Assembly: GCA_963828195.1 (NCBI GenBank)
Contig: CAWHDT010000005.1
Location: 192,001-256,000 of the forward strand
Direction: 5' to 3'
Length of the DNA: 64,000 nt
From: Candidatus Bathyarchaeota archaeon
GTDB lineage: Archaea > Thermoproteota > Bathyarchaeia > Bathyarchaeales > Bathycorpusculaceae
A program made the translations under genes and the position numbers. Within the stretch, counting starts at the first letter, position 1. Each line of letters begins with the position of its first letter. The notes under the pieces were generated by a model. That model ran no database searches and was not told where the DNA came from. It saw only the letters and a program-made list of their open reading frames with translations. Shown here one piece after another: positions 1-64,000 of the stretch.

Positions 1-183
1 GTAAAATTAGACGTCACAGCACATGGCTTAGGAATTTTGGAGACTTCGCGCAGAGGAACTTTGACTTATCTCACAGGCAAAATAGCCAGCCTAAGTGCTG
101 AGGACAAGGAAGTCATTGTCAAAGCCATGAAAGCTATGCGCTCGGTTTTCGCAAGCGGCGCACAGACACAGGTGGGGAAGTGA
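1..183 (+). CDS. 3' end of probable MarR-family transcriptional regulator (partial)
   Basis: Frame 1 reads VKLDVTAHGLGILETSRRGTLTYLTGKIASLSAEDKEVIVKAMKAMR..* (TGA 181-183), resembling a MarR wing/C-terminal helices; directly upstream of a drug-type ABC operon. Confidence 0.6.
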   Translation, partial: VKLDVTAHGLGILETSRRGTLTYLTGKIASLSAEDKEVIVKAMKAMRSVFASGAQTQVGK

Positions 184-187
184 AATT

Positions 188-985
188 ATGTCCATCCTCG
201 TAACGGAACACCTTACGCGTCGTTTCAAAGAGTTAACAGCGGTTGATGACCTGTGCCTATCTGTGAATCAAGGCGAAATCTTCGGTCTCCTCGGACCCAA
301 CGGTGCAGGCAAATCAACAGTCATCAAAATGGTAACTACCCTCCTGCCCCCCACAACTGGAAGCGCAAAGGTCGGCGGCTTCGATGTACAGCATGAAGCA
401 AGCAAAATAAGGCGTCTCATTGGCTATGTGCCTCAAATTCTCTCGGCTGACGGCACAATCACAGGTCGAGAGAACCTCATGGTATTCGCTAAACTTTATG
501 ATATACCCAAAGGTGAGCGAGTAAAACGTATTGCAGATTCGTTGCAGTTCATGGGGCTTTCTGACGCTTCTGATAAGATGGTAAAGAATTATTCCGGCGG
601 CATGATTCGACGCTTAGAGATAGCGCAGTCTATGCTGCATCTTCCCAAAATACTGTTTTTAGATGAACCTACAATCGGGCTCGATCCAGTTGGCCGCAAA
701 GCGGTATGGGATCACATCCAGAAACTGCAAGCAGATTACGGAATGACGATTTTTGTTACCACTCATTACATGGAAGAAGCAGACAAGCTGTGCTCAAGAG
801 TTGCAATTATGCATCTGGGCAAGCTGGCGGTCATAGGTGAACCTGACCGTTTAAAAGCTTCGCTAAATATCGAAGACGCCACGCTTGAAGATGTTTTTAC
901 GAAATACACTGGCGGCGCCCTTGACAGGGGCGACGGCTACCGCGAAGCATACTCTACAAGACAAACTGCAAAGAGGCTGGGCTAA
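188..985 (+). CDS. ABC transporter ATP-binding protein (DrrA/NodI-like)
   Basis: Walker A GPNGAGKS, signature YSGGM, Walker B LFLDEPT, H-loop TTHYMEEA. Confidence 0.95.
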   Translation: MSILVTEHLTRRFKELTAVDDLCLSVNQGEIFGLLGPNGAGKSTVIKMVTTLLPPTTGSAKVGGFDVQHEASKIRRLIGYVPQILSADGTITGRENLMVFAKLYDIPKGERVKRIADSLQFMGLSDASDKMVKNYSGGMIRRLEIAQSMLHLPKILFLDEPTIGLDPVGRKAVWDHIQKLQADYGMTIFVTTHYMEEADKLCSRVAIMHLGKLAVIGEPDRLKASLNIEDATLEDVFTKYTGGALDRGDGYREAYSTRQTAKRLG

Positions 986-988
986 AAC

Positions 989-1795
989 ATGATTTCCCAA
1001 CAAATGAAATCTGCCGCGACATCGGTTGCAAGCTTCTTTAACAAAACATGGAGCATAACGCAGATGGAAGTCAGCAAACTGCGCCATGACCCAACTGAAC
1101 TGCTGACCCGAGCGGTGCAGCCTGCTTTGTGGCTGCTAGTCTTCGGAGAAGTCTTCACAAGAGTACATGTGATCAGCACGGGCTCTTTGTCGTACCTTTC
1201 ATTCTTGGCGCCTGGGATTTTGGCTCAGAGTGTGCTATTCATAGCTATCTTCTACGGCATTGCGGTCATTTGGGAACGAGACCTCGGCATTATAAACAAG
1301 TTTCTGGTCAGCCCCACACCGAGGCAAGCGCTGGTTCTAGGCAAAGGGCTGTCCGCTGGAATCAGGGCGCTCTCCCAAGTTGCAATCATCTATCTTCTGG
1401 CCCTGCTGATCGGCGTTGGCATAAACTGGAGCCCCATAAACCTAGCGTTAGTCCTGGTTGTTGCGATGTTGGCTTCGGCACTGTTCTCGACGTTTTCGCT
1501 AATCATAGCTTGCCTCGTTAAGACGCGGGAACGTTTTATGGGGATAGGGCAAATCTTAACCATGCCCATGTTCTTCGCAAGCAACGCCATCTACCCGCTG
1601 TCAATGATGCCAAGCTGGCTGCAAATAATTGCACGATTCAACCCGTTAACTTATGCAGTTGACGCCATGCGTGGACTTATGGTTACGGGTGGAGTAAGCA
1701 TCTATGGGGTCGGATTTGACATGCTTGTACTCTTCGCTGTCACAGCAGCGTTGGTGCTGATCGGAGCTAAACTGTACCCGCGGGTAGTCATCTAA
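989..1795 (+). CDS. ABC-2 type exporter permease (DrrB-like)
   Basis: About 6 TM segments, ERDLG and NPLTYAVDAMR motifs; 3 bp after the ATPase gene. Confidence 0.92.
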   Translation: MISQQMKSAATSVASFFNKTWSITQMEVSKLRHDPTELLTRAVQPALWLLVFGEVFTRVHVISTGSLSYLSFLAPGILAQSVLFIAIFYGIAVIWERDLGIINKFLVSPTPRQALVLGKGLSAGIRALSQVAIIYLLALLIGVGINWSPINLALVLVVAMLASALFSTFSLIIACLVKTRERFMGIGQILTMPMFFASNAIYPLSMMPSWLQIIARFNPLTYAVDAMRGLMVTGGVSIYGVGFDMLVLFAVTAALVLIGAKLYPRVVI

Positions 1796-1940
1796 ACCAA
1801 ACAGCCCTTCAAACAGCAAGCTGAACAGCTGCATTGGCGAAAATAAAGATTAACGAATAAGGAAAAAGCAAAAATTGAAAACCTAAAACAAGATTAAGAG
1901 GTTAATTGGTCTAGTTTTTTAGCTTAAGCTTTAGACCTGT

Positions 1941-2570
1941 TTATCTGCTAGTGGTTTGGCTTTGAAGAACACTGACTGTTCCGGTTTTTCCCAGCCGAAG
2001 TTGCCTCTCGCCTTTAAACGTGGATACTGAAGCGTTCTTAATCTGTACGGTGTCGCCTACATTAACAAAGTCTACCTGTTCATTCCAGAGGCAAAGCTTA
2101 ATTTTTCCGGTCTCATCCGCTATCCAAGCGTTAGTTACTTTGGCGCTGTTTCCGTACCGTGTTTGGACTGTTGCGGGCAGGGGCGTCTCAAGAACTTTAG
2201 CCTCCAAATTAACTTTTTTCATTCCGTGCCTCAGATCCTGCACCATAGTGGATTGTTTGGGCGATGTATTTTGCCTATTCATTTGTCGGCGAATTTTGTC
2301 GGTGTCCATCCAGTTTTCAAAGCAAATGTCTTTTCTTCGCAGAAATTCTTCAGCAACCCGAAACTGAGCGATTACTTTGGAGTCTTTTGTTATTAGAAAC
2401 ATGGCATCGTCTTTTAGGCTGCAACGGTATTCAACCACTAGATTTTGGCAAGCGGTTTTTCCTTTTTCTCTTGCCCCAACAATAGCTTGATAAAGTTCTG
2501 AAAGGTAAATTCCTTGTTTTACGGAGAGAAAAGCAAGGTACTCCATTATCGTTGTCTTTTTTCTATTCAA
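1941..2570 (-). CDS. OB-fold single-stranded DNA-binding (SSB/RPA-like) protein with N-terminal extension
   Basis: C-terminal ADETGKIKLCLWNEQ...VGDTVQIKNA...FKGERQL is the typical archaeal SSB OB fold. Confidence 0.8.
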   Translation of the reverse strand: MNRKKTTIMEYLAFLSVKQGIYLSELYQAIVGAREKGKTACQNLVVEYRCSLKDDAMFLITKDSKVIAQFRVAEEFLRRKDICFENWMDTDKIRRQMNRQNTSPKQSTMVQDLRHGMKKVNLEAKVLETPLPATVQTRYGNSAKVTNAWIADETGKIKLCLWNEQVDFVNVGDTVQIKNASVSTFKGERQLRLGKTGTVSVLQSQTTSR

Positions 2571-2894
2571 ATTTTCCCCTTCTGATGTTGCTTGCCAGAA
2601 ATTGTCTCGAAAAAGTACAATCTTGCCCGCAGGTTTACTCTTTCTTCAATAATCCGACAATCAATATGTAATGCACATATACCTATATAGGCTTGTCACC
2701 CGCGAAAAGTCATTTCTTCCAGTAATTTCGATTTTCAAAATCTTCGACGCAGCCGAGGAACCTTAAGCACAATTTGCCATCACCACCACAGTTCACTCTG
2801 TTCGTAAAGGAGTTGCTCAACGAAACCTGACTAATCCTACTGTAGGTTTTTATTTGATGCTTCATTAGGCTAAACCAAATTGGAAGCGAATCTT

Positions 2895-3275
2895 ATGAAA
2901 ACTATTGCTCTTGTAGCACATGATAACAAGAAAAAGGATATGGTTGAGTGGTGTGACTTCAACAAGGGAACCTTATCGCGTTATTACCTGTACGCAACAG
3001 GAAGCACAGGCGAACAAATAATTGGCACAACCGGATTGCCCATAAATCTGCTGAAAAGCGGACCTTACGGGGGAGACATGGAAATTGGAGCTTTAATCGC
3101 CAACAAAAAACTGGACATACTAGTTTTCTTTTGGGATCCCTTGGAGTCACAGCCCCACGATGTAGATGTCAAGGCACTGCTCAGAATGGCCGTACTATAC
3201 AATATTCCAACTGCCTGCAACAGAGCAACAGCAGACATGATTATCTCAAGCCCCCTCTTCAACAGCCAGCAATAA
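2895..3275 (+). CDS. mgsA: methylglyoxal synthase
   Basis: IALVAHDNKK, ATGSTG, SGPYGGD, FFWDPL, QPHDVDVKALLR motifs; ATG at 2895 preferred over the TTG at 2880. Confidence 0.93.
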   Translation: MKTIALVAHDNKKKDMVEWCDFNKGTLSRYYLYATGSTGEQIIGTTGLPINLLKSGPYGGDMEIGALIANKKLDILVFFWDPLESQPHDVDVKALLRMAVLYNIPTACNRATADMIISSPLFNSQQ

Positions 3276-3442
3276 AATGGCTTGAACAAGAAACCCACAG
3301 GTCCATTCTTCGGGAGCCTACCCTTAATGATGGCTCTAATTTTTGCAGGTTGCTCTTTTTGACCAATGCTACGGCTATTAAAGCGCTTAGTTGTCTATTG
3401 AAAATAATTTTTTAAAATGAAAAAAGAAAAGAAGGGGAGATT

Positions 3443-4228
3443 TTATTTTTTTGCTTTTTTGGTGTATGTGTATGTTCCGAAAGCTACTGCGACCAGCATA
3501 ACTGATGCGATGATTGCTGTTGCTGACGAGAATTCATTTACTGTTGTTGTTGGTGTTGGGCTTGTTGACGGTAATGTTACGCTGCTGCCTGTTGGGATGA
3601 AATATGCTTGTAGTGCGCATGTGCTTGCGCTGACGTTGTAGTCGATTGTGCTTGTGGTGCTGATGCATGAGCCTGCTGCGGCGGAAACCATCCAATATAG
3701 GAAGGTAAAGCCTGTGCCTGGGGTTGCTACGAAGTCATCAGCTGTGCCGATTGTGTAATTAGTGTAGCTGCCTGATGATGGATTGGTTGTTCCGCCTAGT
3801 GAAGTTAAGACGTCGATAGTGGATGTTCCTGAGGTGGCTACTGGTGTGACGTTGCTTGCTGGTGTGAACATTGCCTCTATCGCGCAGCTACTTGATGTTA
3901 AAGTAACTACAAGTGGGTTAGTGGTGTATGTGACTGCGCCTGTAGATGCAGCGTACTCAAAGCATAGGAAATTAAAGCCAGTGCCGGCTACCGCTTCGAA
4001 GGAAACAGCTGTTCCGTTGGCATAAGAGGCTGAGGCTCCGCCCGTGAGAGTTGTTCCGTTACCAGTGATGCTTCCGCCTAGTGATGTGTAAACGTACACT
4101 GAGTCTGTTGTTTGTGCTTTCACGTATGCGATATTCGGACATGTGGCAACAACCAAGATTGCTGCCGTCAATAGAATCAAAGCAAAAACTTTAAAGTTCT
4201 TTGAAGTTTTACTCATTGAATTCACCAA
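3443..4228 (-). CDS. secreted/surface protein with two divergent beta-repeat domains and a PEF-CTERM-like anchor
   Basis: Signal peptide, two related units (VYTSLGG..GTGFNFLCF / VLTSLGG..GTGFTFLYW), Thr/Pro linker, VNEF + TM + KKAKK. Confidence 0.75.
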   Translation of the reverse strand: MVNSMSKTSKNFKVFALILLTAAILVVATCPNIAYVKAQTTDSVYVYTSLGGSITGNGTTLTGGASASYANGTAVSFEAVAGTGFNFLCFEYAASTGAVTYTTNPLVVTLTSSSCAIEAMFTPASNVTPVATSGTSTIDVLTSLGGTTNPSSGSYTNYTIGTADDFVATPGTGFTFLYWMVSAAAGSCISTTSTIDYNVSASTCALQAYFIPTGSSVTLPSTSPTPTTTVNEFSSATAIIASVMLVAVAFGTYTYTKKAKK

Positions 4229-5097
4229 TTTTTTGCTTTTATTTAATGGTCAAATCGTTAATAAGCTTTTCCAAGCGCTTTTTTGCCTGCTCCTTGAAGA
4301 AAATCGTTTAAACCTGCTTTTGAAATCAGTTTTGAATATGGCTTATTTTTTCAGAGATTTGAATAAAATTTTTCGGTTGAAAGTTGGCTCGAACATTCAA
4401 AACATCATCCATCGCTTTCATCGACTCACAGTATATTTTCTGCTAAAAATCAAAGCCCCGATAATTTTAATAAATAATCAAGAAAAAACGCCATAAATCA
4501 CAAAACTGGGGCAAACTTCTATATGTTAGCTATTAAACTTTAACTAGCGAGATCAGATATGAACCCTGAAAATTATAAATCAAAGAGGAAAACTCAGCCC
4601 AAACGGAATAGGGTCGCAACTCGTTCTAAAAGTCAAGAGCTTGCCAAAGCTAAAGTGCTTAATACTTCTCCAAAACTACGTGAAATCTACGCCACAAAAA
4701 CCGAATGGGCGATAAAGACAATGCCCAAATTAAAAGAGTAGAAAAGCCCAAGAAAATCCATCATTGGCGTTTAACCTAATTCCAAAAACAAAATTTAGAA
4801 ACAAACACATTTTTTCAAGTTTAACTTTCAGACTGAAATTCACCAAAAATAGATATCTGATGGAAACTCCATAATTTTTGCAGCGGTGTCTTAACTGAAA
4901 TGAAGGGCAATTGAGGGACGCCGAAGGAATTGGCTGGTTAATTGCGTCTGCTGCGTGAAAAATCAGGTGTTTCGGTTTTTTCTTATGATAACCCTTAAGT
5001 GGCATGGTGCCTATATAGTTGTACCCAAGTTTGCAATCACCTGTCCAAATAATTTTTGGTTCATGTGAGCGGCTAAATTTGGGTGGGTGGGGAATAG

Positions 5098-5349
5098 TTG
5101 AAAATATTTGAGGCAATGGTGTTTAAGAGGGCAATTGGGGCAAGCTGTAGTTTAAACGTAGAGATGCTGGATACTATAAATGACGGCATTGTTTTAAGCA
5201 TAGATGAAAACTTGGTTAGCCGCAACGAACTTGCGTTTATAACCGATTTTGTTCAACAACATAAACTAAGTTTGCTTTTAGACAGCGAGCGCTACTTCAT
5301 TTCTTCAAGTGCCCTGAGTCCGTCCAGCGCATCTATGTGGGAAAGCTAA
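5098..5349 (+). CDS. small hypothetical protein
   Basis: 83-aa ORF preceded by a G-rich RBS-like sequence; no recognised motif. Confidence 0.55.
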   Translation: MKIFEAMVFKRAIGASCSLNVEMLDTINDGIVLSIDENLVSRNELAFITDFVQQHKLSLLLDSERYFISSSALSPSSASMWES

Positions 5350-5357
5350 TACATAGT

Positions 5358-6098
5358 TTAATTGCGTCCGGAGTTTCGCTGCGCAGAAGCTTTCTGTAAT
5401 ACAAGAATAATTGTGGGCGTCTGGGCGCAGCCTGTGGCTTTTAAACGTTTAACTTCGCACAGAGCGAATTTTTTGCCGACGATCTGTTTGACGCGTTCCA
5501 CGGTAAAATAGTTTTTATGGTCGTCGTAAAGTAAGCTTCCTATTCCCTCGGGAGTTTCTATTATCAAATGACCATTAGCCCTAATTAGTCTGTAAGCATC
5601 ATCAAAGAAATTATTGGGATTCCACAGATGCTCCAGCACCTCAGAGGCGATAACTACGTCGAAACTGTTGGTGGCAAAAGCTAAATGCTCAGCGTCGTTA
5701 GCCACAACCGAGGGGGCTCCACAATTCTGAGCTAACGCGGCAATTGTCGGCAGCTCTACAGAAACAACGTAATTGCCCATTTTCTCCAAAGGTTTACCGA
5801 TAACGCCCTCGCCGCACCCCACATCTAAAATCGTCAAATTCGTGCCTAAACGGCTAAAAATATCGGAGAAAATTTGCAGCCGAGCTGTGTTCAGGGCGCT
5901 TCCGCGCATGAACTCGGGAGAAGCCTGCATCAGGGTTATGTGTCTTGAGCAGCCGTATTTCTGCCACTCCACCCAATCCTGTTTACTTCGATATCTCCGC
6001 CTATAGACCGTTTCTCTCATAATCAGCCGTTGAAGCTGCCGGGGATGCGACACCAAATATGGAAACCCTTGAACCCGACTTTTCACCATCTTTAACAT
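5358..6098 (-). CDS. class I SAM-dependent methyltransferase
   Basis: ILDVGCGEG motif I, FDVVIASEVLEHL. Confidence 0.88.
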   Translation of the reverse strand: MLKMVKSRVQGFPYLVSHPRQLQRLIMRETVYRRRYRSKQDWVEWQKYGCSRHITLMQASPEFMRGSALNTARLQIFSDIFSRLGTNLTILDVGCGEGVIGKPLEKMGNYVVSVELPTIAALAQNCGAPSVVANDAEHLAFATNSFDVVIASEVLEHLWNPNNFFDDAYRLIRANGHLIIETPEGIGSLLYDDHKNYFTVERVKQIVGKKFALCEVKRLKATGCAQTPTIILVLQKASAQRNSGRN

Positions 6099-6426
6099 AG
6101 GCTTCCATATCCCCTCTGCGTAGCAATTAAGGAGTTATCTTCAAAGATATTTTGGCTCCCCATTTTTCAACCTTATTTATAGATTCAAGCGAGTTTGATT
6201 TAAATCTTCTTTCCTTTGAAATAAATGAAAAATGAGTTCAGACTTTGGTGTTTTATTTCCTTTTTTAACATGATCGACGCTAATGCGTCGCAAGAAAATG
6301 CATTTCGCTGTAAAGTTTTATGTTTCGGGTGTTCTCAGAAAAGTATTTCTTTGGGTTTTATCCCATAACTTGGTTCATATGGATGGTAAGATAGCCTTTT
6401 CCTAATGGGGTCTGTGAGCAGCAAAA

Positions 6427-7881
6427 ATGCGTGTTTGTTTGATTAATCCTCCTCGTATCCAACCGAAATCGTGGGGAAAACCCAATGTTTTTCAACCCTT
6501 AGATTTAGCATACGTGGCGGCGCTGCTTGAAAAAGAGCATCAAGTAATCATTATAGATGCACCTACTGAGGGCCGAGGGAATCTTGAGGACGTTGGCGGA
6601 ACTAAATATCGGGTGGGGCTGTCAAATGAAGAAATAGCAAATAGGATTAGACAGTTCTCGCCTGACTTGGTTGAAATTCATATTCCGTTCTCTGGATGGT
6701 GCCAACCAGCGTATGAAGTCGCTTCAACGACTAAAGGCATCAACAAAGACACCGTTACCGTGCTTAGCGGGCTACATCCAACTTCAAGACCTGAAGATTC
6801 CCTAAAGCAACCAAACGTCGATTTTGTTGTAATGGGCGAAGCAGAACAAACCATGCAAGAGTTAACCGACATATGCGAACAGAAAACAAGTAAGAACCTT
6901 GATAAAGTAAAAGGAATTGGCTACCTAAAAAATGGAAAAACAGTTATCAATCCTCCAAGACCGCCGCTTGAAAATCTCGATTCCTTACCTTTTCCCGCAA
7001 GACACCTGCTTCCGATGGAAGAATACTTTGCCGCAGTAAAAGAAAATCCGCTTGGAGGAGAAATACACAAACCATGGGCAATGATGGTGACCAGTAGAGG
7101 CTGCCCGTACAACTGCGTTTTTTGTTCGATTCATGTTGTTATGGGAAGAAAGTGGCGTGGCAGAAGCCCCGAGAACGTTGTTGCAGAGATAGAGCAGCTG
7201 GTTCAGACTTATCATGTCAAACAAATCGACTTCTTAGATGACAACATGACGCTGAACAAGAAACGTATGGAGACCATCTGTGACTTAATCGTGAAAAAAC
7301 GCTTAGACATCGAATGGTTCACCCCAAACGGCGTAAGAGCGGACACCCTTGACGAAAATCTTTTAAAGAAAATGAAGGCGTCTGGCTGCAGGAAAATAAA
7401 AGTGGCTCCTGAATCGGGGGTTCAACGCGTCGTGGATCAAATTATCAAAAAGGACCTGAATCTAGAAGCGGTGGAGAACGCCGTGGTTTTATCAAAAAAA
7501 TTAGGCATCAAAGTAGGCTGCTTCTTCATTATAGGTCTAATAGGTGAAACAAAAGAAGACATAAAAACGACTATAAAATACGCTTATAAGCTGAGACGAT
7601 TGGGAGCAGACAGTTTCTATTTTAGCTATGCCACACCCGTATATGGAACCGAACTCTATGAACAGGCTAAGAACGGCGGCTTCTTAAGAGACTGCTTCAG
7701 CGACGAAGTTTTAGCTGCCGCAGAACCGCTCATTGAAACTCCCGAGTTCACGGCAAACGATCTGCGGGAATTATGTGCTCAAGCCATTTTGGTAAACCCA
7801 ACTTTTACTCGTGACAAAATTATAAAGGCAATTCGTGATCCAAAAAAAGCAATAAAAGTTTTAGTTGGAAAAGTAGGTTAA
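6427..7881 (+). CDS. B12-binding domain radical SAM protein
   Basis: N-terminal cobalamin-binding region (PLDLAYVAA..SGLHPT..GEAE), TSRGCPYNCVFC, ESG. Confidence 0.93.
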   Translation: MRVCLINPPRIQPKSWGKPNVFQPLDLAYVAALLEKEHQVIIIDAPTEGRGNLEDVGGTKYRVGLSNEEIANRIRQFSPDLVEIHIPFSGWCQPAYEVASTTKGINKDTVTVLSGLHPTSRPEDSLKQPNVDFVVMGEAEQTMQELTDICEQKTSKNLDKVKGIGYLKNGKTVINPPRPPLENLDSLPFPARHLLPMEEYFAAVKENPLGGEIHKPWAMMVTSRGCPYNCVFCSIHVVMGRKWRGRSPENVVAEIEQLVQTYHVKQIDFLDDNMTLNKKRMETICDLIVKKRLDIEWFTPNGVRADTLDENLLKKMKASGCRKIKVAPESGVQRVVDQIIKKDLNLEAVENAVVLSKKLGIKVGCFFIIGLIGETKEDIKTTIKYAYKLRRLGADSFYFSYATPVYGTELYEQAKNGGFLRDCFSDEVLAAAEPLIETPEFTANDLRELCAQAILVNPTFTRDKIIKAIRDPKKAIKVLVGKVG

Positions 7882-8074
7882 CATAAAAACACTTACAAAA
7901 TTAAGCCTTCATCTATTCAGCATAGAGTGATTCTTTTGCATTTTTGAAATCATAAAAAGCTTGTTTCTCGAAATCTCTAAAGTCCTATAAGCAAGTTGCT
8001 TTGAGAAAGGGTTCTGTTGAGCAATGGCATTTATGCTCGTTGCTTAACAAAAAAATTAAGGAGAAAAAGAAAAA

Positions 8075-10849
8075 ATGCAAATTGCTAAAAACAGAATTGC
8101 AGCTATTGCGATTGCAGTATTTTTAACACTCTCAATGTCAGCTTCAATGATGTTTGTACCCTCTGTTAGCGCACACAGTCCGCCATGGAACCTTCCAACG
8201 TTCGCGTACATACAGGTCTCGCCTAACCCGATAGGTGTCGGTCAAACGGCGACTGTATACATGTTTCAAACCAACACTTATGACAATGCAGCTGTAGTAA
8301 ACAACTATAGATTCCAAAACTACGAGCTCATCATTACTGCACCTGACGGCACAACATCCTCAGTGAATTTTCCGTATATATCTGACCCAACATCAAACCA
8401 GGCTTACAGTTGGACACCTACCCAAGTCGGCACGTACAGCTTTAACTTTACTTTCCCAGGACAAACACTAACCACCAGCAATGACCTCTCAACCTCAGCG
8501 TACATCAATGATACTTACCTGCCCAGCTCCGCATTTTGCACATGCACCGTCCAGCAACAAACAATCCCGATATTAGGCAGCGCACCACTTCCAACCAGCT
8601 ACTGGACACGCCCAATATACGGGGAAAACACCAACTGGTACACGATTTCGTCAGACTGGCTCGGCTCAGGCTCAGCAGGCTACGGCGTCAACGCAGCAGG
8701 CTCCGATGTACCCCCAGGAGGAGCAGTGGGACCTCAAACTAGCCACATCATGTGGACCTACCCGATTGACATGGGCGGAGTTGTAGGAGGAAACAACTTT
8801 GTCACACCAGGAACCGCGTATTTCGAAGGGTCCGCATACAACGGCAGATTCACCAATCCAATAATAATCGACGGATTCCTATACTACACTGAACCAATAT
8901 CGTTCTCAGGCACCACTGCCGGACCAACTGTCTGCCAAAATCTGCAAACAGGACAAATCATTTGGAGCAGCACTCAAGTGCCCGCCTTATCCTTCGCCTA
9001 CGTCTATGACCTAAATGACCCAGACCAACACGGAGTTTACCCACCAATACTCTTTACATCTGGCTTTGCCCGAGCTTTTGATGCATACACGGGAGACCCA
9101 CTTTTCAACGTGACCGGCGTTCCAACAGGCACAGCAATTCCTGGTCCCTCAGGAGAACAGCTGAAACTCATATTGGCTAACGACGGCAACACTACCAACC
9201 CACAGATGTACCTAAGTGAATGGAACTCCTCCAGACTTTGGGAGACTTTTGAAAACCCATGGACCCTTGCAGCCGTCACTAACCCAACACTTTACAACGA
9301 CTCCACGAGTACTGGCGCTGTTTTAACCACTGGCCAATCACAAGAGGCAAACGTAACTCAGCCAGCGGTAGGCTCTTTCGCAGGAAATAGCAACGACCAA
9401 CCAGCTACCTACAACTACTTAGTCTACGCAAACGTCGTAAACTCGACTAGTCCACTGTACAGTTATGACTATAACATTTCGCTGTCTTGGGCTAACACTG
9501 TTACACCAGTACCAACGATAGTTGCAGCTTGGGAGGGCAACATGATGCTTTGCATAAGCGGCTCTTACCCAGCGTTAGACGGCTCACAAACACCCTACAC
9601 ATACTACGGCGTCAACCTTAACGCGTCTGTGGGTCCAATCGGCTCATTGCTATGGAGCAATACTGTTCAACCTGCACCAGGCAACGTCACTGTCAGCTAT
9701 TGTGGCCCAAGCAACGGCGATCCAACGTACGGTGTCTTCGTTGAATTCCACAAGGAAACCATGCAGTTTGTAGGATACAGCATGGCGACGGGAAAGCAAA
9801 TTTGGGGTCCAATCGGCAACTATTCAGATGACCAGCTGATGTACTATAACATCGGATACAACAGCGGCGGCGACGAATCAGGAGCTTCAGTTGCTTACGG
9901 CAATCTCTACTACGACGGATTCGGAGGAGTAATGTCCTGCTACAGTTTAGCAACAGGAAACCTACTGTGGACTTACGGCAACGGCGGCCCAGGCAACAGC
10001 ACCAGCAGCGGCGGCATGACATATCCCGATGGTTACTATCCAACATCCATATTCGCTATCGGCAACGGAATAGTATACACAACAACTACTGAGCACACAG
10101 TGGAAAACCCGATTTACAAGGGCGCATTGCAACGTGCAGTAAACGCAACAAATGGACAAGAAATCTGGACCTTAAGCGACGTCACATCTGAAGCAGGTTC
10201 ACCATCCGGAGCTCTAGCTACAGGCGCTATCGCAGACGGCTTTTCCGTAACCCTAAACGGCTATGACAACCAAATTTACTGCGTCGGCCAAGGACCAAGC
10301 GCCACAACGGTTTCAGCACCAGATGTAGCAGTACCGTTCGGAACCCCCGTACTAATCAAGGGCACAGTGATAGATGTATCCGCTGGCACACAGCAAACAG
10401 AGCAGAAAGGCGCATTTCCAAATGGAGTTCCAGTTGCATCTGACGCATGCGAAAGTGCATGGATGAGCTACGTTTACCAGCAGCAGCCAATCCCAACCGA
10501 CTTTACCGGTGTACAAGTGAACATAAACGTCATCGACTCGAACGGCAACTACAGAACCATAGGCACCGCAACAACTACTTCAGACGGCACCTACAGCCTC
10601 ACGTGGACGCCTGACATCGCCGGCAACTACACAGTGATCGCAAACTTCGCAGGAACCAACGCTTACTGGGGATCAACAGCCCAAAACGCTTTCACAGTAA
10701 TGCAGCCAGTGTCACCAACCGCCGCACCTACAGCATCACCCACATCTGCTGCAGACACGTACTTCGTTCCCGCAATCGCTGGACTATTCGTCTTAATCAT
10801 CATAGTCTTAGCTGTAGTCGTACTGCTGATGTTCAGAAAACGACCATAA
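8075..10849 (+). CDS. large secreted PQQ-type beta-propeller surface protein with C-terminal TM anchor
   Basis: Signal peptide, SPNPIGVGQ, repeated TG..(I/L)W propeller motifs, Ig-like C-terminal domain, TM + RKRP. Confidence 0.8.
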   Translation: MQIAKNRIAAIAIAVFLTLSMSASMMFVPSVSAHSPPWNLPTFAYIQVSPNPIGVGQTATVYMFQTNTYDNAAVVNNYRFQNYELIITAPDGTTSSVNFPYISDPTSNQAYSWTPTQVGTYSFNFTFPGQTLTTSNDLSTSAYINDTYLPSSAFCTCTVQQQTIPILGSAPLPTSYWTRPIYGENTNWYTISSDWLGSGSAGYGVNAAGSDVPPGGAVGPQTSHIMWTYPIDMGGVVGGNNFVTPGTAYFEGSAYNGRFTNPIIIDGFLYYTEPISFSGTTAGPTVCQNLQTGQIIWSSTQVPALSFAYVYDLNDPDQHGVYPPILFTSGFARAFDAYTGDPLFNVTGVPTGTAIPGPSGEQLKLILANDGNTTNPQMYLSEWNSSRLWETFENPWTLAAVTNPTLYNDSTSTGAVLTTGQSQEANVTQPAVGSFAGNSNDQPATYNYLVYANVVNSTSPLYSYDYNISLSWANTVTPVPTIVAAWEGNMMLCISGSYPALDGSQTPYTYYGVNLNASVGPIGSLLWSNTVQPAPGNVTVSYCGPSNGDPTYGVFVEFHKETMQFVGYSMATGKQIWGPIGNYSDDQLMYYNIGYNSGGDESGASVAYGNLYYDGFGGVMSCYSLATGNLLWTYGNGGPGNSTSSGGMTYPDGYYPTSIFAIGNGIVYTTTTEHTVENPIYKGALQRAVNATNGQEIWTLSDVTSEAGSPSGALATGAIADGFSVTLNGYDNQIYCVGQGPSATTVSAPDVAVPFGTPVLIKGTVIDVSAGTQQTEQKGAFPNGVPVASDACESAWMSYVYQQQPIPTDFTGVQVNINVIDSNGNYRTIGTATTTSDGTYSLTWTPDIAGNYTVIANFAGTNAYWGSTAQNAFTVMQPVSPTAAPTASPTSAADTYFVPAIAGLFVLIIIVLAVVVLLMFRKRP

Positions 10850-11021
10850 AAGCGCGCAACCAAAAATCCATATTTCCCTTTTTTATTTTTTAAATAATAG
10901 ATGTTCATCAAAGTAAATTCTGCACTTTCTAAATGAAACAGGTGTTTTTGCAGGTTGAATAGCCCAGGTGGCTGTTGACTCTATGGTAAATGTTTAAAGC
11001 TTGATTGACAGATAGGATTCG

Positions 11022-11861
11022 GTGTTTCAGATGGATAAATCAACGGTCGCAATTGTGAAGGGTGAAAGAGGGCACGAGCCCGTTTTTAAGGCGCTTGACT
11101 TGGTAGATTACAAATCATGCTTATCAGGCTACAAAAAAGCCCTCATAAAAGTCAATTTCATAACCACTAAAACATGGGATTCGGGAGCAACAACCGACCC
11201 GATTGTTGTCGAAGCTATAATTCAGAAGCTAAAGCCCCTATCCATGGAAGTTTACGTCGTCGAATCCGACGCAACCATAACTAACGCTGACAAAGCCTAT
11301 GAAGCCACCGGCATGAAGGAAATGTGCGAGCAAAACGGCGTGGAGTTCCTTAACTTGCGGTACCAAAAAGACAAAGTCAAAATTTCCATTCCCAGCTGCG
11401 AAACCTTAGGCAGCATTAAAGTGCCGCGTATCGTTACGGAATCAGCCGTAATAAGTGCCGCAAAAATGAAAACTCACATGGCTACCAAAGTCACATTGGG
11501 CATGAAGAACATGTTCGGTCTGTTGCCTGATAAACTCAAATTCAAATTCCACGCGAAAGGCATAAGCAGTGTTGTAGTTGACATAAACACTGTAATCAAA
11601 CCCGCGTTAACGGTGATAGATGGCTTCGTCGCTATGGAAGGACACGGACCAACGGATGGCACCCCAGTCAAAATGGACCTTATCATCGCTGGGAAAGACG
11701 TGGTGGCTACCGACGCAACCGCCGCGAGAGTCATGGGTTTTGACCCCATTGAGATTTCGCATATCCGCAAAGCCGCCCAGAAAGGACTTGGAAACATTGA
11801 TAACATAGAAATTGTCGGTTCAAAGCTTGACGAAGTTAAAAAGGTGTTTAAGAAGGCTTAG
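11022..11861 (+). CDS. DUF362 family Fe-S protein
   Basis: LIKVN, TTDP, KMKTH..TLGMKN, IDG..AMEG.GP..G, D.VATD motifs. Confidence 0.88.
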   Translation: MFQMDKSTVAIVKGERGHEPVFKALDLVDYKSCLSGYKKALIKVNFITTKTWDSGATTDPIVVEAIIQKLKPLSMEVYVVESDATITNADKAYEATGMKEMCEQNGVEFLNLRYQKDKVKISIPSCETLGSIKVPRIVTESAVISAAKMKTHMATKVTLGMKNMFGLLPDKLKFKFHAKGISSVVVDINTVIKPALTVIDGFVAMEGHGPTDGTPVKMDLIIAGKDVVATDATAARVMGFDPIEISHIRKAAQKGLGNIDNIEIVGSKLDEVKKVFKKA

Positions 11862-12010
11862 TGCGGTAAGTAGATTATACCAGCTTAGGGCTTTGTTACT
11901 GACGCGGCGCAGTCACAATTTCTTTTATATGCGCTGATGCTACAGCCTAGTTAGAGCCAACTTCGTTTAAAAAAACGAATGGCTGGCTACTTTTTAATAG
12001 GCGAAAACCC

Positions 12011-12460
12011 ATGCAGAAAAAAATAGTTTCAGCACCAATATTGCTGTTAATCGGGGGAGTAGCATTTTTTGCGCTGGGACTGCTGTTGATTCTGCAGTTA
12101 AACCCCGTTTTTAACTTATTTTCTCAGGCTGTAACGGGCGTTCAGGAAGTTGAGTCGGTCGGCGTGATCTTTCAGTTTTTGGGGCAAGCGATGGTGGTTT
12201 TCGGCGTAGTTAGATTAGTCTCGCGTAATTTGGTTTCAAGCATTCAAGCTGAGAGGCAAATTGCGATGGATGGGTTTGCCCAGAACATTCGCTTGCTGCA
12301 GGCGGGATACGTGCAGACAATGACAAAACTTGATACGGTAATAGCAAATCAGAAAGCGGCAGCAACGGCGCCGAAAACAATTATGCAGTTAAACTGCAAG
12401 TTCTGCGGAGCCACAATGCAGCAAAGCCGCTTCTGCCCTCAATGTGGCAAAGCCAATTGA
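12011..12460 (+). CDS. membrane protein with C-terminal zinc ribbon
   Basis: 2 TM helices, CKFCG...FCPQCG. Confidence 0.75.
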   Translation: MQKKIVSAPILLLIGGVAFFALGLLLILQLNPVFNLFSQAVTGVQEVESVGVIFQFLGQAMVVFGVVRLVSRNLVSSIQAERQIAMDGFAQNIRLLQAGYVQTMTKLDTVIANQKAAATAPKTIMQLNCKFCGATMQQSRFCPQCGKAN

Positions 12461-12580
12461 CGCTTTGAATAGGTAAAGTTTTTCAGCCTACTTTAGTCTT
12501 GTCTCTCTTACAGTTTACCCTCGGTTTTCTGGATAAACCAATTGAGGCCACGTGAAAATTCTGCTGCGTGATTTTTTTTT

Positions 12581-12638
12581 AAAAGAAGAAGATGCTGGTG
12601 AAAACAATTTTTCTTCTTCTTCTTCCAAAACCATCCAA
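12581..12638. repeat. palindromic intergenic repeat (AAAAGAAGAAG...TTCTTCTTCTTC-CAAAAC.ATCCAA), copy 1
   Basis: Similar to 50704-50764 and 63951-63998. Confidence 0.75.
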
Positions 12639-12972
12639 TCAGTAACATACAAACTGATTGCAGTAACATAACTTTTAAGTCAAGATGGCTATTTGTCGGA
12701 GCTTAGGCAGGTTTTTACACGCTCAATTAGGATCTTATAGAGGGTCCAAATAGGTTTTGAAAAAGCATTTTTCCCTTCTTTAACACCCGCCCTTTGGTCC
12801 AGCAGAGAAGCCGTCAACCGATGTCATGGTTAAAAACAGATATTTTCCTCAAACTCACGGCATTCATAGTTATTTACATAGTTATTTATACCCTCGAATT
12901 TCATAAATTACACACCAGACACTTTCAGGACAGAAAAGGGAAATTAGAAGATTTGACTGTGAGGTAAAAAAA

Positions 12973-14208
12973 ATGAAGCATAGGGTGACAAAGGCGCTGA
13001 GAGTTGGCTACATCCTTCTCGCCATCTTCTTTCTGCTCTTTGCTTTCGCATTGTTGCCTCAGCCAGTTCGAGCACAGACAGTGACGGCGACAGTGAACGG
13101 TCTGAGCGAGCCTTTTGAGGTGGCGGTAACACCCAACGGCGACTATGCGTACGTTACAAATGGCGGCGGTTCGGTGTCGGTGATTAGCACTGCGACGAAC
13201 AAGGTGACGGCGACTATAAACGGGGGAAACGGTCCTTTTGGCGTTGCTATAACACCCAACGGCGACTACGCATATGTTACGAATGGCGGCAGCGGTTCAG
13301 TCTGGGCAGTTAACACAGCTACCAATGAAGTGACGTCGAAAATAACTGTTGGAAACGGCCCTTTCGGTGTAGCTATATCGCCCAAGGGCGACTATGCGTA
13401 TGTAACTAATTTTGGCAGCGATTCAGTGTCGGTGATTAGCACGGCTTCGAATAAAGTGATTGGGACGGTAACCGTCGGAGGTGATCCTCAAGATGTGGCT
13501 GTTACCCCCAACGGCGGCTACGCATATGTTACAAACTTTGGCAGCGGCACGGTTTCGGTGATAAATACGACTACGAACAAGGTAGCGGCGACGGTAACTG
13601 TTGAAAGCGGTCCCTATGGTGTAGCTGTAACACCCGACGGCGACTACGCCTACGTTGCAAATTCTGGAAGCGGGACGGTCTCGGTGATAGACACGTCTAC
13701 GAACACAGTCACGGCGACGATAACGGGTCTAAGCGAGCCTTTTGGGGTAGCTGTAACGCCTAACGGTGCCTACGCCTACGTCACGAATGATGACAACAGC
13801 ACGGTTTCGGTCATAAGCACGGCTACAAATAAGGTGACCGCGGAAGTAACTGTTGGAAAGGACCCTTATGGTGTGGCGGTAACGCCCAATGGCACATTTG
13901 CCTACGTGGTGAATTTTGACAGCGCAACGGTCTCGGTGATAAATGTGGCTTCTGCTAATGTGACTCCAACGCCAACTTCAACTCCAACACCCGCGTTGAC
14001 GCCATCAGCGACTGCGACAGCATCTGTTAATGCGTTTGGAAACGGCGAGTCGAATTCAAACTTGACCGTCTATCAGCAGCATTCAGTGGCTATTGCAATA
14101 GCAGCTGCAGTAGCTATTGTGGTGGTTAGTACTATCTTAATTAAAGTGAAACCCAGACATCCAGGCAAAAGGTTTCAGGCTAACCAGCAAAGATTGAGTT
14201 GTAAATAA
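12973..14208 (+). CDS. YVTN/YncE-type beta-propeller surface protein
   Basis: About 7 repeats of P.GVAVTPNG.YAYVTN..S.TVSVI.T.TN.V; signal peptide, PT linker, C-terminal TM. Confidence 0.93.
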   Translation: MKHRVTKALRVGYILLAIFFLLFAFALLPQPVRAQTVTATVNGLSEPFEVAVTPNGDYAYVTNGGGSVSVISTATNKVTATINGGNGPFGVAITPNGDYAYVTNGGSGSVWAVNTATNEVTSKITVGNGPFGVAISPKGDYAYVTNFGSDSVSVISTASNKVIGTVTVGGDPQDVAVTPNGGYAYVTNFGSGTVSVINTTTNKVAATVTVESGPYGVAVTPDGDYAYVANSGSGTVSVIDTSTNTVTATITGLSEPFGVAVTPNGAYAYVTNDDNSTVSVISTATNKVTAEVTVGKDPYGVAVTPNGTFAYVVNFDSATVSVINVASANVTPTPTSTPTPALTPSATATASVNAFGNGESNSNLTVYQQHSVAIAIAAAVAIVVVSTILIKVKPRHPGKRFQANQQRLSCK

Positions 14209-14227
14209 AAAATAGGAAGACGCAAAG

Positions 14228-15442
14228 ATGACTTGGGAACTTCCCAGCAACATTGCATTGCCCGTATTCGCCGCAATAATACTGGTGGGAATCTACCTCA
14301 TCCTTAAACTGACCAAAAACAAAACCAATAAAGTTAGCAGACTGAGACTTTTCATCCAAATAAACGCTGCTATCGCAATATTTATGGGGCTTATATTGGG
14401 TCCTTTCGATACACCGCTATGGCGGCCCATGGGACCTTCACCACGCAGCCTTTTAATCGGATCCACATTTTTGAAGAACCAGTTTCCAGACGGCTTCTCA
14501 GTCCCTGCTTTAGCATGCTACTACTCCAATGGGCGAACAGTCACTTGCGCTCTTTGGCAACTTCAAGCCTACATTTTCCCATACTGGAACTACTCAAACG
14601 GCTATAACGCCATATACTCAACCTCAGGTTTGGAAAAAATAGGCATAGTTGTAGGCTTGCTGGTGGTCGCATCCCTAATTTTGGGAAGAGCTTTCTGCGG
14701 TTGGCTATGCCCCTTCGGCCTCTATATGGACGTTTTAACCCGAATCCGCAAAACCACACGGCTACGACATCTGCACTTTTCCGAAAAAACAAACCAGGCG
14801 ATTGCACAATCAAGATATATCATCATTGCGGTTATTTTGATTCTTTGCGTCATCTTTGCTTCATACGCCATTTTTGGTGCCCAGCTTATTCCAGGCACCA
14901 CACCTGCAGGACCCACGGGACAAGCAGGGATTGTCGGTAACCTCGACGAACCTTTTTGCTTGGTTTGCCCAATGAGGCCTCTCTGCATTTTAATAGAGTG
15001 CGCTTTGGGAGAAATGAAGTTTTCATACATCGCGAAAATAGCCAGTGGACCCTTATGGATAACAGGCTTCTACGTTACATCCATAAACTTAGCCGTCCTA
15101 ATCGCCGTCACAGTTTTAGCTTTAGCCTACAGGAGGTTCTGGTGCCGAATCTGCCCCCTAGGCGGCTTAACCGCGTTATTCAGCACTTTCACCCCCTTCA
15201 AGCAAATCGCCATGACCAAACTCACCAAAAACAAAGAAAAATGCACCAAATGCGGAGTCTGCAAACGCGTCTGCCCAACCCAAGCAACCGATGTGTACGA
15301 GAAGAAAGGCGGCGACGTAACCGAATCCAGATGCATCCTCTGCGCACGATGCGTCGAAGCTTGCCCCTACGAAGACGCCTTGGAAATGAAGTTTGCAGGA
15401 AAAACAATGATGAAATCAAGAAACTGGCTGGAACAACAATAA
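14228..15442 (+). CDS. membrane 4Fe-4S binding protein (NapH/MauN/polyferredoxin-like)
   Basis: GRAFCGWLCPFG, RFWCRICPLG, two CxxCxxCxxxCP motifs, TM helices. Confidence 0.9.
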   Translation: MTWELPSNIALPVFAAIILVGIYLILKLTKNKTNKVSRLRLFIQINAAIAIFMGLILGPFDTPLWRPMGPSPRSLLIGSTFLKNQFPDGFSVPALACYYSNGRTVTCALWQLQAYIFPYWNYSNGYNAIYSTSGLEKIGIVVGLLVVASLILGRAFCGWLCPFGLYMDVLTRIRKTTRLRHLHFSEKTNQAIAQSRYIIIAVILILCVIFASYAIFGAQLIPGTTPAGPTGQAGIVGNLDEPFCLVCPMRPLCILIECALGEMKFSYIAKIASGPLWITGFYVTSINLAVLIAVTVLALAYRRFWCRICPLGGLTALFSTFTPFKQIAMTKLTKNKEKCTKCGVCKRVCPTQATDVYEKKGGDVTESRCILCARCVEACPYEDALEMKFAGKTMMKSRNWLEQQ

Positions 15443-15611
15443 ATCCACAGAATTAGGCGCTACTTAATGCTGATTTTCTGGAAAACTAAAGATTATGAAA
15501 GTGAATAAAAGAAAAATGCGACCTGCAAAACAGATGCAAACATGAGGGCGTTGTCTGTTTAGTCCACGAAGGATGTATAGTTTACATTATATATTTTATT
15601 AACTGACTTGT

Positions 15612-16061
15612 ATGGCTGAAAAAACAGTTTCGATTCTTAAAGCATTAGGCAACCCCAACAAAGCCAAAATAATCGCTCACTTGGCAAAGCACAAAGGAGA
15701 AACGGCAGAACAAATCGGGAAACATTTAGGCTACCCTCTACCCACAGTCTACAAATACCTGCGGGAACTCGAGGCTGCAAGAGCAGTCGAGAGCGAAGCC
15801 AAAGGCAACACCCGACTGTATTTTGCTGGCGACTTCAAACTTGAGGTTTCGCCTGAGAAGCTGATGGAGGCATTCGAGGAGCAGACCATGACAAATTTCT
15901 ACAGAGGCAGATTTGGGGATGAGGGGATGGCTAAGTTTAACGAAGTTGCAGCTAAAGCGAAGGCTGGAAAAATGACGTTCAGACAAGCAGCCGCGACTTT
16001 GGGAATAACCTACTACGAGTTTGTCTCACTTCTCGATGAAGCCGGCGTACTTGATGCCTAA
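15612..16061 (+). CDS. ArsR-type HTH fused to a UPF0175-like domain; probable antitoxin
   Basis: LKALGNPNK..I wHTH; C-terminal GKMTFRQAAATLGITYYEF is UPF0175-like; overlaps the PIN gene. Confidence 0.7.
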   Translation: MAEKTVSILKALGNPNKAKIIAHLAKHKGETAEQIGKHLGYPLPTVYKYLRELEAARAVESEAKGNTRLYFAGDFKLEVSPEKLMEAFEEQTMTNFYRGRFGDEGMAKFNEVAAKAKAGKMTFRQAAATLGITYYEFVSLLDEAGVLDA

Positions 16062-16548
16062 CTACCTTGTTGTAGATTCATCAGTTATCTTATTCTTTGA
16101 TAGAAAGGGGAAACTGGAAGAGTTCTTGTTTCAGAAAAAGAATGAAAACTATAAAGTAATAATCCCGAGAGCGATTGCGCAAGAAGTCGTTGATGAGCCG
16201 CAAGAGTTTGCAGTGAGAATTAGAGAAAGAGACCTAAAGTTAGCAAACAAAGTATTGGATTCTGTCGAAAGGATCAACTCGGCTATCAAGCAAGGATTAA
16301 TTCAAGTTGAAACAGTGAATTACAGAAAGCATTCTAAAGTTATCGATAACGTCAGAAAACACCTAAGCGAAATAGAGGCAAAGCCCGAATACGCACTAAA
16401 GAAGGGCGACCCAGAACTTATAGCGCTCGTTATCCAGCTCTATGATGAATCCAAGGAAAAGGTCTTTGTTGCAACATTGGATAAGGGACTACTAAAAGCG
16501 CTAAAGCCATTCAACAGCAGAGTTGAATATGAAGTCTTGAAACTTTAA
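16054..16548 (+). CDS. PIN-domain protein (VapC-like toxin)
   Basis: VVDSS, VIIPRAIAQEV, GDPELI, ATLDKGL; ATG overlaps the upstream stop. Confidence 0.75.
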   Translation: MPNYLVVDSSVILFFDRKGKLEEFLFQKKNENYKVIIPRAIAQEVVDEPQEFAVRIRERDLKLANKVLDSVERINSAIKQGLIQVETVNYRKHSKVIDNVRKHLSEIEAKPEYALKKGDPELIALVIQLYDESKEKVFVATLDKGLLKALKPFNSRVEYEVLKL

Positions 16549-16554
16549 AAATCA

Positions 16555-16661
16555 GAAGGCAAGACTCAATCGACTGCAGACCAAGTCAAAATAAACCTCA
16601 TCATGGCTGGAAAGGTGCAGTCGTCATAGAAGCAACCTCAGGCAAAATAATATGATTTGAC
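16555..16661 (+). pseudogene. decayed fragment of a DUF362 paralog
   Basis: With indels it reads EG....VKINLIMAGK-AVVIEATSGKII*FD versus EGHGPTDGTPVKMDLIIAGKDVVATDATAARVMGFD in 11022-11861. Confidence 0.6.
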
Positions 16662-16740
16662 ATGCTCAAATCTTCACAAAAATGAGATTCGAGAATGAAA
16701 AAGCATAAAAGAAAAACGGTCACATCAAGAATGATTACAA

Positions 16741-17349
16741 ATGAGCCCTAAATGGCTATCAAACATATTCAATCCGCCTTCGTCGATTCCACTGAAAGCA
16801 AAAGTGGAGTTGTCCACGCAGAAAAGCCAATATTCACTAGGGGAGCAAATTAAAGGTTTTATTAAAATAACGTCTGATGAAGCCTTTTTAGTGAACCAAG
16901 CTTTTGTCTGCTTAAACTGCAACGAAAACATCAAGAAAAGCCGAATCTGGGCAAATCAATATGGAACCCACCAAACCGAATACTGGGACACAGCCATCAC
17001 CTACAGCACCACCTGCAAGCTGTTTGAGTATGCAAGCATACCTCAAGGTTTTTCGGCCTCATATGGATACGCTTTAAACGTATCTCAAGCAGCAAAAGAA
17101 ACACTCTACAGCATCGATCACTACGTCAAATGGCTTCTGTATGCAGCTGTTGAAGCGAAAGAGCGCCCAAAAATGCAGACAACCACCTACGAAATACAAG
17201 TAACAAAACCACAAGTCGCTCAATCCTCGCCCACCATCATGAAGGAAGTAACGCGAGAAGTGGTTTTGATACCCTGCGCATACTGCAGCGGATTGATGCC
17301 TCAAACTTCCATATTCTGCCCAAACTGTGGAGCAAGAAGAAAAACGTAA
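16741..17349 (+). CDS. SpoOM/arrestin-fold-like protein with C-terminal zinc ribbon
   Basis: YSLGEQIKGFIKI, VKWLLYA beta-sandwich pattern; CAYCSG...FCPNCG. Confidence 0.6.
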   Translation: MSPKWLSNIFNPPSSIPLKAKVELSTQKSQYSLGEQIKGFIKITSDEAFLVNQAFVCLNCNENIKKSRIWANQYGTHQTEYWDTAITYSTTCKLFEYASIPQGFSASYGYALNVSQAAKETLYSIDHYVKWLLYAAVEAKERPKMQTTTYEIQVTKPQVAQSSPTIMKEVTREVVLIPCAYCSGLMPQTSIFCPNCGARRKT

Positions 17350-17469
17350 TAAAATTATCATATTCGTAGAGTCAAGTTTTTATGTTTTAAAATGGAGCTG
17401 ACAGGATTAAAGAGCTGCGTTGCTGGAAAGGTTTATTTCATTGCATGGCACTATGATGTGAAATTGCAG

Positions 17470-17533
17470 GCGGACAACCGTGTCCGTTGGGATGTGGTCC
17501 TTAGGGACTGAACCGTAAGCAAATGAAGCATTT
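17470..17533 (+). promoter_or_regulatory. putative structured 5' leader of rpl15e
   Basis: Hairpins GCGGACA-ACCG-TGTCCGT (17470-17487), GGTCC-TTAG-GGACT (17496-17509) and AAATG-AAG-CATTT (17521-17533), between an AT-rich TATA-like box (~17433) and the AGGAG RBS. Confidence 0.45.
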
Positions 17534-17547
17534 AGGAGAAAAAACAT

Positions 17548-18162
17548 ATGGCATACAAATACATCGCGGAGGAATGGGCTCAACCCGAAAAATCCTTCGT
17601 TGAAGAACTCATGCGGGAAAGATTAGTGCAGTGGCGAAAACAGCCCTCAACACTTCGCATTGAGCATCCGACAAGGCTTGACCGCGCAAGAAAACTAGGC
17701 TACAAAGCCAAACAAGGCTTCGTCGTGGCAAGAACAAAAGTGCGCAGAGGCGGCCTACGAAAAAAACGCCCACGCTCAGGCAGACGACCCAAACGCATGG
17801 GAGTCGCCAAATTTAAACCAGCAAAAAGCATAAGGCTTATAGCTGAAGAGCGGACAGCAAAGCATTTCCCAAACCTGGAAGTTCTTAACAGTTACTGGGT
17901 AGGCGAAGACGGAAAGCACAAGTGGTTCGAAGTTATTCTGCTTGACCCAAAGAGCCCAGTGATAAAAACCGACAAAGACGTCAACTGGATAACGGAGAAG
18001 CAGCATACAAGCAGAGTCTTCCGAAGCTTAACAAGTGCAGGCAAAAACGTCAGAGGTCTAAACCACCGAGGAGCAGGAGCAGAAAAAGTAAGACCAAGCC
18101 ACCGCAGAGGAGCAAGAAAACGAGCACAGGCAACAACCAGAAAACCAAACCCAGGGCGATAA
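17548..18162 (+). CDS. rpl15e: 50S ribosomal protein L15e
   Basis: [36 protein letters not shown]. Confidence 0.98.
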
Positions 18163-18392
18163 ACTACTCCCTATTTTCTAGTTTTTTGTTCTAATTTCCG
18201 CAATTTTATTATTCTTTCAACATTGTTTTGCTCTTTCGATTGATTAGCTTTAAAAGTTTTTTACTTGTAAAGAAGGACTCAAACAAAAAATCTTGAAACT
18301 GTCACGGATAAACAGCCAACAAACAAGCTAACTTTTTAGCAGATTTTTTCACAAGCGAATTATTCATATGTCTGGATGCAGCTACAGTGGAT

Positions 18393-18659
18393 ATGCACGA
18401 TATAAAAGTAGTAATTACTAAGCATAACAAAAAACACAACCTCGGCAAAGGTTTCAGCCCAACGGAACTGAAGAATGCTGGCGTAAACAGGCAGCAAGCC
18501 AGAAAAATTGGCTTACCCGTAGATATCAAAAGAAAATCTGCCCACGAAGAAAACGTTGCTTGCATAAAAGAACTCGTGGAAAAAGCAAAGGCAGAGGCAG
18601 CAGCAAAACCTATAGAGCCCGTGACCGAGCCTAAGCCAAAGAAAAAAGCTAAAAGCTAG
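18393..18659 (+). CDS. rpl13e: 50S ribosomal protein L13e
   Basis: GKGFS..EL..AG......KIGLPVD.KRKS.HEENV pattern. Confidence 0.85.
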   Translation: MHDIKVVITKHNKKHNLGKGFSPTELKNAGVNRQQARKIGLPVDIKRKSAHEENVACIKELVEKAKAEAAAKPIEPVTEPKPKKKAKS

Positions 18660-18684
18660 AAGATCAAAACAAAATCGGTGTCCC

Positions 18685-19131
18685 ATGTCTTCTAAACCGC
18701 CCATCGCCTACATTGATATTCGAGTCTTCGCACATGCAACCGAGGACACAGAGAAAACTCAAGCTGCAGTAAAGAACCTGTTGCCAGATGAACTGGCTCA
18801 AACACTTATTTTTGAAAAAACAAGTTTAACGGGGCACTATGGAAACCCCATCACCCTTTTTACAGCTAAACTAACCGAAAAAAAAATGCTTCCGGCAGCG
18901 CTCCAAAAAATCGGCTCAGGCTTGAACTCGCTGGACAAGGAAGAGCTGTGCCGAGACCTAAAACTTCACCTGGAAAAAGGAAACCTATACCTCAGATTCG
19001 ACAAGCAATCCGCTTATCTGGGAAACACAAAGTTCACCCAAAACGACCCTGTCCACTTCAAAATCCACTTCAAAAACAAATCGCCCCAAGAAATAACTGA
19101 TTTATGCAAAAACGCTGGGTTGCTGCCATGA
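18685..19131 (+). CDS. RNA-binding protein, COG1325/DUF54 family
   Basis: HATED, GHYGNPI, LYLRFDKQ; conserved position between rpl15e and rnp3. Confidence 0.88.
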   Translation: MSSKPPIAYIDIRVFAHATEDTEKTQAAVKNLLPDELAQTLIFEKTSLTGHYGNPITLFTAKLTEKKMLPAALQKIGSGLNSLDKEELCRDLKLHLEKGNLYLRFDKQSAYLGNTKFTQNDPVHFKIHFKNKSPQEITDLCKNAGLLP

Positions 19132-19859
19132 CACGAGCCTTCGCGGATTTGCATTTACGTATTAACCCCAAGGATCAGCAGGCAACACAGAAACTTATCA
19201 GTAAAGCAGCACGGTTCGGCTACAGCCAAATATCCATCCCGTTCACTTCAGGTCTGCGCGAAGAAGAATTAACCCAGCTTAAAGCAGCATGCAGCGAAGC
19301 AGGCTTAGATTTTGTTTCTCGAGCAGATTTCCATCCAAGATCAGAAAATGACCTTACCCATTTTCTGCGCAAGTTCAGACGAAGATTCGAAGTCATATGC
19401 ATCTCATGTGACAGCAAAGAAGTGGCTAGACAAGCAGCCAAAGACAGGCGCGTAGACCTGCTTAGCTTTCCCAGCTTTGACTATCATAAACGGTTTTTTG
19501 ACCGAGCCGAAGCCGAATTAGCCAGCAACTGCTTAGCCGCCCTAGAAGTGGATGTTAAGCCGCTTTTGATTTTGGAAGGTCCACCCCGAGTTCGATTGCT
19601 CATGAGTCTGCGCCGAGAGGTCGCCACGGCACTCGAATTTCATGTGCCCATAGTGGTTTCAAGCGGTATCTGTGAGGAGCGGCTTATGCGGGCGCCAAGG
19701 GACATGGCAAGCTTAGCTTACCTGTTTGGACTAGAGGAAGCTCAAGCTTTAGATGCAACCTCAACGTGTCCAGCGGCAATGGTTGCGCGTAACCGCGAAA
19801 AACTCAGCAGCCGATTTGTCGCACCTGGCATAACCATAGTTAAGGAGGGCAAATCTTGA
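19128..19859 (+). CDS. rnp3: ribonuclease P protein component 3 (Rpp30)
   Basis: FADLH, RVDLLS, VVSSG...MRAPRD; ATGA overlap with the upstream gene; superoperon context. Confidence 0.9.
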   Translation: MTRAFADLHLRINPKDQQATQKLISKAARFGYSQISIPFTSGLREEELTQLKAACSEAGLDFVSRADFHPRSENDLTHFLRKFRRRFEVICISCDSKEVARQAAKDRRVDLLSFPSFDYHKRFFDRAEAELASNCLAALEVDVKPLLILEGPPRVRLLMSLRREVATALEFHVPIVVSSGICEERLMRAPRDMASLAYLFGLEEAQALDATSTCPAAMVARNREKLSSRFVAPGITIVKEGKS

Positions 19860-20170
19860 AGCGGGTTAAAAGGCGATACCTCGCCCTGCAAGTGGAATGC
19901 GAAGCCACGCCGACAGAACGCGAATTTGTTGACGCCGTTTGGGCAGCTGTAACCAAACTCTACGGTGAAGTGGGCGCAAGCCAAACCAGCTTAGCCTTGA
20001 TTAGTTTTGACGCGGAACGCAGAGTTGCTGTGATAAGGGTTTCGTTGGCTACGCTAAACATGTCGAGGGCATCGTTGGCAACAATCACAAGCGTCGGCGG
20101 CAAAGAGGCAGCCGTGCATGTTTTGGGTGTTTCAGGCACAATTAAAGCACTGTATTCACAGGCGAGATAA
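19856..20170 (+). CDS. rnp2: ribonuclease P protein component 2 (Pop5)
   Basis: KRRYL, LYGEVG, VSGTIK. Confidence 0.9.
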   Translation: MKRVKRRYLALQVECEATPTEREFVDAVWAAVTKLYGEVGASQTSLALISFDAERRVAVIRVSLATLNMSRASLATITSVGGKEAAVHVLGVSGTIKALYSQAR

Positions 20171-20341
20171 TTTTTTATTTTGCAAATGTTGCCACTTCAA
20201 ATTATTTGAATTTGCGCTATGAGCAGATTGGCGATTTTTGGCATTATTAGCATTTTTTTGAGGTTTAGTCTTGATTGTTTGATAAGTTATAAATACTGAC
20301 AGTGGCAGAAGGGGTAAATACAGCGCGGGAGAATAATTTAG

Positions 20342-20635
20342 ATGAGCAAAGTGAAAATGGCAGAGGTTAAAATCGTAAAGTTAGATCCTGCTCTAGAAAA
20401 AAGGGTAACAGTGAAACTTACTAGGGCAAGGGAAGATATGGAGTGGTTCTTTGCTAACGAGAAGAAGCTTCGCTCAAAATACCTAAACAAATACGTAGCC
20501 ATCAAAAACAAAAAAATTCTATTAATAGCCGATACTCCTGAAGAAATGTACACTAAGATAGAAGCTTCCGGAGAAGACCCAAATGATTTGCTTTGCGATT
20601 ACATGCGTAAAGAGCCAAGATGCCTCCTCTACTAG
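20342..20635 (+). CDS. DUF5678-like small protein
   Basis: WF..N...L..KY.NKYVAI.N.KI pattern. Confidence 0.7.
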   Translation: MSKVKMAEVKIVKLDPALEKRVTVKLTRAREDMEWFFANEKKLRSKYLNKYVAIKNKKILLIADTPEEMYTKIEASGEDPNDLLCDYMRKEPRCLLY

Positions 20636-20647
20636 GAAGGCGTAATC

Positions 20648-21094
20648 TTGAAATTATCCGCATATTTAGACCAACATAAGCATGCTTATCTGAATGGACA
20701 AATAATCTCCGTTCAAGTGAACAATTTTGTGCCCATACATTTCTTGGTTGATACAGGCAGTACTTACACGACAATATTGGGTCAAGATACTTTTAAACTT
20801 GGAATAAAAGTCAAAAGACTTCCCAGATCAAAATGCTCGTCAGACACGGCGAAGGGACACCTGCTGCCCTATGAATTGCCAGATGTTAAATTGAGATTTG
20901 ACACAAACGCCGATCCAGAAGAAAGCCCTATTATCATTCCATTAGAATTTATCCAGTGTTTGCCGCCTCCCAAAGAACTAAACCGTTTACATCCGCTTAA
21001 CCTGATGTTCTCCTACAGCTTGCTCGGTATGGACGTATTAAAATTCTTCAAACGATGGCAATACACGGAGACCACACTTATCCTGGAAACTTGA
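20648..21094 (+). CDS. retropepsin-like (clan AA) aspartyl protease
   Basis: FLVDTGSTYT catalytic motif and SLLGMDVL. Confidence 0.8.
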   Translation: MKLSAYLDQHKHAYLNGQIISVQVNNFVPIHFLVDTGSTYTTILGQDTFKLGIKVKRLPRSKCSSDTAKGHLLPYELPDVKLRFDTNADPEESPIIIPLEFIQCLPPPKELNRLHPLNLMFSYSLLGMDVLKFFKRWQYTETTLILET

Positions 21095-21273
21095 CGAAGC
21101 GGATGCTTTTTCGGTTAAAATTAGCTTTCGCTGTCGGTTTATGTGTAAAGTTTTTATTTACTTTTATGCTCTGCATTTAGTAGCTAAGTCTTCTATTTGG
21201 TTGAACAAATTTACAAAAGTAGCTCAGAAACGTTTATCAATTACATGAAAGCGTTATTCACGAACAAAAAAGC

Positions 21274-22533
21274 TTGAAAAGAAACATAAACAAGACGGAG
21301 TCGTTAAGAACGGATTTACAAGACTTTTATTTCAAAATGCCCCTAAAAACCGAGCCAATAATAGATGACACTACACTTCGCGACGGCATTCAAATGCCAG
21401 GGTTAGCTGCTGGCCCCAAAGACTCCGCGAAAATAGCGCAGTTCCTATCAGAAATCGGAGTAGAACGCATCGAACTGTTCCATTATCAAGAGCCAGACAA
21501 GAAAGCTGCAAAACTCATCGCAGACTTGAACCTTGACCTGCGCGTTGCGGGCTGGTGCCGAGCGTTAAAAGAGGACATTGACAGCGCGGTTGCATGCGGA
21601 TTCAAAGAAGTCGGCATCTCCCACCCCGTCTCCGACATACATTTTAAAGCTAAGTGGCCCGAAAAAACGCAAGAGCAGATCTTAACCAACATTGTAAGCG
21701 TGGTTGAGTATGCAGCTAAAACCTGCGGACTAAGAACATTTGTCCACGGCGAAGACAGCACAAGGGCAGATTGGAATTTTGAGAAAAAATTAATTAACGC
21801 TGTTGCAGACGCAGGCGCGGAATGCTACCGTATCTGCGACACGGTCGGCATCGGCTTATCTGATCCCACGGCGCCATTACCCAACGGTGTCCCAGCCAAG
21901 GTATTGGCCATCAAGAAAGAAACCAGAATCGACGCCGTAGAGATTCACGCGCACGACGACTTCGGGAACGCAGTTGAAAACACGATGGCGGCAATTAAAG
22001 CAGCCTCGGGCGTGTGGGATAAAGTTTACGCCAGCACTACGTATCTGGGCATCGGCGAACGCGCAGGCAACGCAGAAACGGAGAAGGTACTGTTAAACCT
22101 GTATCTGCATCATGACGTCAAAAAATTTGAAGGCAAAACCCAGAAGCTCAAGGCAACCGCCGACTACATAGGCAAAGCAACAGGCTACGTGGTTCCGCCT
22201 AACAAGGCAATCGTCGGTGACTACGGATTCGCCCATGAATCAGGAATCCACACTCACGGCGTCTTAAGCGACCCATGGACCTACGAGCCTTACCCGCCTG
22301 AACTGGTCGGCAACGAACGGCGTTTAACCATTGGAAAACAGTCGGGTAAAGGCATAATCAAGCACAAAATAACAGAGCTTGGGGGAAACGAACCAGACGA
22401 TCAGACAGTAGCGATAGTGGTGGAAAGAATAAAAGACATCTACGCCAACGGCAGACGTGCTTCGTTGAAAGAGGAAGAATTCAAAAAAATCCTCCGCATA
22501 CTAAAAGTCCTGCCAGAAAACAACAGCCACTAA
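21274..22533 (+). CDS. DRE-TIM metallolyase, Re-citrate/homocitrate synthase-like
   Basis: DTTLRDG, EDSTRAD, CDTVG, HAHDDFG, GIGERAGN, HESGIH; no LeuA regulatory domain. Confidence 0.85.
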   Translation: MKRNINKTESLRTDLQDFYFKMPLKTEPIIDDTTLRDGIQMPGLAAGPKDSAKIAQFLSEIGVERIELFHYQEPDKKAAKLIADLNLDLRVAGWCRALKEDIDSAVACGFKEVGISHPVSDIHFKAKWPEKTQEQILTNIVSVVEYAAKTCGLRTFVHGEDSTRADWNFEKKLINAVADAGAECYRICDTVGIGLSDPTAPLPNGVPAKVLAIKKETRIDAVEIHAHDDFGNAVENTMAAIKAASGVWDKVYASTTYLGIGERAGNAETEKVLLNLYLHHDVKKFEGKTQKLKATADYIGKATGYVVPPNKAIVGDYGFAHESGIHTHGVLSDPWTYEPYPPELVGNERRLTIGKQSGKGIIKHKITELGGNEPDDQTVAIVVERIKDIYANGRRASLKEEEFKKILRILKVLPENNSH

Positions 22534-22663
22534 AATTCAAATTATTTTTTCTTTTTCCAGGGTTAATGGAATCGTTTAAATGCGTTTGTTGACTTTGAAA
22601 AACAATGCGGTTATCAAACAACTGCAATAGACCAAAAGTAAACTAAATAAAAAGTGATTTTGC

Positions 22664-23602
22664 ATGCTGCGTTGTACTCTTGCCGGTTTGATTCCTTTGA
22701 TGATGTCAGAAAAGTATTCGGCTTTTACGGAGGAATTTTATCAGGAGCAAAAGGGCGATTTCAACAAAATTATTAAGAATAAAAGTTTTTATTTAATTCG
22801 GGATTTACCCGTCGAGGTAGCCTCCCGAATACTGTTGCCTGAAATACCCGGGGTTCTGTCTAAACAAAAAACCAACGGCCTTTGGTATAATTCAACCAGA
22901 GTTACTTACGATATTTTGTCAGCCTTCAGCCGCATAGGCATTCTTGATAGTTTGGCGGCGAACAAAAAGCTGAAGAATGTGGCAGATAAATTAGCCGATA
23001 AATATGACTATGAGTCTCTACTGATTAAGTCAATAATATATCGCCAGACCAATAAAAACGATGTCAACGAAATAAACAAACTTATAGAGGATTCCAGGTG
23101 CATGCAAAATGACAATGGTTCATGGGAAGAAACAGTTGTCGCAACAGTTTTCCAGATCGAAAAATTGGCAAGTTTAGGCGTATCCTTTAGCGATCCCTGC
23201 ATCCAGAGAGGAGTTGCTTTTCTTTTTAAAAATTTAAACTTGAATTGGGATGGACTCCAGGGCTCGGGTAAACCGTACGGGCTGCAAAGTCACCTTGTCT
23301 TTTCAGCTGAGAACCGTGACCGCGAATTTGAAAGTGCCGAAAAATACAAAGGGGAAATGGTGCCACGGTTAATTTGTTATAGACACTTAGGGATTATGCA
23401 GAATTTTTTATGTCTGAAATTATTTTTGCAGATGGGGCTTGAACATGATGATCGGGTGGAATGTGCACTTGACAATCTTTTTTCCTTATACAAGAAGTAC
23501 AACAGTCTCTGTTACTTTACAATCCAGAAGAAATTTGTGGCTGCCAAAAGAGCAAAGCTGCACAAAGAAATTCATTCCTTCAGAAATGATTTAAATGTGT
23601 GA
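22664..23602 (+). CDS. hypothetical protein with a prenyltransferase/squalene-cyclase-like QW repeat
   Basis: QNDNGSW and DPCIQRGVAFL resemble the alpha/alpha barrel QW motif. Confidence 0.5.
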   Translation: MLRCTLAGLIPLMMSEKYSAFTEEFYQEQKGDFNKIIKNKSFYLIRDLPVEVASRILLPEIPGVLSKQKTNGLWYNSTRVTYDILSAFSRIGILDSLAANKKLKNVADKLADKYDYESLLIKSIIYRQTNKNDVNEINKLIEDSRCMQNDNGSWEETVVATVFQIEKLASLGVSFSDPCIQRGVAFLFKNLNLNWDGLQGSGKPYGLQSHLVFSAENRDREFESAEKYKGEMVPRLICYRHLGIMQNFLCLKLFLQMGLEHDDRVECALDNLFSLYKKYNSLCYFTIQKKFVAAKRAKLHKEIHSFRNDLNV

Positions 23603-23637
23603 TCGAGAAGTTAACAAAAAATAAGAAAAAAGAAAAG

Positions 23638-24600
23638 TTAGGCTTGCTCACATTTTTGAAGGAGCCGTTGCCAGTTTTCATCAGTTAAGCGCTGCATCTC
23701 ATCTACTATGTGCTGGTTTTGCGGGGTGAACAGGTGCCTGAATCTGCCTTGCCCAGTAAGGTAATCTTTTACGGGTCGCTTTTTCTGCGGCGCCAACGAA
23801 ATCAGTTTGCTTGGTATTGAAAGTTGCCGTTTGCCGTTTACTGCTTCCCAAATCGGGAACACGCAGGATTCCACAGACAGCTTTGAGTACTCCATGGTTT
23901 TGCCGGGTTCAGTGCGCCAACCTCTGGGGCAAGGGGCAAAAACGTGCAGAAACGCTGGTCCGTCTACTTCTAAGCCTTTGCGGACTTTTGTCAGCATATC
24001 CTTCCAATAGTAAGGTGTTGCAGTTGCCACATATTGCATGTCGTGCGCCAACATGATTTCGTCGATGGGTTTCTTCTTTTCCAGTTTTCCAGGAATAACT
24101 GAGCCGGCTGGGGTGGTTGTTGTTGCCGCGCCTATGGGTGTGGAGCTGCTTCGCTGGATGCCTGTGTTCATGTAGCCTTCATTATCGTAGAGGATAAACA
24201 AGAAGTCGTGTCCACGTTCAACTGCGCCGGATAAAGCCTGCAAGCCAATGTCGTAGGTTCCGCCGTCACCAGCCAACGCGATGATGTCAATGTGATCTTT
24301 CACTTTGCCCTTCTTGCTCATCGCTTTCAACGCGGCATCGATGCCTGAGGCGTTCGCCGCGGCGTTCTCAAAAGCCGTGTGGAGCCATGGTAGCGCCCAA
24401 GAGGTGTAGGGGTAAATGGACCCGACTATTTCCATGCAGCCTGTTGCCTGAGTCACAATTGTTGGTCCACGCGTAGCCTTCATTATCATCCGAAGCATTG
24501 ACGCTGGCCCACAGCCTGCGCATGCCCGATGACCCGAAAGGAACAGGTCTGGTTTAGACGCAATATCTTTTGCCGTGAATTTCCATTCTTGAGTTGTCAA
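23638..24600 (-). CDS. porB: pyruvate:ferredoxin oxidoreductase beta subunit
   Basis: GHRACAGCG, GDGGTYDIG..YDNE.YMNTG TPP motif, PCPRGW. Confidence 0.95.
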   Translation of the reverse strand: MTTQEWKFTAKDIASKPDLFLSGHRACAGCGPASMLRMIMKATRGPTIVTQATGCMEIVGSIYPYTSWALPWLHTAFENAAANASGIDAALKAMSKKGKVKDHIDIIALAGDGGTYDIGLQALSGAVERGHDFLFILYDNEGYMNTGIQRSSSTPIGAATTTTPAGSVIPGKLEKKKPIDEIMLAHDMQYVATATPYYWKDMLTKVRKGLEVDGPAFLHVFAPCPRGWRTEPGKTMEYSKLSVESCVFPIWEAVNGKRQLSIPSKLISLAPQKKRPVKDYLTGQGRFRHLFTPQNQHIVDEMQRLTDENWQRLLQKCEQA

Positions 24601-24614
24601 CTATTTTTCCTCCT

Positions 24615-25847
24615 CTACTCCCTTAATCCCCAATATTTCACCTGCGTTTCCACTTGTCCAGTTTTGGCGATTTGCATTAGGTCTTCGAAGATTCTTCGCA
24701 GATCACGTGGGCTTGTGTCTCTTCCGCCTAAACCGAAAATGTAGTTTACGATGGTTGGGTGAATATCTGAGTCGTACAGTGCATTTCTCACTTCAGTAAA
24801 TACTGCGCCGCCGAAGGCGCCGAAACTCATGCTTTTATCCATAACCGCCAGTGTTTTGACGTTTTTGAGTGCAGTTCGAAGTTCTTCGATGGGGAACGGG
24901 CGGAACGTTCGTAATCGCAGAATCCCTGCTTTGATGCCTTCTTGCCTGAGTTGATCAACAATTACCTTTAAGGTTCCAGCTGTGGAGCCCACAACCACAA
25001 TTGCAATTTCAGCGTCAGCTAGTTGATATGCATCTACGAGTCCGTCGCCGTAGCTTCTGCCACTTAGTTTGCCGTATTCAATATTGATTTCTTGAATCTT
25101 TTTTAGGGCATTTCGCATCCCCTCGTCCTGCTGCCTTTTGAATTCAAAATAGAAATTCGGCGAAACATTTGGCCCCATGGTCATAGGGTTTTCAGGGTCA
25201 AGCTTGTATGGCACGTTTTTTCCCTGCTGTGTAAAAACGGAGGGCAACGGTCTTTCTCCAACGAACTCTTTGACTGTATCTTCCGCGAGCACATCTACCT
25301 TTTCAAGTGTATGGCTAATTGTGAAACCGTCTAAACCAACAATTATGGGCAACGAGACACCAACGTCCTCAGCTATCTTGAAAGCTTGAATGATGGAGTC
25401 ATAGGCTTCCTGAGCGTTTTCCACGTAAATCTGGATCCACCCGCTATCTCGCTCCGCCATGCTGTCGGATTGGTCGCCGTGAATATTGAGCGGCGAAGAC
25501 AAGGCGCGGTTAGCAACCGCCATCACAACGGGAACACGAGAACCTGAAGTTACAAAAAGCATCTCATGCATCAAAGCTAACCCGGCGGATGCGCTGGCGG
25601 TAAAAGTTCTAGCTCCAACCGCTGCTGCTGAAAGACACGCGGTCATAGCGCTGTGCTCTGATTCAGTGCAGACAAACTCTGTCTGGACTTCTCCGTTAGC
25701 TACGTATTCACTGAATTTCTCAACAATGATTGTTTGAGGTGTAATAGGGTAGGCAGCAACGACGTCAACGTCGCATTGTTTAACGGCGAAGGCAACAGCT
25801 TCATCTCCGTTTAAAGCCATAGTTTCCTGTTTAGTTTGTTTCTGCAT
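24615..25847 (-). CDS. porA: pyruvate:ferredoxin oxidoreductase alpha subunit
   Basis: AYPITPQT, ESEHSA, NRALS, FRPFP, GLGGRD. Confidence 0.95.
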   Translation of the reverse strand: MQKQTKQETMALNGDEAVAFAVKQCDVDVVAAYPITPQTIIVEKFSEYVANGEVQTEFVCTESEHSAMTACLSAAAVGARTFTASASAGLALMHEMLFVTSGSRVPVVMAVANRALSSPLNIHGDQSDSMAERDSGWIQIYVENAQEAYDSIIQAFKIAEDVGVSLPIIVGLDGFTISHTLEKVDVLAEDTVKEFVGERPLPSVFTQQGKNVPYKLDPENPMTMGPNVSPNFYFEFKRQQDEGMRNALKKIQEINIEYGKLSGRSYGDGLVDAYQLADAEIAIVVVGSTAGTLKVIVDQLRQEGIKAGILRLRTFRPFPIEELRTALKNVKTLAVMDKSMSFGAFGGAVFTEVRNALYDSDIHPTIVNYIFGLGGRDTSPRDLRRIFEDLMQIAKTGQVETQVKYWGLRE

Positions 25848-25852
25848 GCTTT

Positions 25853-26134
25853 TTACTCCTTTTCCATTTTCATGGTTATCGCTTTAGTTGGGCACTCGTT
25901 TGCGCATATTCCGCATCCTTTACAGAAACTCATGTCAAACCAGATTTGCCCCTTATCTGGAGTCAATTTTATTGCCCCTTCAGGACAAAACATCACGCAA
26001 GTTAAGCAAAGAGTGCATTTTTGCAGGTCCCGCACGGGCATGTAGGTTTTCCAGTCGCCAGTCAAAAAGCCCACGCTTGATTTTGTGCAGACTCCCGCTA
26101 TAGGAAGATCTTTCCAGCCTTTTTCTTTACTCAT
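25853..26134 (-). CDS. porD: pyruvate:ferredoxin oxidoreductase delta subunit
   Basis: TGDWK, two CxxCxxCxxxCP motifs, CKGCGICANECP. Confidence 0.95.
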   Translation of the reverse strand: MSKEKGWKDLPIAGVCTKSSVGFLTGDWKTYMPVRDLQKCTLCLTCVMFCPEGAIKLTPDKGQIWFDMSFCKGCGICANECPTKAITMKMEKE

Positions 26135-26694
26135 TCAGTTTTTGCCTCCAGATAAGATTCCTTGATAATCGCGAAGTTTTTCTCCGCTAAGTCCGCTCTG
26201 AAACGTCCCTTCAGCGTCTTCTGTATGCCTTCCAAAGTTACTATTCCAGTTGCTTTAGCGACGCAACCCAACATTGCGGTGTTTGTTATTGGGGAACCCA
26301 AAATTTTTATGGCAATTTCGGTTGCTGGGACCGTCCACACTTTGCCTTTCGCCACCTTAAGTTTTTCTTTCAGTACACTGGGTTCCTCAGGGGAATTGAT
26401 GATCAGTATGTCTTCATCATCGTTCAATCCAGCTGTAACTGGAACAGATTTGAGCAGAGTGTTATCTAAAACCACAACAACGTCTGGCTCATAAATAGCG
26501 CAATGTAATCTTATTGGTTCAGTGCTTATTCTCGTAAACGCGGTCACTGGTGCACCCATTCGTTCAGGCCCAAATTCAGGAAATGACTGAATGTACTTGC
26601 CTTCGTCGAGGGCTGTCCTTGCCAACAGTTCGCTGGCTGTCCATGCTCCTTGACCGCCTCTACCATGCCATCTAAACTCAATCATGCTTTTCAA
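26131..26694 (-). CDS. porG: pyruvate:ferredoxin oxidoreductase gamma subunit
   Basis: HGRGGQG, FGPERMGAP, NTAMLG. Confidence 0.95.
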   Translation of the reverse strand: MKSMIEFRWHGRGGQGAWTASELLARTALDEGKYIQSFPEFGPERMGAPVTAFTRISTEPIRLHCAIYEPDVVVVLDNTLLKSVPVTAGLNDDEDILIINSPEEPSVLKEKLKVAKGKVWTVPATEIAIKILGSPITNTAMLGCVAKATGIVTLEGIQKTLKGRFRADLAEKNFAIIKESYLEAKTE

Positions 26695-27011
26695 ATAATC
26701 CTATTCTCCGAACGCGGTTTTGTACTAAATAGTCAAATACCTTGATATATTTTTCTACTAAACTGTCAAATTTTCCGTTTAATGTAAAAATTGGGCTTTT
26801 TAAAAGTTGACAAAGTTATGATTATTGCAATTATAAGGTTAGTCAAAGTTCATGCATAAGAAACATAGCAAATGAGCATTCGATTTGGGGAAACTTTTGG
26901 CAAAATCGAATATTTTTTCGTAAGAAGTATGGGTGAGCTTAGGTTGTTGCTGTTTTGTGCTAATCACATATTCTTAAATGAAACAAAAAGACACCGTTAT
27001 ATTGATATCTT

Positions 27012-27809
27012 TTGTTTAGAAATAAAAAGAATGCAAGTATAGTGGTGACAATAATCGTCATTATTGTTATTGCGCTGCTTGTCATAGAGTACTTTATGCC
27101 GTTGAACTTCAGCAGTCTTTCTAAGCCGCCAGAACTTCCCATCCCCGCGGTTTCAGTAGCTCGAAACTGGGCAGGATACGCCGTTGCCACCAATTTCTTA
27201 ACTCCGCAACCAAACGTTCAAGGAGTAAGCGCCTCTTGGAACGTGCCCACAGTCGAAAATACCGGGACAAATGCTTATTCATCCGTTTGGATTGGCGTAG
27301 GCGGGCAGTTTGACAAAACGCTGATTCAGGTTGGCACAGAACAGGATTACACGAATGGGGCGGCACAGTATTCTGCATGGTATGAAATGCTTCCAAGCAA
27401 CTCTGTTTCTATCAGCTCAATGCATGTGTCTCCAGGAGATCAAATGTCGGCTTCGATTTCTCTGGTGGATTCAAACACTAACTTATGGTTTATTTCCATG
27501 CAGGATTTATCAACTCATGAGAGTTTTCAGAGCAACTTCACCTATAGCTCCGAAAAGTTAAGTGCTGAATGGATCGTTGAAAGACCCGAAATCAACAATG
27601 CCCTATCTCAGTTAGCCGATTTTAGCGGCGTCACCTTCACCGACTGCCAAGCCACTTTGTCTGGGAAAACGGGTGGAATAACTGATTTTTCCTACAACAT
27701 CGTTGTTATGGATCCACAGATAATAAATAATCGTTCAGTACAGTTAGTTAATATTTCTGGCTTTAAAAACGCAGGCACCCAGTTTACAGTGAGCTATTCA
27801 GCTACGTAA
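27012..27809 (+). CDS. membrane-anchored glutamic peptidase, family G1 (eqolisin)
   Basis: NWAGY, WIGVGG, LIQVGT (catalytic Q), AWYE, SAEWIVE (catalytic E); N-terminal TM. Confidence 0.88.
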   Translation: MFRNKKNASIVVTIIVIIVIALLVIEYFMPLNFSSLSKPPELPIPAVSVARNWAGYAVATNFLTPQPNVQGVSASWNVPTVENTGTNAYSSVWIGVGGQFDKTLIQVGTEQDYTNGAAQYSAWYEMLPSNSVSISSMHVSPGDQMSASISLVDSNTNLWFISMQDLSTHESFQSNFTYSSEKLSAEWIVERPEINNALSQLADFSGVTFTDCQATLSGKTGGITDFSYNIVVMDPQIINNRSVQLVNISGFKNAGTQFTVSYSAT

Positions 27810-27834
27810 ATTTCAATTTTTTTGGAAAAAAGCC

Positions 27835-27963
27835 CTATTTTATTACCTTGAATTCGTTTTTGCATTCTCCACAGGTATATGCTTCGATTACGAAGAAACT
27901 GTTCTTTAACACTGCTTGTGGTTTTGAAGTAACTTCTTTGTGGCAATATCGGCATTCGGTCAT
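27835..27963 (-). CDS. 42-aa zinc-ribbon microprotein (not in ORF track)
   Basis: MTECRYCHKEVTSKPQAVLKNSFFVIEAYTCGECKNEFKVIK*; two CxxC; AGGAG RBS upstream. Confidence 0.75.
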   Translation of the reverse strand: MTECRYCHKEVTSKPQAVLKNSFFVIEAYTCGECKNEFKVIK

Positions 27964-28172
27964 ATTTGAATTATCTCCTGTAGTACGATACAATACTTTA
28001 AGCATATATAACCTTATTTGTCACACCCTGCACCAACCAAAAAACAAAAAATTTACCTCTGATCCCAGGCAATTACCAATATTTGCCACAGGGGACTAGG
28101 CAAAAGTTATATTTGCCTCGAGCATAGGAATAAACATTCACAGATTTTAAAGTGAAGAAGGGTGAAGGGGCT

Positions 28173-29633
28173 ATGGCAGAGGTAGTGTTAACTGCTGACA
28201 GGACTTTAATGAGCAACTATCACAATAACGAGTTTCTCGGGTTCGGTACATGTGCCCCTCCAAATTTTATTCCAGAATGGCTCTACAGCTACCTGTTCTT
28301 TCCACCCATAAAAACAAAAAATAGCCACCCCACACAAGCACCCTACGGACTGCGGAAAACTGAAGCCCAGCTTTTAAAAGACGGCTTCCACGTTGAAACA
28401 GTAAGCCCAAAACATCTAAGCCGCTACCTTAAAGACGCAAAAATTCTCGGCGTACACGCGATGGACCCATTCGGGTTAGGTCCTGCCTCCACAACTTTAG
28501 CGTCACTCTTCAAAAAAGAATCTTACCTCGCAAAACATTTTCATGCATTACTGGACGATCCAGCCATTAAAAAAGCGAAGCAAAATGGGTTAAAAATTGT
28601 TGTTGGCGGACCTGGCGCATGGCAGTTCCATTACCGAGAAAAAGCCGTTAAAGACTTAGGTATTGACTGCGTTGTTGAAGGCGAAGCGGAAAATGTCATT
28701 GGGAAACTTTTTAGGGCAATAATTGAAGGTCAAGAAATTCCCAGTCATTATGAAGTTGGAGTCGACCAGTCGCCTAGTTTAGAGGAGATCCCCGATATTG
28801 TTAAGCCTTCAATTAACGGTTTAGTTGAGCTTGGAAGAGGCTGCTGCAGAGGCTGCCAGTTCTGCAATGTCACTTTGAGGCCTCTTAGGTGGTACCCGAT
28901 TGAAAAGGTTGAGCGTGAATTAAGCGTTAACATTGATTCTGGCATTAAAGGTGTTTGCCTCCACGCAGAAGACGTGATGCTCTACGGCTCAAAAAACACG
29001 ACACCGAACGAAGAAAAACTTGTGGCGCTGCACGAATTAGTAACTAAAAAGGTTAATGGGGTCAGTTGGAGCCACTGTTCGCTGGCTGCTGTTGCATCAA
29101 AACCCAAGCTGCTAGCAAAGCTATCCGAACTTATCTTGCAGAACCAAAAGTGGTGGGGCGCAGAAGTTGGAATAGAAACGGGTTCTTCAGAGATTGCAAA
29201 GAAGATCATGCCCGCTAAGGCGCATCCTTTTAGCGCTGACAACTGGCATGACGTTGTGGTTCAGGGTCTAGGCGTGATGCATGACAACATGCTTGCTCCA
29301 GCCTGCACGTTGATTGTTGGGTTGCCTGACGAGACTGAATCAGATATTCTTAAAACGATGGATTTAGTTGACGACTTGAAAGACATGCGGTGCCTCATAG
29401 TGCCCTTGTTCTTTGTGCCGCTGGGTCATTTGACAAATGAAGACTGGTTCACCAACACTAAACTGAATGATTTGCACAAGAAACTTTTGATTCAATGCGC
29501 CGAACGTGACTTCCGCTGGGTAGACAACCTGATTGACTTGTCATTTGAGGATAAGTGGTATCAGCATATTACGAAAGAATTCTATAAGGGGTTCTCGGCA
29601 ATAGCAAAATACAAAGTGCGTCAAATAGAATAG
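28173..29633 (+). CDS. radical SAM protein (archaeal, B12-domain-like family)
   Basis: APYGLRK, GGPGAW, RGCCRGCQFC, GIETGS. Confidence 0.9.
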   Translation: MAEVVLTADRTLMSNYHNNEFLGFGTCAPPNFIPEWLYSYLFFPPIKTKNSHPTQAPYGLRKTEAQLLKDGFHVETVSPKHLSRYLKDAKILGVHAMDPFGLGPASTTLASLFKKESYLAKHFHALLDDPAIKKAKQNGLKIVVGGPGAWQFHYREKAVKDLGIDCVVEGEAENVIGKLFRAIIEGQEIPSHYEVGVDQSPSLEEIPDIVKPSINGLVELGRGCCRGCQFCNVTLRPLRWYPIEKVERELSVNIDSGIKGVCLHAEDVMLYGSKNTTPNEEKLVALHELVTKKVNGVSWSHCSLAAVASKPKLLAKLSELILQNQKWWGAEVGIETGSSEIAKKIMPAKAHPFSADNWHDVVVQGLGVMHDNMLAPACTLIVGLPDETESDILKTMDLVDDLKDMRCLIVPLFFVPLGHLTNEDWFTNTKLNDLHKKLLIQCAERDFRWVDNLIDLSFEDKWYQHITKEFYKGFSAIAKYKVRQIE

Positions 29634-30064
29634 TTTGAGAAAAAGTTTTCCGTCGATTAAATAATCGGCAGTTGCCCTGAAAAGGGTTTTAAGAAGGCGG
29701 ATTTAATTGGGCTCTTAGGTTTCGCGTTTTTTTCATTAACGCAATCTTCTTCTTTCCCTGTTTAGTATTGGTTTTTGTTCGGAAAATGACTCCGTGAGTA
29801 TTTTGATAGAATTTGTTTCCTTTATTTCTCAAGATAATTCAACCTTTGCTTACAGATGGGAAACTGATTATTTGAGTGTACCTATAGTTTTTCTTCTAAA
29901 TCTAACATAAAAATTACAAAGTTAAACAACATGTGCTTGTGGCTTAATCGCCTGAACTTTTGTGCAAATTTTTCTGAAACAAAATGGGTGCTCGGCTTGT
30001 TGCCCTAAGAAAACAAAAACAAAATTACAAATAGGTCAAAGTTTGACCACTGGGGTCTTTTCCG

Positions 30065-30277
30065 CTAAGGCGTAAAAATAGTCAAGTAATCATTTTTCAT
30101 TTCGAACAACAAATGCTTCTTCTTTAGAAATATTTCGATTCGACGACGATCAAAATCGCCTCTAACCTGCAATTGAGATTTATCAGGACTTCTCTGTTCA
30201 ATAAGCACTAAATTTGGGTTAACAAGTTGGTTAGCGCCCAATTCGCTTAAAATAACCGCAGCCTCTTTTCTATCCAC
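30065..30277 (-). CDS. small hypothetical protein
   Basis: 70-aa ORF with GGGG RBS-like sequence and globular composition. Confidence 0.6.
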   Translation of the reverse strand: MDRKEAAVILSELGANQLVNPNLVLIEQRSPDKSQLQVRGDFDRRRIEIFLKKKHLLFEMKNDYLTIFTP

Positions 30278-30581
30278 ATTCTTCCCCTACCGTACAAGAG
30301 AACTATGCGAGACTAATTAACCATTACCCCAAAAATTATGGATAACCAACCTAAGACACCGCGTAGATCCAAAAACTAAATGAGAATTAGGAATCCGCCG
30401 TTTGCCACCGCACATAAGCATCGAATTATGCGATTTATCTTAACTGTACATTGCTTCTAATGAGCCGCCTAAACGCGCAAAAAGATTTAGTTTTCAAGCT
30501 TGTTCAATGGTTGTTTCGTCGGGAAAGATTATACTTAAATAGTATATTGAAACTGAAAAGTGGATTAGGGCTTTATGATGT

Positions 30582-30658
30582 GCCGTCGTGGCTCAGCCCG
30601 GTAGAGCGGCTGGCTGTTAACCAGTCGGTCAAAGGTCCGAATCCTTTCGACGGCGCCA
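30582..30658 (+). tRNA. tRNA-Asn (GTT) with encoded CCA
   Basis: Acceptor GCCGTCG/CGACGGC, D arm GCTC..GAGC, anticodon arm CTGG-CTGTTAA-CCAG, T arm AAAGG-TCCGAAT-CCTTT, ends GCCA. Confidence 0.93.
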
Positions 30659-30764
30659 CTCCCGCTTCCACAAACTACCGTTTTTATGAAAAGTTCCCCT
30701 TCAATGATCTTTTTGTTTATGTCACAACCATCTTAAAACTGCTATTGTATATAGAAATTCATAT

Positions 30765-30782
30765 ATATAGAATTCTCTATAT
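30765..30782. repeat. 18-bp inverted repeat, left copy (ATATAGAATTCTCTATAT)
   Basis: Exact reverse complement of 31967-31984; the pair brackets the ATPase gene. Confidence 0.8.
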
Positions 30783-30801
30783 TTGAGGTCGGCGCAAAAC
30801 A

Positions 30802-31956
30802 ATGGTGGTCGTAGGCAAACCTCAAAAAGAAGTTATCGATCGGGAAGAAGAGATAGAAAAACTTGTTAAAAGCCTGTCAGATCCCTCTAAACAAGTTAAT
30901 TATGCGCTAATTGGTCCTCGACGCATCGGGAAGACAACGATACTTCTGAAAGTCAAAGAGCAGCTTGAAAATAACAAAATAATTGTCGCTTACGTGGATC
31001 TCTCAATTTACAAGTTTTCTCCTTATGATTTTGCGCAAAACATAATGTCTCAGGTCACTCGGGCTTATGCCAAAGATCTGGGCAAGACAGAAAAAGCTTC
31101 AACCATCATAGCTAATCTCTTAAAAACTTTGACGAAACTAAAGAAACTCCGTTTAACGTTAGAGCCTTCCATAGATGAAACAGGACAATTCTCCATCAAA
31201 ATAAGACCCGAAATAGAAGAAACCCAGGATTACAAGAACATTTTCCTCTTAGCTTTTGATTACTTCAATGAAGTTTCAAAAAAATGTGGCAAGCGAATAG
31301 TGATAATGATTGATGAGTTTCCCAGCATAATCGAATTTAAACGTTATTCTACTTTAGAAGCGATTACGGAGATTTTTAGAAGCGTTCTTGAAAACAGGGA
31401 AAACGTGCAATATGTCGTCAGCGGCTCTAGAGTTCATTATATGAGGGACATTCTTGGGAAGGGAGAAAGCCCATTATTTGGGCACTTTGTCATTGTAGAA
31501 GTTGGATCATTGCCTGAAGAATATGCAGTTCAATTATACATGCAAAGTGCTAAATCGACCAGAAAAGAGGCGGAAGAGGCATGGAAAATACTAGGGGGTC
31601 ACCCATATTACCTCATAATGTTGGCTGAAAACCGCAAACCCGATGAATCCGTAGAAGAAACATACGAGAGAATTCTCACAAGTTCCTCCGGCGCACTAAA
31701 CTTGTATGTTAACTACATTTTGAAAGATGATTTAGGCTCCTCAACAAAAGAAGCACGCCTCATGCGAATCCTACAAGCAATCTCACGGGGAAACAACACT
31801 TCAGCCCAAATCGCCAAACAAGTAAACCTGAAACTTACTAGTTTACCATTCTATCTTCAAGAGCTAGAAAAATACGACTTGATCGCGAGAAAAGAAGGAA
31901 AATACCAAATTAAAGATAAGATCGTCAATGATTATTTTACGAAGCTGCAAGAATAG
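30802..31956 (+). CDS. archaeal AAA+/STAND-like ATPase (COG1672-like) with C-terminal wHTH
   Basis: IDREEE, GPRRIGKT, IMIDEF, SGS, SPLFG, GGHPYY, C-terminal HTH; no nuclease tail. Confidence 0.88.
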   Translation: MVVVGKPQKEVIDREEEIEKLVKSLSDPSKQVNYALIGPRRIGKTTILLKVKEQLENNKIIVAYVDLSIYKFSPYDFAQNIMSQVTRAYAKDLGKTEKASTIIANLLKTLTKLKKLRLTLEPSIDETGQFSIKIRPEIEETQDYKNIFLLAFDYFNEVSKKCGKRIVIMIDEFPSIIEFKRYSTLEAITEIFRSVLENRENVQYVVSGSRVHYMRDILGKGESPLFGHFVIVEVGSLPEEYAVQLYMQSAKSTRKEAEEAWKILGGHPYYLIMLAENRKPDESVEETYERILTSSSGALNLYVNYILKDDLGSSTKEARLMRILQAISRGNNTSAQIAKQVNLKLTSLPFYLQELEKYDLIARKEGKYQIKDKIVNDYFTKLQE

Positions 31957-31966
31957 ATTTTTCTAT

Positions 31967-31984
31967 ATATAGAGAATTCTATAT
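31967..31984. repeat. 18-bp inverted repeat, right copy (ATATAGAGAATTCTATAT)
   Basis: Exact reverse complement of 30765-30782. Confidence 0.8.
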
Positions 31985-32004
31985 GTCTAAAAAAGGCCAC
32001 CGTT

Positions 32005-32062
32005 GGTAGAGCAGCTGGCTGTTAACCAGTCGGTCAAGGTCCGAATCTTTTCGACGGCGCCA
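32005..32062 (+). repeat. truncated degenerate copy of tRNA-Asn 3' portion (att-like direct repeat)
   Basis: Matches 30600-30658 with 2 substitutions and 1 deletion; lacks the 5' acceptor strand. Confidence 0.92.
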
Positions 32063-32267
32063 TATTTACCTTCATTTTTAAAAGTTAAATGAAAAGTTGC
32101 CTTCAAGCTTTGAAAAACCTTTTTTACAAGTGTTTAATTTTCATTTTGAGCAAGGGGCACGTCATCATTCATGCTCTCAACAGATGACGGTTTGGAAAGT
32201 GATGGCTCAATCTCTTTTTGCAATGGTGGAATACTATTAAGTAAAACTGTATAGTATTGATTAATCC

Positions 32268-32879
32268 ATGGGTAATTTGAATAAGAATCCGCAAAAAAGA
32301 GAAATAATGAATACAGCGGTCAAGCAGTCAAAGCAATCAACACTTGATAATATCGCTTATCAATTCAACATTTCAAAGCCAACTATGACGGGTAAGCCGA
32401 CAAAAGCAATAATGATTAACGACATCATTAGCCAATTCAAAGAAGAAGAGCTTTTTCTAAATGTCGATTTTACTCTGGTCCCTTCAAAGGTTTCTTTTTC
32501 TAAAGTCAGCATAGATTTGTTTTTTCAAGAGCACCAGCTCATTTCTAATACGCTTAGCATACCTCAAAGTACGCTATTAAACGACAGATTCGATTATCCC
32601 ATGGTCTTAGATATGAGAGGAATTGATGCAGGAAGTTACCTGATAGAGGTCGAAATGTATGAGTTATGGTCTCCTGATGAGAAGCTCTTCTTCACGTCCA
32701 AGTCGATTGTTATAGATTATGTCCCGCAAACTAGGGAATCAAGACTTGTAAAAATACCGACTGTTAAGAGCGTTGCGGGTTCAACCTTAACAGTTGTTTC
32801 ATCCAGCGAAAAAGAGATTTACCGCGATTTACAGCAGGACCTAAAGCAACAAGAAACAAGCAAAAGAGACAAATGGTAA
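32268..32879 (+). CDS. hypothetical protein (beta-sandwich-like core)
   Basis: 203-aa ORF; AGSYLIEVEM is Ig-like; no family recognised. Confidence 0.65.
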   Translation: MGNLNKNPQKREIMNTAVKQSKQSTLDNIAYQFNISKPTMTGKPTKAIMINDIISQFKEEELFLNVDFTLVPSKVSFSKVSIDLFFQEHQLISNTLSIPQSTLLNDRFDYPMVLDMRGIDAGSYLIEVEMYELWSPDEKLFFTSKSIVIDYVPQTRESRLVKIPTVKSVAGSTLTVVSSSEKEIYRDLQQDLKQQETSKRDKW

Positions 32880-32966
32880 CCTAAAAAGATCAGATGTCAG
32901 AATTAAAAAACATATGAAAAGCCTAAAATATCCGCCAACTAAAAAAAGGTGAATTAGCGAAAACTT

Positions 32967-33278
32967 ATGTTTGAACCCCATCAAGGAAACGTGAAATTAG
33001 ATTGTGAATTTGATAAAGTATGGGATTATTTGAAAGCGAAGGGGGAGCTTTATTTGCAGACTGAGGTAGAAGGCAAGCCATTTATCGCAAAAGCAAGGGT
33101 GGCAACAAGGGGAAAACATTCAGGGGAACAAGTAATAGTTTTTCTCCATGAAAAGAATGGGAAGCGAACTGAATCTGCAAGAGGTTATGAATGCTGCTGG
33201 GGGCATTACTACAACTGCTACGGAACCAGAATCGGCATGTACTTTAAAGCATTGGTCCACTCGACACGATTTTCATAG
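32967..33278 (+). CDS. hypothetical protein with Cys/His-rich C-terminus
   Basis: AGGTGA RBS; YECCWGHYYNC. Confidence 0.7.
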   Translation: MFEPHQGNVKLDCEFDKVWDYLKAKGELYLQTEVEGKPFIAKARVATRGKHSGEQVIVFLHEKNGKRTESARGYECCWGHYYNCYGTRIGMYFKALVHSTRFS

Positions 33279-33642
33279 AACAGTTTTTTCATTTCACTTT
33301 TCCAAACGATAATAGCTTTGAACAAAAAAGCTATAAGTTAACAAACAAAATTTTTTGCTTTTTTATTATTGTGACTCAAATCGACATTTCGTAAATTGGA
33401 AATAGCTATCGTTGAGTTAATGGGCGAAAATTAGTGTTAAACGGATTTAGCCTTACGCTAACAGGGATAAGGGAAAAAGAAGAGAGAGGGGACCTTATCT
33501 TCTATTAGCAGCCGAACCCGCTCAAACAACCGCTGGCTCTTAGCTTTCTTCTTGATTATCCCTTATCGTTCAAAGAGAATATAAAATAATGTTGTCGCAC
33601 ATTGAAGCAACAATCAAAAGTTATTGATTGATCAGTCTGATT

Positions 33643-34017
33643 TTATTTTTGTTTAAGTTTTTCGTCGAGGATTCCAATTAGTGTTTCTGGTTTGACTGGT
33701 TTAAGTAGAAATAAGTCGGCTCCTCTATTTACCTCGTCGAGCGTATCGGTTGACATAGGCGTACCTGTCAATACTATCTTCAGCATGCCGGGGGCTACTT
33801 TACTCATCTGAGGCAACAAATCGGTTCCCAATGTTTCCCCTAAACCGACATCAATCAAAGCTGCATCAAACTTTTTAGTGGACAGTTTTTCTGAAGCCTC
33901 TTTGCCCGTTTGAGCTGTAATTACATCGTAGCCTTCTCTGCTCAACAGACGAGCCATAGTTCTCAGAATGGAAACGTTATCATCAATTACAAGTATGCTA
34001 CGCTTATTCTCAGCCAT
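33643..34017 (-). CDS. single-domain response regulator (receiver)
   Basis: ILVIDD, LID phospho-acceptor, LTG, KPV. Confidence 0.92.
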   Translation of the reverse strand: MAENKRSILVIDDNVSILRTMARLLSREGYDVITAQTGKEASEKLSTKKFDAALIDVGLGETLGTDLLPQMSKVAPGMLKIVLTGTPMSTDTLDEVNRGADLFLLKPVKPETLIGILDEKLKQK

Positions 34018-34210
34018 GAATTAAACAAGTCCTTCTGGGATTATTTCTCGCGGAAAAATATCTAAATCAACTGAATAATCGCCGAATGTTTAAACATTTG
34101 TTGCAGCAACTTGACACATACATTTCCTCAAACAACTAAAGCTAATTTTTTTAAGCATAATCTAATAAGAGCAAAGACATCCGACGTACAATAATAAGAT
34201 AGAAAGTCAT

Positions 34211-37200
34211 TTGAGCATCTTAAACAGTAAAGGTAACAGGCAGATGGGTTATGTGGCAAACACAGACGAAATGAACGATAAGCTTCAGGTTGATTTTCCT
34301 GTTGTCGGAATCGGTGCTTCTGCCGGCGGGTTAGAAGCATTCAGGAGTTTGCTTGAATGTTTATCTGTTAACACGGGCTTATCTTTTGTTGTCATCCAGC
34401 ATCTGGCCGCTGGACAAGAAAGCATGCTTACAGATATTCTATCAAGATTTACTAAAATTCCAGTCCAAATCATCAAAGATGGGACATCAATTGAACCAAA
34501 CCATGTTTACGTGATTCCGCCAGGAACCACCATGACAGTGGAAAAAAAAGTTCTTAAACTCAACCCAAAAGGCAAGTCTCTAAAACCCATAGACACCTTT
34601 TTTATTTCTCTCGCCGAAGACTCAAAAGCTCAAAGCATCGGCGTCGTGCTTTCAGGCACAGGTTCTGATGGAACCGAAGGACTAAAAGCCATCAAAGCCC
34701 AGGGCGGAATCACGTTCGCGCAGACTCCAAGCTCAGCCCAGTACCCAGACATGCCGCAAAACGCTATTGCAGCCGACGCCACAGACTTCGTTCTAACCCC
34801 AGACAACATCGCGCTGGAACTCCAGAAAATCTCCAAGAACCCACATCTTGCCCACACCACGATTGAAGCAAAAGAAGAGAAAGCTGCAGAAAAAGCCGTT
34901 CCAAAGAGGGAAACTGGTTTAAACGCAATATTTGCCATGCTAAAATCAAATTTCAACGTTGATTTTTCACACTATAAAGAAACGGTTGTAAACCGGCGTG
35001 TCTCCCGCCGAATGGTAATTAACCACTTAGAGAAAATGGCGAAGTACGTTGAGTATTTGCGGACGCATCCAAATGAGCTCGAAGCGTTGTTTAACGATAT
35101 GCTAATTGGTGTGACAAGTTTCTTCAGAGAAACCGAAACCTTTGTTGCCCTGAAAGAAACAGCTTTTCCGGATTTAGTTAAAAAACACAATTCTAAAGAG
35201 CCTATCCGCTTTTGGATTCCAGGCTGCTCAACGGGAGAAGAAGCCTACTCATTTGCCATAGCAATTCAAGAATACCTTGAAGAAAACTCAATTAATGATC
35301 TTCAAATCCAAATTTTCGGCACCGACGTCAACGAAAAAAACATTGAAAAAGCACGACAAGGAATCTACCAAAAAACCATAGAGGCTGACGTTTCTGAAAA
35401 CCGACTAAAACGTTACTTCGTTAGCCTCAACAGCGGCGGCAACTATCAAATCTCCAAAAAAATCCGAGACAAATGCGTGTTTGCAAAGCAAGACATAACC
35501 GCTGACCCACCCTTCTCCAACATGGATCTAGTCAGCTGCCGCAACATGCTAATTTACTTTGACGAATATCTTCATGAAAGAGTACTGCCCACGCTGCACT
35601 ATGCCTTGAAGGTAGGTGGCTTTCTTGTTCTTGGGCAATCTGAAAGCATAGGCAAATTTACAAGCCTATTTGAACCCGTAAAAAAGACGACGATTTATTT
35701 AAAAAAGAGGACCCAGCCGAGCATCACTTTTGGATTACAAACTTCGCCCTACCAGCATAAGCTTAAAGAAATCAAAGCAGGCGAAAAGAAAGATACTCTT
35801 TCGATTTTAAAAGATGAAGTTGACCGTTTGCTGGTCACTGAGTATGTTCCCGCCGCTTTGCTGGTTAATGCCAATTCAGATGTTCTCGTTTTCCGAGGGA
35901 ACGTTGCTCCATACATTTTGCCTGAATCTGGGCTCGCAAGTTTGAATCTTGCTAAGATAATGCGTAAAGAGTTAAAGTCTGAAGTCCAAACCATGATTTA
36001 TAGAGCAAAAAAAGAAAATAAACCAGTAAGTGAAAATGGTGTTCGGTTCGAATTTGGTGGGGAACAAAAAACCATAAATGTTAAGGTCATTCCACTGCAA
36101 TTTGAACGGTTCGAAGAGCCGTTTTTCCTTGTTTTGTTTGATGATGTTAGTTCCGCTGCTGCGTTACTGCGTCAAACCTTAGAGTTAACATCTACTCCTC
36201 AGGGTCAGGATAGTGCCAGGGATCAACAAATTAAGGAGCTCAGAGAGGAATTGGACTCAGCTAAGCTGTCTTTGCAGAGAATTATTGAAACCGAAGAAGC
36301 GACCAACGAAGAGTTGAGAACCACCATGGAGGAAGCGCAGTCCAGCAATGAGGAGTTGCAGAGCACAAACGAAGAGTTGGAGACAGCGAAAGAGGAGCTT
36401 CAGTCAAGCAACGAAGAATTAAAAACGCTAAATGACGAAGTGAGAAATCGAAATCAAACGCTTGCACAGTTGAACGATGATCTAGTTAACTTGAACAGAA
36501 ATGTGGGTCCAGCTGTCGTTATCATCGATAGAAACCGAAAAATCAGGTTGTTTTCTCCTTCAGCAACGAAAATTTTGAATCTTTCTCCTTCAACAATTGG
36601 ATTGCCGATAACGACTATTAGACTAAGCGTAATAGTTGAGGACTTAGAAAGTACACTTGCGGAAGTTATGTCTAAACTAAGCGTTATTGCCCGAGAAGTA
36701 AGGGATGAGCAAGGCCATTATTACGAAATGCAAATTAGACCTTACATAACACTGGAGGACAAGATAGATGGCGCTGTTTTGTCCTTTATCGATATTGATG
36801 ACAGAAAAAAACTTGAAAAGACTCAGCGACTTGCCGCCATAGGCGAAACAGCAGGCATGGTTGGACATGACATCCGTAACCCCCTGCAGGCTATAACCAG
36901 CGACGTTTACTTGCTTAAAGATTATTTTTCGGCGACACCTGAAATGAAGACCAAGAAGGATGCAGCAGAAAGTTTAGACGGCATAGAGAAAAACGTTGAC
37001 TACATTAATAAAATTGTAGCTGACCTGCAAGATTATGCGAGAACGATCAGCCCCACTTTTCAAGAAACAGACTTAGAAGCTTTGTGTAAAGAAATGCTGC
37101 AGGGAAAATACATACCGGGTAACGTTGAATTTTCATGCAACATCGAGGGTTCAGCCAAAAAAATCTTGGTTGACGGCAGTTTATTGAAGCGCATTCTCGG

Positions 37201-37516
37201 CAATCTGGTGTCTAATGCAGTTCAAGCTATGCCTAATGGAGGAAAACTAGCAGTGAGTGCACATAAGGAAGCGGGCGACGTAGTTATCGCAGTTTCGGAT
37301 ACAGGCGTAGGCATCCCTAACAAAATTAAGCCAAAGGTTTTCACTCCGTTCTTCACAACCAAATCTAAGGGTCAAGGCTTAGGATTAGCCGTGGTCAAAC
37401 GCGTGACTGAAGCATTAAACGGCACAGTAGCTTTTGAGAGTAAAGAAGGAAACGGAACAACTTTCATTGTGCGCCTGCCCCCTCAAAAGCTAAACGGCAA
37501 ATGGACATTCAAGTAA
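34211..37516 (+). CDS. CheB methylesterase-CheR methyltransferase-coiled coil-PAS-histidine kinase fusion
   Basis: GASAGG/QH/GSDG (CheB), GCSTGEEAYS and SCRNMLIY (CheR), EELQS.NEE coil, HDIRNPL, N/G1/F/G2 boxes; true start may be ATG 34243. Confidence 0.93.
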   Translation: MSILNSKGNRQMGYVANTDEMNDKLQVDFPVVGIGASAGGLEAFRSLLECLSVNTGLSFVVIQHLAAGQESMLTDILSRFTKIPVQIIKDGTSIEPNHVYVIPPGTTMTVEKKVLKLNPKGKSLKPIDTFFISLAEDSKAQSIGVVLSGTGSDGTEGLKAIKAQGGITFAQTPSSAQYPDMPQNAIAADATDFVLTPDNIALELQKISKNPHLAHTTIEAKEEKAAEKAVPKRETGLNAIFAMLKSNFNVDFSHYKETVVNRRVSRRMVINHLEKMAKYVEYLRTHPNELEALFNDMLIGVTSFFRETETFVALKETAFPDLVKKHNSKEPIRFWIPGCSTGEEAYSFAIAIQEYLEENSINDLQIQIFGTDVNEKNIEKARQGIYQKTIEADVSENRLKRYFVSLNSGGNYQISKKIRDKCVFAKQDITADPPFSNMDLVSCRNMLIYFDEYLHERVLPTLHYALKVGGFLVLGQSESIGKFTSLFEPVKKTTIYLKKRTQPSITFGLQTSPYQHKLKEIKAGEKKDTLSILKDEVDRLLVTEYVPAALLVNANSDVLVFRGNVAPYILPESGLASLNLAKIMRKELKSEVQTMIYRAKKENKPVSENGVRFEFGGEQKTINVKVIPLQFERFEEPFFLVLFDDVSSAAALLRQTLELTSTPQGQDSARDQQIKELREELDSAKLSLQRIIETEEATNEELRTTMEEAQSSNEELQSTNEELETAKEELQSSNEELKTLNDEVRNRNQTLAQLNDDLVNLNRNVGPAVVIIDRNRKIRLFSPSATKILNLSPSTIGLPITTIRLSVIVEDLESTLAEVMSKLSVIAREVRDEQGHYYEMQIRPYITLEDKIDGAVLSFIDIDDRKKLEKTQRLAAIGETAGMVGHDIRNPLQAITSDVYLLKDYFSATPEMKTKKDAAESLDGIEKNVDYINKIVADLQDYARTISPTFQETDLEALCKEMLQGKYIPGNVEFSCNIEGSAKKILVDGSLLKRILGNLVSNAVQAMPNGGKLAVSAHKEAGDVVIAVSDTGVGIPNKIKPKVFTPFFTTKSKGQGLGLAVVKRVTEALNGTVAFESKEGNGTTFIVRLPPQKLNGKWTFK

Positions 37517-37702
37517 ATACAGATTGCGTTGTAGCCCAAGACATGGTTTGCAGTTATAAACGCGCGATAAACCAAACCATATGTCCAAGAAATTTCAGGT
37601 ATTCTATGTGACATTTAATCGTTAGGAAGCTTGTGTGGGAACTGCAAAATTAAAATAAAAGCGCTTGATATGGTTTTCGAAGCTATAATATATTGGTGCT
37701 GA

Positions 37703-39307
37703 GTGAAAAATATGAGCAGTAAACTTAAACTTGAAGAAAACCTGCGGATTCCTGCAACGATGTCTACTCAGCATCCTGACAACGCAAACATCCCTGAATG
37801 GAGCAATGAAGAAGTAATCAACGGCAACACAGAAGTCTATGAAGCCTACTACGCATACAGTACGCTTGGCTGCCAAGAGGTTATGTGGGACTCAGAGGGA
37901 AAAGATACCGATACCCGTGTCGTGAGGAAACTGTTGCAGAAGTACTGGGATTACTTCTCGGGGCACGCAATAGGTGAAGATGTGTACTTGACATACCGTA
38001 TACCGAACCCCAGAATTGAGGGTCCTGAAAGAAAATTCTTCGTTGAAACACTCCAAAATATTCCAGTCGCACACGATGTGGCTTCGCTGGTTTACCGAAG
38101 AGAAGTTGTGCCCATTTTCGAGGTTATCTTGCCTTTTACGACCGATGCGCAAGAACTCATCATGCTTCTTAACTACTATAAAAAAGCCATAATTGGCCAT
38201 GAAGACGTAACTCTTTATGAGTCGATAACAACCAAAGAATGGATCGGCAGTTTCAATCCTAAAACCATCAAGGTAATTCCTCTGGTTGAAGATTTTGACA
38301 GCATCGTAAACGTGGATAAGATTGTTCGCCCTTACCTGCAAGCAGTTAAACCTAAGCAGCAAAGAGTCTTCATTGCGCGCTCCGACCCCGCGTTAAATTA
38401 CGGGTTAATATGCGCTGTCTTGCTCTCCAAAATCTGCCTCAGCAAACTTAAACAGCTAGAAAAAGAGCAAAACACGCTGATACACCCCATCCTTGGAGTC
38501 GGATCTAAACCCTTCAGAGGGCATCTCTCACCTGACAACATTGACAACTTCTTGGAAGAATACAAGGGATTATCAACCGTGACAGTTCAGTCAGCTTTTA
38601 GATATGACTATCCAAACGCGCAGGTAAAAGAAGGCATTGAAACCCTCAACCAACAGTTACCAAACGGCGAAGCCGAAATAATCGAACGAAATGAAGAAAC
38701 CGCCATTTTAACTATGCTTGCCAAATGCCGAGCGCAATATGAAAGCCAAATAGAATCATTGGCGCCATTCATTAACAGTGTTGCGGCCTATGTGCCTGCG
38801 AGAAGAGCACGGAAACTCCACATTGGACTCTTCGGCTACAGCAGATGCGTTGCAGGTGTATGTCTGCCAAGAGCAATAGCGTTCGCTGCATCATTATACA
38901 GCATCGGTTTGCCCCCTGAATTCATGGGACTGAGGGCTCTAAATCAACTAAATGACGAAGAATATGCGCTTCTCCAAAAATATTACCTAAAAATGCACTC
39001 TGACCTGAAGGTTGTCGGCGCCTACGTTTCAAGGGAAAACATTAACATGCTACTTGAAATGAGCAGCCAAACAGCTAAACGAGCCAACATGAGCGAAGAA
39101 AAATTCAAAAAAGCTCTTAGCAGCAGCTTAGATGACTTAAAAACGGTTGAAGAAAAACTTGGGATTAAACTTGGTCCTAAAAGCATCGCCGAGAGGAAAC
39201 ATGAGAACTTCACTAACAACTTTCTGTTAAGCTACCTGCAAAAAGAAGATGGCGAAGCAAAAAAAGCGTTACTTGAATCGGCTAAACTTCGAAAATGTTT
39301 GGGATAA
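37703..39307 (+). CDS. ppcA: archaeal-type phosphoenolpyruvate carboxylase
   Basis: IPATMSTQHPDN, MWDSEGK, FEVILP, ARSDPALNYG, PFRG, LPRAI. Confidence 0.95.
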   Translation: MKNMSSKLKLEENLRIPATMSTQHPDNANIPEWSNEEVINGNTEVYEAYYAYSTLGCQEVMWDSEGKDTDTRVVRKLLQKYWDYFSGHAIGEDVYLTYRIPNPRIEGPERKFFVETLQNIPVAHDVASLVYRREVVPIFEVILPFTTDAQELIMLLNYYKKAIIGHEDVTLYESITTKEWIGSFNPKTIKVIPLVEDFDSIVNVDKIVRPYLQAVKPKQQRVFIARSDPALNYGLICAVLLSKICLSKLKQLEKEQNTLIHPILGVGSKPFRGHLSPDNIDNFLEEYKGLSTVTVQSAFRYDYPNAQVKEGIETLNQQLPNGEAEIIERNEETAILTMLAKCRAQYESQIESLAPFINSVAAYVPARRARKLHIGLFGYSRCVAGVCLPRAIAFAASLYSIGLPPEFMGLRALNQLNDEEYALLQKYYLKMHSDLKVVGAYVSRENINMLLEMSSQTAKRANMSEEKFKKALSSSLDDLKTVEEKLGIKLGPKSIAERKHENFTNNFLLSYLQKEDGEAKKALLESAKLRKCLG

Positions 39308-39363
39308 CATAGCAGCTTGCTTAACTTTTTCTACCCAGGCATTTCGTCGCGTCAATTTCGCAG

Positions 39364-39906
39364 CTACAATGCACCCAATTTTTGTGAGAGGGCAACGATT
39401 TGTTCTTGGAACCTTGCGTTCATTTTATTAAATCGCATAGCTGCTGACGGATGAATAATTTCCACGTATTCTATGCCGTTCAGTCGCGGCGTATCCTTTG
39501 CGGAAGCGCCAAGCAACACGATTATTTTTGGTTTAATAACGCTTATCTGCATGTTCAAGTAGGGTAAGCATGCCGCTACCTCGTCGGGAGAGGGCTTTCT
39601 GTTTTGCGGAGAAGTATGTTTTACAATGTTGGTTATGAACACGTCCTCGCGTTTTATGCCGTTCTCAGATAGCGCCTTAGTCAAGAATTTTCCTGCTCGT
39701 CCAACGAAGGGTCTGCCAGTTTCATCTTCGTCAGCTCCGGGGTTCTGCCCCACAAACATGACCTTAGCGTTTAAGGGTCCCTCGCCGGGCACAGCATGTT
39801 TGGCTCCTTGCCAAAGCCTGCATTTTCTGCAACCGTAAATTTGCAAGTTTAAATCGTCAAGCGCCAATATGATTCGCCTTGAAGTTGGGTTATGACAGTC
39901 ACACAA
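39364..39906 (-). CDS. uracil-DNA glycosylase family 4-like (atypical motifs)
   Basis: CRKCRL..AVPGEG, GQNPG, GRPFVGRAG, ITNIVKH, HPSAA. Confidence 0.88.
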   Translation of the reverse strand: MCDCHNPTSRRIILALDDLNLQIYGCRKCRLWQGAKHAVPGEGPLNAKVMFVGQNPGADEDETGRPFVGRAGKFLTKALSENGIKREDVFITNIVKHTSPQNRKPSPDEVAACLPYLNMQISVIKPKIIVLLGASAKDTPRLNGIEYVEIIHPSAAMRFNKMNARFQEQIVALSQKLGAL

Positions 39907-39999
39907 CCTTAAAAAAATCGCCCCAACTAGTTTATAATCAAGTTGTTACTTCTTTCTAAAAAGGAGCAAAAAAGCTTCTAACGTTTTGAAGGTTAAAAA

Positions 40000-40302
40000 A
40001 TGACTCAAGGAGAACCCGTATCTGAATCTCTTGTCGAAAGCGCAACTCGCGTTCTTTTAAGAGTTGCCTTTGCTTTTGAACCTTTAGCGCCGACAGGCAT
40101 AACTATACTTGTCAACCAGCAGCTTCACAAGTTCAAAGAAGCAGGCGCAATAGGAAACTACAAAACCAAAACTAAACGTTTAGGAAAATTTCATTACCGC
40201 ATAACAATAGATTTAGATGTAACTGGCATGCAAGCTGTCCACCTTCTCACTAACTTATTTCCCAATCAATTAAGCCGGTTCAGGAGGTGGTTCCATGACT
40301 GA
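40000..40302 (+). CDS. hypothetical protein
   Basis: 100-aa ORF; 3' end overlaps the following micro-ORF. Confidence 0.65.
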   Translation: MTQGEPVSESLVESATRVLLRVAFAFEPLAPTGITILVNQQLHKFKEAGAIGNYKTKTKRLGKFHYRITIDLDVTGMQAVHLLTNLFPNQLSRFRRWFHD

Positions 40303-40450
40303 AACGATGGAAAAGACAGGCAAATTGAAAGTCACAATCGAGCTTGAGGTAAACGAGCAACTGATGGATCTAGCAAAAGACGCGATAGCTAAGATGCCGA
40401 TGAGAATGCAGGAAATGTGGAAGATGCACGGCAACGAAAAGAAAGAATAA
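40295..40450 (+). CDS. 51-aa Met-rich microprotein (not in ORF track)
   Basis: MTETMEKTGKLKVTIELEVNEQLMDLAKDAIAKMPMRMQEMWKMHGNEKKE*; strong AGGAGGTG RBS at 40282-40289. Confidence 0.75.
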   Translation: MTETMEKTGKLKVTIELEVNEQLMDLAKDAIAKMPMRMQEMWKMHGNEKKE

Positions 40451-40550
40451 GCATCCCTAACAAAATAATTTGTTTTTCTTGTTTTTTATCTTTTTTCTGT
40501 TTTTAGAAAGATTTTTTACCCAAAAGATGCATTGTTCTTTAAGGATAAAT

Positions 40551-40847
40551 ATGAAGTTTTTAATTATACAAAAAGTAAAACGTGAGGTTTCCATGGAGAA
40601 ATGGGCTAAACTGCTTCCGCTTCAATTCAAGTATTTTGATGGCTTGGCGAAGGAGAAGACGCTTGAGGTATCCTATCATCTTATTGGGCAGCAGGGCAGC
40701 ATGTTGATAGTGAATGTTGATTCAGACGAGAAACTCTCAAAAATCGTCGGTCAAGACCCATTGTTTTTTGACTGCGAACGAGAAATTTACCCGCTGACGA
40801 CTCGGCAGACGCATGAGAAGCAAATTAGAGAGCTTCTTGGGCAATAA
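40551..40847 (+). CDS. muconolactone isomerase/DUF3303-like small protein
   Basis: MKFLI start, G.MLIVNVDS.E.L, EIYPL dimeric alpha/beta barrel pattern. Confidence 0.6.
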   Translation: MKFLIIQKVKREVSMEKWAKLLPLQFKYFDGLAKEKTLEVSYHLIGQQGSMLIVNVDSDEKLSKIVGQDPLFFDCEREIYPLTTRQTHEKQIRELLGQ

Positions 40848-40864
40848 AGTAGCGGTTTGTTATT

Positions 40865-41425
40865 ATGGTTTGTCACGGCGGCTTCACTCTTGACGAAGCA
40901 ACTAGACGTTCATGGTACAATCCAGAGGCTGTCCTGCATGACTTACAACTTGGCATGACGTTCATCGACATCGGCTGCGGCGACGGCTTCTTCAGCATCA
41001 CGGCAGCTAAAAAAGTAGGTGAAAAAGGCAAAGTTTACGCTGTAGACTCAGACGCTATAGCAATCGAAAAACTAAACCTCAAAGCCAAAACCCAAAACTT
41101 AGAAAACATCACAGCCAAAGTCGGCGCGGCTGAAGAAACGGTTTTCTGCAGCAAATGCGCAGATTTTGTTTTCTTTAGCATGGTGCTTCATGATTTTGCT
41201 GATCCAGTCAAAGTGCTGCAAAACGCTGAAAAGATGACAAAGCCTGCGGGGACGCTGATTGATTTGGATTGGAAAAAAAAAGACATGCCTTTTGGGCCGC
41301 CGGCAAAAATTAGGTTCAGCGAAGCGTTTGCATCGGGTTTAATTGAGAAGGCTGGCTTCCAAATTTGCAGTGTTAAAGATGCCGGAAGCTATCATTATGT
41401 CGTAATGGCAAAGTCTTTGCTGTAG
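40865..41425 (+). CDS. class I SAM-dependent methyltransferase
   Basis: FIDIGCGDG, KVYAVD, VLHD, DW.K....GPP. Confidence 0.88.
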   Translation: MVCHGGFTLDEATRRSWYNPEAVLHDLQLGMTFIDIGCGDGFFSITAAKKVGEKGKVYAVDSDAIAIEKLNLKAKTQNLENITAKVGAAEETVFCSKCADFVFFSMVLHDFADPVKVLQNAEKMTKPAGTLIDLDWKKKDMPFGPPAKIRFSEAFASGLIEKAGFQICSVKDAGSYHYVVMAKSLL

Positions 41426-41429
41426 AAAA

Positions 41430-42038
41430 TCATTTTTGCTCGGCGTGAGCGTAAAGTTCAAGCAGGTCTCTTTTGAAGAGTTCAGGCTGATCTTTGTAGG
41501 CTGAATGAGAGGCTCCACTGTAAACTAAAAGTTTAGCGTTAGGCAGCCTATTGGCCAGGGTTCTCATTTCTTCTCCTGAAATAATGTTATCTTGTGAACC
41601 CCAAATAATCTTCACAGGAAAATTGAACTTTCCATAAGATTGCACTAAATCATCGTCTTCCAACGCTCTACCAGGCGCAATCAAAAGTAAACCTTTTAGG
41701 GGGAAACGAGCGGCATACCTTAATGCTACATGCCCACCTATGCTGGCGCCGACAAGAACAGGCACTGCCGAACCGAACATGCTCTTGACAGCTTCAACTG
41801 CAAACGCCACGTTAGCTTCGGGGTTTCTGGTTTTAGGTTGGCATTTGCTTCTTAAACCGTAAGGCATATCTAAAGCTAAAAAGGGTACATGCTTCTCCAT
41901 TAATAGTTCAGTTGCTCCAATGCTCTGCCAAATATCCATTGTATAAGATAAGCCGTGAAGAAAAACAATCGGAACACCCGGAGCATTGAAGTATAAAGCC
42001 GGGCATTTATGACCTGCTGCAGATAACGTTTTTTCCAT
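41430..42038 (-). CDS. alpha/beta hydrolase (ABHD14-like)
   Basis: FLHG, GASIGG nucleophile elbow, WGSQD, ASH. Confidence 0.88.
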   Translation of the reverse strand: MEKTLSAAGHKCPALYFNAPGVPIVFLHGLSYTMDIWQSIGATELLMEKHVPFLALDMPYGLRSKCQPKTRNPEANVAFAVEAVKSMFGSAVPVLVGASIGGHVALRYAARFPLKGLLLIAPGRALEDDDLVQSYGKFNFPVKIIWGSQDNIISGEEMRTLANRLPNAKLLVYSGASHSAYKDQPELFKRDLLELYAHAEQK

Positions 42039-42122
42039 AAATTCAATTACGTTTCGTTTCTTATAACATTTGACTCCTAGTTAACGCCTGTGCGAAAAGA
42101 ATAATAGCCTTTCAATCTCTAG

Positions 42123-42614
42123 TTGAGTGGTGATTTTTTGTCTGTTAAAGTCGGCGATAAAGCCCCTGATTTTACACTTCCCTCGCAGATGGGAGACAAC
42201 GTGACTCTTTCAGAATTCATAGGCAAAAAGAACGTGGTCTTATACTTTTATCCCAAAGATGAAACGCCCGGCTGCATCAGAGAAGCCTGCAGTTTCAGAG
42301 ACAGCTACGAAGAACTTACAAAATTGGGCGCTGAAGTACTCGGTGTAAGCGGTCAAAGCGTGGAGTCCCACAAATCTTTTGCGACACATTATGGCTTGCC
42401 CTTCATACTGCTAGCCGACGAAGGCAACAAGGTACGCAAGCTGTACGGCGTCCCCTCATCCCTGGGCATAGTTCCAGGACGGGTCACCTACATAATTGAC
42501 AAGAAAGGCATTGTTAGGCGCATCTTCAATTCACAAACTCAAACCCAACAACATGTAGACGAAGCAAAAAACACGTTAAAAGAACTGGAAAAAGAGCAGC
42601 AAGTCACCGTTTAA
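42123..42614 (+). CDS. bcp: peroxiredoxin, BCP/PrxQ family
   Basis: [16 protein letters not shown]. Confidence 0.92.
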
Positions 42615-42631
42615 AGTGGAGAAGCCGATAG

Positions 42632-43882
42632 TTGTTAAATTTATACAATACGCTCACACAGAAAATCGAGCCGTTCAAACCCGCCGAAGACATGCAGGTC
42701 AAAATGTACACTTGCGGCCCATCCACGTATCAACGAGCGCACATAGGAAACTACCGCACTTTCCTCTTCGAAGATGTACTACAGCGTTACATGGAATACT
42801 TAGGCTACAAAGTCACAAGGCTAATTACCTTAACAGATGTTGAAGACAAAGCCATAGCGCAGGCAAAAAAAGAAAACCTCACCGTAGAAGAGCTGACAAA
42901 AAAAAACGAAGCTGTCTTCTTCGAGGACTTCAAGCTCTTAAAAATAAAAAAGCCCGACTACGCCGTTAGAGCTTCCTCAGCTGTAGATCAAGCGGCGAAA
43001 TTAATTACCCAGCTCTTAGAAAAGGGCGTTGCGTACTGGTACGAGTATGAGGGCGCAAAAAACGTTTACTTTGACCCGTTGAAATTCAAAGGCTTCGGTA
43101 AACTGGCTCATTTGGACATGAGCAAATGGCCGAAAAAGAAACGCCGATTTCACTTAGACACGTACCCCGGCACGCCTTGGAACCGGGGCGACTTTATCAT
43201 TTGGGACGGATGCAAACAAGATGCCGTCTGTTATGTGGCGCCCATTGGAAGCGGCAGACCAGCGTGGAATATTCAGGATGCAGCCATCGTAACTAAGCAT
43301 CTGGGCTTCTCGATTGATGTTGCATGCGGCGGAATCGACAATTTAGTCAGGCATCACGATTATACGCTCGCCGTTGCAGAAGCCGTCAGCGGCAAAGAGT
43401 TCTCGCGTTACTGGCTTCACGGCGCGCACCTTTTGTTAAACGGCAAAAAAATGTCCAAAAGCACTGGCAACGTCCTTTACACAAACGACGTTTTAGGGAA
43501 AGGTTTCAGCGGTGAACAGTTAAGGTTCTTTCTCACCTATCGACCCTACAGGAAAAAACTAAACTTCACCTTTGAAAAACTCGCTGAAACAAGTCAAAAA
43601 CTCGCTTCTTTCAAAAACATGATCAATGACCTGCAAATGCAGAAATCAGACAATTCCAATGCAGAGACAGAAGGCGTCAAGGAAATTATCGTTTCTGTTT
43701 TCGAGAAGGGCATGAATAACGATTTAGACGTGAAAACGGCTTTCGACGGCGTATACAAAACAATCAGTGAACTGCATAAAAAGCGTGAAGCCTTAAGCGT
43801 TAAAGACATAACAAATACACTGGATGATTTACGCAGAATTGACTCAGTTTTCCAATTCATTTTTAAAGCCACGCAGGCTTAG
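42632..43882 (+). CDS. cysteinyl-tRNA synthetase-like protein with substituted zinc ligands
   Basis: LYNTLT, YTCGPS, HIGN, TDVEDK, KMSKS, MNNDL; but GRPAWNIQD and RHHDYT replace GRPGWHIEC and PHHENE. Confidence 0.85.
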   Translation: MLNLYNTLTQKIEPFKPAEDMQVKMYTCGPSTYQRAHIGNYRTFLFEDVLQRYMEYLGYKVTRLITLTDVEDKAIAQAKKENLTVEELTKKNEAVFFEDFKLLKIKKPDYAVRASSAVDQAAKLITQLLEKGVAYWYEYEGAKNVYFDPLKFKGFGKLAHLDMSKWPKKKRRFHLDTYPGTPWNRGDFIIWDGCKQDAVCYVAPIGSGRPAWNIQDAAIVTKHLGFSIDVACGGIDNLVRHHDYTLAVAEAVSGKEFSRYWLHGAHLLLNGKKMSKSTGNVLYTNDVLGKGFSGEQLRFFLTYRPYRKKLNFTFEKLAETSQKLASFKNMINDLQMQKSDNSNAETEGVKEIIVSVFEKGMNNDLDVKTAFDGVYKTISELHKKREALSVKDITNTLDDLRRIDSVFQFIFKATQA

Positions 43883-44133
43883 ACTAGTTCGCCTACCAGC
43901 TTGACTTTCGCAAGATTTTCTTCTTTATGAGGCGCCATCGCTAATTCTTCAGTTAAGTCTTTGCCCGCTTGATGCATCCCCAAGTGGTCGCCGTCGATCC
44001 AAAAACTACTCTGCGAAACATCGTAGACTTTTCCTCGGTACACTATGTATGCGGGTTTGCCGTTTTTTCCGTTGTTTTCTTCCAATTCTTGCTTTGTAAC
44101 CTTTTTTAGTTCAGACAAAAAATCACGTCTCAC
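43879..44133 (-). CDS. cytochrome b5-like heme/steroid-binding protein
   Basis: EL...NG.NG.PAY..Y.GKVYDVS..W..G.H...H.AG.DLT. Confidence 0.88.
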   Translation of the reverse strand: MRRDFLSELKKVTKQELEENNGKNGKPAYIVYRGKVYDVSQSSFWIDGDHLGMHQAGKDLTEELAMAPHKEENLAKVKLVGELV

Positions 44134-44398
44134 ATTTAAGTTGGCACTTGCATTTAAAATGTTTGTGCTCTGCGATTTAGCTGTTGGCTTTTCTTGTCAT
44201 TTTTTGTGTTGTTTTTTTGGTGCAAATATTAGGTAGGGCTATAGGTAGACGGGTTCTGGTCAGGGCTTGTTTTAGGTTGCTTTTTTGGTTTAGGGCTTAA
44301 TCGAAGATTTTAGTTCGCCTCAAAAAAATCAGAAAGAGCAAAAATTACGCCAAGGCGTACTAGATGATTCTAATAGGCTCCAAACATGTTTCAACATT

Positions 44399-44773
44399 CT
44401 AAATGGGCGCTCTTGCGCAAATGCTGTGAAGGCTAGTTTTACCCGTCAAGTTTTGCGCTAAAACGTTTGCTTTTGGGATAGCTGTCGGGACGTTGAAGCT
44501 TAGGCTCATTGTGTTTCCCTGGTTTGCGTTATTATTTGATTGGTTAACCTGCTCTGAGTAGAAGAACGCAAAAACAAAGATGCCTACAATTACCACCACA
44601 ACCACCACAGCGACTATAGCAACGACTTCGGGTGAAACGCCTTTTTTGTGAGTTGACACTGCCAGCGGCTGGGGAACAGGAGCCAAAGTCAAAGTCACTA
44701 CTGGCGTCCCGCATTTATGGCAGAAATGTGCGTTTTCTTCCAGTTGAGCTCCGCATATTCGACAGTAAGCCAC
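44399..44773 (-). CDS. zinc-ribbon membrane protein
   Basis: YCRICG..FCHKCG followed by a TM helix. Confidence 0.75.
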   Translation of the reverse strand: MAYCRICGAQLEENAHFCHKCGTPVVTLTLAPVPQPLAVSTHKKGVSPEVVAIVAVVVVVVIVGIFVFAFFYSEQVNQSNNNANQGNTMSLSFNVPTAIPKANVLAQNLTGKTSLHSICARAPI

Positions 44774-44919
44774 TGTGAAACCTCAACCTACGGCTAACGT
44801 CTTGAAAAATTTAAGCCTTGCCCAAAATTTCCTTTAACCTTGATATGCGTCATTTGGCGATAATTAAGTCCTAGTAATTTTAAATAAGGGCGGGGCTAAA
44901 CGGTTGTTGGAGATACCCT

Positions 44920-46620
44920 TTGCCAGAAAAAGTTCTCGTTACATCCGCTTGGCCATACATCAACGTCACGCCGCATTTAGGCAACCTTGTTGGATCAGTC
45001 CTATCCGCCGATGTTACCGCCCGTTACTACAGGTTGCGCTGCGACGACGTGCTGATGGTGAGCGGTTCAGACACCCACGGCACCCCCATAGAAGTTGAAG
45101 CGATAAGACAAGGCATCTCACCTAAAGCCCTAACAGATCGAAACCACACCCGCGTCGCCGAACTCTTCCGACGATGGGATGCCTCATTTGACAATTACAC
45201 CAGCACGGAGAGCCCAATCCACAAAGAGTTTGTCCAGAAAACGCTGCTTGAAATCCAAAAGAACGGTTACATCTTCGAGCAGGAAACCCAGATGCTCTAC
45301 TGCGAGCATGACCAACGTTTCTTGCCTGACCGCTTTGTGGAGGGCAAATGCCCCTACTGCGGATGCGAAAAAGCAAGGGGAGACCAATGCGACATGTGCG
45401 GCAGGCTTTTGGAGCCAACCATGCTGGTTGAGCCGTACTGCGTAATCTGCAAGAATAAACCCACAGTGAAGACCACTCGTCACTGGTACATTGACCTCTC
45501 AAAGCTTTCCCAGCCATTAACTGAGTACCTGCAGAGTAACCAGCAGCTTCCAGTCAATGTTAAAAACTTCAGCTTAAACTGGATAAAAGAAGGCTTAAAA
45601 CCTAGAGCCGTCACACGCGACATCGAATGGGGGATACCCGCACCCTTCAAAGGCGCAGAGGGCAAAACCATCTATGTCTGGGTTGACGCAGTTTTAGGCT
45701 ACGTTTCAGCAACCATCGAGCAGTGCCAACGTATGGGGCAGCCAGAGAAATGGAGGGAATTCTGGTTCAACAAACAAGCCAAAACTCTTTATTTCGTCGG
45801 CAAAGACAACATCCCATTCCACACCATAATCCTGCCAGCGCTTCTGTTAGCTTCGGGAGAAGGCTACAACCTGCCCTGGAATGTATCCGCCACCGAATTC
45901 CTCCAGTTCAGGGGGCAAAAAGCCTCAAAAAGCCAACGTGTCGGCATCTGGATAGATGAAGCCTTAGAAATGTTCCCCGTGGATTACTGGCGCTTCTTCT
46001 TAATCGCAACCCGACCTGAAAGCAAAGACACCAACTTCACATGGAGCGCTTTCATCGAAAAAATCAACGCAGACCTAAACGACACCTACGGCAACTTCAT
46101 CCACCGCACCCTCTCATTCGTCAACAGCAAATTTGAAAGTCAAATTCCAGCACCAACAAAACTTGACAAAGATGACGAAGCAGTTCTGCAAACGGTAAAA
46201 GAAAAGGTTGAACAGGCCGCCAAGGAAATTGAAGGTTCATGGCTGCAATCAGCCGCAAACACACTCATCGGCATAAGCAGAGTAGGCAACCAATACCTCA
46301 ATACCAAAGAGCCCTGGAACCTCATGAAAACTGACAAAGAAAAAGCCGGCACCGTCTTTTACGTGACCGCCCAAGTGGTTAAGGCTATTGCAGTTGTCTC
46401 ACAGCCATTTATGCCTGATACAGCAGAGCAGCTCTGGCAAACACTTAGCCTTCCGGGAAGCGCCGCTAAAACCAGTTGGAGCGAAGCCTTAGTGCCGCTT
46501 GAAGCTGGACACAAAATTGCTAAACCTAAACCGTTGTTCCACAAAATAGAAGCCGACGAAGCCAAGCTTGATGAGCAGTTGGCTGAGATTAGAGCTAAAA
46601 TGGCAAGCCAACCAAAATAA
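44920..46620 (+). CDS. metG: methionyl-tRNA synthetase (no C-terminal tRNA-binding domain)
   Basis: TSAWPYIN..HLGN, zinc knuckles, YVWVDA, GKDN..FH, KASKS. Confidence 0.97.
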   Translation: MPEKVLVTSAWPYINVTPHLGNLVGSVLSADVTARYYRLRCDDVLMVSGSDTHGTPIEVEAIRQGISPKALTDRNHTRVAELFRRWDASFDNYTSTESPIHKEFVQKTLLEIQKNGYIFEQETQMLYCEHDQRFLPDRFVEGKCPYCGCEKARGDQCDMCGRLLEPTMLVEPYCVICKNKPTVKTTRHWYIDLSKLSQPLTEYLQSNQQLPVNVKNFSLNWIKEGLKPRAVTRDIEWGIPAPFKGAEGKTIYVWVDAVLGYVSATIEQCQRMGQPEKWREFWFNKQAKTLYFVGKDNIPFHTIILPALLLASGEGYNLPWNVSATEFLQFRGQKASKSQRVGIWIDEALEMFPVDYWRFFLIATRPESKDTNFTWSAFIEKINADLNDTYGNFIHRTLSFVNSKFESQIPAPTKLDKDDEAVLQTVKEKVEQAAKEIEGSWLQSAANTLIGISRVGNQYLNTKEPWNLMKTDKEKAGTVFYVTAQVVKAIAVVSQPFMPDTAEQLWQTLSLPGSAAKTSWSEALVPLEAGHKIAKPKPLFHKIEADEAKLDEQLAEIRAKMASQPK

Positions 46621-46634
46621 GACGGGCGAAACTG

Positions 46635-47288
46635 ATGCAAATTAACGCCGACCTTCACGTGCATTCAAACTACTCCCAGGATTCACTGATTACTCCCAAA
46701 GAACTGGTTTATTATGCTAAAAAACGTGGGTTAACCTCTGTTGCCGTCACTGACCACAACCAAATTGAGGGCAGCTTAAAAATTGCTAAAGAAACAGATT
46801 TTCTTATCATCCCAGGAATGGAGGTTTCAAGTGCAGACGGCCACATAGTTGCCCTTAATCTTCAAGAGTTGATTCCAAGAGGCTTAAGTGCAAAAGAAAC
46901 AGTTGACAAAATCCACGAGACGGGCGGAATAGCTATTGCAGTTCACCCTTACGCTTGGTTAAAAGGCAGCTTAAATAGCCATGTTGAAGAAGCCCAGTTT
47001 GACGCCATAGAAACCTTGAACGCCTCAGCTTTTCCTTATGGACGCAACAAACAAAAAGCAGCCGCGGTAGCTCAGAAGCTTAAACTGCCCCAAGTGGCTG
47101 GAACCGACGCTCATTATGGTCCAACCATCGGTTACGGCTACACCTCGATTGACTGCGAACCCAACGTTGAGGCAATTGCAAAGGCAATCGTAAACGGGCA
47201 ATGCCAGCCTCACGGACAACAGGTGCCATTAACTCTTACTCTGCAACGCCAATACAGATTGATTATGCGAAGGTTTTCACGGATTTAA
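46635..47288 (+). CDS. PHP-domain phosphoesterase
   Basis: DLHVHS, TDHN, G.EVS, HP, GTDAH. Confidence 0.92.
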   Translation: MQINADLHVHSNYSQDSLITPKELVYYAKKRGLTSVAVTDHNQIEGSLKIAKETDFLIIPGMEVSSADGHIVALNLQELIPRGLSAKETVDKIHETGGIAIAVHPYAWLKGSLNSHVEEAQFDAIETLNASAFPYGRNKQKAAAVAQKLKLPQVAGTDAHYGPTIGYGYTSIDCEPNVEAIAKAIVNGQCQPHGQQVPLTLTLQRQYRLIMRRFSRI

Positions 47289-47978
47289 CTCGACTTTTCG
47301 CGCCTTACATAAAATGGAAATTCCAAAAAGATAATTTACCTTGGATTCAGCAATTAGCCATTTTTCAAGCAGTCCAGATAGGAACTTGTTGCTGGCTACC
47401 TGTTCATGCGGGTAATCTTTGTTTGAAAGTTTGATTCCAACGGCGATTGGCAGCGCCAGCAGATTCCAATGCCTAAAATACTCAATTTTGAAGCCTGAAT
47501 CACGCAGTTTGCCTTTTAGTTCCTTGTTAGAGTATCGTCGTTTATGCCCTAAAGCAAAGTCGTGTTTACTGAACAAAGCCTGGTAGGCAGGCACATTGAT
47601 TACAATGCAGCCGTTCTGCGTTAGCATTCCGTGGATCTTATGCAGGGCGACTCTGTCGTCTTGGATGTGTTCTAGTACGTCGCCGAGGATTATACATTCA
47701 AACTTTTCGTCTTTGCTCCAGTCATTGATGTCTGACGCGTAAGCTGTGATTCCCTTCTTTTTTGCGATTTCCACCGCTTTCAGGTCGGTGTCGATTGCCA
47801 CCACGCTAAAGCCCCTTTCCAAAAGCATCTTTGAAAGACGTCCTGAGCCGCAGCCCACATCCAAAGCTGTTTTGCCTTCAACAAGTTTCAAAATTAGCTT
47901 TACTTTCACTTTGCTCCAGAAATCGGATTCTTCTATGCGTTCTAAGTCTTCTGCGTGGCTATGTAAGTTTTCACCCAT
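47277..47978 (-). CDS. class I SAM-dependent methyltransferase
   Basis: LDVGCGSG, DVLEHI, HD...GHKRRY. Confidence 0.9.
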   Translation of the reverse strand: MGENLHSHAEDLERIEESDFWSKVKVKLILKLVEGKTALDVGCGSGRLSKMLLERGFSVVAIDTDLKAVEIAKKKGITAYASDINDWSKDEKFECIILGDVLEHIQDDRVALHKIHGMLTQNGCIVINVPAYQALFSKHDFALGHKRRYSNKELKGKLRDSGFKIEYFRHWNLLALPIAVGIKLSNKDYPHEQVASNKFLSGLLEKWLIAESKVNYLFGISILCKARKVELNP

Positions 47979-48649
47979 AATTTGAGTACGCCCCGACCCA
48001 TCTTCAACGTATCCTCGAAGAGGTTAAGCTTTGAATCTGGCTTATAACTCCACGTTACCGGCACCTCTTTTATTGTGTAACCCATTTTTTTGCATTTAAA
48101 AAGGAGTTCCGCATCGAACTCGAAGCCATTACTTTCGACTGTGTAGAGGGCGTTTTCCAAAACGTCTTTTTTGAAGGCTTTGCAGCCGCATTGAGTATCC
48201 CTCACGTTGAGGTTGAATAAAGCATTGAATAAATGCGAGAAAGCCTTGCCGGCGAAAACTCGGGCAAACGGGGGATAAACCAGGATTTTTGTTCCCGCAA
48301 CCTCTCTTGACGCAACTGCAACATCAACCTGGCTTAACCACGAAGCCACTTTGTCCACATCTGAAATCGGGACAGGAAGGTCTGAGTCAAGAAGCATCAC
48401 TATTTCGCCGTGAGCGTGCTCCACGCCTTTTTTGAAAGCGCCCCCCTTGCCGAGGCGCCTGTCTGAAGTAATTAGTTTAATAACTGCTGAATTCTTAGAA
48501 AACTCCTCAACTATGTCATCGGTTTTATCTGTGCTTTCGGAGACAATTAAAATTTCGCAGGACCCATTAAATCGGTCAACCAAGCTTTGCAGAGTGTTTT
48601 TAATTCGTTTTTCCTCATTGTAAGCTGGAATCACAATTGAAAGTTTCAT
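47942..48649 (-). CDS. GT2 glycosyltransferase (dolichyl-phosphate glucosyltransferase-like)
   Basis: SIVIPAYNEE, GKG, DSD, DTQCGCK, FEFDAE. Confidence 0.92.
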   Translation of the reverse strand: MKLSIVIPAYNEEKRIKNTLQSLVDRFNGSCEILIVSESTDKTDDIVEEFSKNSAVIKLITSDRRLGKGGAFKKGVEHAHGEIVMLLDSDLPVPISDVDKVASWLSQVDVAVASREVAGTKILVYPPFARVFAGKAFSHLFNALFNLNVRDTQCGCKAFKKDVLENALYTVESNGFEFDAELLFKCKKMGYTIKEVPVTWSYKPDSKLNLFEDTLKMGRGVLKLWVKTYIATQKT

Positions 48650-48822
48650 GTTGGCACTTGCCGATTTTTTTTAAGCGCTTGGTTTCATAACATTCTGAGT
48701 TGCTACCATAAGACTCTTTTGGGTAAAACCTCAATCCAACTTTTTTAAAAAACTTTGAAGCAAAATAACAACTGAAAACTGTACCTTTAATAAAAAGATG
48801 ACATAAGAGATAATGAAGAAAA

Positions 48823-49164
48823 ATGGCTTATCTGCGAGAAGAAAAAGAAACCCTCGAAGTCACCTATCCACTTAACACGGTTTGGGAATCTATTCCAAAA
48901 GCAGTTGAAAATTCTGGCTGGACAATAGAAGAAGCAAACCAAGATACACACCACGTTAAAATTAAAACTAAAGGCGCCTTCTTATCCTACCCATCAATAC
49001 TCACATTAGATTTATCAGTGATAGATGAAAAAACGACAAAGATGATAATCAAAGGAGAAACCCCCGTGACAACTATCACTTCAGTGGCAGATTACGGCAG
49101 AACAGGGGAACGTATAGAAGTATTGGTAGCGGCATTATCCAAGGTAATTGCGGCTAAACCCTAA
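48823..49164 (+). CDS. hypothetical protein
   Basis: 113-aa ORF with globular alpha/beta pattern. Confidence 0.7.
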   Translation: MAYLREEKETLEVTYPLNTVWESIPKAVENSGWTIEEANQDTHHVKIKTKGAFLSYPSILTLDLSVIDEKTTKMIIKGETPVTTITSVADYGRTGERIEVLVAALSKVIAAKP

Positions 49165-49187
49165 TTTCGGGGTTTTTCCCGAGTTTG

Positions 49188-49949
49188 TTAGCTTTGCCGC
49201 CATGGCGTTTGTGTTTTTGAAGCAGGATTCATCCAGTCATGCCCGAAAATTTCAGCTTCCCCGCTTTCAATGCCCTCAACTATTCGCTGTGCCGTGTAAT
49301 CTGGCGAATCGGCTCTTTTGAATACCTCTTGGGCTTCAGGTGATTCTTCTTGTTTTTGCAGTGAAGCATCTTTGATTGTGTTTTTCTCAAAGTCGCTAAG
49401 CGTAATGAAAGGGTAAACTACGCTGACAACAATTTTGTCCGCTTCAAGCTCTTGCCTTGCAACTAAGCTCAGTTGAGCTAAAGCGCGTTTCAGGGCTGAG
49501 TATGGACCGTTATCAGGCAGATACATCAGCGCGGTTCCTGAACTGATGTTAACGATTGTTCCTCCGCCTTGCCGCCTCATAATGGGAATGGCTTCTTTCA
49601 TGGCAACTAAGGGACCGACAACATCTAAATCGAAGATGTAGCGGAAAATTTCAATATCCGTTTTTTCGACGGGCACGTCGTATCCGCGGCCAGCGTTGTT
49701 TACCAAAATATCTATCCGTCCGAAATGGTCAAACGCCTGCTTAACCATGCTTTTTGCATCTTCAACTTTTGAAATGTCCGCTACGATGACGATTGATTCG
49801 GGCAGTTTTTGGGCAAGCGCCTCAAGTTTGTCTTTGGAGCGGGCGACTAAAGCCAGCTTGGCGCCTTTGCTGGAAAGAAGCTTCGCTGTGGCCAGTCCGA
49901 TGCCGCCAGATGCACCGGTGACAACTGCGACTTTTCCTTTGATTTCCAT
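49188..49949 (-). CDS. short-chain dehydrogenase/reductase
   Basis: TGASGGIG, NNAG, NISS, YSALK. Confidence 0.93.
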   Translation of the reverse strand: MEIKGKVAVVTGASGGIGLATAKLLSSKGAKLALVARSKDKLEALAQKLPESIVIVADISKVEDAKSMVKQAFDHFGRIDILVNNAGRGYDVPVEKTDIEIFRYIFDLDVVGPLVAMKEAIPIMRRQGGGTIVNISSGTALMYLPDNGPYSALKRALAQLSLVARQELEADKIVVSVVYPFITLSDFEKNTIKDASLQKQEESPEAQEVFKRADSPDYTAQRIVEGIESGEAEIFGHDWMNPASKTQTPWRQS

Positions 49950-49959
49950 GAGTTTGCCT

Positions 49960-50538
49960 CTAGTCGATGCGCTTGAGAATTTCTGCTGGGCGCTTCGGAG
50001 GCGCTTTTGGAAAGCCGCCTTTGGGGTAACCGAATATTATTGCTGCATGAACGTCATGGTCTTCCGGTACGCCGAGAACGGGTTTATTTTTTGGGTCATT
50101 TGCAACCCCAACTGCAGTGCCTATCCAGCAGCTTCCGACGCCCAGCGTGTAGGCGGCAAGCATCATGTTTTGCGCTGCCATGGAGCAGTCATAAATTGCG
50201 TAAGGAGATTTAACCCCTGAAACAAAAATCAAGAGGGGTGCATTGTAGAAGAGGTTGTAGTTTGGATCTTGCAGCCGTTTTTTTAAGCCGACTAAGCCTT
50301 CGTCGCCGACATCTGGCAGCATCCGAATTAGGGCAGGTTTCGCTATGTCAGAGAAATGCTTCATCTGTGCTTTATTTGTAACGATTGTGAATTTCCAGGG
50401 TTGAACGTTGATGGCGCTGGGCGCGTAGGTTGCAGCTTCCAGCAGCGTTTCGATTGTCGATTCGGGAACGGGTTTATCTTCATAACTTCGGATTGCTCGT
50501 CTAGATTTTATTGCTTCTAAAACTGGGTTTGTAACCAT
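49960..50538 (-). CDS. nitroreductase family protein
   Basis: RRAIRSY, APSAIN.QPW, QNMMLAA..LG.GSCWIG. Confidence 0.93.
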   Translation of the reverse strand: MVTNPVLEAIKSRRAIRSYEDKPVPESTIETLLEAATYAPSAINVQPWKFTIVTNKAQMKHFSDIAKPALIRMLPDVGDEGLVGLKKRLQDPNYNLFYNAPLLIFVSGVKSPYAIYDCSMAAQNMMLAAYTLGVGSCWIGTAVGVANDPKNKPVLGVPEDHDVHAAIIFGYPKGGFPKAPPKRPAEILKRID

Positions 50539-50622
50539 AAAATTTCGCCACTGTATAGGGAGACACGCGGTTTATAAAAATGATTCTGAACAGGCTGTGG
50601 CTGGTTTTGTATCCATTTTTTA

Positions 50623-50764
50623 TTTTTAAAAGAACAATAACACCCGGAAAACAGATGTTGTTCTTCTTGCAGGAGAGTTAAACTCACCAAAAAAAGAATT
50701 ATCAAAAGAAGAAGAAGCCCAGAAAAACTTTTTTTCTTCTTCTTCTTCCTCCAAAACAATCCAA
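50623..50764. repeat. palindromic intergenic repeat, copy 2 (two hairpin units)
   Basis: TTTTAAAAGAACAAT-N17-TGTTGTTCTTCTTG plus AAAAGAAGAAGAAGCCCA..TTTTCTTCTTCTTCTTC..CCAAAACAATCCAA. Confidence 0.8.
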
Positions 50765-50808
50765 CCGTTGCCCTAGTCGAAGCCGTAAATGGGCTTTTTT
50801 AGTTTTGA

Positions 50809-51219
50809 TTAAGCAGTTTTTTCTTGAAGCGTTGCCAGATAGGCCGTTAAGCTTTCGACGCACTGGATTTCTCTGCCGACAAAAGCCCTAAGCTCAAGCC
50901 AAAACCGCATATTCACCTTAACTTTAAGCCGCTCAAGATCGCCTTGCAGACGCATCGTTCCCTCAACGCCTCGTCTGTCAAAGTCCAGGAGCAAAATAAC
51001 TTCGCGGACGCCAAGCTGCTCTATTTCCGCAGTTGCGTCAAGGAAAGATTTGCCGCCGGTTTTCACCGTCACAATCGCGCCGCTAACGCCTAAATCACGC
51101 AGGGTCTGAGCGTCTTTTTTGCCCTCAACCACAATCGGCTTACCCTTCGCCGACTCCTCCACCAGCTTGCTGAGGATTTGCTGGATTTTCTCCTCTTTCT
51201 CTTTAAGCTTCGTTGACAC
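50809..51219 (-). CDS. small TOPRIM-domain protein
   Basis: VVEGKKD, LLDFDRRG. Confidence 0.9.
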   Translation of the reverse strand: MSTKLKEKEEKIQQILSKLVEESAKGKPIVVEGKKDAQTLRDLGVSGAIVTVKTGGKSFLDATAEIEQLGVREVILLLDFDRRGVEGTMRLQGDLERLKVKVNMRFWLELRAFVGREIQCVESLTAYLATLQEKTA

Positions 51220-51223
51220 GGTT

Positions 51224-52312
51224 TTACCTTGTTATCTTGGCTTGCCGCACCGTTTCCAAGCAATCTTTGGCTTCACTGTTATTTGCGAAGTAGCGGCGGA
51301 CAGGCTCCAAAATATCGGCAAGTTGGGTCGCAGCCCCGTTTTTGAGGTCCATCGGATGCAGCTTCCCCTCTGAGTAAGCAGACTCCAGCTCTTGGAAGCT
51401 CCCGAACTCGATGTTTCCCCCGAACTTCTCGGGACGCTCGATCTTCAGGGCTGATTTCTCGCGGAAAACAATGTGCTTGCAGATGTCCATAACCGGGTTG
51501 TACTTGACGGTTTTTTCTGGGCAAAACGCCTTAGCCATCTTCTGCTTGATTTCCTCTGGTGTGTCGTAGATGAAGATGCATGTTTGCGGTTTGCTCTTCG
51601 ACATCTTCGCTGAGGCAACCGCTTCTTTTTCTTGTCCCTCAGGAATCGGCCAAATAGACGGCTTCTCTAAACCCTGCAGCAGATGGTGGTGTACGCAGAC
51701 GGGTTTCCAGCAGCCGATTTTTTCGCCGATTTCGCGTGCCACCATGTTGGCTTTCCGCTGATCCATGCCTAACTGGCAAATCTTGACTTTCAACTCGAAA
51801 ATGTCAGCTACCTGCATGGGCGTGTAGAGGTAGTCGGAGACGTAGTGGGCTTCGCCTTCTTTTCTTCCCGCTATCTCAAGCGTTCGAGTTGTCCTCGCCA
51901 ACGTCAAGTTCTTGGCGATAATCACGGTTTTAGCCCAGTAATCGATGTTTTTGTAGAGCTCATCAGAATAGATGAATTCAACTTTGTCTTGGGGCACGCC
52001 CAGGGCAAGCCAGCTATGCCTAAAGAGGTCAGCGGCTTTGCGGATAAGAGCCAAATCACCGCCCAGCTTGTTGTTTAACCACGCATGCCACGTTGACAAA
52101 TAAGCCTTAAAATGCACGCCTGCTTCGGCAAAGTCCTTCATTTTGTAAGCGCAAATAACGCCTGTTCCCAAATGCGCCAAACCAGAAGGCTCAAAACCAT
52201 TATAGGCAACAGGATGCTCCTCCGCCTCCAAAAGGCTCCGCAAATCCTCCGGCGTTATCACTTCTTCAGTTGGCGGTCTGCAGATTAACTCAATTTTCTT
52301 TTCTATGTCCAA
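51224..52312 (-). CDS. tyrS: tyrosyl-tRNA synthetase (archaeal type)
   Basis: YNGFEPSG..HLG, YTPMQVAD, GMDQRK, KMSKS, LHPMDLK. Confidence 0.97.
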   Translation of the reverse strand: MDIEKKIELICRPPTEEVITPEDLRSLLEAEEHPVAYNGFEPSGLAHLGTGVICAYKMKDFAEAGVHFKAYLSTWHAWLNNKLGGDLALIRKAADLFRHSWLALGVPQDKVEFIYSDELYKNIDYWAKTVIIAKNLTLARTTRTLEIAGRKEGEAHYVSDYLYTPMQVADIFELKVKICQLGMDQRKANMVAREIGEKIGCWKPVCVHHHLLQGLEKPSIWPIPEGQEKEAVASAKMSKSKPQTCIFIYDTPEEIKQKMAKAFCPEKTVKYNPVMDICKHIVFREKSALKIERPEKFGGNIEFGSFQELESAYSEGKLHPMDLKNGAATQLADILEPVRRYFANNSEAKDCLETVRQAKITR

Positions 52313-52525
52313 AGTGCGCTCATCTTCCCAGTGCTCCTAACTTTGCGAGGGTTGAACTTAAAAGTGTCAATACACAAAGTATTGAAATTTAACTCTTAAG
52401 CCCGTTACCATAAGCTCAACGTCTTAACTGTGACAGCTAACTTAAAGTTTTTTCTTGCTAATTTCAGACCCGATTTTTTCCAGACTTCCACAGGAGTATT
52501 TGGTTAAAAGTCAAAAAACTTGATT

Positions 52526-53071
52526 TTAATTTGTTACCGTGAATTGGAAGCTACAGGTAGCGTTCTGAAATGAGTACCCATGAGTTGATGGCAGGATAGT
52601 TAAGAGAGGTTTAGACGTTCCGACCGCCATAGCTTGTACGCCCCACGTTACACTAATGCTTGTTCCAGTTCTCGTTGCTGAGGGTACTGATGTCGAGGTA
52701 GTTGAATTATTTGGTTGAGCAAATGATAGGACCCCATTAGTTCCAGAAATCGAGTCATCCAAACCAGCTATTTTAGGAATTATCTTTGGGTTTGACGTCT
52801 GATAATCTGTGAAGTTTATAATTAAAGTGTCCGTGTTACCCACGTTCATTAAGATGATTTGTGGAATCGTCTCTGATTGGTTATCCGTAGTGTAGGTTGA
52901 ACCGTAAGCCCCACCGTTACCCTTACCGTAATAATAGCCAAGTACAGTCACTGAGGTAATTACCGTATTAACACTTGTAGCTTTCGTCGGCACTGATTCA
53001 TATGCTATTGTTCCGCCTATTGCAGCGATTATAACTAAAGCCAAGAATATTGCTAATATTTTCTTGTTCAT
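52526..53071 (-). CDS. secreted/membrane-anchored hypothetical protein
   Basis: MNKKIL followed by a hydrophobic N-terminus; Thr/Ser/Asn-rich beta domain. Confidence 0.65.
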   Translation of the reverse strand: MNKKILAIFLALVIIAAIGGTIAYESVPTKATSVNTVITSVTVLGYYYGKGNGGAYGSTYTTDNQSETIPQIILMNVGNTDTLIINFTDYQTSNPKIIPKIAGLDDSISGTNGVLSFAQPNNSTTSTSVPSATRTGTSISVTWGVQAMAVGTSKPLLTILPSTHGYSFQNATCSFQFTVTN

Positions 53072-53265
53072 TTCTATCTTGTGTAGACTATTTTTATGCA
53101 ATGCAGATTTAAGACTTTGCACGCATTACTTGATGAAAATAGCTTTTTATGTGAAAAGGCTTCTAAAAATGTCACTAAATATGTCAAATAGCTTTTCTGT
53201 GTAGATCAAGAGATTAAGTATTAGCACTCAGAAATTTAGTATATTTTTTCTCAAATCTATAGCAC

Positions 53266-53511
53266 TTAGGATTTAAGTCTCTTCGTTAAACGTATCATGT
53301 AGCGTTTCTCATCCACGTTTCTTATGCGGCTGTCAATTAGCCCATGGCTTTTCGCTTCGCCTACGACTTCGTCGAAGGACACAACTTGGGGATTTGCAGA
53401 TTTCTTGTTTGTTATAACTATCCAGATTTCATGGTATTTTTCTTTGTTTTCCTCAAAAAACCGCCTAAGCTCAGCCAAACTCTTAGGTTCAAAAGTTACC
53501 GATTCAGCCAA
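53266..53511 (-). CDS. YdeI/OmpD-associated family N-terminal-like protein
   Basis: ELR.FFE.N....EIWI..K..V.EA..HGLID pattern. Confidence 0.65.
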   Translation of the reverse strand: MAESVTFEPKSLAELRRFFEENKEKYHEIWIVITNKKSANPQVVSFDEVVGEAKSHGLIDSRIRNVDEKRYMIRLTKRLKS

Positions 53512-53583
53512 GACCTAACGCCTTCATTTAATCTGCTACCGTTTTTACCTATTAGTGTTTGTTGCTTGCTCCTGAGAAACGGT

Positions 53584-54396
53584 TCACGGACTTGACCTAA
53601 GGGGTTTTCGTTTTCTCATATAAAGCAGTAGAGGCACAAAGAAAACTACCCAAACAAGAATAATAATGGGCAGAATTATCAAAGTTGGGAACTCTGGAAC
53701 GGTTGGATATGGGCTTGGTGAAGTAGATGTGGAAACTTCAGGCATTGTGAATGTTTGGGTTGGACCCCAACCGCTTGTTTTATATGCAAAAAGTGTTGTG
53801 TTAATAAAAAGTGGAATGCTTTGTCCACCGACATTTACTTGAGTCGTATAATTATAGCCTAAAATTGCTTCGACCTGAAAATCTGCTTCATCCCCAGCCT
53901 GATAACCTGCTGGATATTGGATTGTTGTGTTTTCGGAACTCGACTGAGACCAAAGATAGAAGTAGCCGACTTGTACAGTCCCTGAAGTGAAGTTCATTGG
54001 AAAATAAGTAAACGACTCCGTTTCCCAATCTGAAGAATCTCCAAAGTGTGGCTTTGTCCTAATATTATAATATAGATTAGTTGCGTAGCCATTAACAGAA
54101 GAGGGGAAAGGTTGATTTTCAATAGTTATGTTGATGGCTATGTTTTCAATACGATGTTCAGGTATAGTTGTAGTCGTTGTTTTGTTGGTGTAGGGGTCTG
54201 TTGTGGAAGTTGTGGTTGGAGGTACAATGTTAAATGTGTCTGAATACTTCAAACTGAATTCTGGAACAGACGGCGTAGGTATCTGTATTGATGTAGGCGC
54301 AGGTGTCTGAGCAAATGCTGGTTTAGCCATTATTAGACTTGAGGCCGCTAAAGCAACAATGAGAAATACTGAAAAACCCTTGCTCCTGCTGTTCAT
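53584..54396 (-). CDS. secreted surface protein with PEF-CTERM-like anchor
   Basis: Signal peptide, PSVPEF, YYNIR.K.H, VPEFP + TM + RKRK. Confidence 0.75.
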   Translation of the reverse strand: MNSRSKGFSVFLIVALAASSLIMAKPAFAQTPAPTSIQIPTPSVPEFSLKYSDTFNIVPPTTTSTTDPYTNKTTTTTIPEHRIENIAINITIENQPFPSSVNGYATNLYYNIRTKPHFGDSSDWETESFTYFPMNFTSGTVQVGYFYLWSQSSSENTTIQYPAGYQAGDEADFQVEAILGYNYTTQVNVGGQSIPLFINTTLFAYKTSGWGPTQTFTMPEVSTSTSPSPYPTVPEFPTLIILPIIILVWVVFFVPLLLYMRKRKPLRSSP

Positions 54397-54552
54397 AATT
54401 AAGGTGAAGAAAGGCTTGCGATAAAAGGCTATTCGTAAAAGTTCCTTGACTAAGCTTTGTCAACGTTTCTTGACTTGACTCTGGGCAGATTTAAGATTTA
54501 TCTTGAAAAACTGGTTGAGCCTACTTTCTTTTCTTTCAGCCAAATTATTTTT

Positions 54553-55968
54553 CTAATTTTTATTCTTGCGGCTGAGTTTCAGTTTTGCCGAGCCTTTTAG
54601 GTGCACCAGAATTGTTATGCCCGTGGCGAGGGTCCAGAATTTTCTTTTGCGGTAGTTATGGGTGAAGTAGCCTGGGCGCAGGTAGAAGTGGTGGAATGCG
54701 CTTTCGCGAAGGGTTCCCAACACCGCCATTTTCATCATGGGCGTCTCAAAAACAGGTTTGGTCGTATCGTACCGGTCAAAGTCGGTTATTCGCAGCCAGC
54801 CCTTCTCTTTTACCAAATCGTACATCGGTGTTCCAGGAAAAGGCGTAGCCACATTGTAGAATCCCACGTCGTCGGGCGAGATTTTCTCTATAAACTTTAT
54901 TGTTTTCCACGCGCTCTCCTTTGTGTCCCCCGGAAAGCCCAGGATAACGTTCGGAATCGGCTTCAAACCCAGCTCCCTTACCCAACCGAAAACCTTCGCC
55001 GTCAACTCGGGAGTGATCCCTTTTTTCATCGCGTCCAAAACCTGCTGCGACCCAGATTCCACCCCGAACCAAACCGAGATGCAGCCTGCCTCCTTCATCT
55101 TCCCAAGCAACTCTTTTGTCAGCATGTCAACGCGGGTGCCGCAGTTCCACTGGATTTTCAATCCGCGTTTTAGGATTTCACTGCAAAGCGCCTCGGTTCT
55201 GGGCTGATCTACTGTGAAGGCGTCGTCGCAAAAAGTGAATGTGCTGATGCCGTAGGTTTTGTGCAGAAGCTCTATTTCGTCCACGACGTTTTTTGGGCTT
55301 CGCATGCGGTATTTGCGTCCATGCATTCTTACTGTTGTGCAGAATTCGCACCAGTAAACGCAGCCGCGGCTCGTAGCCAAGTAAAGAACGTTCTCGTATT
55401 TGCCGAAAGCTTCCATCGGCCAGAGATGGCGGGCTGGAAATGGCAGCGAATCCAAATCTTCAATGTAGGGTCTATCGGGGTTCCTGACGATTTTTCCGTC
55501 TTTTCGGCAAGTGGTGCCAACGACGTCAGAGTAGTTTTTGCCCGCTTCGATTCTCTGAATCAACTCTAACAGCGTGTTTTCTCCTTCGCGGCGAATTACG
55601 ATGTCCAGTTCAGGGCACTCCTCAAGCGCTTTGTCATCCCAGAAGGTAACATGGGGTCCACCGGCAAGGGTTATGCAGTTTGGGCAAACCTCTTTGGCAA
55701 TCTTCACCAGTTTCAGACCCGCCTGATAGGTAAGCGTGGAAGATGTGACCCCAACGATGTCTGGATGACGCTTGCTGATCTCCTTTCTAAAATCTTCAGG
55801 GGACATTTTCACGATTTGGCAGTCAATTACGTCAACTTGATAGTTGTTTTTCTCTAAAACAGCAGCCAAATAACCTAAACCTAACAATGCAAAAGGCAAA
55901 TGCATTGCTGCGCCGACAGGTGCAGCTGGATTAACCAAGGTTACATGAGGCTTCATTTTCGGCGTCAC
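54553..55968 (-). CDS. B12-binding domain radical SAM protein
   Basis: LGLGYLAA, GGPHVT, EGE, TSRGCVYWCEFC, GVESG, TPFPGT. Confidence 0.93.
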   Translation of the reverse strand: MTPKMKPHVTLVNPAAPVGAAMHLPFALLGLGYLAAVLEKNNYQVDVIDCQIVKMSPEDFRKEISKRHPDIVGVTSSTLTYQAGLKLVKIAKEVCPNCITLAGGPHVTFWDDKALEECPELDIVIRREGENTLLELIQRIEAGKNYSDVVGTTCRKDGKIVRNPDRPYIEDLDSLPFPARHLWPMEAFGKYENVLYLATSRGCVYWCEFCTTVRMHGRKYRMRSPKNVVDEIELLHKTYGISTFTFCDDAFTVDQPRTEALCSEILKRGLKIQWNCGTRVDMLTKELLGKMKEAGCISVWFGVESGSQQVLDAMKKGITPELTAKVFGWVRELGLKPIPNVILGFPGDTKESAWKTIKFIEKISPDDVGFYNVATPFPGTPMYDLVKEKGWLRITDFDRYDTTKPVFETPMMKMAVLGTLRESAFHHFYLRPGYFTHNYRKRKFWTLATGITILVHLKGSAKLKLSRKNKN

Positions 55969-56137
55969 ATTAATCCCTCAAAAAAGGGAAGCTTTCACGC
56001 TTAAACGTTTCGCATTTTTCAGCTCCCAGGCACTTTGGACGATTTGACTAAAAATCAAAGAAAAAAACGTTTAAGCTGCCTATGTAACCGAAAACTCTAA
56101 AGCGTTCGATAAGGTATTTTCCCAGAAAGCACCAGTC

Positions 56138-56212
56138 GGGCCGGTAGATCAGCTCGGTATGATCGCCGCGTTCGCAACGCGGAAGCCGCGGGTTCAAATC
56201 CCGCCCGGTCCA
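56138..56212 (+). tRNA. tRNA-Ala (CGC)
   Basis: Acceptor GGGCCGG/CCGGTCC with G3:U70, D arm GATC..GATC, anticodon arm CCGCG-TTCGCAA-CGCGG, T arm GCGGG-TTCAAAT-CCCGC, discriminator A. Confidence 0.95.
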
Positions 56213-56230
56213 TAATTAAACTCAATTTGT

Positions 56231-56665
56231 CTATTCAAGCTCTTCCAAAAAAAGCAAGGTAACGCCAAATGATTTTTTTCCCATTTCGTCTGCCAACTCT
56301 TGCTCTTGACGAGCAAAAATGGCGTTACCGGCAATTTTATGAGCCAACGCCAAAATGAAGCAGTCGGGAAGCGAAATGGCTCTCTGACATTTTATTTTGG
56401 CCGCTTCGTCGATCAAATGGAAGGTGTCTTCAACCTTAAAATATCCTGAAGCAAGAAGTTTGCTTACTCTTTCTTTTGATTGTTGCCATCCAAGTTTTCT
56501 ACATAGGACATATCGCAGCTCTGTTATGGCTAGCTCTGTTGTGTAGGCTTCAACCATGTCGGTTTCGAGAGCTTTTTTTAGCTTTTGTCCCAAGTCATCG
56601 CAGTATATTAGCTCAATTAGTGCGCTCGTGTCTATTGCTAATTTTCCTCTCAAGTCTTTCATCAT
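56231..56665 (-). CDS. vapC: PIN-domain toxin (VapC-like)
   Basis: AIDTSAL, E.RYVL, ISLPDC..LALA. Confidence 0.88.
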   Translation of the reverse strand: MMKDLRGKLAIDTSALIELIYCDDLGQKLKKALETDMVEAYTTELAITELRYVLCRKLGWQQSKERVSKLLASGYFKVEDTFHLIDEAAKIKCQRAISLPDCFILALAHKIAGNAIFARQEQELADEMGKKSFGVTLLFLEELE

Positions 56666-56882
56666 CGTTCTTCCGTTCTGTTTCTAATTCTTCAAGCGCT
56701 TCTTTAACGCCTATGATTGGGCTGCATGCTTCTTCCAGCAACCGAGGGTTTTTATCTTGCTGGTCCACCAAGAAACGAAGGGCTTCGTTTAGGTCAACTC
56801 GTCGCCCCCTCTTGATTTGAAGTTCGGATGCGACCTTCAAGAGTTTTTCTTTGACGTCCTCAGTTACCGATATCGTAGTCAT
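56613..56882 (-). CDS. VapB-type antitoxin (RHH-like)
   Basis: MTTISV.EDVKEKL N-terminal strand-helix; overlaps and precedes the PIN gene. Confidence 0.8.
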   Translation of the reverse strand: MTTISVTEDVKEKLLKVASELQIKRGRRVDLNEALRFLVDQQDKNPRLLEEACSPIIGVKEALEELETERKNDDERLERKISNRHERTN

Positions 56883-56968
56883 AGAGATCATAATAACTAT
56901 AGCAACTATAGCAGATATACCTATCTGGCTTTATCTGCGTGAATTTACGCATAAGCCGTTTAGAAATT

Positions 56969-57019
56969 ATCGCCGCGATCGCAACACGGAAGCCGCCGGT
57001 TCAAATCCCGCCCAGTCCA
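56969..57019 (+). repeat. degenerate copy 1 of tRNA-Ala 3' 51 nt (att-like)
   Basis: Matches 56162-56212 with 4 substitutions. Confidence 0.92.
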
Positions 57020-57031
57020 CTCATCAAATCT

Positions 57032-57385
57032 TCAACTTTTTCTTATTTTGCGCACCCTTATTTTTTTCTCTGAGACAATCATAACGTTTCCAAGAATAGC
57101 ATCACTATGAGAAGCCAGGATGAAAGAAACAATTTTCACCTTGTTTTCGATGGTCTCATCTTTTAGTCTCAACAGGATCACTCCCGGTAGCCTGTTAAAA
57201 CCTTCAAGCCTACCGAAGTATTTATCGTTGGTCACAATTACGCGGTTTTCCTCAACTGCTTTTAGCACAATTTCCTCGTCCGATGCGCCCTTCATGTATT
57301 CAATTACAGAAACTGAGTCAAATCCCATTTGAGCTAGTTTTTTAGAAACCCAAATGCCAGTACACTCATCAACTAAAAACTTCAA
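57032..57385 (-). CDS. DUF5615 PIN-like toxin (VapC45-like)
   Basis: MKFLVDEC, G.SDEEI, RVIVT.DK.FG, GVILLR. Confidence 0.88.
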   Translation of the reverse strand: MKFLVDECTGIWVSKKLAQMGFDSVSVIEYMKGASDEEIVLKAVEENRVIVTNDKYFGRLEGFNRLPGVILLRLKDETIENKVKIVSFILASHSDAILGNVMIVSEKKIRVRKIRKS

Positions 57386-57395
57386 AGAACCAAGC

Positions 57396-57641
57396 TCATG
57401 TAATGATTACTGGGTAAACTTCTTCTTCACCGGCGACTTTGGACGCGTAAAGCAGGACAGCGGCAACATCATCTTTAGATAGATGCGGATAATCCTTCAG
57501 GATTTCTTTTGCGGTTAAACCCTGAGCGAGCAGCTTTAACACTTGTTCTACAGTGATCCTTGTGCCTTTTACAATAGGTTTTCCACCCATAACTTTTGGG
57601 TCCACGACGATAAGTTCCAAGAGTTCTTCTTCGGTTTTCAT
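57396..57641 (-). CDS. DUF433 antitoxin-like protein
   Basis: DP.VMGGKP.VKGTRITVE, EIL.DYP.L...DV.A.L.Y. Confidence 0.92.
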   Translation of the reverse strand: MKTEEELLELIVVDPKVMGGKPIVKGTRITVEQVLKLLAQGLTAKEILKDYPHLSKDDVAAVLLYASKVAGEEEVYPVIIT

Positions 57642-57716
57642 TACCTGAACCTTCAAGTACGATAATAGGCAGTCCATCTAATAAATGACTTAATAGGAGT
57701 TAGCCAAAACGTTAAC

Positions 57717-57767
57717 ATCGCCGCGTTCGTAACGCCGAAGCCCCGTGGTTCAAATCCCCGCGATCCA
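57717..57767 (+). repeat. degenerate copy 2 of tRNA-Ala 3' segment (att-like)
   Basis: ATCGCCGCGTTCGTAACGCCGAAGCCCCGTGGTTCAAATCCCCGCGATCCA; same 5' and 3' boundaries as copy 1 but more diverged. Confidence 0.85.
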
Positions 57768-57837
57768 TCAAATCTGAATTGTTTATTAGAACGTGGCTGC
57801 TTATTTTTCTTTGAGCGTTTTTTGGTTAGTGACGAAG

Positions 57838-58443
57838 ATGGCGTCTACATTTTTTAGCAAAACCAGAATGGAAGCTTTGGCAGACGGGATATTCGCCACA
57901 GTCATGACCATTTTGGTGCTCAGCCTAGTTGTCCCCACGATCACCGGATCAATGGGTACGACGGGGTTACAAACTGCCCTGTACAACCTCATTCCAGACC
58001 TGTTCGCATATGTTATCACGTTCATTCTTCTGGGGGTTCTATGGATTGGCCACCAAGCCTCGTTTAGCCACATCACAAGGATTGACCGCAGGCTTCTCTG
58101 GGTAAATTTACTTCAGTTGATGGGTGTCGGTTTGATTCCGTTTGCCACAGCGCTGCTGGGAAGGTATCCTATGCAACCCATCGCAGTCGTGATTTACGGA
58201 TCAAATGGGCTGGCAGTCACAGCTCTCTACATCGTTCTTTGGTATTACCCCAGGCTGAAGAATCTGGCTCATGAAGAGCCGAGCCCTGAAGTAACGACCT
58301 ATCGAGGCAGAGTGGTCATTGTGGGACCCATTATCTACGCTTTAGCTATCGGCTTCGCATATGTCTCAGTTTATGTCAGTTTGGCTTTGTATGCTGCGGT
58401 CACAGTTTTCTACATAGCGTTTGGGGGAAGATATACTCACTAA
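57838..58443 (+). CDS. TMEM175-family potassium channel
   Basis: R.EALADGIFA..MTILVL, Y.ITF......W..H, IPFAT; about 6 TM. Confidence 0.88.
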   Translation: MASTFFSKTRMEALADGIFATVMTILVLSLVVPTITGSMGTTGLQTALYNLIPDLFAYVITFILLGVLWIGHQASFSHITRIDRRLLWVNLLQLMGVGLIPFATALLGRYPMQPIAVVIYGSNGLAVTALYIVLWYYPRLKNLAHEEPSPEVTTYRGRVVIVGPIIYALAIGFAYVSVYVSLALYAAVTVFYIAFGGRYTH

Positions 58444-58495
58444 AAGGTGATTTTACGCTATGGCAGCTGCTTGAAGCATACGCAAATTTGACAGG

Positions 58496-58642
58496 CTAAT
58501 GGCGGTTAATTTTCTTTTGAAGTCTTATCTCGTCAAGTTTTCGCTCTTCTGTAGCTCCTCAATTGCTAACCGAGATCCAAAGACCAGTTCGCATGCTTGT
58601 TCAAGCAATTTGTGGTTCATATCTTGCCGAACAAAAACTGCT
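58496..58642 (-). pseudogene. frameshifted remnant of an antitoxin paralogous to 56613-56882
   Basis: Reads QDMNHKLLEQACELVFGSRLAIEELQ/(1-nt deletion)ERKLDEIRLQKKINRH* versus QDKNPRLLEEACSPIIGVKEALEELETERKNDDERLERKISNRH. Confidence 0.75.
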
Positions 58643-58761
58643 TTGTAGGCCCACCGACATGAATTTATCTAATTGCTTACCCACTATATCAGTTGGTGTG
58701 ATACTTTACGGAAAACGGCGCTTCAGAAAATCTGTCAGTTGACGATGCCATCATAGATTAT

Positions 58762-59703
58762 TTGTCTAAGAAAAGCGTAACTGACAAAACAGAAAAATTG
58801 GCGCTTGCTCGAATCAGCAGCAAAATGGAAATCAGCAGCCAACAAGTGGAAATGAGCATCAACAGATTAAGCGCAAAAAATTTAATACGCAAAATCTATT
58901 TGCAGGGAACAGTGGGTTTTGAGTTGACTCCCAGGGGGAAGTCAGCTATCGAAGCTTTAGCTAAAGCCGAAACAGACCGCATTACCAAGCAGCTGCAGGA
59001 AGCAATTCAGCAGGAAAGAAAAGCTAAACTGCGGTCAGCCACAGTTAACAGGATGAATTCGGCTGCTGACGTTTGGCTGGGCTACCAAATACCCGACAAT
59101 AAACTCATTGACAAGATTGAGCGGGAAGCCGAGAGCTTTCTTGCGGCAGCAAAAGAAATTCAAGATAAACAGCCTTCGTGCCAAGTTGACCCTGAAAACT
59201 ATGAACAAAAATTCAGCCAGTACAGACCTGAAGTAGAAAAACTAACAGCGCGAAACAGGAGCCTAACCGCTGCCTTGAACAATTATGCAAAAATCGAAAA
59301 TAATCTGCAATCCCTAACGGCTGACATCAAAAGTATCAACAGAACGTTAAGTAAGTACGAAGCCATCGGCGAAGCTGCTTCCCAGATAAGTCAACTAAAA
59401 GCTTCTCTTAGTAGATTAAGCCAAATTCAGTCTCAACTGGAAAGCTTTGACAGGGATAAATTGGGTCAAATCGCGGAACTATTGACTCAGCTCAGCGACA
59501 ATTACCGCCTTTTGGAAAATCTGAAGAAGCCCACTCATGAATTTAAGGCAATTAAAAAAGAAAACCTGTCAGAAAAGACAATTCAGTACGCGGACCCTGA
59601 AGGCCCAGTTAAGTATGCGCACAAAACAGGCGGGTCCCCAGTGCTGGAAAAATGCGGCAAATGTGGAGCGACACGAAGACTAACGTCTGTCAACATCGGG
59701 TAA
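58762..59703 (+). CDS. wHTH + long coiled-coil hypothetical protein
   Basis: N-terminal L..KNLI.K....FELTPRG wHTH, heptad-rich middle, C-terminal CGKCG. Confidence 0.65.
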   Translation: MSKKSVTDKTEKLALARISSKMEISSQQVEMSINRLSAKNLIRKIYLQGTVGFELTPRGKSAIEALAKAETDRITKQLQEAIQQERKAKLRSATVNRMNSAADVWLGYQIPDNKLIDKIEREAESFLAAAKEIQDKQPSCQVDPENYEQKFSQYRPEVEKLTARNRSLTAALNNYAKIENNLQSLTADIKSINRTLSKYEAIGEAASQISQLKASLSRLSQIQSQLESFDRDKLGQIAELLTQLSDNYRLLENLKKPTHEFKAIKKENLSEKTIQYADPEGPVKYAHKTGGSPVLEKCGKCGATRRLTSVNIG

Positions 59704-59785
59704 ACTGGTTTTTTCCCACAACTATTTTTTGCCACGACGCGTGGTTATTCGGAGATGCTGAACTGTTTTGCTCAGGAGAACCCGG

Positions 59786-60442
59786 CTACTTTTGGGCGAG
59801 AAAAGCATTCCACGGCGAACCGACTTCGGTGAACACTTGAATATCAGCAAAGCCAACTGACCGCATAGCATTTTGAATTTCCTCAAGCGGGATGAGTTTT
59901 ACATGTGTTTCCTTGACCACTTTTGCAGGTGAGACCCCATACATCATTTCATTTACTAAAAGCAGTTTTCCGCCTGGCTTTAGCACACGTTTAATTTCCG
60001 CTAAAGCGTCAGGAAAATTGGTCCAAAAATAATAAGTTTCAAATGCGGTTACCAAATCAAAGAAGTCATCTTTAAAACCTATTTTTTCAACCGATCCCTC
60101 GATTATTTCCACTCGGTTTTGAGCAATCAACAGTTTATTACTTTTCTTGGAGAATTTCACCATGTCAACTGAATAGTCAATGCCGAATACTTTTCCTTTA
60201 GGCGTCAGCTGGGCTAATTTGCTGACTGTTTTTCCGCCGCCGCACCCTACATCCAAAATCGTGTCTGAGGGACCAATGGTTACTTTTGTGAGCCCCCACC
60301 GCGTAATCGTCTCATGATGTCGGTTCATCATTTTAGCAACTATTCTGCCGCGAAAACCCCTGGGGCATCGATATTGATCCTCCAGCTTGAACAGCTTAGC
60401 CGCCATCAGATTTACTCCGTTAAACCAGCTAACCAACGCCAT
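59786..60442 (-). CDS. class I SAM-dependent methyltransferase
   Basis: ILDVGCGGG, GIDYS, FDLVTAFET, RVLKPGG. Confidence 0.92.
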   Translation of the reverse strand: MALVSWFNGVNLMAAKLFKLEDQYRCPRGFRGRIVAKMMNRHHETITRWGLTKVTIGPSDTILDVGCGGGKTVSKLAQLTPKGKVFGIDYSVDMVKFSKKSNKLLIAQNRVEIIEGSVEKIGFKDDFFDLVTAFETYYFWTNFPDALAEIKRVLKPGGKLLLVNEMMYGVSPAKVVKETHVKLIPLEEIQNAMRSVGFADIQVFTEVGSPWNAFLAQK

Positions 60443-60584
60443 AGGTTGGTATAAGGCTTAAGAGCCAAAGTCGGGGAATAGGAGCAAACTTCGAATCATC
60501 TGAGGCTCAGCAAAGGAGCTTTTTCCCGTTTTTCAGCGTGATTGTTATTAAGTTCCAGTTTTATCTTCATTAAAGCATCTGCAA

Positions 60585-61136
60585 GTGGGAATAATGAAAA
60601 AAACCAAATTATTAATCTTCACCGCATTGGCAGCTGTGTTGTTAATGTCGTCGATGGCTATTCCAGCGTTTGCCACCTCGGTTCCGCCCTTCACGCTTCA
60701 GGGGTCAGTAAACCAATTGATTTACGTTATGCACGCGGGAACTACCTTCAACGGCACAATCTCGACTACAGGTCCCGTTCGCTTTTGGACGAGCGATCCG
60801 AACGGCTTTGAAATTGTGAATTTAGGCATAATTGATACAACTACAACATTCAACTTTACCGCTCCGCTAAACGGAACCTACATTTTCAATTTCGAGGAAG
60901 ATCTAGGCAACTCCATCCAGGTGACATTCTCGTATGTAACAAACCATCCTATCTCAAGCGTCAACAATTCACCGGGATTTTCCGACGTTTATTTTCTGAT
61001 AACCGTGATTATCGCCATCGTCGGAAGCATACTGATAGTCTTCATCATCCGACGCAAAAACAAAAGTCCGCCTTCCAAAGCTCGGAACACTTCCCCTACA
61101 AACCCAGCATCCCCCAACCCACCTTCAAGTATTTAG
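60585..61136 (+). CDS. single-pass membrane protein with GOLD/emp24-like beta domain
   Basis: Signal peptide, F...DPNG..I......FNFTA..NGTY.F.F pattern, TM, basic tail. Confidence 0.6.
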   Translation: MGIMKKTKLLIFTALAAVLLMSSMAIPAFATSVPPFTLQGSVNQLIYVMHAGTTFNGTISTTGPVRFWTSDPNGFEIVNLGIIDTTTTFNFTAPLNGTYIFNFEEDLGNSIQVTFSYVTNHPISSVNNSPGFSDVYFLITVIIAIVGSILIVFIIRRKNKSPPSKARNTSPTNPASPNPPSSI

Positions 61137-62280
61137 TTAAGCATTCAATTGCTATTACGGCTATTTTTTTTCCCTCTTTTTCAGCCTGCTCAATACTTTC
61201 CTCAAGTTTACCCATCTCGCCTTTTGCATCTTTAGATTTTGGGGCAAGCAGGTTCTTAGTTCCGACAATTTGCAGGCAGACGAAGCCCACGAATAGCGGG
61301 AACCAGAAAATAGCGCTTCTCAACACTACCGCTGCAATCCCGCTGAAGCCTGGGCTTATTCCATAGATTACTAAAATGGTTGCTATGAAAATTTCAAGTG
61401 AGCCGACTGAGAAGCTTGCTGTTGCATCTTGAAATGCTGTGGTGATGAAGAAAACAACTATGTAGAATTCCGGGGTTGCCGAGGGTACTCCCAGTGCATA
61501 AAAAATGAATATGTAAACGGATAAGCCAAGAAGGTACGAAATTGAGTGGAGAGTGAAGGGTTTTATTAGTAGGCGCGGTTTTTTGCGGAACGTTTGGAAT
61601 CCGTTGTAGAAGTTTGCCAGCGATTCTTGGGTTTTCTCCATGCTAGTTTTGAGGTAACTTTTGGGTCTGAATATTTTAAGTAATTTAAGGTAAAATTTCG
61701 CGATGTTTCTTGCCGCTTGCTTGGAAAACGCCAGATAAAGAAGCACACCCATGTATATTGTTACGCCTACCAAAAACAAAATGAAAATGTTTGTTATGAA
61801 TGATGGGATGCCGGGTTTGAATAGTATTAATGCGGCTCCGCTGTATAATCCGACGGTTACGACTGTGTAGGCAACTATACGGTTAGTTACAGCGACCGCT
61901 CCAAGTGCGCCGTAGCTTTCTTTTGTCTCTTTCTGGACCAGATATAACCTGGTTAATTCGCCACAGACGGTTACGCATGGAATAACTAAATCTGTAAAGT
62001 AGCTGACCCAATAATACAGGTAAGCCCGTCTGTACGAAATTTTGATTGAAAGAGCCCTTAGGATGCTGTTCCACGCGGCTGACCAAAAAAATACCGAAGT
62101 CAATACTCCAGCGAGTGCAATAACGTAGAAAAATGTGAATTGCACCGAGTTAATGTGTTTTATAACTAGTAAAATTTGGTTAAAACCGATGAAGAAGTAA
62201 AGATAGATGGCAAAAACTATCAAGCCTATGACCATGACGAAAAGTGACCTTTTAACTGAGAAGTATTTTGCTAACGACAC
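61096..62280 (-). CDS. lysylphosphatidylglycerol synthase TM domain / flippase-like protein (UPF0104)
   Basis: Multiple TM helices, W..IL, GE..R, G.LE, R...FW. Confidence 0.82.
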   Translation of the reverse strand: MSLAKYFSVKRSLFVMVIGLIVFAIYLYFFIGFNQILLVIKHINSVQFTFFYVIALAGVLTSVFFWSAAWNSILRALSIKISYRRAYLYYWVSYFTDLVIPCVTVCGELTRLYLVQKETKESYGALGAVAVTNRIVAYTVVTVGLYSGAALILFKPGIPSFITNIFILFLVGVTIYMGVLLYLAFSKQAARNIAKFYLKLLKIFRPKSYLKTSMEKTQESLANFYNGFQTFRKKPRLLIKPFTLHSISYLLGLSVYIFIFYALGVPSATPEFYIVVFFITTAFQDATASFSVGSLEIFIATILVIYGISPGFSGIAAVVLRSAIFWFPLFVGFVCLQIVGTKNLLAPKSKDAKGEMGKLEESIEQAEKEGKKIAVIAIECLTKYLKVGWGMLGL

Positions 62281-62411
62281 GCATAGTCACTCTATTCTTA
62301 ATCGGAAATCTATGCTAGTATCACAGCAAAGTTATATTCTTTTTCTGCCAAACCCTAACTGGGTTCGGATTCAAACAGGCTACAAACGTGTCGATGCGGG
62401 TTCCTCGGCAC

Positions 62412-63866
62412 CTAAAAATTAATGATTGAAAATTGTTGGTCCTGCGCGGTCAACTTGAGGGTTTGTTCATTTCCTGTTTCTTCAGGTGGATTGCTGCAAC
62501 GGTGGCGTTGACGTTTTTTTCCCTCAACCACAATTATTATTTGTGATGTGTGTGGTGCAAAGATTCCCCGTTTGATGTTGATTCCCGAGATTGCGCTGAT
62601 GGCCAATGACGCCACGCCTGGGGAACTCTTCATTCTGTCGCCGATCAGGGTGACTACGCCTAAGCCGTACTCTATTTTCATGTCCTCGTCAAAACCCTTT
62701 ATTTTTTCCTCGTTTTTCTTGAGGTAATCAGAGTCTAAGAAGAGGAAATCGCGAATCCGCTCCCCCGTCTCCATGGTTTCGGCGCCTAAATCCATAAAGT
62801 CGCTTCGTCTCTCCCAGATTCTCAAGGAATCCTCAAGCGACCTGCTTTTTTCATCATTCATCGAAAGAATGGCGCAGCGCGACTTGCCTGTTAAGCACTT
62901 CACAATTTCTCCGCCGCTTGTTTGGGCTTCAATCACCGAGTACATGTCGGGCTCATCAATGGGAACCACCATTAAGGGTTGCGTGAAGCGCCTGGCCATG
63001 GCGATTGCTGGGCTCTGAACTATTTTCATACCCATCATCGAAGCTTTATGAGCCTCATTGTAAGTAAGCGCCTTAACATGCTCAGTTTTTTGTCCACGCA
63101 CCACTTTGGGGTCGGCGCTTTGAACAGGCACATCTTTATACAACAAAGTTTCAGCGCTGTAGAGGTCTTTTAGAAGGCACGAAACGAAAACCGCTGTTAA
63201 ATCTGAACCGCCCCTGCCCAATATGGTTTCAAGGCCATCAGCAGTAACGCCTAAGAAACCCGCTAAAGAAACTATTTTGCCGTCTTCCAACGGCTCAATT
63301 AGGGCGTGGATTCTTTTTTTGCTTAAATCGTAGTTCGGAACCGCGTCTTCAAAGTTGTCGTCAGTGACGATGGGCCAATCTTCCAGCGGGAGGCGGCAGG
63401 AGTCTAAGCCGTTGCTTTTTATAATGTAATCCGCCAACGTCAACGTGGCGAGTTCTCCGCCTAACGTCAGGATTCTTGCTTTGACGTTGCCGCTGAAGCG
63501 TTTATTAACTGAGTCCAGGGTAGCCTGCGTTAAAGCTTGGTAATTATCCAACTCATCTAAGGCTTGTTCAAGCCATTTTCCTTCAACATGAGCCTTCGCC
63601 AGCCGCTTATAGATTTCAAAGACGGGTTCAAGAGGAAGCTGGCATGCCTGCGCGTAGGATTCGCCTATCCGTATAAGCGCGTCGGTGCAGCCCATAGGCG
63701 CTGAAAAAACAACAATCGGGCCAAAACCGTCTTTTTTGCGGATATGTTTTATCTGCTTGATTATTTTTGGGATTCCTTTGCCTTCCACGTCTAAGAGGCT
63801 GCCGCCGAATTTTGCTATTGAAAGTGCTTTGAAAGCGCATTCCACCTGATACGAGTTAGCAATCAA
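62412..63866 (-). CDS. lysC: aspartate kinase (3' end apparently frameshifted)
   Basis: KFGGS, VVFSA, LGRGGSD, DV....ADP, C-terminal ACT domain. Confidence 0.88.
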   Translation of the reverse strand: MIANSYQVECAFKALSIAKFGGSLLDVEGKGIPKIIKQIKHIRKKDGFGPIVVFSAPMGCTDALIRIGESYAQACQLPLEPVFEIYKRLAKAHVEGKWLEQALDELDNYQALTQATLDSVNKRFSGNVKARILTLGGELATLTLADYIIKSNGLDSCRLPLEDWPIVTDDNFEDAVPNYDLSKKRIHALIEPLEDGKIVSLAGFLGVTADGLETILGRGGSDLTAVFVSCLLKDLYSAETLLYKDVPVQSADPKVVRGQKTEHVKALTYNEAHKASMMGMKIVQSPAIAMARRFTQPLMVVPIDEPDMYSVIEAQTSGGEIVKCLTGKSRCAILSMNDEKSRSLEDSLRIWERRSDFMDLGAETMETGERIRDFLFLDSDYLKKNEEKIKGFDEDMKIEYGLGVVTLIGDRMKSSPGVASLAISAISGINIKRGIFAPHTSQIIIVVEGKKRQRHRCSNPPEETGNEQTLKLTAQDQQFSIINF

Positions 63867-63889
63867 ATCTTGCTTTAATAATTTTCTAA

Positions 63890-63998
63890 TTTTTTAAAAG
63901 AACAATGGCACTTGGGAAGCAACTGTTGTTCTTCTTGGCAATTTTTATTCAAAAGAAGAAGAAGCCCACTGAAAATGTTTTTTTTCTTCTTCTTCTTC
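63890..63998. repeat. palindromic intergenic repeat, copy 3 (two hairpin units; runs to the window edge)
   Basis: TTTTAAAAGAACAAT-N17-TGTTGTTCTTCTTG plus AAAAGAAGAAGAAGCCCA..TTTTCTTCTTCTTCTTC, colinear with 50623-50748. Confidence 0.8.
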
Positions 63999-64000
63999 AT

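Follow-up and report, generated by a model that had tools for sequence, protein, structure and literature searches.

Elements integrated in archaeal genomes usually leave an intact tRNA gene at one end and a repeat of its 3′ part at the other, and crenarchaeal att sites span 29 to 69 bp (PMC6563490, PMC4158269). Integrated elements often lack an integrase through loss, and they integrate in tandem (PMC8371274, PMC6563490). In Sulfolobus islandicus, 13 insertions at tRNA genes have left remnants, most of them non-functional and some common to strains (PMC3718332). Among streptococcal ICE/IME families, an element whose integration genes were lost while attL and attR stayed is termed a CIME, and such elements form tandem arrays at the 3′ end of the target gene, tRNA genes included (PMC5704250).

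Here we describe a locus in a 64-kb stretch of DNA from a Bathyarchaeia genome (the window, meaning the whole stretch analyzed), in which a single ATPase gene lies between a tRNA-Asn gene and a partial copy of that gene. Like decayed archaeal elements, it has an intact tRNA at one end and the 3′ part repeated at the other, its 58-nt repeat falls within the crenarchaeal range of 29 to 69 bp (PMC6563490), no working integrase is present, remnants occur at the same tRNA in related genomes, and toxin-antitoxin genes lie nearby. Unlike those elements, it retains not even an integrase fragment, its sole gene is fully intact and under strong purifying selection, repeat homology resumes past the tRNA end, and one relative is circularly permuted. 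As in CIMEs, attL- and attR-like sites are kept while integration and transfer genes are absent; CIMEs, however, are bacterial and are mobilized by accretion with a conjugative element, and no partner element or conjugation genes were seen here.

Integron cassette arrays and pdif modules consist of short, promoter-bearing, single-function cassettes between recombination-site-like repeats. The window likewise has toxin-antitoxin and defense-like cassettes lined up between repeats, but its repeats are 3′ parts of tRNAs and not attC- or dif-like, neither an IntI nor an Xer gene was seen in the window, and palindromes frame the ATPase only. The encoded protein is most similar in structure to 2qen (Pyrococcus abyssi PABY2304) and 2fna (Sulfolobus solfataricus SSO1545), with which it has in common the PF01637 match and the domain order, at only 17 to 20% identity. 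To our knowledge neither protein has an assigned function, and we found no description of flanking operators for ATPases of this type. STAND NTPases (Apaf-1, plant NLRs, MalT) and Orc1/Cdc6 resemble the protein, at a Foldseek probability of 1.0 and TM scores of 0.40 to 0.48, in their NTPase-helical-winged-helix core, and it has a GxP-type motif (GGHPYY); unlike STAND NTPases, it lacks a sensor repeat domain, and no close fused forms were found, and unlike Orc1/Cdc6 it scores far below the Orc1 family cut-off.

RESULTS

One ATPase gene lies between tRNA-Asn and a decayed partial copy of it

The features of the locus, with the method that identified each, are as follows.

29634..34200, no strand: low-GC tract enclosing the whole structure (36 to 39% GC versus 44% for the window)
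30582..30658, plus strand: intact tRNA-Asn(GTT), CCA encoded (ARAGORN; Rfam; cloverleaf fold)
30600-30658, plus strand: left direct-repeat copy (attL-like), the last 59 nt of tRNA-Asn (direct-repeat search)
30659..30685, plus strand: 27-nt flank directly 3′ of tRNA-Asn, with TTTTT at its end (blastn versus L004)
30686..30704, plus strand: short box ATGAAAAGTT..TTCAA, which recurs at equal offset after the second tRNA copy (repeat search, alignment)
30751..30780, no strand: upstream double palindrome with TATATATA centre, 21 nt before the ATG (inverted repeats; alignment)
30802..31956, plus strand: P-loop ATPase of PF01637 type with C-terminal winged helix-turn-helix (wHTH), 384 aa (Pfam, alignment, PDB profile, AF2/Foldseek)
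31953..31982, no strand: downstream double palindrome, whose first ATAG contains the ATPase stop codon TAG
32005..32062, plus strand: decayed copy of tRNA-Asn positions 19 to 77 (attR-like; repeat search, pairwise alignment, blastn)
32089..32106, plus strand: second copy of the ATGAAAAGTT..TTCAA box, 3′ of the right tRNA copy (repeat search, alignment)

The tRNA-Asn gene scores 66.4 bits in Rfam against a gathering score of 29 and folds into a perfect cloverleaf (−32.8 kcal/mol, z −2.19). An earlier note on this DNA had reported that its 3′ part recurs downstream with two substitutions and one deletion, and both repeat search and alignment confirmed this. Positions 30600-30632 match 32005-32037 (97%, spacing 1,405) and positions 30632-30658 match 32036-32062 (96%, spacing 1,404); pairwise alignment of the right copy with the 3′ part of the gene shows two substitutions, G>A at tRNA position 26 and C>T in the T-stem, and one deleted A. 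Of 58 aligned positions 55 are identical, with the one deleted base in addition, and the longest exact stretch, 24 nt, spans the anticodon arm. The right copy lacks the first 18 nt of the tRNA, carries two T-stem-breaking changes, and is not recognized as a tRNA by ARAGORN or Rfam. It matches positions 7253-7310 of a related locus, L004, at 95% (blastn), and its A26 is the base found in the downstream tRNA-Asn of L004, whereas the intact window gene has G26, consistent with displacement of the original 3′ end by an imported one.

Similarity extends beyond the tRNA itself. The 27-nt flank agrees at 24 of 27 positions with the sequence that follows L004's left tRNA-Asn remnant (window 30636-30685 against L004 5829-5879, 88% by blastn), and it is better conserved than the synonymous sites of the adjacent ATPase gene (pS 0.49). 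Within the window, homology between the two tRNA copies resumes 27 nt past the tRNA 3′ end as a 13-nt box, with 12 of 13 positions identical between 30686-30698 and 32089-32101 at a spacing of 1,403.

The inter-repeat segment (30659-32004) is 1,346 bp long, and 30802-31956 is the only ORF of at least 50 aa between the repeats that is free of tRNA overlap. That the ATPase gene stands alone there, with no integrase, had also been noted earlier, and it agrees with the ORF list and with a Pfam scan of 63 window ORFs, which returned no integrase or transposase family anywhere in the 64 kb. Of the 72 ORFs that reach 110 aa, 59 were scanned, together with four shorter ones; the 13 omitted ORFs all overlap longer ones. 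The earlier note had also raised an assembly artefact as an objection. The repeat is not one, because the two copies differ, as true paralogous copies do, and because like structures, with tRNA-Asn pieces flanking the orthologue on both sides, occur in two independent assemblies, L001 and L004; we regard an artefact or chance match as practically negligible.

Base composition does not clearly mark the repeats as element ends, because the low-GC tract overshoots them by about 1 kb on the left and 2 kb on the right. The cassette has a GC content of 37.8%, compared with 44% for the window, with the tract beyond both repeats also low, and the GC3 of the ATPase gene is 0.39 versus 0.47 for a neighboring radical-SAM gene. 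The tract also holds orphan ORFs of 70, 203, and 103 aa, for which Pfam, NCBIfam, PADLOC, and PHROGs returned nothing and the best atlas score was 0.85, a lead only.

A second structure in the window, at tRNA-Ala, serves for comparison.

56138..57767, plus strand: tRNA-Ala(CGC) with two 3′ copies (ARAGORN, repeat search)
56138-56212, plus strand: full tRNA-Ala gene
56966-57019: tRNA-Ala 3′ copy 1, 91% identical
57714-57767: tRNA-Ala 3′ copy 2, 74% identical
56231-56891, minus strand: cassette 1, PIN and a small upstream ORF, integrase-less
57032-57677, minus strand: cassette 2, DUF5615 and DUF433, integrase-less

The likeness that had been drawn between the two structures holds: the tRNA-Ala array likewise consists of a full tRNA gene followed by 3′ copies, and its cassettes are two toxin-antitoxin pairs. 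Repeat identity drops with distance from the tRNA, as successive integrations predict. A search for published accounts of archaeal tRNA-bounded, integrase-less toxin-antitoxin cassettes found only general descriptions of remnants, a faint hint that the arrangement may be undescribed.

Conserved double palindromes frame the gene

Two palindromes frame the ATPase gene more tightly than the tRNA repeats do, which is a new observation on this locus. Each has the form ATAG-N6-CTAT-AT-ATAG-N6-CTAT, 30 bp in which two 14-bp dyads are joined by AT, and the TATATATA centre of the upstream one lies about 30 to 40 nt before the ATG. An exact 18-bp inverted match connects the two (30765-30782 and 31967-31984; 0.09 expected by chance), and in locus L002 the two palindromes have an exact 16-bp direct match. 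Alignment found both the upstream and the downstream palindrome in 7/7 Bathyarchaeia loci (the window and L001 to L006), and the unit that they frame measures 1,223 to 1,235 bp in all seven. Upstream palindromes are 80 to 93% identical in pairs among the window and L001 to L005 and 63 to 73% identical in pairs with L006, while synonymous sites over the same pairs are saturated (pS of about 0.8 in most).

A regular expression for the double motif matched seven places in about 165 kb (the window and eight loci), all of them at ATPase genes. Six of the seven were downstream palindromes and the seventh was the upstream one of L006. In the six remaining upstream palindromes A replaces the C that ends the first dyad, and only alignment revealed them. 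A looser single-dyad expression matched nine places, again only at ATPase genes. The upstream palindrome is likely a promoter TATA box plus operator. A scan for sigma-70-type promoters and terminators, which is unsuited to archaea, gave counts at shuffle level.

Judged as a transposon or MITE (terminal inverted repeats, target-site duplication, and transposase), the unit has the inverted palindromes, but neither a target-site duplication nor a transposase was found: the longest word shared between the 15-nt flanks was at most 4 nt in 7/7 loci, and no transposase family matched in the scanned ORFs of the window or its relatives. Archaeal dif consists of two 11-nt inverted repeats around a 6-nt spacer (PMC8371274). 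A dif/XerA reading was set aside: the motif here has two 14-bp dyads 16 bp apart, and the window has no Xer gene.

The framed gene occurs in different neighborhoods in other Bathyarchaeia

The framed gene of about 1.23 kb is common to six other Bathyarchaeia species (one genome scanned per species), at 59 to 89% amino acid identity. Its neighborhood differs in all seven related loci: no flanking gene within 6 kb is common to any two of the window and L001 to L007, and in 21 pairwise comparisons of 2-kb flanks (the window and L001 to L006) only tRNA-Asn pieces match beyond the motif edges. This limit of homology could be due to constraint alone, because neutral DNA would be unalignable at a dS of at least 0.6. 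In 5/8 loci a tRNA gene or fragment lies within 1.2 kb of the ATPase gene. Rfam in E-value mode missed all tRNA fragments, and these were located by fuzzy matching and blastn-short.

The orthologues in L001 and L004 are 89% identical to the window protein, and tRNA-Asn pieces flank both on both sides. L001 has three tRNA-Asn remnants with a DUF433 cassette between two of them, and about 45 nt adjoining the tRNA piece are also repeated in this array (a 68-nt family, 76%). In L004, for which dS to the window is 0.81, the order is tRNA 3′ end, 3′ flank, ATPase, 5′ flank, tRNA, and in the window it is 5′ flank, tRNA, 3′ flank, ATPase, so that the two are circular permutations. The downstream tRNA-Asn copy of L004 is full length and includes about 12 nt of the tRNA's 5′ flank (10/12 nt as in the window); it scores 47.5 bits and folds weakly (−19.3 kcal/mol, z 0.14).

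Other loci involve other tRNAs or none. In L005, 832 nt separate the gene from the 3′ end of a tRNA-Cys, and a weak integrase fragment (23.5 bits; cut-off, 27.1) lies in this interval; a search beyond the gene for a second, partial tRNA-Cys found none. The ATPase gene of L006 and one other ORF lie between direct repeats of about 185 nt (88% identical), which appear to include the 5′-terminal ~25 nt of an intron-bearing tRNA(CAU). This apparent tRNA, at about 8280-8428, was identified by reading, from its acceptor ends and CAU loop, and was called neither by ARAGORN with introns allowed nor by Rfam. For L002, L003, and L007, the searches detected no tRNA in the vicinity of the gene.

The earlier proposal of a single-gene mobile cassette is partly supported. 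The different neighborhoods of the seven related loci and the tRNA proximity of five of eight favor it; the unit held in common, however, is the 1.23-kb framed gene and not the 1.4-kb tRNA-bounded unit, and the gene evolves like a housekeeping gene. We infer, as the best explanation, that the framed gene has been repeatedly relocated in Bathyarchaeia, mostly to tRNA-proximal, toxin-antitoxin-rich variable spots.

The protein is a STAND-like ATPase with a winged helix-turn-helix

In Pfam, the 384-aa protein exceeds the cut-offs of both PF01637 (ATPase_2; 70.3 bits against 33.2) and HTH_45 (28.8 bits against 25.5), and its domains run from a P-loop NTPase through a helical domain to the wHTH. 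Its motifs include Walker A (GPRRIGKTT), Walker B (..IDEF), and GGHPYY, and residues G38, K44, T45, and D171 are invariant across 36 aligned sequences. JGI names the homologues “AAA+ ATPase superfamily predicted ATPase,” and we take the family to be COG1672. Searches for published work on COG1672, PF01637, or Arch_ATPase found nothing on function or flanking motifs.

A PDB profile search matched 2qen at 8.8e-9. With an AF2 model of pLDDT 69 as the query, Foldseek ranked 2qen (E 2e-10) and 2fna (E 4e-9) best, at TM scores of about 0.51 to 0.55, followed by Cdc6/Orc1, including 2qby, a Cdc6/Orc1 structure bound to origin DNA, and by NLR/Apaf-1. The NLR and Apaf-1 chains reached a probability of 1.0 at TM scores of 0.31 to 0.48, and Cdc6/Orc1 and RuvB were equally good. 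The label “STAND-like ATPase-wHTH” given earlier suits this ranking. Residue 384, immediately behind the wHTH, is the last of the protein, and there is no C-terminal sensor or repeat domain (TPR, WD40, or LRR). Among proteins of 673 to 2,000 residues there was no close fused form, only five RelA/SpoT fusions at 23 to 29% identity, which is weak evidence. The score against the Orc1 NCBIfam model was 15.7, far under its cut-off of 354.

The best PADLOC match was PDC-S27 (1.5e-18), a partial one covering residues 128-365 only. PDC-S27 is a candidate defense family that is not known to have experimental support. The score against the NCBIfam anti-phage equivalog DS41_1 was 19.5, versus a cut-off of 370. 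A possible role in defense is suggested solely by the partial PDC-S27 match.

Where measurable, dN/dS for the ATPase is 0.05 to 0.09 (0.05 to 0.07 against L001 and L004), which indicates strong purifying selection. Its best relatives are 92% and 89% identical, compared with 85% for CysRS as a control. Together these values argue for long residence and mostly vertical descent and against a recently hopping cassette. The subfamily was confined to Bathyarchaeia and Nitrososphaeria in homologue searches.

A viral or plasmid origin of the ATPase was considered and rejected: tblastn against 50,697 phage records gave no match, plasmid matches (50 records, mostly haloarchaeal megaplasmids) were all below 30% identity, and PHROGs matched at the P-loop level only. 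Many homologues lie on contigs of 1.3 to 1.5 kb, which might suggest that assemblies break at a repeated unit. This idea was dropped because the difference from the control is not significant: among the matches listed, the contig exceeded the gene by less than 450 nt for 13/88 complete ATPase genes and for 8 of about 100 complete CysRS genes.

DISCUSSION

The locus has the appearance of cargo left behind by an old element that had integrated at a tRNA gene, and it is not a proven active cassette. The best explanation, to which we give about an even chance, is that it is an integrase-less remnant of integration at tRNA-Asn, CIME-like and akin to the archaeal “gene capture” at tRNA genes reportedly described by She et al. 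in 2001 and 2004, and that the palindromes are putative operators to which the protein's own wHTH would bind. A circular DNA that brought in a copy of the 3′ part of the tRNA (at least positions 19 to 77 and some 3′ flank) would have crossed over with the chromosomal tRNA-Asn gene. The left end would then have kept an intact tRNA, and the 3′ part that was displaced would have come to lie at the right end; one or more elements may have recombined with tRNA-Asn in this way. The recombinase gene and other cargo would later have been lost. We infer the integrase-mediated origin and the loss of the integrase, as well as DNA binding by the wHTH and any defense role; the recombinase in particular has to be wholly postulated, because the 63 scanned ORFs contain no integrase, integrase fragment, or transposase. 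What survived would be a self-contained module, the ATPase-wHTH gene between two 30-bp double palindromes, maintained by strong purifying selection. The winged helix is predicted to bind the dyads as dimers. Overlap of the upstream palindrome with the likely TATA box would allow autoregulation, and the downstream palindrome over the stop codon could supply a further operator site, form a roadblock, or anchor a loop. As its output, the STAND/Orc-like NTPase would oligomerize in an ATP-driven manner, toward defense or regulation.

Several observations favor a remnant. An intact tRNA with a 58-nt copy of its 3′ part 1.4 kb downstream is the usual layout of an archaeal integrated element, and the cassette has low GC and GC3. 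Pieces of tRNA-Asn lie at L001 and L004, a tRNA-Cys and a weak integrase fragment at L005, and repeats at L006; the loci have no flanking genes in common, and the window has its tRNA-Ala array. The operator reading is favored by a motif that is dyad-symmetric, is found by regular expression only at ATPase genes, and is conserved despite saturated pS. Against a remnant stand the 13-nt box past the tRNA end and the full-length L004 copy with its 5′ flank, neither of which a plain att duplication predicts; both better fit a tRNA-bearing circle or a segmental duplication. The ATPase also diverges like a core gene, L005 has no partial tRNA-Cys copy, and L002, L003, and L007 have no tRNA near the gene. 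Furthermore, dS reaches 0.81 between the window and L004, yet only 5% separates the right copy from the gene; either the gene had resided here long before the event, or the copy still functioned as a tRNA in the recent past.

That near-identity of the copies, with its 24-nt exact core and a divergence far below that of neutral sites between species, would also be expected if the 1,405-bp unit were an active mini-cassette that still excises and re-integrates via the tRNA-Asn repeats, served by an integrase from elsewhere in the genome, by a co-resident element, or by homologous recombination, with the tRNA-Ala cassettes behaving likewise. Such a cassette would account for the circular permutation between the window and L004, as expected from passage through a circle with tRNA-Asn sequence, for the compactness of all three window cassettes, with intact ORFs and no pseudogene debris, and for the repetition of sequence adjoining the tRNA piece in the L001 array. 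We consider it unlikely, given that no recombinase was found in 64 kb, that the right copy has lost the first 18 nt and has two T-stem changes, that the tRNA-Ala copies (91% and 74%) point to decay and not maintenance, and that ATPase divergence tracks a housekeeping gene. The full-length L004 copy and the box suggest instead, with a still smaller probability, that no mobile element was involved and that an ancestral segmental duplication placed two tRNA-Asn genes around a resident ATPase, followed by lineage-specific decay of the right gene here, the left in L004, and both in L001. A26 in the right copies of both the window and L004 means that the two-copy state probably predates their split, and the fragments remain 88 to 95% similar despite a dS of about 0.8, as if they had been working genes until recently. 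A tandem duplication including the gene should, however, leave a second ATPase or its debris, and none was seen; the three genomes have unrelated outer flanks; the L006 gene lies between other repeats at another tRNA, and elsewhere the gene lies beside toxin-antitoxin cassettes and an integrase fragment. In addition, the full-length L004 copy is a poor tRNA by score and fold, and the tRNA-Ala array cannot be explained in this way.

The sharp edges of homology raise another prospect, that the palindrome-framed gene is itself mobile and the tRNA vicinity only a preferred landing zone. The palindromes would then be recombination sites (12-bp inverted arms around a TATATATA spacer, similar to lox/FRT/dif or to pdif of Acinetobacter plasmids) or origin-like repeats of a 1.2- to 1.4-kb mini-circle bound by the Orc1/Cdc6-like ATPase-wHTH. 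Homology begins and ends at the outer motif edges between all loci, unit length is near-constant in 7/7, upstream and downstream copies match within a locus (18-bp inverted in the window, 16-bp direct in L002), all seven contexts differ, and the fold resembles origin-bound Cdc6/Orc1 (2qby). This reading nevertheless seems improbable to us: the roughly 165 kb contained no solitary motif copy, target-site duplications and a nearby recombinase are both missing, sharp limits may mark selective constraint only, where neutral flanks cannot be aligned, the upstream copy sits exactly at the expected promoter/operator position, and the Orc1 score is far below its cut-off. We know of no role of the PF01637 ATPase family in replication or recombination. 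An equally long shot is a bolder version, in which the 1.23-kb unit would be a novel kind of selfish module, autonomous and independent of any integrase. Its protein would recognize its own dyads, and it would form a small circle able to carry tRNA sequence and re-enter beside tRNA genes via the palindromes or tRNA homology; the tRNA-Ala toxin-antitoxin cassettes would belong to the same tRNA-fragment traffic, a loose archaeal counterpart of integron and pdif arrays. Passage through a tRNA-carrying circle would explain the circular permutation of the window relative to L004.

If the locus is a remnant of integration at tRNA-Asn, as we prefer, it would be a clean case in uncultured Bathyarchaeia of tRNA genes collecting small useful or addictive genes from decayed elements. 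The large PF01637/COG1672 family, whose function is not known, would also gain a testable handle in the conserved 30-bp double palindromes as predicted wHTH targets. If the bolder version were true, a lone gene bounded by binding sites of its own would be mobile without a classical recombinase, tRNA fragments would serve as cassette boundaries, and this would constitute a new route of gene traffic in archaea.

A truncated copy of tRNA-Asn bounds a single ATPase gene

Two tRNA genes were found in the window, tRNA-Asn(GTT) and tRNA-Ala(CGC) (Rfam 66.4 and 63.3 bits, respectively). A second copy of the last 59 nt of tRNA-Asn (30600 to 30658) lies beyond the ATPase gene, the sole ORF of at least 50 aa between the copies that does not overlap a tRNA.

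Features of the tRNA-Asn locus
30582-30658, tRNA-Asn(GTT) gene
30751-30780, upstream copy of a 30-bp double palindrome
30802-31956 (+), ATPase gene, 384 aa
31953-31982, downstream copy of the double palindrome
32005-32062, partial tRNA-Asn copy

The copy differs from the gene by a G>A change at tRNA position 26, a deleted A, and a C>T change in the T-stem, at a spacing of 1405/1404 nt; the earlier note, which described this gene between tRNA-Asn and its 3' copy, had the coordinates and the two substitutions and one deletion correct. The match is far beyond chance. The first 18 nt of the tRNA are missing from the right copy, which was called by neither tRNA prediction nor Rfam. Both copies are followed at the same offset, 27 to 28 nt past the CCA end, by a 13-nt box (12/13 identical), and the 27 nt separating CCA end from box are unrelated in the two.

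The structure lies in a low-GC tract (29634 to about 34200; 36 to 39% versus 44%) that extends beyond it; the variable region exceeds the unit described in the earlier note. DNA of 36% GC flanks the tRNA-bounded unit on both sides (29634-30581 and 32063-33400). Orphan ORFs of 70, 203, and 103 aa in this tract had no family match in four libraries.

A Pfam scan covered 63 window ORFs (59 of the 72 of at least 110 aa and four shorter; the 13 skipped are all overlapped by longer ORFs). Most of the window is housekeeping (L15e, RNase P p30, four aminoacyl-tRNA synthetases, POR, and PEP carboxylase), and no integrase or transposase was detected among these 63. Downstream of the tRNA-Ala gene (56138-56212), its 3' 54 nt occur twice more (91%, then 74% identity), giving an array that spans 56138-57767, with weak similarity running on about 20 nt past the CCA end. 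These copies bound two integrase-less minus-strand cassettes, one encoding a PIN toxin with a small upstream ORF and the other DUF5615 (PIN-like) with DUF433.

Several other features of the window were recorded. Hairpin-like repeats of about 50 to 65 nt (AAAAGAAGAAGAAG ... CTTCTTCTTCTTC) occupy four or five intergenic sites, including 12559-12625, 50606-50748, and 63891-63995; they are possible terminators or a possible small repeat element. ORF 12973-14208 has matches to beta-propeller families (Lactonase, YNCE-like) and contains seven tandem 126-nt (42-aa) repeats (13081-13920). Immediately 5' of the L15e gene (17548-18162) is an Rfam eL15-Euryarchaeota ribosomal-protein leader (17471-17519; 43.5 bits), even though best matches assign the genome to Bathyarchaeia. 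A single 1,101-aa ORF (34211-37516) fuses CheB methylesterase, CheR methyltransferase, PAS, HisKA, and HATPase domains and is adjoined by a lone response-regulator gene (33643-34017, minus strand).

The ATPase has a STAND-like core without a sensor domain

The protein matches PF01637 (ATPase_2) at 70.3 bits (cutoff, 33.2) and carries a C-terminal winged helix (HTH_45, 28.8 bits; cutoff, 25.5). Walker A residues G38, K44, and T45, Walker B D171, an SGSR motif, and GGHPYY are invariant across 36 homologs. The subfamily profile matches 2qen, a Walker-type ATPase of Pyrococcus abyssi, at 8.8e-9, and an AlphaFold2 model (pLDDT 69) has 2qen and 2fna as its best structural matches, followed by Cdc6/Orc1, plant NLRs, and Apaf-1. 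The designation STAND-like ATPase with a winged helix-turn-helix (wHTH) is thus reasonable for the core, by profiles and modeled fold, but unlike STAND NTPases the protein has no sensor domain.

RelA/SpoT fusions (23 to 29% identity) were the sole fused relatives found among proteins of 673 to 2000 residues; P0241 to P0245 (~1,050 to 1,090 aa) combine RelA/SpoT (p)ppGpp synthetase/hydrolase domains with a PF01637 ATPase. NCBIfam gave no match above its cutoffs, and in PADLOC the ATPase partially matches candidate family PDC-S27 (1.5e-18). Given this candidate match and the toxin-antitoxin pairs in the neighborhoods, a defense role is plausible.

The ATPase gene does not outpace a core gene in divergence, and its neighbors change

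About 90 cluster representatives are related to the ATPase at 58 to 92% identity; almost all are 383 aa, and all are Bathyarchaeia wherever named. One scan of species-representative genomes yielded seven archaeal loci (L001 to L007) and a bacterial, irrelevant match (L008; 21% amino acid identity). Pfam was run on the 67 of 105 non-nested ORFs closest to the ATPase gene.

Archaeal loci with ATPase homologs: lineage, amino acid identity, and Pfam neighborhood
L001, Bathyarchaeia, 89%: antitoxin-like DUF433 ORF between two tRNA-Asn remnants; PF01637/DUF234 paralog
L002, Bathyarchaeia, 73%: ribosomal protein S10, Rad50/Mre11-like genes
L003, Bathyarchaeia, 75%: two PIN-MazE pairs
L004, Bathyarchaeia, 89%: EF-2; TumE toxin
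L005, Bathyarchaeia, 71%: integrase fragment, below threshold
L006, Bathyarchaeia, 59%: housekeeping oxidoreductases, TiaS
L007, Nitrosotenuis, 47%: homolog (6001-7161) within a histidine operon (hisG, hisD, hisC, ATPase, HAD, hisB, hisH), its stop codon overlapping the start of the next gene

Within 6 kb, no two of the eight loci (the window and L001 to L007) share any ORF beyond the ATPase gene and its shadow ORFs. Relaxed blastn of 2-kb flanks beyond the motif edges, run on 21 pairs drawn from the window and L001 to L006, matched nothing but tRNA-Asn pieces, which are shared among the window, L001, and L004. Solid evidence for relocation of the ATPase gene comes from the turnover of its flanking genes. 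A tRNA gene or fragment lies no more than 1.2 kb away at five of eight loci, including a tRNA-Cys in L005 whose 3' end faces the ATPase gene at 832 nt. With the three tRNA-Asn cases counted once, the proportion is 3/6, a probability of about 0.003 under assumed figures of about 46 tRNAs in about 2 Mb.

The gene itself is constrained (dN/dS, 0.05 to 0.085 in four measurable pairs). dS is 0.81 to 1.27 among the window, L001, and L004 and 0.63 between L002 and L003, and other pairs are saturated. As calibration, the best relatives of the window CysRS (416 aa) are 85, 85, 88 (a partial protein), and 83% identical; those of the ATPase reach 92 and 89%. This comparison indicates that the ATPase gene is not diverging faster than a core gene and has probably been inherited mostly vertically, though its position shifts.

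In L002, the interval between ribosomal protein S10 and a HAD hydrolase contains an exact 16-nt direct repeat (5610-5625 and 8121-8136) on either side of 2.5 kb with the ATPase gene and small orphan ORFs; this repeat may be a pair of att sites or a coincidence.

A conserved double palindrome frames the gene

The ATPase gene is bracketed by the double palindrome ATAG-N6-CTAT-AT-ATAG-N6-CTAT, with an exact 18-bp inversion between the two sites (30765-30782 and 31967-31984). Allowing up to three mismatches, the motif occurs in the window at these two places only (chance expectation, 0.09). The center of the upstream copy, TATATATA, is about 30 to 40 nt before the ATG, presumably the position of an archaeal TATA box, and the stop codon contains the start of the downstream copy.

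In all seven Bathyarchaeia loci, window included, alignments show the gene flanked upstream and downstream by the double palindrome, with a framed unit (motif, gene, motif) of 1,223 to 1,235 bp and no target-site duplication in any. Across the window and eight loci (~165 kb), a double-motif regular expression matched seven times, always at ATPase genes (downstream in the window and L001 to L005, upstream in L006); alignment recovered the six remaining upstream copies and the L006 downstream copy, each one or two bases off. A looser single-dyad expression gave nine matches, likewise all at ATPase genes. DNA similarity between the window and L001 to L005 is limited to the framed unit alone (from 30746/30751 to 31937-31984).

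Identity of the downstream motif between loci is 57 to 90%. The upstream motif is kept at 80 to 93% among the window and L001 to L005 and at 63 to 73% in pairs with L006, despite mostly saturated dS, which argues that the double palindrome is under selection. Considering the dyad symmetry, the exclusive tie to the ATPase gene, the site over the presumed TATA box, and the wHTH of the protein, the simplest reading is that the palindromes are predicted autoregulatory operators of the ATPase's own wHTH.

tRNA pieces recur in rearranged form at related loci

In L004, a 25-nt tRNA-Asn 3'-end remnant followed by a window-like 27-nt flank (24/27 identical) lies upstream of the ATPase gene (5827-5879), and downstream there is a full-length tRNA-Asn, preceded by some 12 nt of window-like 5' flank (7223-7310). 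This order indicates a circular permutation relative to the window: the contiguous 5' flank, tRNA, and 3' flank of the window are interrupted within the T-arm/acceptor region, and the ATPase gene lies between the two parts. The downstream tRNA has a score of 47.5 bits and a poor fold (-19.3 kcal/mol, z 0.14), compared with 66.4 bits and -32.8 kcal/mol for the window gene; like the right copy in the window, it has A26, where the intact window gene has G26. The TumE toxin ORF (5554-5859, minus strand) starts within the upstream remnant.

L001 holds three tRNA-Asn remnants of 17 to 28 nt (4598-4625, 5832-5850, and 7206-7222), and about 45 nt left of the first two is repeated too. The resulting 68-nt repeat (4557-4624 and 5781-5848; 76% identical), a 20-nt tRNA-Asn 3' remnant with ~45 nt of unrelated non-tRNA DNA to its left, bounds the DUF433 cassette; the partner toxin is decayed, with no ORF of at least 40 aa in its region. 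A T-arm remnant of a different tRNA lies at ~7297-7321.

In L006, the ATPase gene and a 216-aa orphan lie between ~185-nt direct repeats (5543-5724 and 8129-8311; 88% identical), each repeat comprising about 160 nt of upstream flank and apparently the first ~25 nt of a tRNA(CAU). The right repeat enters what looks like an initiator-type, intron-bearing tRNA(CAU) (~8280-8428, AGCGGGG...CCCCGCTACCA) beside TiaS, called by neither ARAGORN nor Rfam.

Origin of the tRNA-bounded structure

The repeat geometry is the classic one left when a tRNA gene recombines with an element that carries the 3' part of that tRNA. Repeat length falls within the archaeal att-site range in passages of PMC6563490 and PMC4158269, and passages of PMC8371274 and PMC3718332 describe integrase loss, tandem site reuse, and remnants common to related genomes. 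On these grounds, we read the tRNA-Asn locus as an integrase-less remnant in which the survivor would be a strongly selected, self-contained ATPase-wHTH module. The bacterial term CIME, as a passage of PMC5704250 has it, denotes retained attL and attR with integration genes lost; the tRNA-Asn locus likewise has att-like ends without integration genes.

Several features sit poorly with so plain a remnant: there is no trace of an integrase, homology picks up again past the end of the tRNA, in L004 the order is circularly permuted and the downstream copy is full length, and nonfunctional tRNA pieces are unexpectedly similar (88 to 95%) across genomes with near-saturated synonymous sites. They keep three alternatives in play. 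That the cassette is still mobilized in trans is unlikely; plain tRNA duplication is slightly more doubtful again, and a module moving by its own palindromes or as a mini-circle is the least probable. The sharp homology limits at the motif edges do not discriminate between these readings, since neutral DNA would be unalignable at such divergence. The interpretation in the earlier note, a single-gene mobile cassette that is possibly defense related, is supported in part, and its observation is confirmed.

Remnants without an integrase at tRNA genes are a known kind of structure, and this locus belongs with them. Its unusual features are the conserved double-palindrome frame around a PF01637 ATPase gene and the repeated relocation of this framed gene near tRNA genes in Bathyarchaeia, as it appears from the loci compared.

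Follow-up and report, generated by a model that had tools for sequence, protein, structure and literature searches.

Integrase-less toxin–antitoxin islets bounded by partial tRNA copies at a bathyarchaeal tRNA-Ala(CGC) gene, and their possible exchange through tRNA-derived sites

Introduction

Behind a tRNA-Ala(CGC) gene in a soil Bathyarchaeota genome lie two units of less than 1 kb, each bounded on either side by the tRNA gene or by a direct copy of its 3′ part and each holding a toxin–antitoxin (TA) pair only. In related genomes the same site is empty, holds a single unit or holds the same units in a different order, and in some it carries larger elements with intact or decaying integrases. 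The explanation that we favor, with a probability of about one half, is that att-bounded islets lacking an integrase have accreted as an array at the 3′ end of the tRNA gene, much like the cis-mobilizable elements (CIMEs) of bacteria, and that these units are exchanged through tRNA-derived sites. To our knowledge, little is understood about how TA and other small defence genes move between genomes, except where integrons and plasmids carry them. An earlier note, made from the sequence of this locus, had read it as a tandem array of tiny integrase-less TA cassettes with an integron-like architecture, perhaps captured one after another by an integrase acting in trans.

The window is the whole stretch of DNA analysed, 64,000 nt of the genome referred to here as G000 (GCA_963828195.1, CAWHDT010000005.1:192001-256000), and coordinates are counted from its first letter. 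The genomes compared are metagenome bins, in which assembly errors at repeats are possible. Comparisons with published systems draw on parts of the cited papers and apply to those parts.

Anatomy of the array

A single tRNA-Ala(CGC) was called by ARAGORN and Rfam, and an Rfam search at a relaxed threshold returned nothing beyond tRNA and one sub-threshold chance match. Downstream follow a PIN/VapB pair, a copy of the tRNA 3′ part, a DUF5615/DUF433 pair, a second, decayed copy, a TMEM175-family gene and a VapB fragment (Table 1); the Pfam matches agree with the cargo that had been claimed. The stop codon of vapC is 19 nt away from the end of the tRNA gene, and vapC is overlapped by 53 nt by the preceding gene, whose 92-aa VapB-like product has no family match in Pfam or NCBIfam. 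Judged by this gene arrangement, the two genes would form a VapBC type II pair. They are kept together in all relatives examined, conservation of the pair extends to at least 12 genomes, and the PIN protein has relatives at 79-90% amino acid identity in nine Bathyarchaeota records. The DUF433 and DUF5615 genes, which we take to act as antitoxin and toxin, are adjacent in the window and are found as a pair again in G124.

Table 1. Features of the tRNA-Ala(CGC) locus and of a second tRNA-bounded unit in the window.
Feature	Coordinates	Strand	Evidence
tRNA-Ala(CGC), intact, attachment target (attB/attL)	56138-56212	+	ARAGORN; Rfam tRNA 63.3 bits
VapC-like PIN-domain toxin gene, 144 aa	56231-56665	-	Pfam PF01850, E 1.5e-15
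92-aa VapB-like antitoxin candidate, upstream partner of vapC	56613-56891	-	ORF list
Copy 1, tRNA 3′ part (positions 22-75), distal att remnant of VapBC unit	56966-57019	+	Repeat search, BLAST
DUF5615 (PIN-like) toxin candidate, 117 aa	57032-57385	-	Pfam PF18480, E 1.2e-15
DUF433 antitoxin candidate, 93 aa	57396-57677	-	Pfam PF04255, E 1.5e-24
Copy 2, tRNA 3′ part, more decayed, with indels	57714-57767	+	Repeat search, BLAST
TMEM175-family membrane protein gene	57793-58443	+	Pfam PF06736, E 5.5e-25
31-codon remnant of VapB-like gene	58525-58620	-	BLASTP against 92-aa partner
313-aa coiled-coil protein gene, in inserted region	58762-59703	+	Sub-threshold Pfam/NCBIfam matches only
Class I SAM methyltransferase gene, last of inserted region	59786-60442	-	Pfam Methyltransf_11, E 9e-24
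Conserved flank resumes; 183-aa membrane protein gene at 60585-61136	60504-61136	+	tblastx and blastn synteny; sequence comparison
Second example in window: tRNA-Asn (30582-30658), 384-aa ATPase_2/wHTH gene (30802-31956), 58-nt tRNA 3′ copy (32005-32062)	30582-32062	+	

The decayed antitoxin said to follow the TMEM175 gene is real, as the 31-codon frame matches the C-terminal half of the 92-aa partner at 11 of 23 positions (48%; E 8e-7 in a single comparison). The TMEM175 gene lies within the inserted region without a bounding distal copy, and the whole distal stretch from this gene to the methyltransferase gene is free of bounding copies and of tRNA-like remnants above shuffle level. Neither the distal end of the insertion nor the surroundings of the VapB remnant yielded a third tRNA copy, as the local alignment scores of 6-9 obtained there fall within the shuffle range (mean 7-8, maximum 11-13). 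The coiled-coil protein has homologs at other loci in relatives, as does the methyltransferase.

The tRNA gene and the two copies make up a three-member direct repeat family (56159-56212 as reference, 56966-57019 at 91% and 57714-57767 at 74% ungapped identity) with start-to-start spacings of 807 and 748 nt. BLAST aligns copy 1 at 47 of 51 positions (56969-57019; four mismatches) and copy 2 at 87-90% identity with gaps allowed, and together with the repeat search it confirms the tRNA, the two copies, the greater divergence of the second and the unit lengths given in the earlier note. Matches to the last 22 nt of the tRNA with at most three mismatches occur in the window only at these repeat sites (chance expectation 0.00 in 100 shuffles). 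Other statements about the copies hold in part. Their supposedly identical start is only approximate, the alignments reaching back to tRNA position 22 in copy 1, to position 18 in copy 2 and to positions 13-19 in the orthologous copy of other genomes. TA operons are antisense to the tRNA in G000 but sense in G042 and G023. The increase of divergence away from the tRNA that is seen in G000 does not recur in G041, where copy identities are not monotonic. Copy 1 is kept as part of the unit in G041, G042 and G045 and is truncated in G043.

The genome-wide search for tRNA 3′ halves that had been recommended found at least seven such copies behind six tRNAs of G000, and the units that they bound are 0.7-1.5 kb long and all lack an integrase; one example besides the tRNA-Ala locus lies in the window itself (Table 1). 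Homologs of DUF433 and VapB elsewhere in G003 and G019 have no flanking tRNA copies.

Empty and occupied sites among relatives

In two genomes of the same genus, G019 and G001, the tRNA directly adjoins the homolog of the window gene at 60585-61136, and 56213 to ~60503 (~4.3 kb) is therefore an insertion. In G016 the tRNA is followed by one 0.78-kb VapBC unit and a decayed short distal copy (~14/21 positions, by eye), which directly adjoins the flank that follows the tRNA in G019. Comparison among relatives, one of the checks proposed for this locus, thus reveals repeat-bounded units that are polymorphic with exact boundaries, and the inserted units carry at both ends the direct repeats of a tRNA 3′ part by which tRNA-targeting integrative elements are recognized. 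A link between the tRNA and the rearranged upstream flank was considered and set aside: the 3 kb found upstream in relatives lie on contig C7 of G000, but the other neighbours of the radical-SAM gene are scattered too, and the pattern looks like general rearrangement.

Across the genus the tRNA-Ala(CGC) gene is 93-100% identical. We surveyed 77 loci with at least 3 kb downstream and found one or more direct partial copies at 28 of them, with zero matches on the opposite strand as a control. The 34 bounded units, recognisable only where the copies have been kept, form two classes by length: 21 measure 2.8 kb or less and 13 measure 4.4-11 kb, with none between. Integrases are present in six of the large units (four intact, two frameshifted), and truncated integrase remnants in two of the small ones (G060 and G133; 2.4-2.8 kb) as well as immediately 3′ of the tRNA in G064, G112, G062 and G085. 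TA cargo is found decayed, too: DUF5615/DUF433 forms a 739-bp first-position unit in G124 with the DUF5615 gene frameshifted, a DUF433 remnant persists in G130, and VapB stands alone in G076.

Integrases at the tRNA and the case for erosion

Two integrase families occur at tRNA-Ala in relatives, with genes that are intact, frameshifted or truncated, and both have reading frames that run through the tRNA-derived site. The first is exemplified by a PF00589 integrase (79 bits) directly 3′ of the tRNA in a 4.9-kb unit of G008; among the 12 homologs in the genus that match it best, eight have an intact tRNA-Ala next to them and two a partial copy. No stop codon interrupts the frame of this type across the tRNA, and in 10 homologs the spacer that separates tRNA and integrase shows protein-level conservation. 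The second is PF16795 (archaeal phage integrase), whose gene in G080, the genome in which the gene start was checked, starts within a 43-nt copy that forms the distal boundary of a 5.9-kb unit; of 30 homologs in the genus, 26 directly adjoin a partial copy, 40-52 nt long, of one or another tRNA, and a 27th adjoins an intact tRNA-Thr gene. Because the site would cover only the first codons in this type, the gene may remain whole after integration. Larger units with an integrase of their own were found in G008, G063, G066, G074, G098, G103 and G080. A recombination site inside the integrase frame is a feature of SSV-type ('suicidal') archaeal integrases (PMC7253208), and this likeness belongs to both families of helper candidates in relatives and to nothing in the window.

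The integrase-less state of the TA units, as claimed, was borne out: tblastn with 10 integrases left no trace in them, and neither tRNA-Ala-associated family is present in G000. Searching G000 with 29 PF16795-type integrases gave only tRNA-coded bits and one weak 81-aa match, and for PF00589 there is only a homolog at 29% identity elsewhere in the genome. All five PF00589 matches of the genome lie far from the array (C3, C6, C7, and C5 at 672 kb and 950 kb, with the array at C5:248 kb), and around them there are no tRNA-repeat-bounded integrase elements. The long copies of G000 (51-63 nt, starting from tRNA position 13-22) exceed the 43-52-nt sites that abut PF16795 integrases.

One could read all of this as erosion alone, in which each unit is the last remnant of a larger element, kept by TA addiction, inherited vertically and immobile, so that genomes differ only through new insertions at the tRNA and through deletions. 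Large integrase-bearing elements eroded to remnants were what the earlier note had set against its own proposal, and they are there in part, as elements of 4.4-7.6 kb at this tRNA with frameshifted or truncated integrases and as the 2.4-2.8-kb units with integrase fragments. The VapB fragment in the window and the decayed TA genes of relatives point the same way, and so do decayed tRNA insertions, some with vapBC, in Sulfolobus islandicus (PMC3718332) and the loss of integrases after integration known for archaeal elements (PMC8371274). Erosion alone would, however, require integrases to have been deleted time after time, with each loss ending precisely at the att boundary, and G019, the closest relative examined at this locus, is empty. 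None of the integrase-bearing elements examined carries these TA pairs, and among them no direct ancestor of a TA islet was found.

Permuted order and age of the VapBC unit

The same units were found at different array positions among relatives and in permuted order, a reordering that had been predicted. The VapBC unit comes first after the tRNA in G000, G016, G052 and G104, second in G044 and G041, and third in G021 and G042; a 0.3-kb unit precedes it in G021 and follows it in G041; and DUF433 comes after VapBC in G000 but before it in G041, where contig 20 has an 82% identical (nt) homolog proximal to VapBC, while DUF5615/DUF433 comes first in G124. Two independent permutations of order cannot come from tRNA insertion and deletion alone, which speaks against erosion as the whole explanation, and so does the array of L051, which follows another tRNA and includes a VapBC core (87% nt). 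This core has no tRNA-Ala copy beside it, and four genomes have the VapBC core without its distal copy; hence the unit need not include the copy.

The VapBC unit looks younger than its hosts. Synonymous divergence of vapC and vapB to G021, G045, G042, G041 and G044 is 0.20-0.71, whereas a 484-aa host core gene gives 1.6 to saturated in the same comparisons, so that the unit lies 3-5 times below this one core gene; over 20 kb, core DNA is 70-79% identical in long matches (>~900 nt) and the VapBC unit 83-89%. In G016 the relation is reversed, the unit giving 1.87 or saturated and the core gene 0.83, with an older allele in a closer host. Both observations are hard to reconcile with vertical, immobile remnants, although cassette and host divergences rank alike in five genomes, G016 being the exception, and this ranking also fits partly vertical descent under constraint. 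On balance we consider erosion alone unlikely.

Homologous recombination might instead do all of the reshuffling, with the tRNA and its copies serving as portable homology, and imported DNA and unequal crossing-over swapping, deleting and reordering units without any site-specific recombinase. The near-identity of the tRNA across the genus and the copies themselves, direct repeats of 23-63 nt, would permit this, and recombination between tandem integrated elements has been discussed for archaea (PMC8371274). Two contigs of one bin in G041 (contigs 1 and 20) have flanks that are 96-98% identical and different units between them; the right breakpoint lies in a copy but the left just after a 182-aa gene, off the copy, as homologous exchange would allow. 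Yet the homology is very short, above all in copies of 19-25 nt, the first origin of each copy still requires site-specific integration, and the exact att-type junction in G016 fits integrase action. As a sufficient cause, homologous recombination seems to us very unlikely.

Strict integron-like capture would hold that the units never had an integrase and that tiny circles, each with one operon and one tRNA-half site, were inserted successively by an integrase in trans. The missing integrase traces in the TA units and in G000, the many integrase-less units behind other tRNAs of this genome, the permuted order and the low synonymous divergence are all consistent with it. So are the exact ends of the VapBC unit, with a long copy at one of them and the end of the tRNA or a short copy at the opposite one. 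As the att copies retain 91-98% identity, point mutation alone could not have erased a neighbouring integrase gene. Against this stand the erosion intermediates at the same tRNA, the bias of detection toward units with kept copies, the lack of a common orientation and of an array-linked integrase, and the VapBC cores without adjacent copies. Public sequencing runs add no circles: 11 runs had matching content (best share 0.49), and Logan contigs of four (X1-X4), compared over 54500-61500, contain no circle, deletion junction or empty-site form, being short (150-600 nt), of low depth and uninformative either way. Loose ends occur just after 56212 in X1 and X4 and may derive from other organisms, and one independent run bridges VapB, copy 1 and DUF5615 at 100%. 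Strict capture thus appears improbable to us. What survives of the idea of integrase-less cassettes stacked at the tRNA is the discrete, repeat-bounded, polymorphic and reordered nature of the units and their low synonymous divergence; the erosion series at the same tRNA goes against it in part.

Comparison with known systems

The closest counterparts are CIMEs, elements that keep attL and attR and have lost integration and transfer genes, for which a three-step accretion model has been developed in streptococci (PMC5704250). Like the units of the window, CIMEs retain their att sites and lie in tandem at the 3′ end of a target gene, with new elements entering a resident att (PMC5704250). They differ in that here the host is archaeal, conjugation genes play no part, the much shorter units (0.3-2.8 kb) often consist of a single TA operon, several tRNAs of one genome carry units, and co-mobilisation with a helper is only putative.

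Tycheposons of Prochlorococcus also form islands next to particular tRNAs, with side-by-side elements separated by a partial tRNA copy only; newer insertions displace older ones outward, and integrase fragments and scattered partial tRNAs mark older events (10.1101/2020.12.28.424599). They are defined, however, by an integrase and replication genes of their own and carry multi-kb nutrient cargo (10.1101/2020.12.28.424599). The recurring units described here are integrase-less, shorter than 1 kb and loaded with TA or defence genes, and the integrases have att in frame.

She et al. 2001 is said to have treated 'Gene capture in archaeal chromosomes'. In the Sulfolobales tRNA genes are preferred targets, integrase remnants overlap tRNAs, and one genome has 13 insertion remnants, one with vapBC (PMC3718332). 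The parts of this account consulted contain no description of tandem sub-kb single-operon units, permuted order or recurrence at varying positions (PMC3718332). More generally, in the literature searched, to which subscription journals and supplements did not belong, we found no description of sub-kb TA units bounded by tRNA halves in archaea.

An integron consists of an integron-type tyrosine integrase beside a cassette array. Its cassettes end in attC sites, which are imperfect inverted repeats, and are mostly promoterless, in one orientation and served by a common promoter. The likeness to our array is one of dynamics: small units, often TA pairs, each ending in a recombination site, are gained, lost and reordered. 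It does not extend to membership, as the earlier name had implied. No integrase lies beside the array (the PF00589 matches are distant and tblastn is blank within it), the repeats are direct tRNA-Ala 3′ parts rather than attC hairpin sites, and orientation is mixed (antisense in G000, sense in G042 and G023), the units having upstream regions of their own. Integrons proper have been reported in Archaea (10.1101/2022.02.06.479319).

Proposed mechanism and implications

In the accretion array that we favor, the 3′ end of tRNA-Ala(CGC) would be a recurrent attachment site for integrating elements in the genus, used by two integrase families with in-frame att. Incoming elements would insert into the tRNA gene or into one of the copies already present there, displacing earlier units away from it; loss of the genes for integrase and replication would follow, while the addictive TA genes would stay. 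Each resulting islet would lie between the tRNA, or a 3′-part copy, and a further copy, with cargo that is mostly TA pairs and, in relatives, also other defence-type genes. Later recombination between att copies, driven by the integrase of a helper element or by homologous recombination, could delete, move and exchange whole units, between species too. We infer from the boundaries and the permuted order that the small units probably move as units through their att copies; the integrases of relatives are candidates for the enzyme involved, and capture in trans may have contributed. Against this reading weigh the short public contigs, in which no circle, deletion junction or empty-site form appears, the absence of these TA pairs from the integrase-bearing elements examined, the greater length of the long G000 copies relative to the PF16795 sites, and the distal stretch free of bounding copies.

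A broader and more tentative view, which we hold to be rather doubtful, is that tRNA 3′ halves are sites of a genus-wide cassette exchange, in which sub-kb TA and defence cassettes with one half-site each circulate between species and are stacked and reshuffled behind several tRNAs by helper integrases in trans, as an integron-like platform that evolved separately.

For biochemical work the locus supplies natural substrates whose length is defined, along with two families of integrase that have att in frame. In addition, at least 12 genomes of an archaeal lineage that has received little study share single-operon units whose ends are set exactly by tRNA-derived sequence and whose place in the array varies. 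If these units do move through tRNA-half sites, integrase-less 'remnants' would be active players rather than debris, and archaeal tRNA genes would provide entry points for addiction and defence cassettes drawn from a common pool.

The tRNA-Ala(CGC) Array

Two tRNA genes lie in the window, and one of them, tRNA-Ala(CGC), heads an array in which its 3′ part recurs twice in direct orientation, with start-to-start distances of 807 and 748 nt. By BLAST, copy 1 matches the tRNA at 47 of 51 positions and copy 2 is 87–90% identical when gaps are allowed; within the 64 kb, the 3′-terminal 22 nt of the tRNA are found again only in this array, against an expectation of 0.00 (100 shuffles). The first inter-repeat unit carries a PIN gene overlapped by a 92-aa upstream partner—candidates for a VapC-like toxin and a VapB-like antitoxin, here VapBC—and the second a DUF5615/DUF433 pair. 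A TMEM175-family gene comes next after the repeats, and beyond it a 31-codon fragment resembles the C-terminal half of the VapB-like partner. The coordinates and contents that an earlier note gave for this array are therefore correct, as judged by repeat search, BLAST and domain matches; its claim that both copies start at one nucleotide holds only approximately in the alignments. Toxin-antitoxin gene pairs usually overlap by a few bases; the VapB-like/PIN overlap is longer.

Coordinates of the array and related features (plain ranges, window positions; G, genome, with G000 the source genome; C, contig; L, sequence stretch from another genome of the genus)
Feature	Location	Orientation	Remarks
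tRNA-Ala(CGC) gene	56138-56212	+	ARAGORN, Rfam
tRNA-Ala(CGC) 3′ part, reference repeat	56159-56212	+	direct repeat family, 3 members (repeat search)
Copy 1	56966-57019	direct	91% to reference (repeat search)
Copy 2	57714-57767	direct	74% ungapped to reference (repeat search)
VapB-like/PIN gene overlap	56613-56665		53 nt; kept in relatives
TMEM175 gene, last 200 nt	58277-58477		88% identical to G000:C5:70584-70785, same contig
Insertion	56213 to ~60503		~4.3 kb
Gene following tRNA in two relatives (homolog)	60585-61136		
Stretch before tRNA, homology to relatives	55969-56137		only from ~53 nt before tRNA
Upstream 3 kb of relatives	G000:C7:82832-85759		other G000 contig
Core gene, 484 aa	62412-63866	-	
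tRNA-Asn unit	30582-32062	direct	58-59-nt 3′ copy
AT-rich repeat, 32 nt	30751-30782 and 31953-31984		75%
Further G000 regions with partial tRNA copies (tRNA-Ser, Cys, Thr(CGT), Thr(GGT) units; tRNA-Cys-like pair; tRNA-Leu copy)	C3:40387-42022, C5:397519-399015, C5:876743-877547, C9:109414-110412, C4:79592-81075, C1:277135-290279		
tRNA-SeC	G000:C3:100933-101016		predicted, ARAGORN call only
0.3-kb unit	L062:12196-12372 (G045)		between short tRNA-Ala copies
0.3-kb unit	L028 4722-4979 (G021)		between short tRNA-Ala copies
0.3-kb unit	L064 8942-9115 (G041)		between short tRNA-Ala copies
Orphan array	L086 (G016:C5:98000-117999) 9829-17082		intact tRNA on contig C2
tRNA-Lys(TTT) 5′ half	L173 (G125:C2:5555-9310) 2283-2325		positions 1-43, at PF16795-type locus

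Occupied and Empty Sites in Relatives

In the 17 loci of the genus that were compared first, the downstream sequences all diverge right past the discriminator base. A homolog of the window gene at 60585-61136 directly follows the tRNA in G019 and G001, so that some 4.3 kb of the window is an insertion, by sequence comparison. In G016 the tRNA is followed by a single VapBC unit and a decayed short copy (~14/21, read by eye from the sequences) that adjoins the flank following the tRNA in G019; this unit is an exact att-type insertion of ~0.78 kb. Other relatives hold other cargo: a 4.9-kb unit in G008 that opens, right next to the tRNA, with a PF00589 integrase and closes with a 25-nt copy; a 0.8-kb nucleotidyltransferase/HepT pair ending in a 26-nt copy in G023; and unrelated genes in G013 and G009, in whose downstream DNA no tRNA copy was detectable. 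The upstream side differs as well, the 3 kb that precede the tRNA in relatives lying on another contig of the source genome and the neighbours of the window's upstream radical-SAM gene being different in relatives.

Of the 95 genus genomes that are ≥85% complete, 84 have a tRNA-Ala(CGC) match, and the survey took in 77 loci with ≥3 kb of downstream sequence (74 genomes, the source genome included; contig-end loci left out). At least one direct partial copy (E ≤0.05) occurs in 28 of the 77, and the identical search returned none on the opposite strand. The 34 copy-bounded units fall into 21 of ≤2.8 kb and 13 of 4.4–11 kb, with intermediate sizes absent. At the end next to the tRNA, 6 of the 13 large units carry the G008-type integrase, intact or frameshifted, and truncated remnants of it occur in two of the 21 small ones (G060, G133), immediately after the tRNA in G064, G112, G062 and G085 and, as very short N-terminal bits, at five more loci. 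Toxin-antitoxin genes are recognisable by homology in 10 of the 21 small units; other cargo comprises a SMODS nucleotidyltransferase, a 550-aa AAA_15/AAA_21 ATPase, a PRC-barrel protein and small unknown ORFs. G016 also has an orphan array, remote from its intact tRNA, that runs from a 22-nt copy through 0.8 kb to a 5′-truncated 65-nt tRNA-Ala, a broken integrase gene and, 6.4 kb on, a 25-nt copy.

Integrases With a Probable att Inside the Gene

Of the top 12 homologs in the genus of the G008 PF00589-type integrase, eight are immediately preceded by an intact tRNA-Ala and two by a partial copy. The reading frame is open through the tRNA 3′ part, and 10 homologs conserve, in protein sequence, the stretch from the tRNA to the initially assumed start. 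The opposite end of the G008 element has a short ATG frame that enters the 25-nt copy in the phase of the integrase frame. We infer that the att site lies within the integrase gene, as in SSV-type integrases (PMC7253208, in excerpt).

A second family, PF16795 (‘archaeal phage integrase’), is represented in G080 by a 318-aa gene that starts within the 43-nt copy marking the distal boundary of a 5.9-kb unit and is directed into that unit. Homologs occur in 47 of 120 genus genomes. Among the 30 homolog loci listed, 26 show a 40–52-nt partial tRNA copy beside the gene, mostly from near position 31–35 and mostly 100% identical, the tRNAs copied being Ala, Gly, Thr, Leu, Cys, Val, Arg and Lys; in a 27th, the place of the copy is taken by an intact tRNA-Thr gene. 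One locus adjoins the 5′ half of tRNA-Lys(TTT); the remaining 25 partial copies are 3′ parts. The source genome itself holds only a 29%-identical PF00589 homolog, elsewhere in the genome, and no PF16795-type match beyond tRNA-coded bits and a weak 81-aa hit on C8.

Position, Order and Age of the Units

The VapBC unit is 74–89% identical in nucleotides across genomes, and its position in the array varies: it is first after the tRNA in G000, G016, G052 and G104, second in G044 and on contig 20 of G041, third in G021 and G042, and in G045 it lies between two copies on a contig other than that with the tRNA. The conserved block takes in the distal 51–63-nt copy in G041, G042, G045 and G000 and ends 10–40 nt before it in G021, G020, G044 and G016. 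Two permutations of unit order are seen. In one, a 0.3-kb unit, encoding a very hydrophobic peptide of 57–85 aa that we guess to be a small membrane toxin, stands before VapBC in G021, after it in G041 and directly after the tRNA in G045. In the other, DUF433 stands farther from the tRNA than VapBC in G000 and nearer to it in G041; in G124 the array begins with the DUF5615/DUF433 pair. The VapBC core also recurs (87% nt) in L051, where the array follows another tRNA, one that contains an intron, and has its own 24–25-nt copies. The 0.3-kb unit is found after an integrase element in G098 too. Within the single bin G041, two contigs have both flanks 96–98% identical and differ in the intervening units. 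Three contigs of this bin (L059, L060 and L064; G041 = G109) carry a 99%-identical tRNA-Ala(CGC) and differing downstream units, which is probably strain heterogeneity inside the bin.

Synonymous divergence from the source genome (Nei-Gojobori, own script)
Genome	Core gene	vapC	vapB
G019	0.71	absent	absent
G016	0.83	1.87	saturated
G045	1.60	0.34	0.20
G021	1.65	0.45	0.24
G042	1.65	0.49	0.35
G044	2.22	0.71	0.49
G041	saturated	0.53	0.65

Across 20 kb of adjoining core DNA, long matches to these genomes are 70–79% identical, and the VapBC unit is 83–89% identical. By these identities and by synonymous divergence, the latter set against a single core gene, the VapBC unit appears to postdate the host split in five genomes and to predate it in one, a pattern compatible with horizontal exchange.

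Partial tRNA Copies Across the Source Genome

The source genome (2.83 Mb, 9 contigs, 96% complete), in which the window occupies C5:192001-256000, has as its nearest named relatives soil and bog metagenome bins of Candidatus Bathyarchaeota. When its 46 ARAGORN tRNAs were compared with the whole genome by BLAST, six had cognate partial copies in direct orientation 0.7–1.5 kb downstream: tRNA-Ala(CGC) (two copies), tRNA-Asn (58–59 nt, inside the window), tRNA-Ser(GCT) (44 nt), tRNA-Cys (40 nt), tRNA-Thr(GGT) (48 nt) and tRNA-Thr(CGT) (23 nt, from the tRNA interior only). On C4, two tRNA-Cys-like copies bracket an ATPase gene, and the tRNA-Leu gene has an inverted 54-nt copy at a distance of 13 kb. 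The cargo of the small units includes a Gp49/RelE-like gene (weak) with SnoaL, UPF0175 with a 280-aa protein without known identity, CcdA-like with PIN, HicB-like with a nucleotidyltransferase, an ATPase_2/wHTH protein and an AAA_14/DUF4143 ATPase; none of these tRNA-bounded units contains an integrase gene. With several tRNAs thus followed by small copy-bounded units, the tRNA-Ala(CGC) array is one instance of a genome-wide habit. In the tRNA-Asn unit, the cargo is a 384-aa ATPase_2/wHTH gene that the 32-nt AT-rich repeat also brackets; on contig C45 of G019, tRNA-Asn has a 55-nt copy 1.4 kb off.

Known Parallels and Interpretation

What is documented at the tRNA-Ala(CGC) site—integration by integrases with an in-frame att, erosion of the elements and survival of addictive genes—is in each part already known elsewhere. 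As far as the excerpts of these sources describe them, the parallels are cis-mobilizable elements and accretion (PMC5704250), tycheposon islands (10.1101/2020.12.28.424599), Sulfolobus insertion remnants (PMC3718332) and, in archaea, tandem integration and integrase loss (PMC8371274). The earlier note had likened the array to an integron, with integrase-less toxin-antitoxin cassettes captured by an integrase acting in trans; the cassette-array-like dynamics (varying position, permuted order) bear out part of this, but integron membership falls away, no testable defining feature being shared. No circles or deletions of units were seen in public read data (short contigs only).

Either a helper integrase or homologous recombination may move the units. 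Three features go beyond the earlier descriptions: the units are very small and hold a single operon, one and the same unit recurs at different positions and in permuted order, and it appears young. We therefore read the array, at roughly even odds, as accreted islets, bounded by att sites and lacking an integrase, whose exchange through tRNA-derived sites is ongoing.
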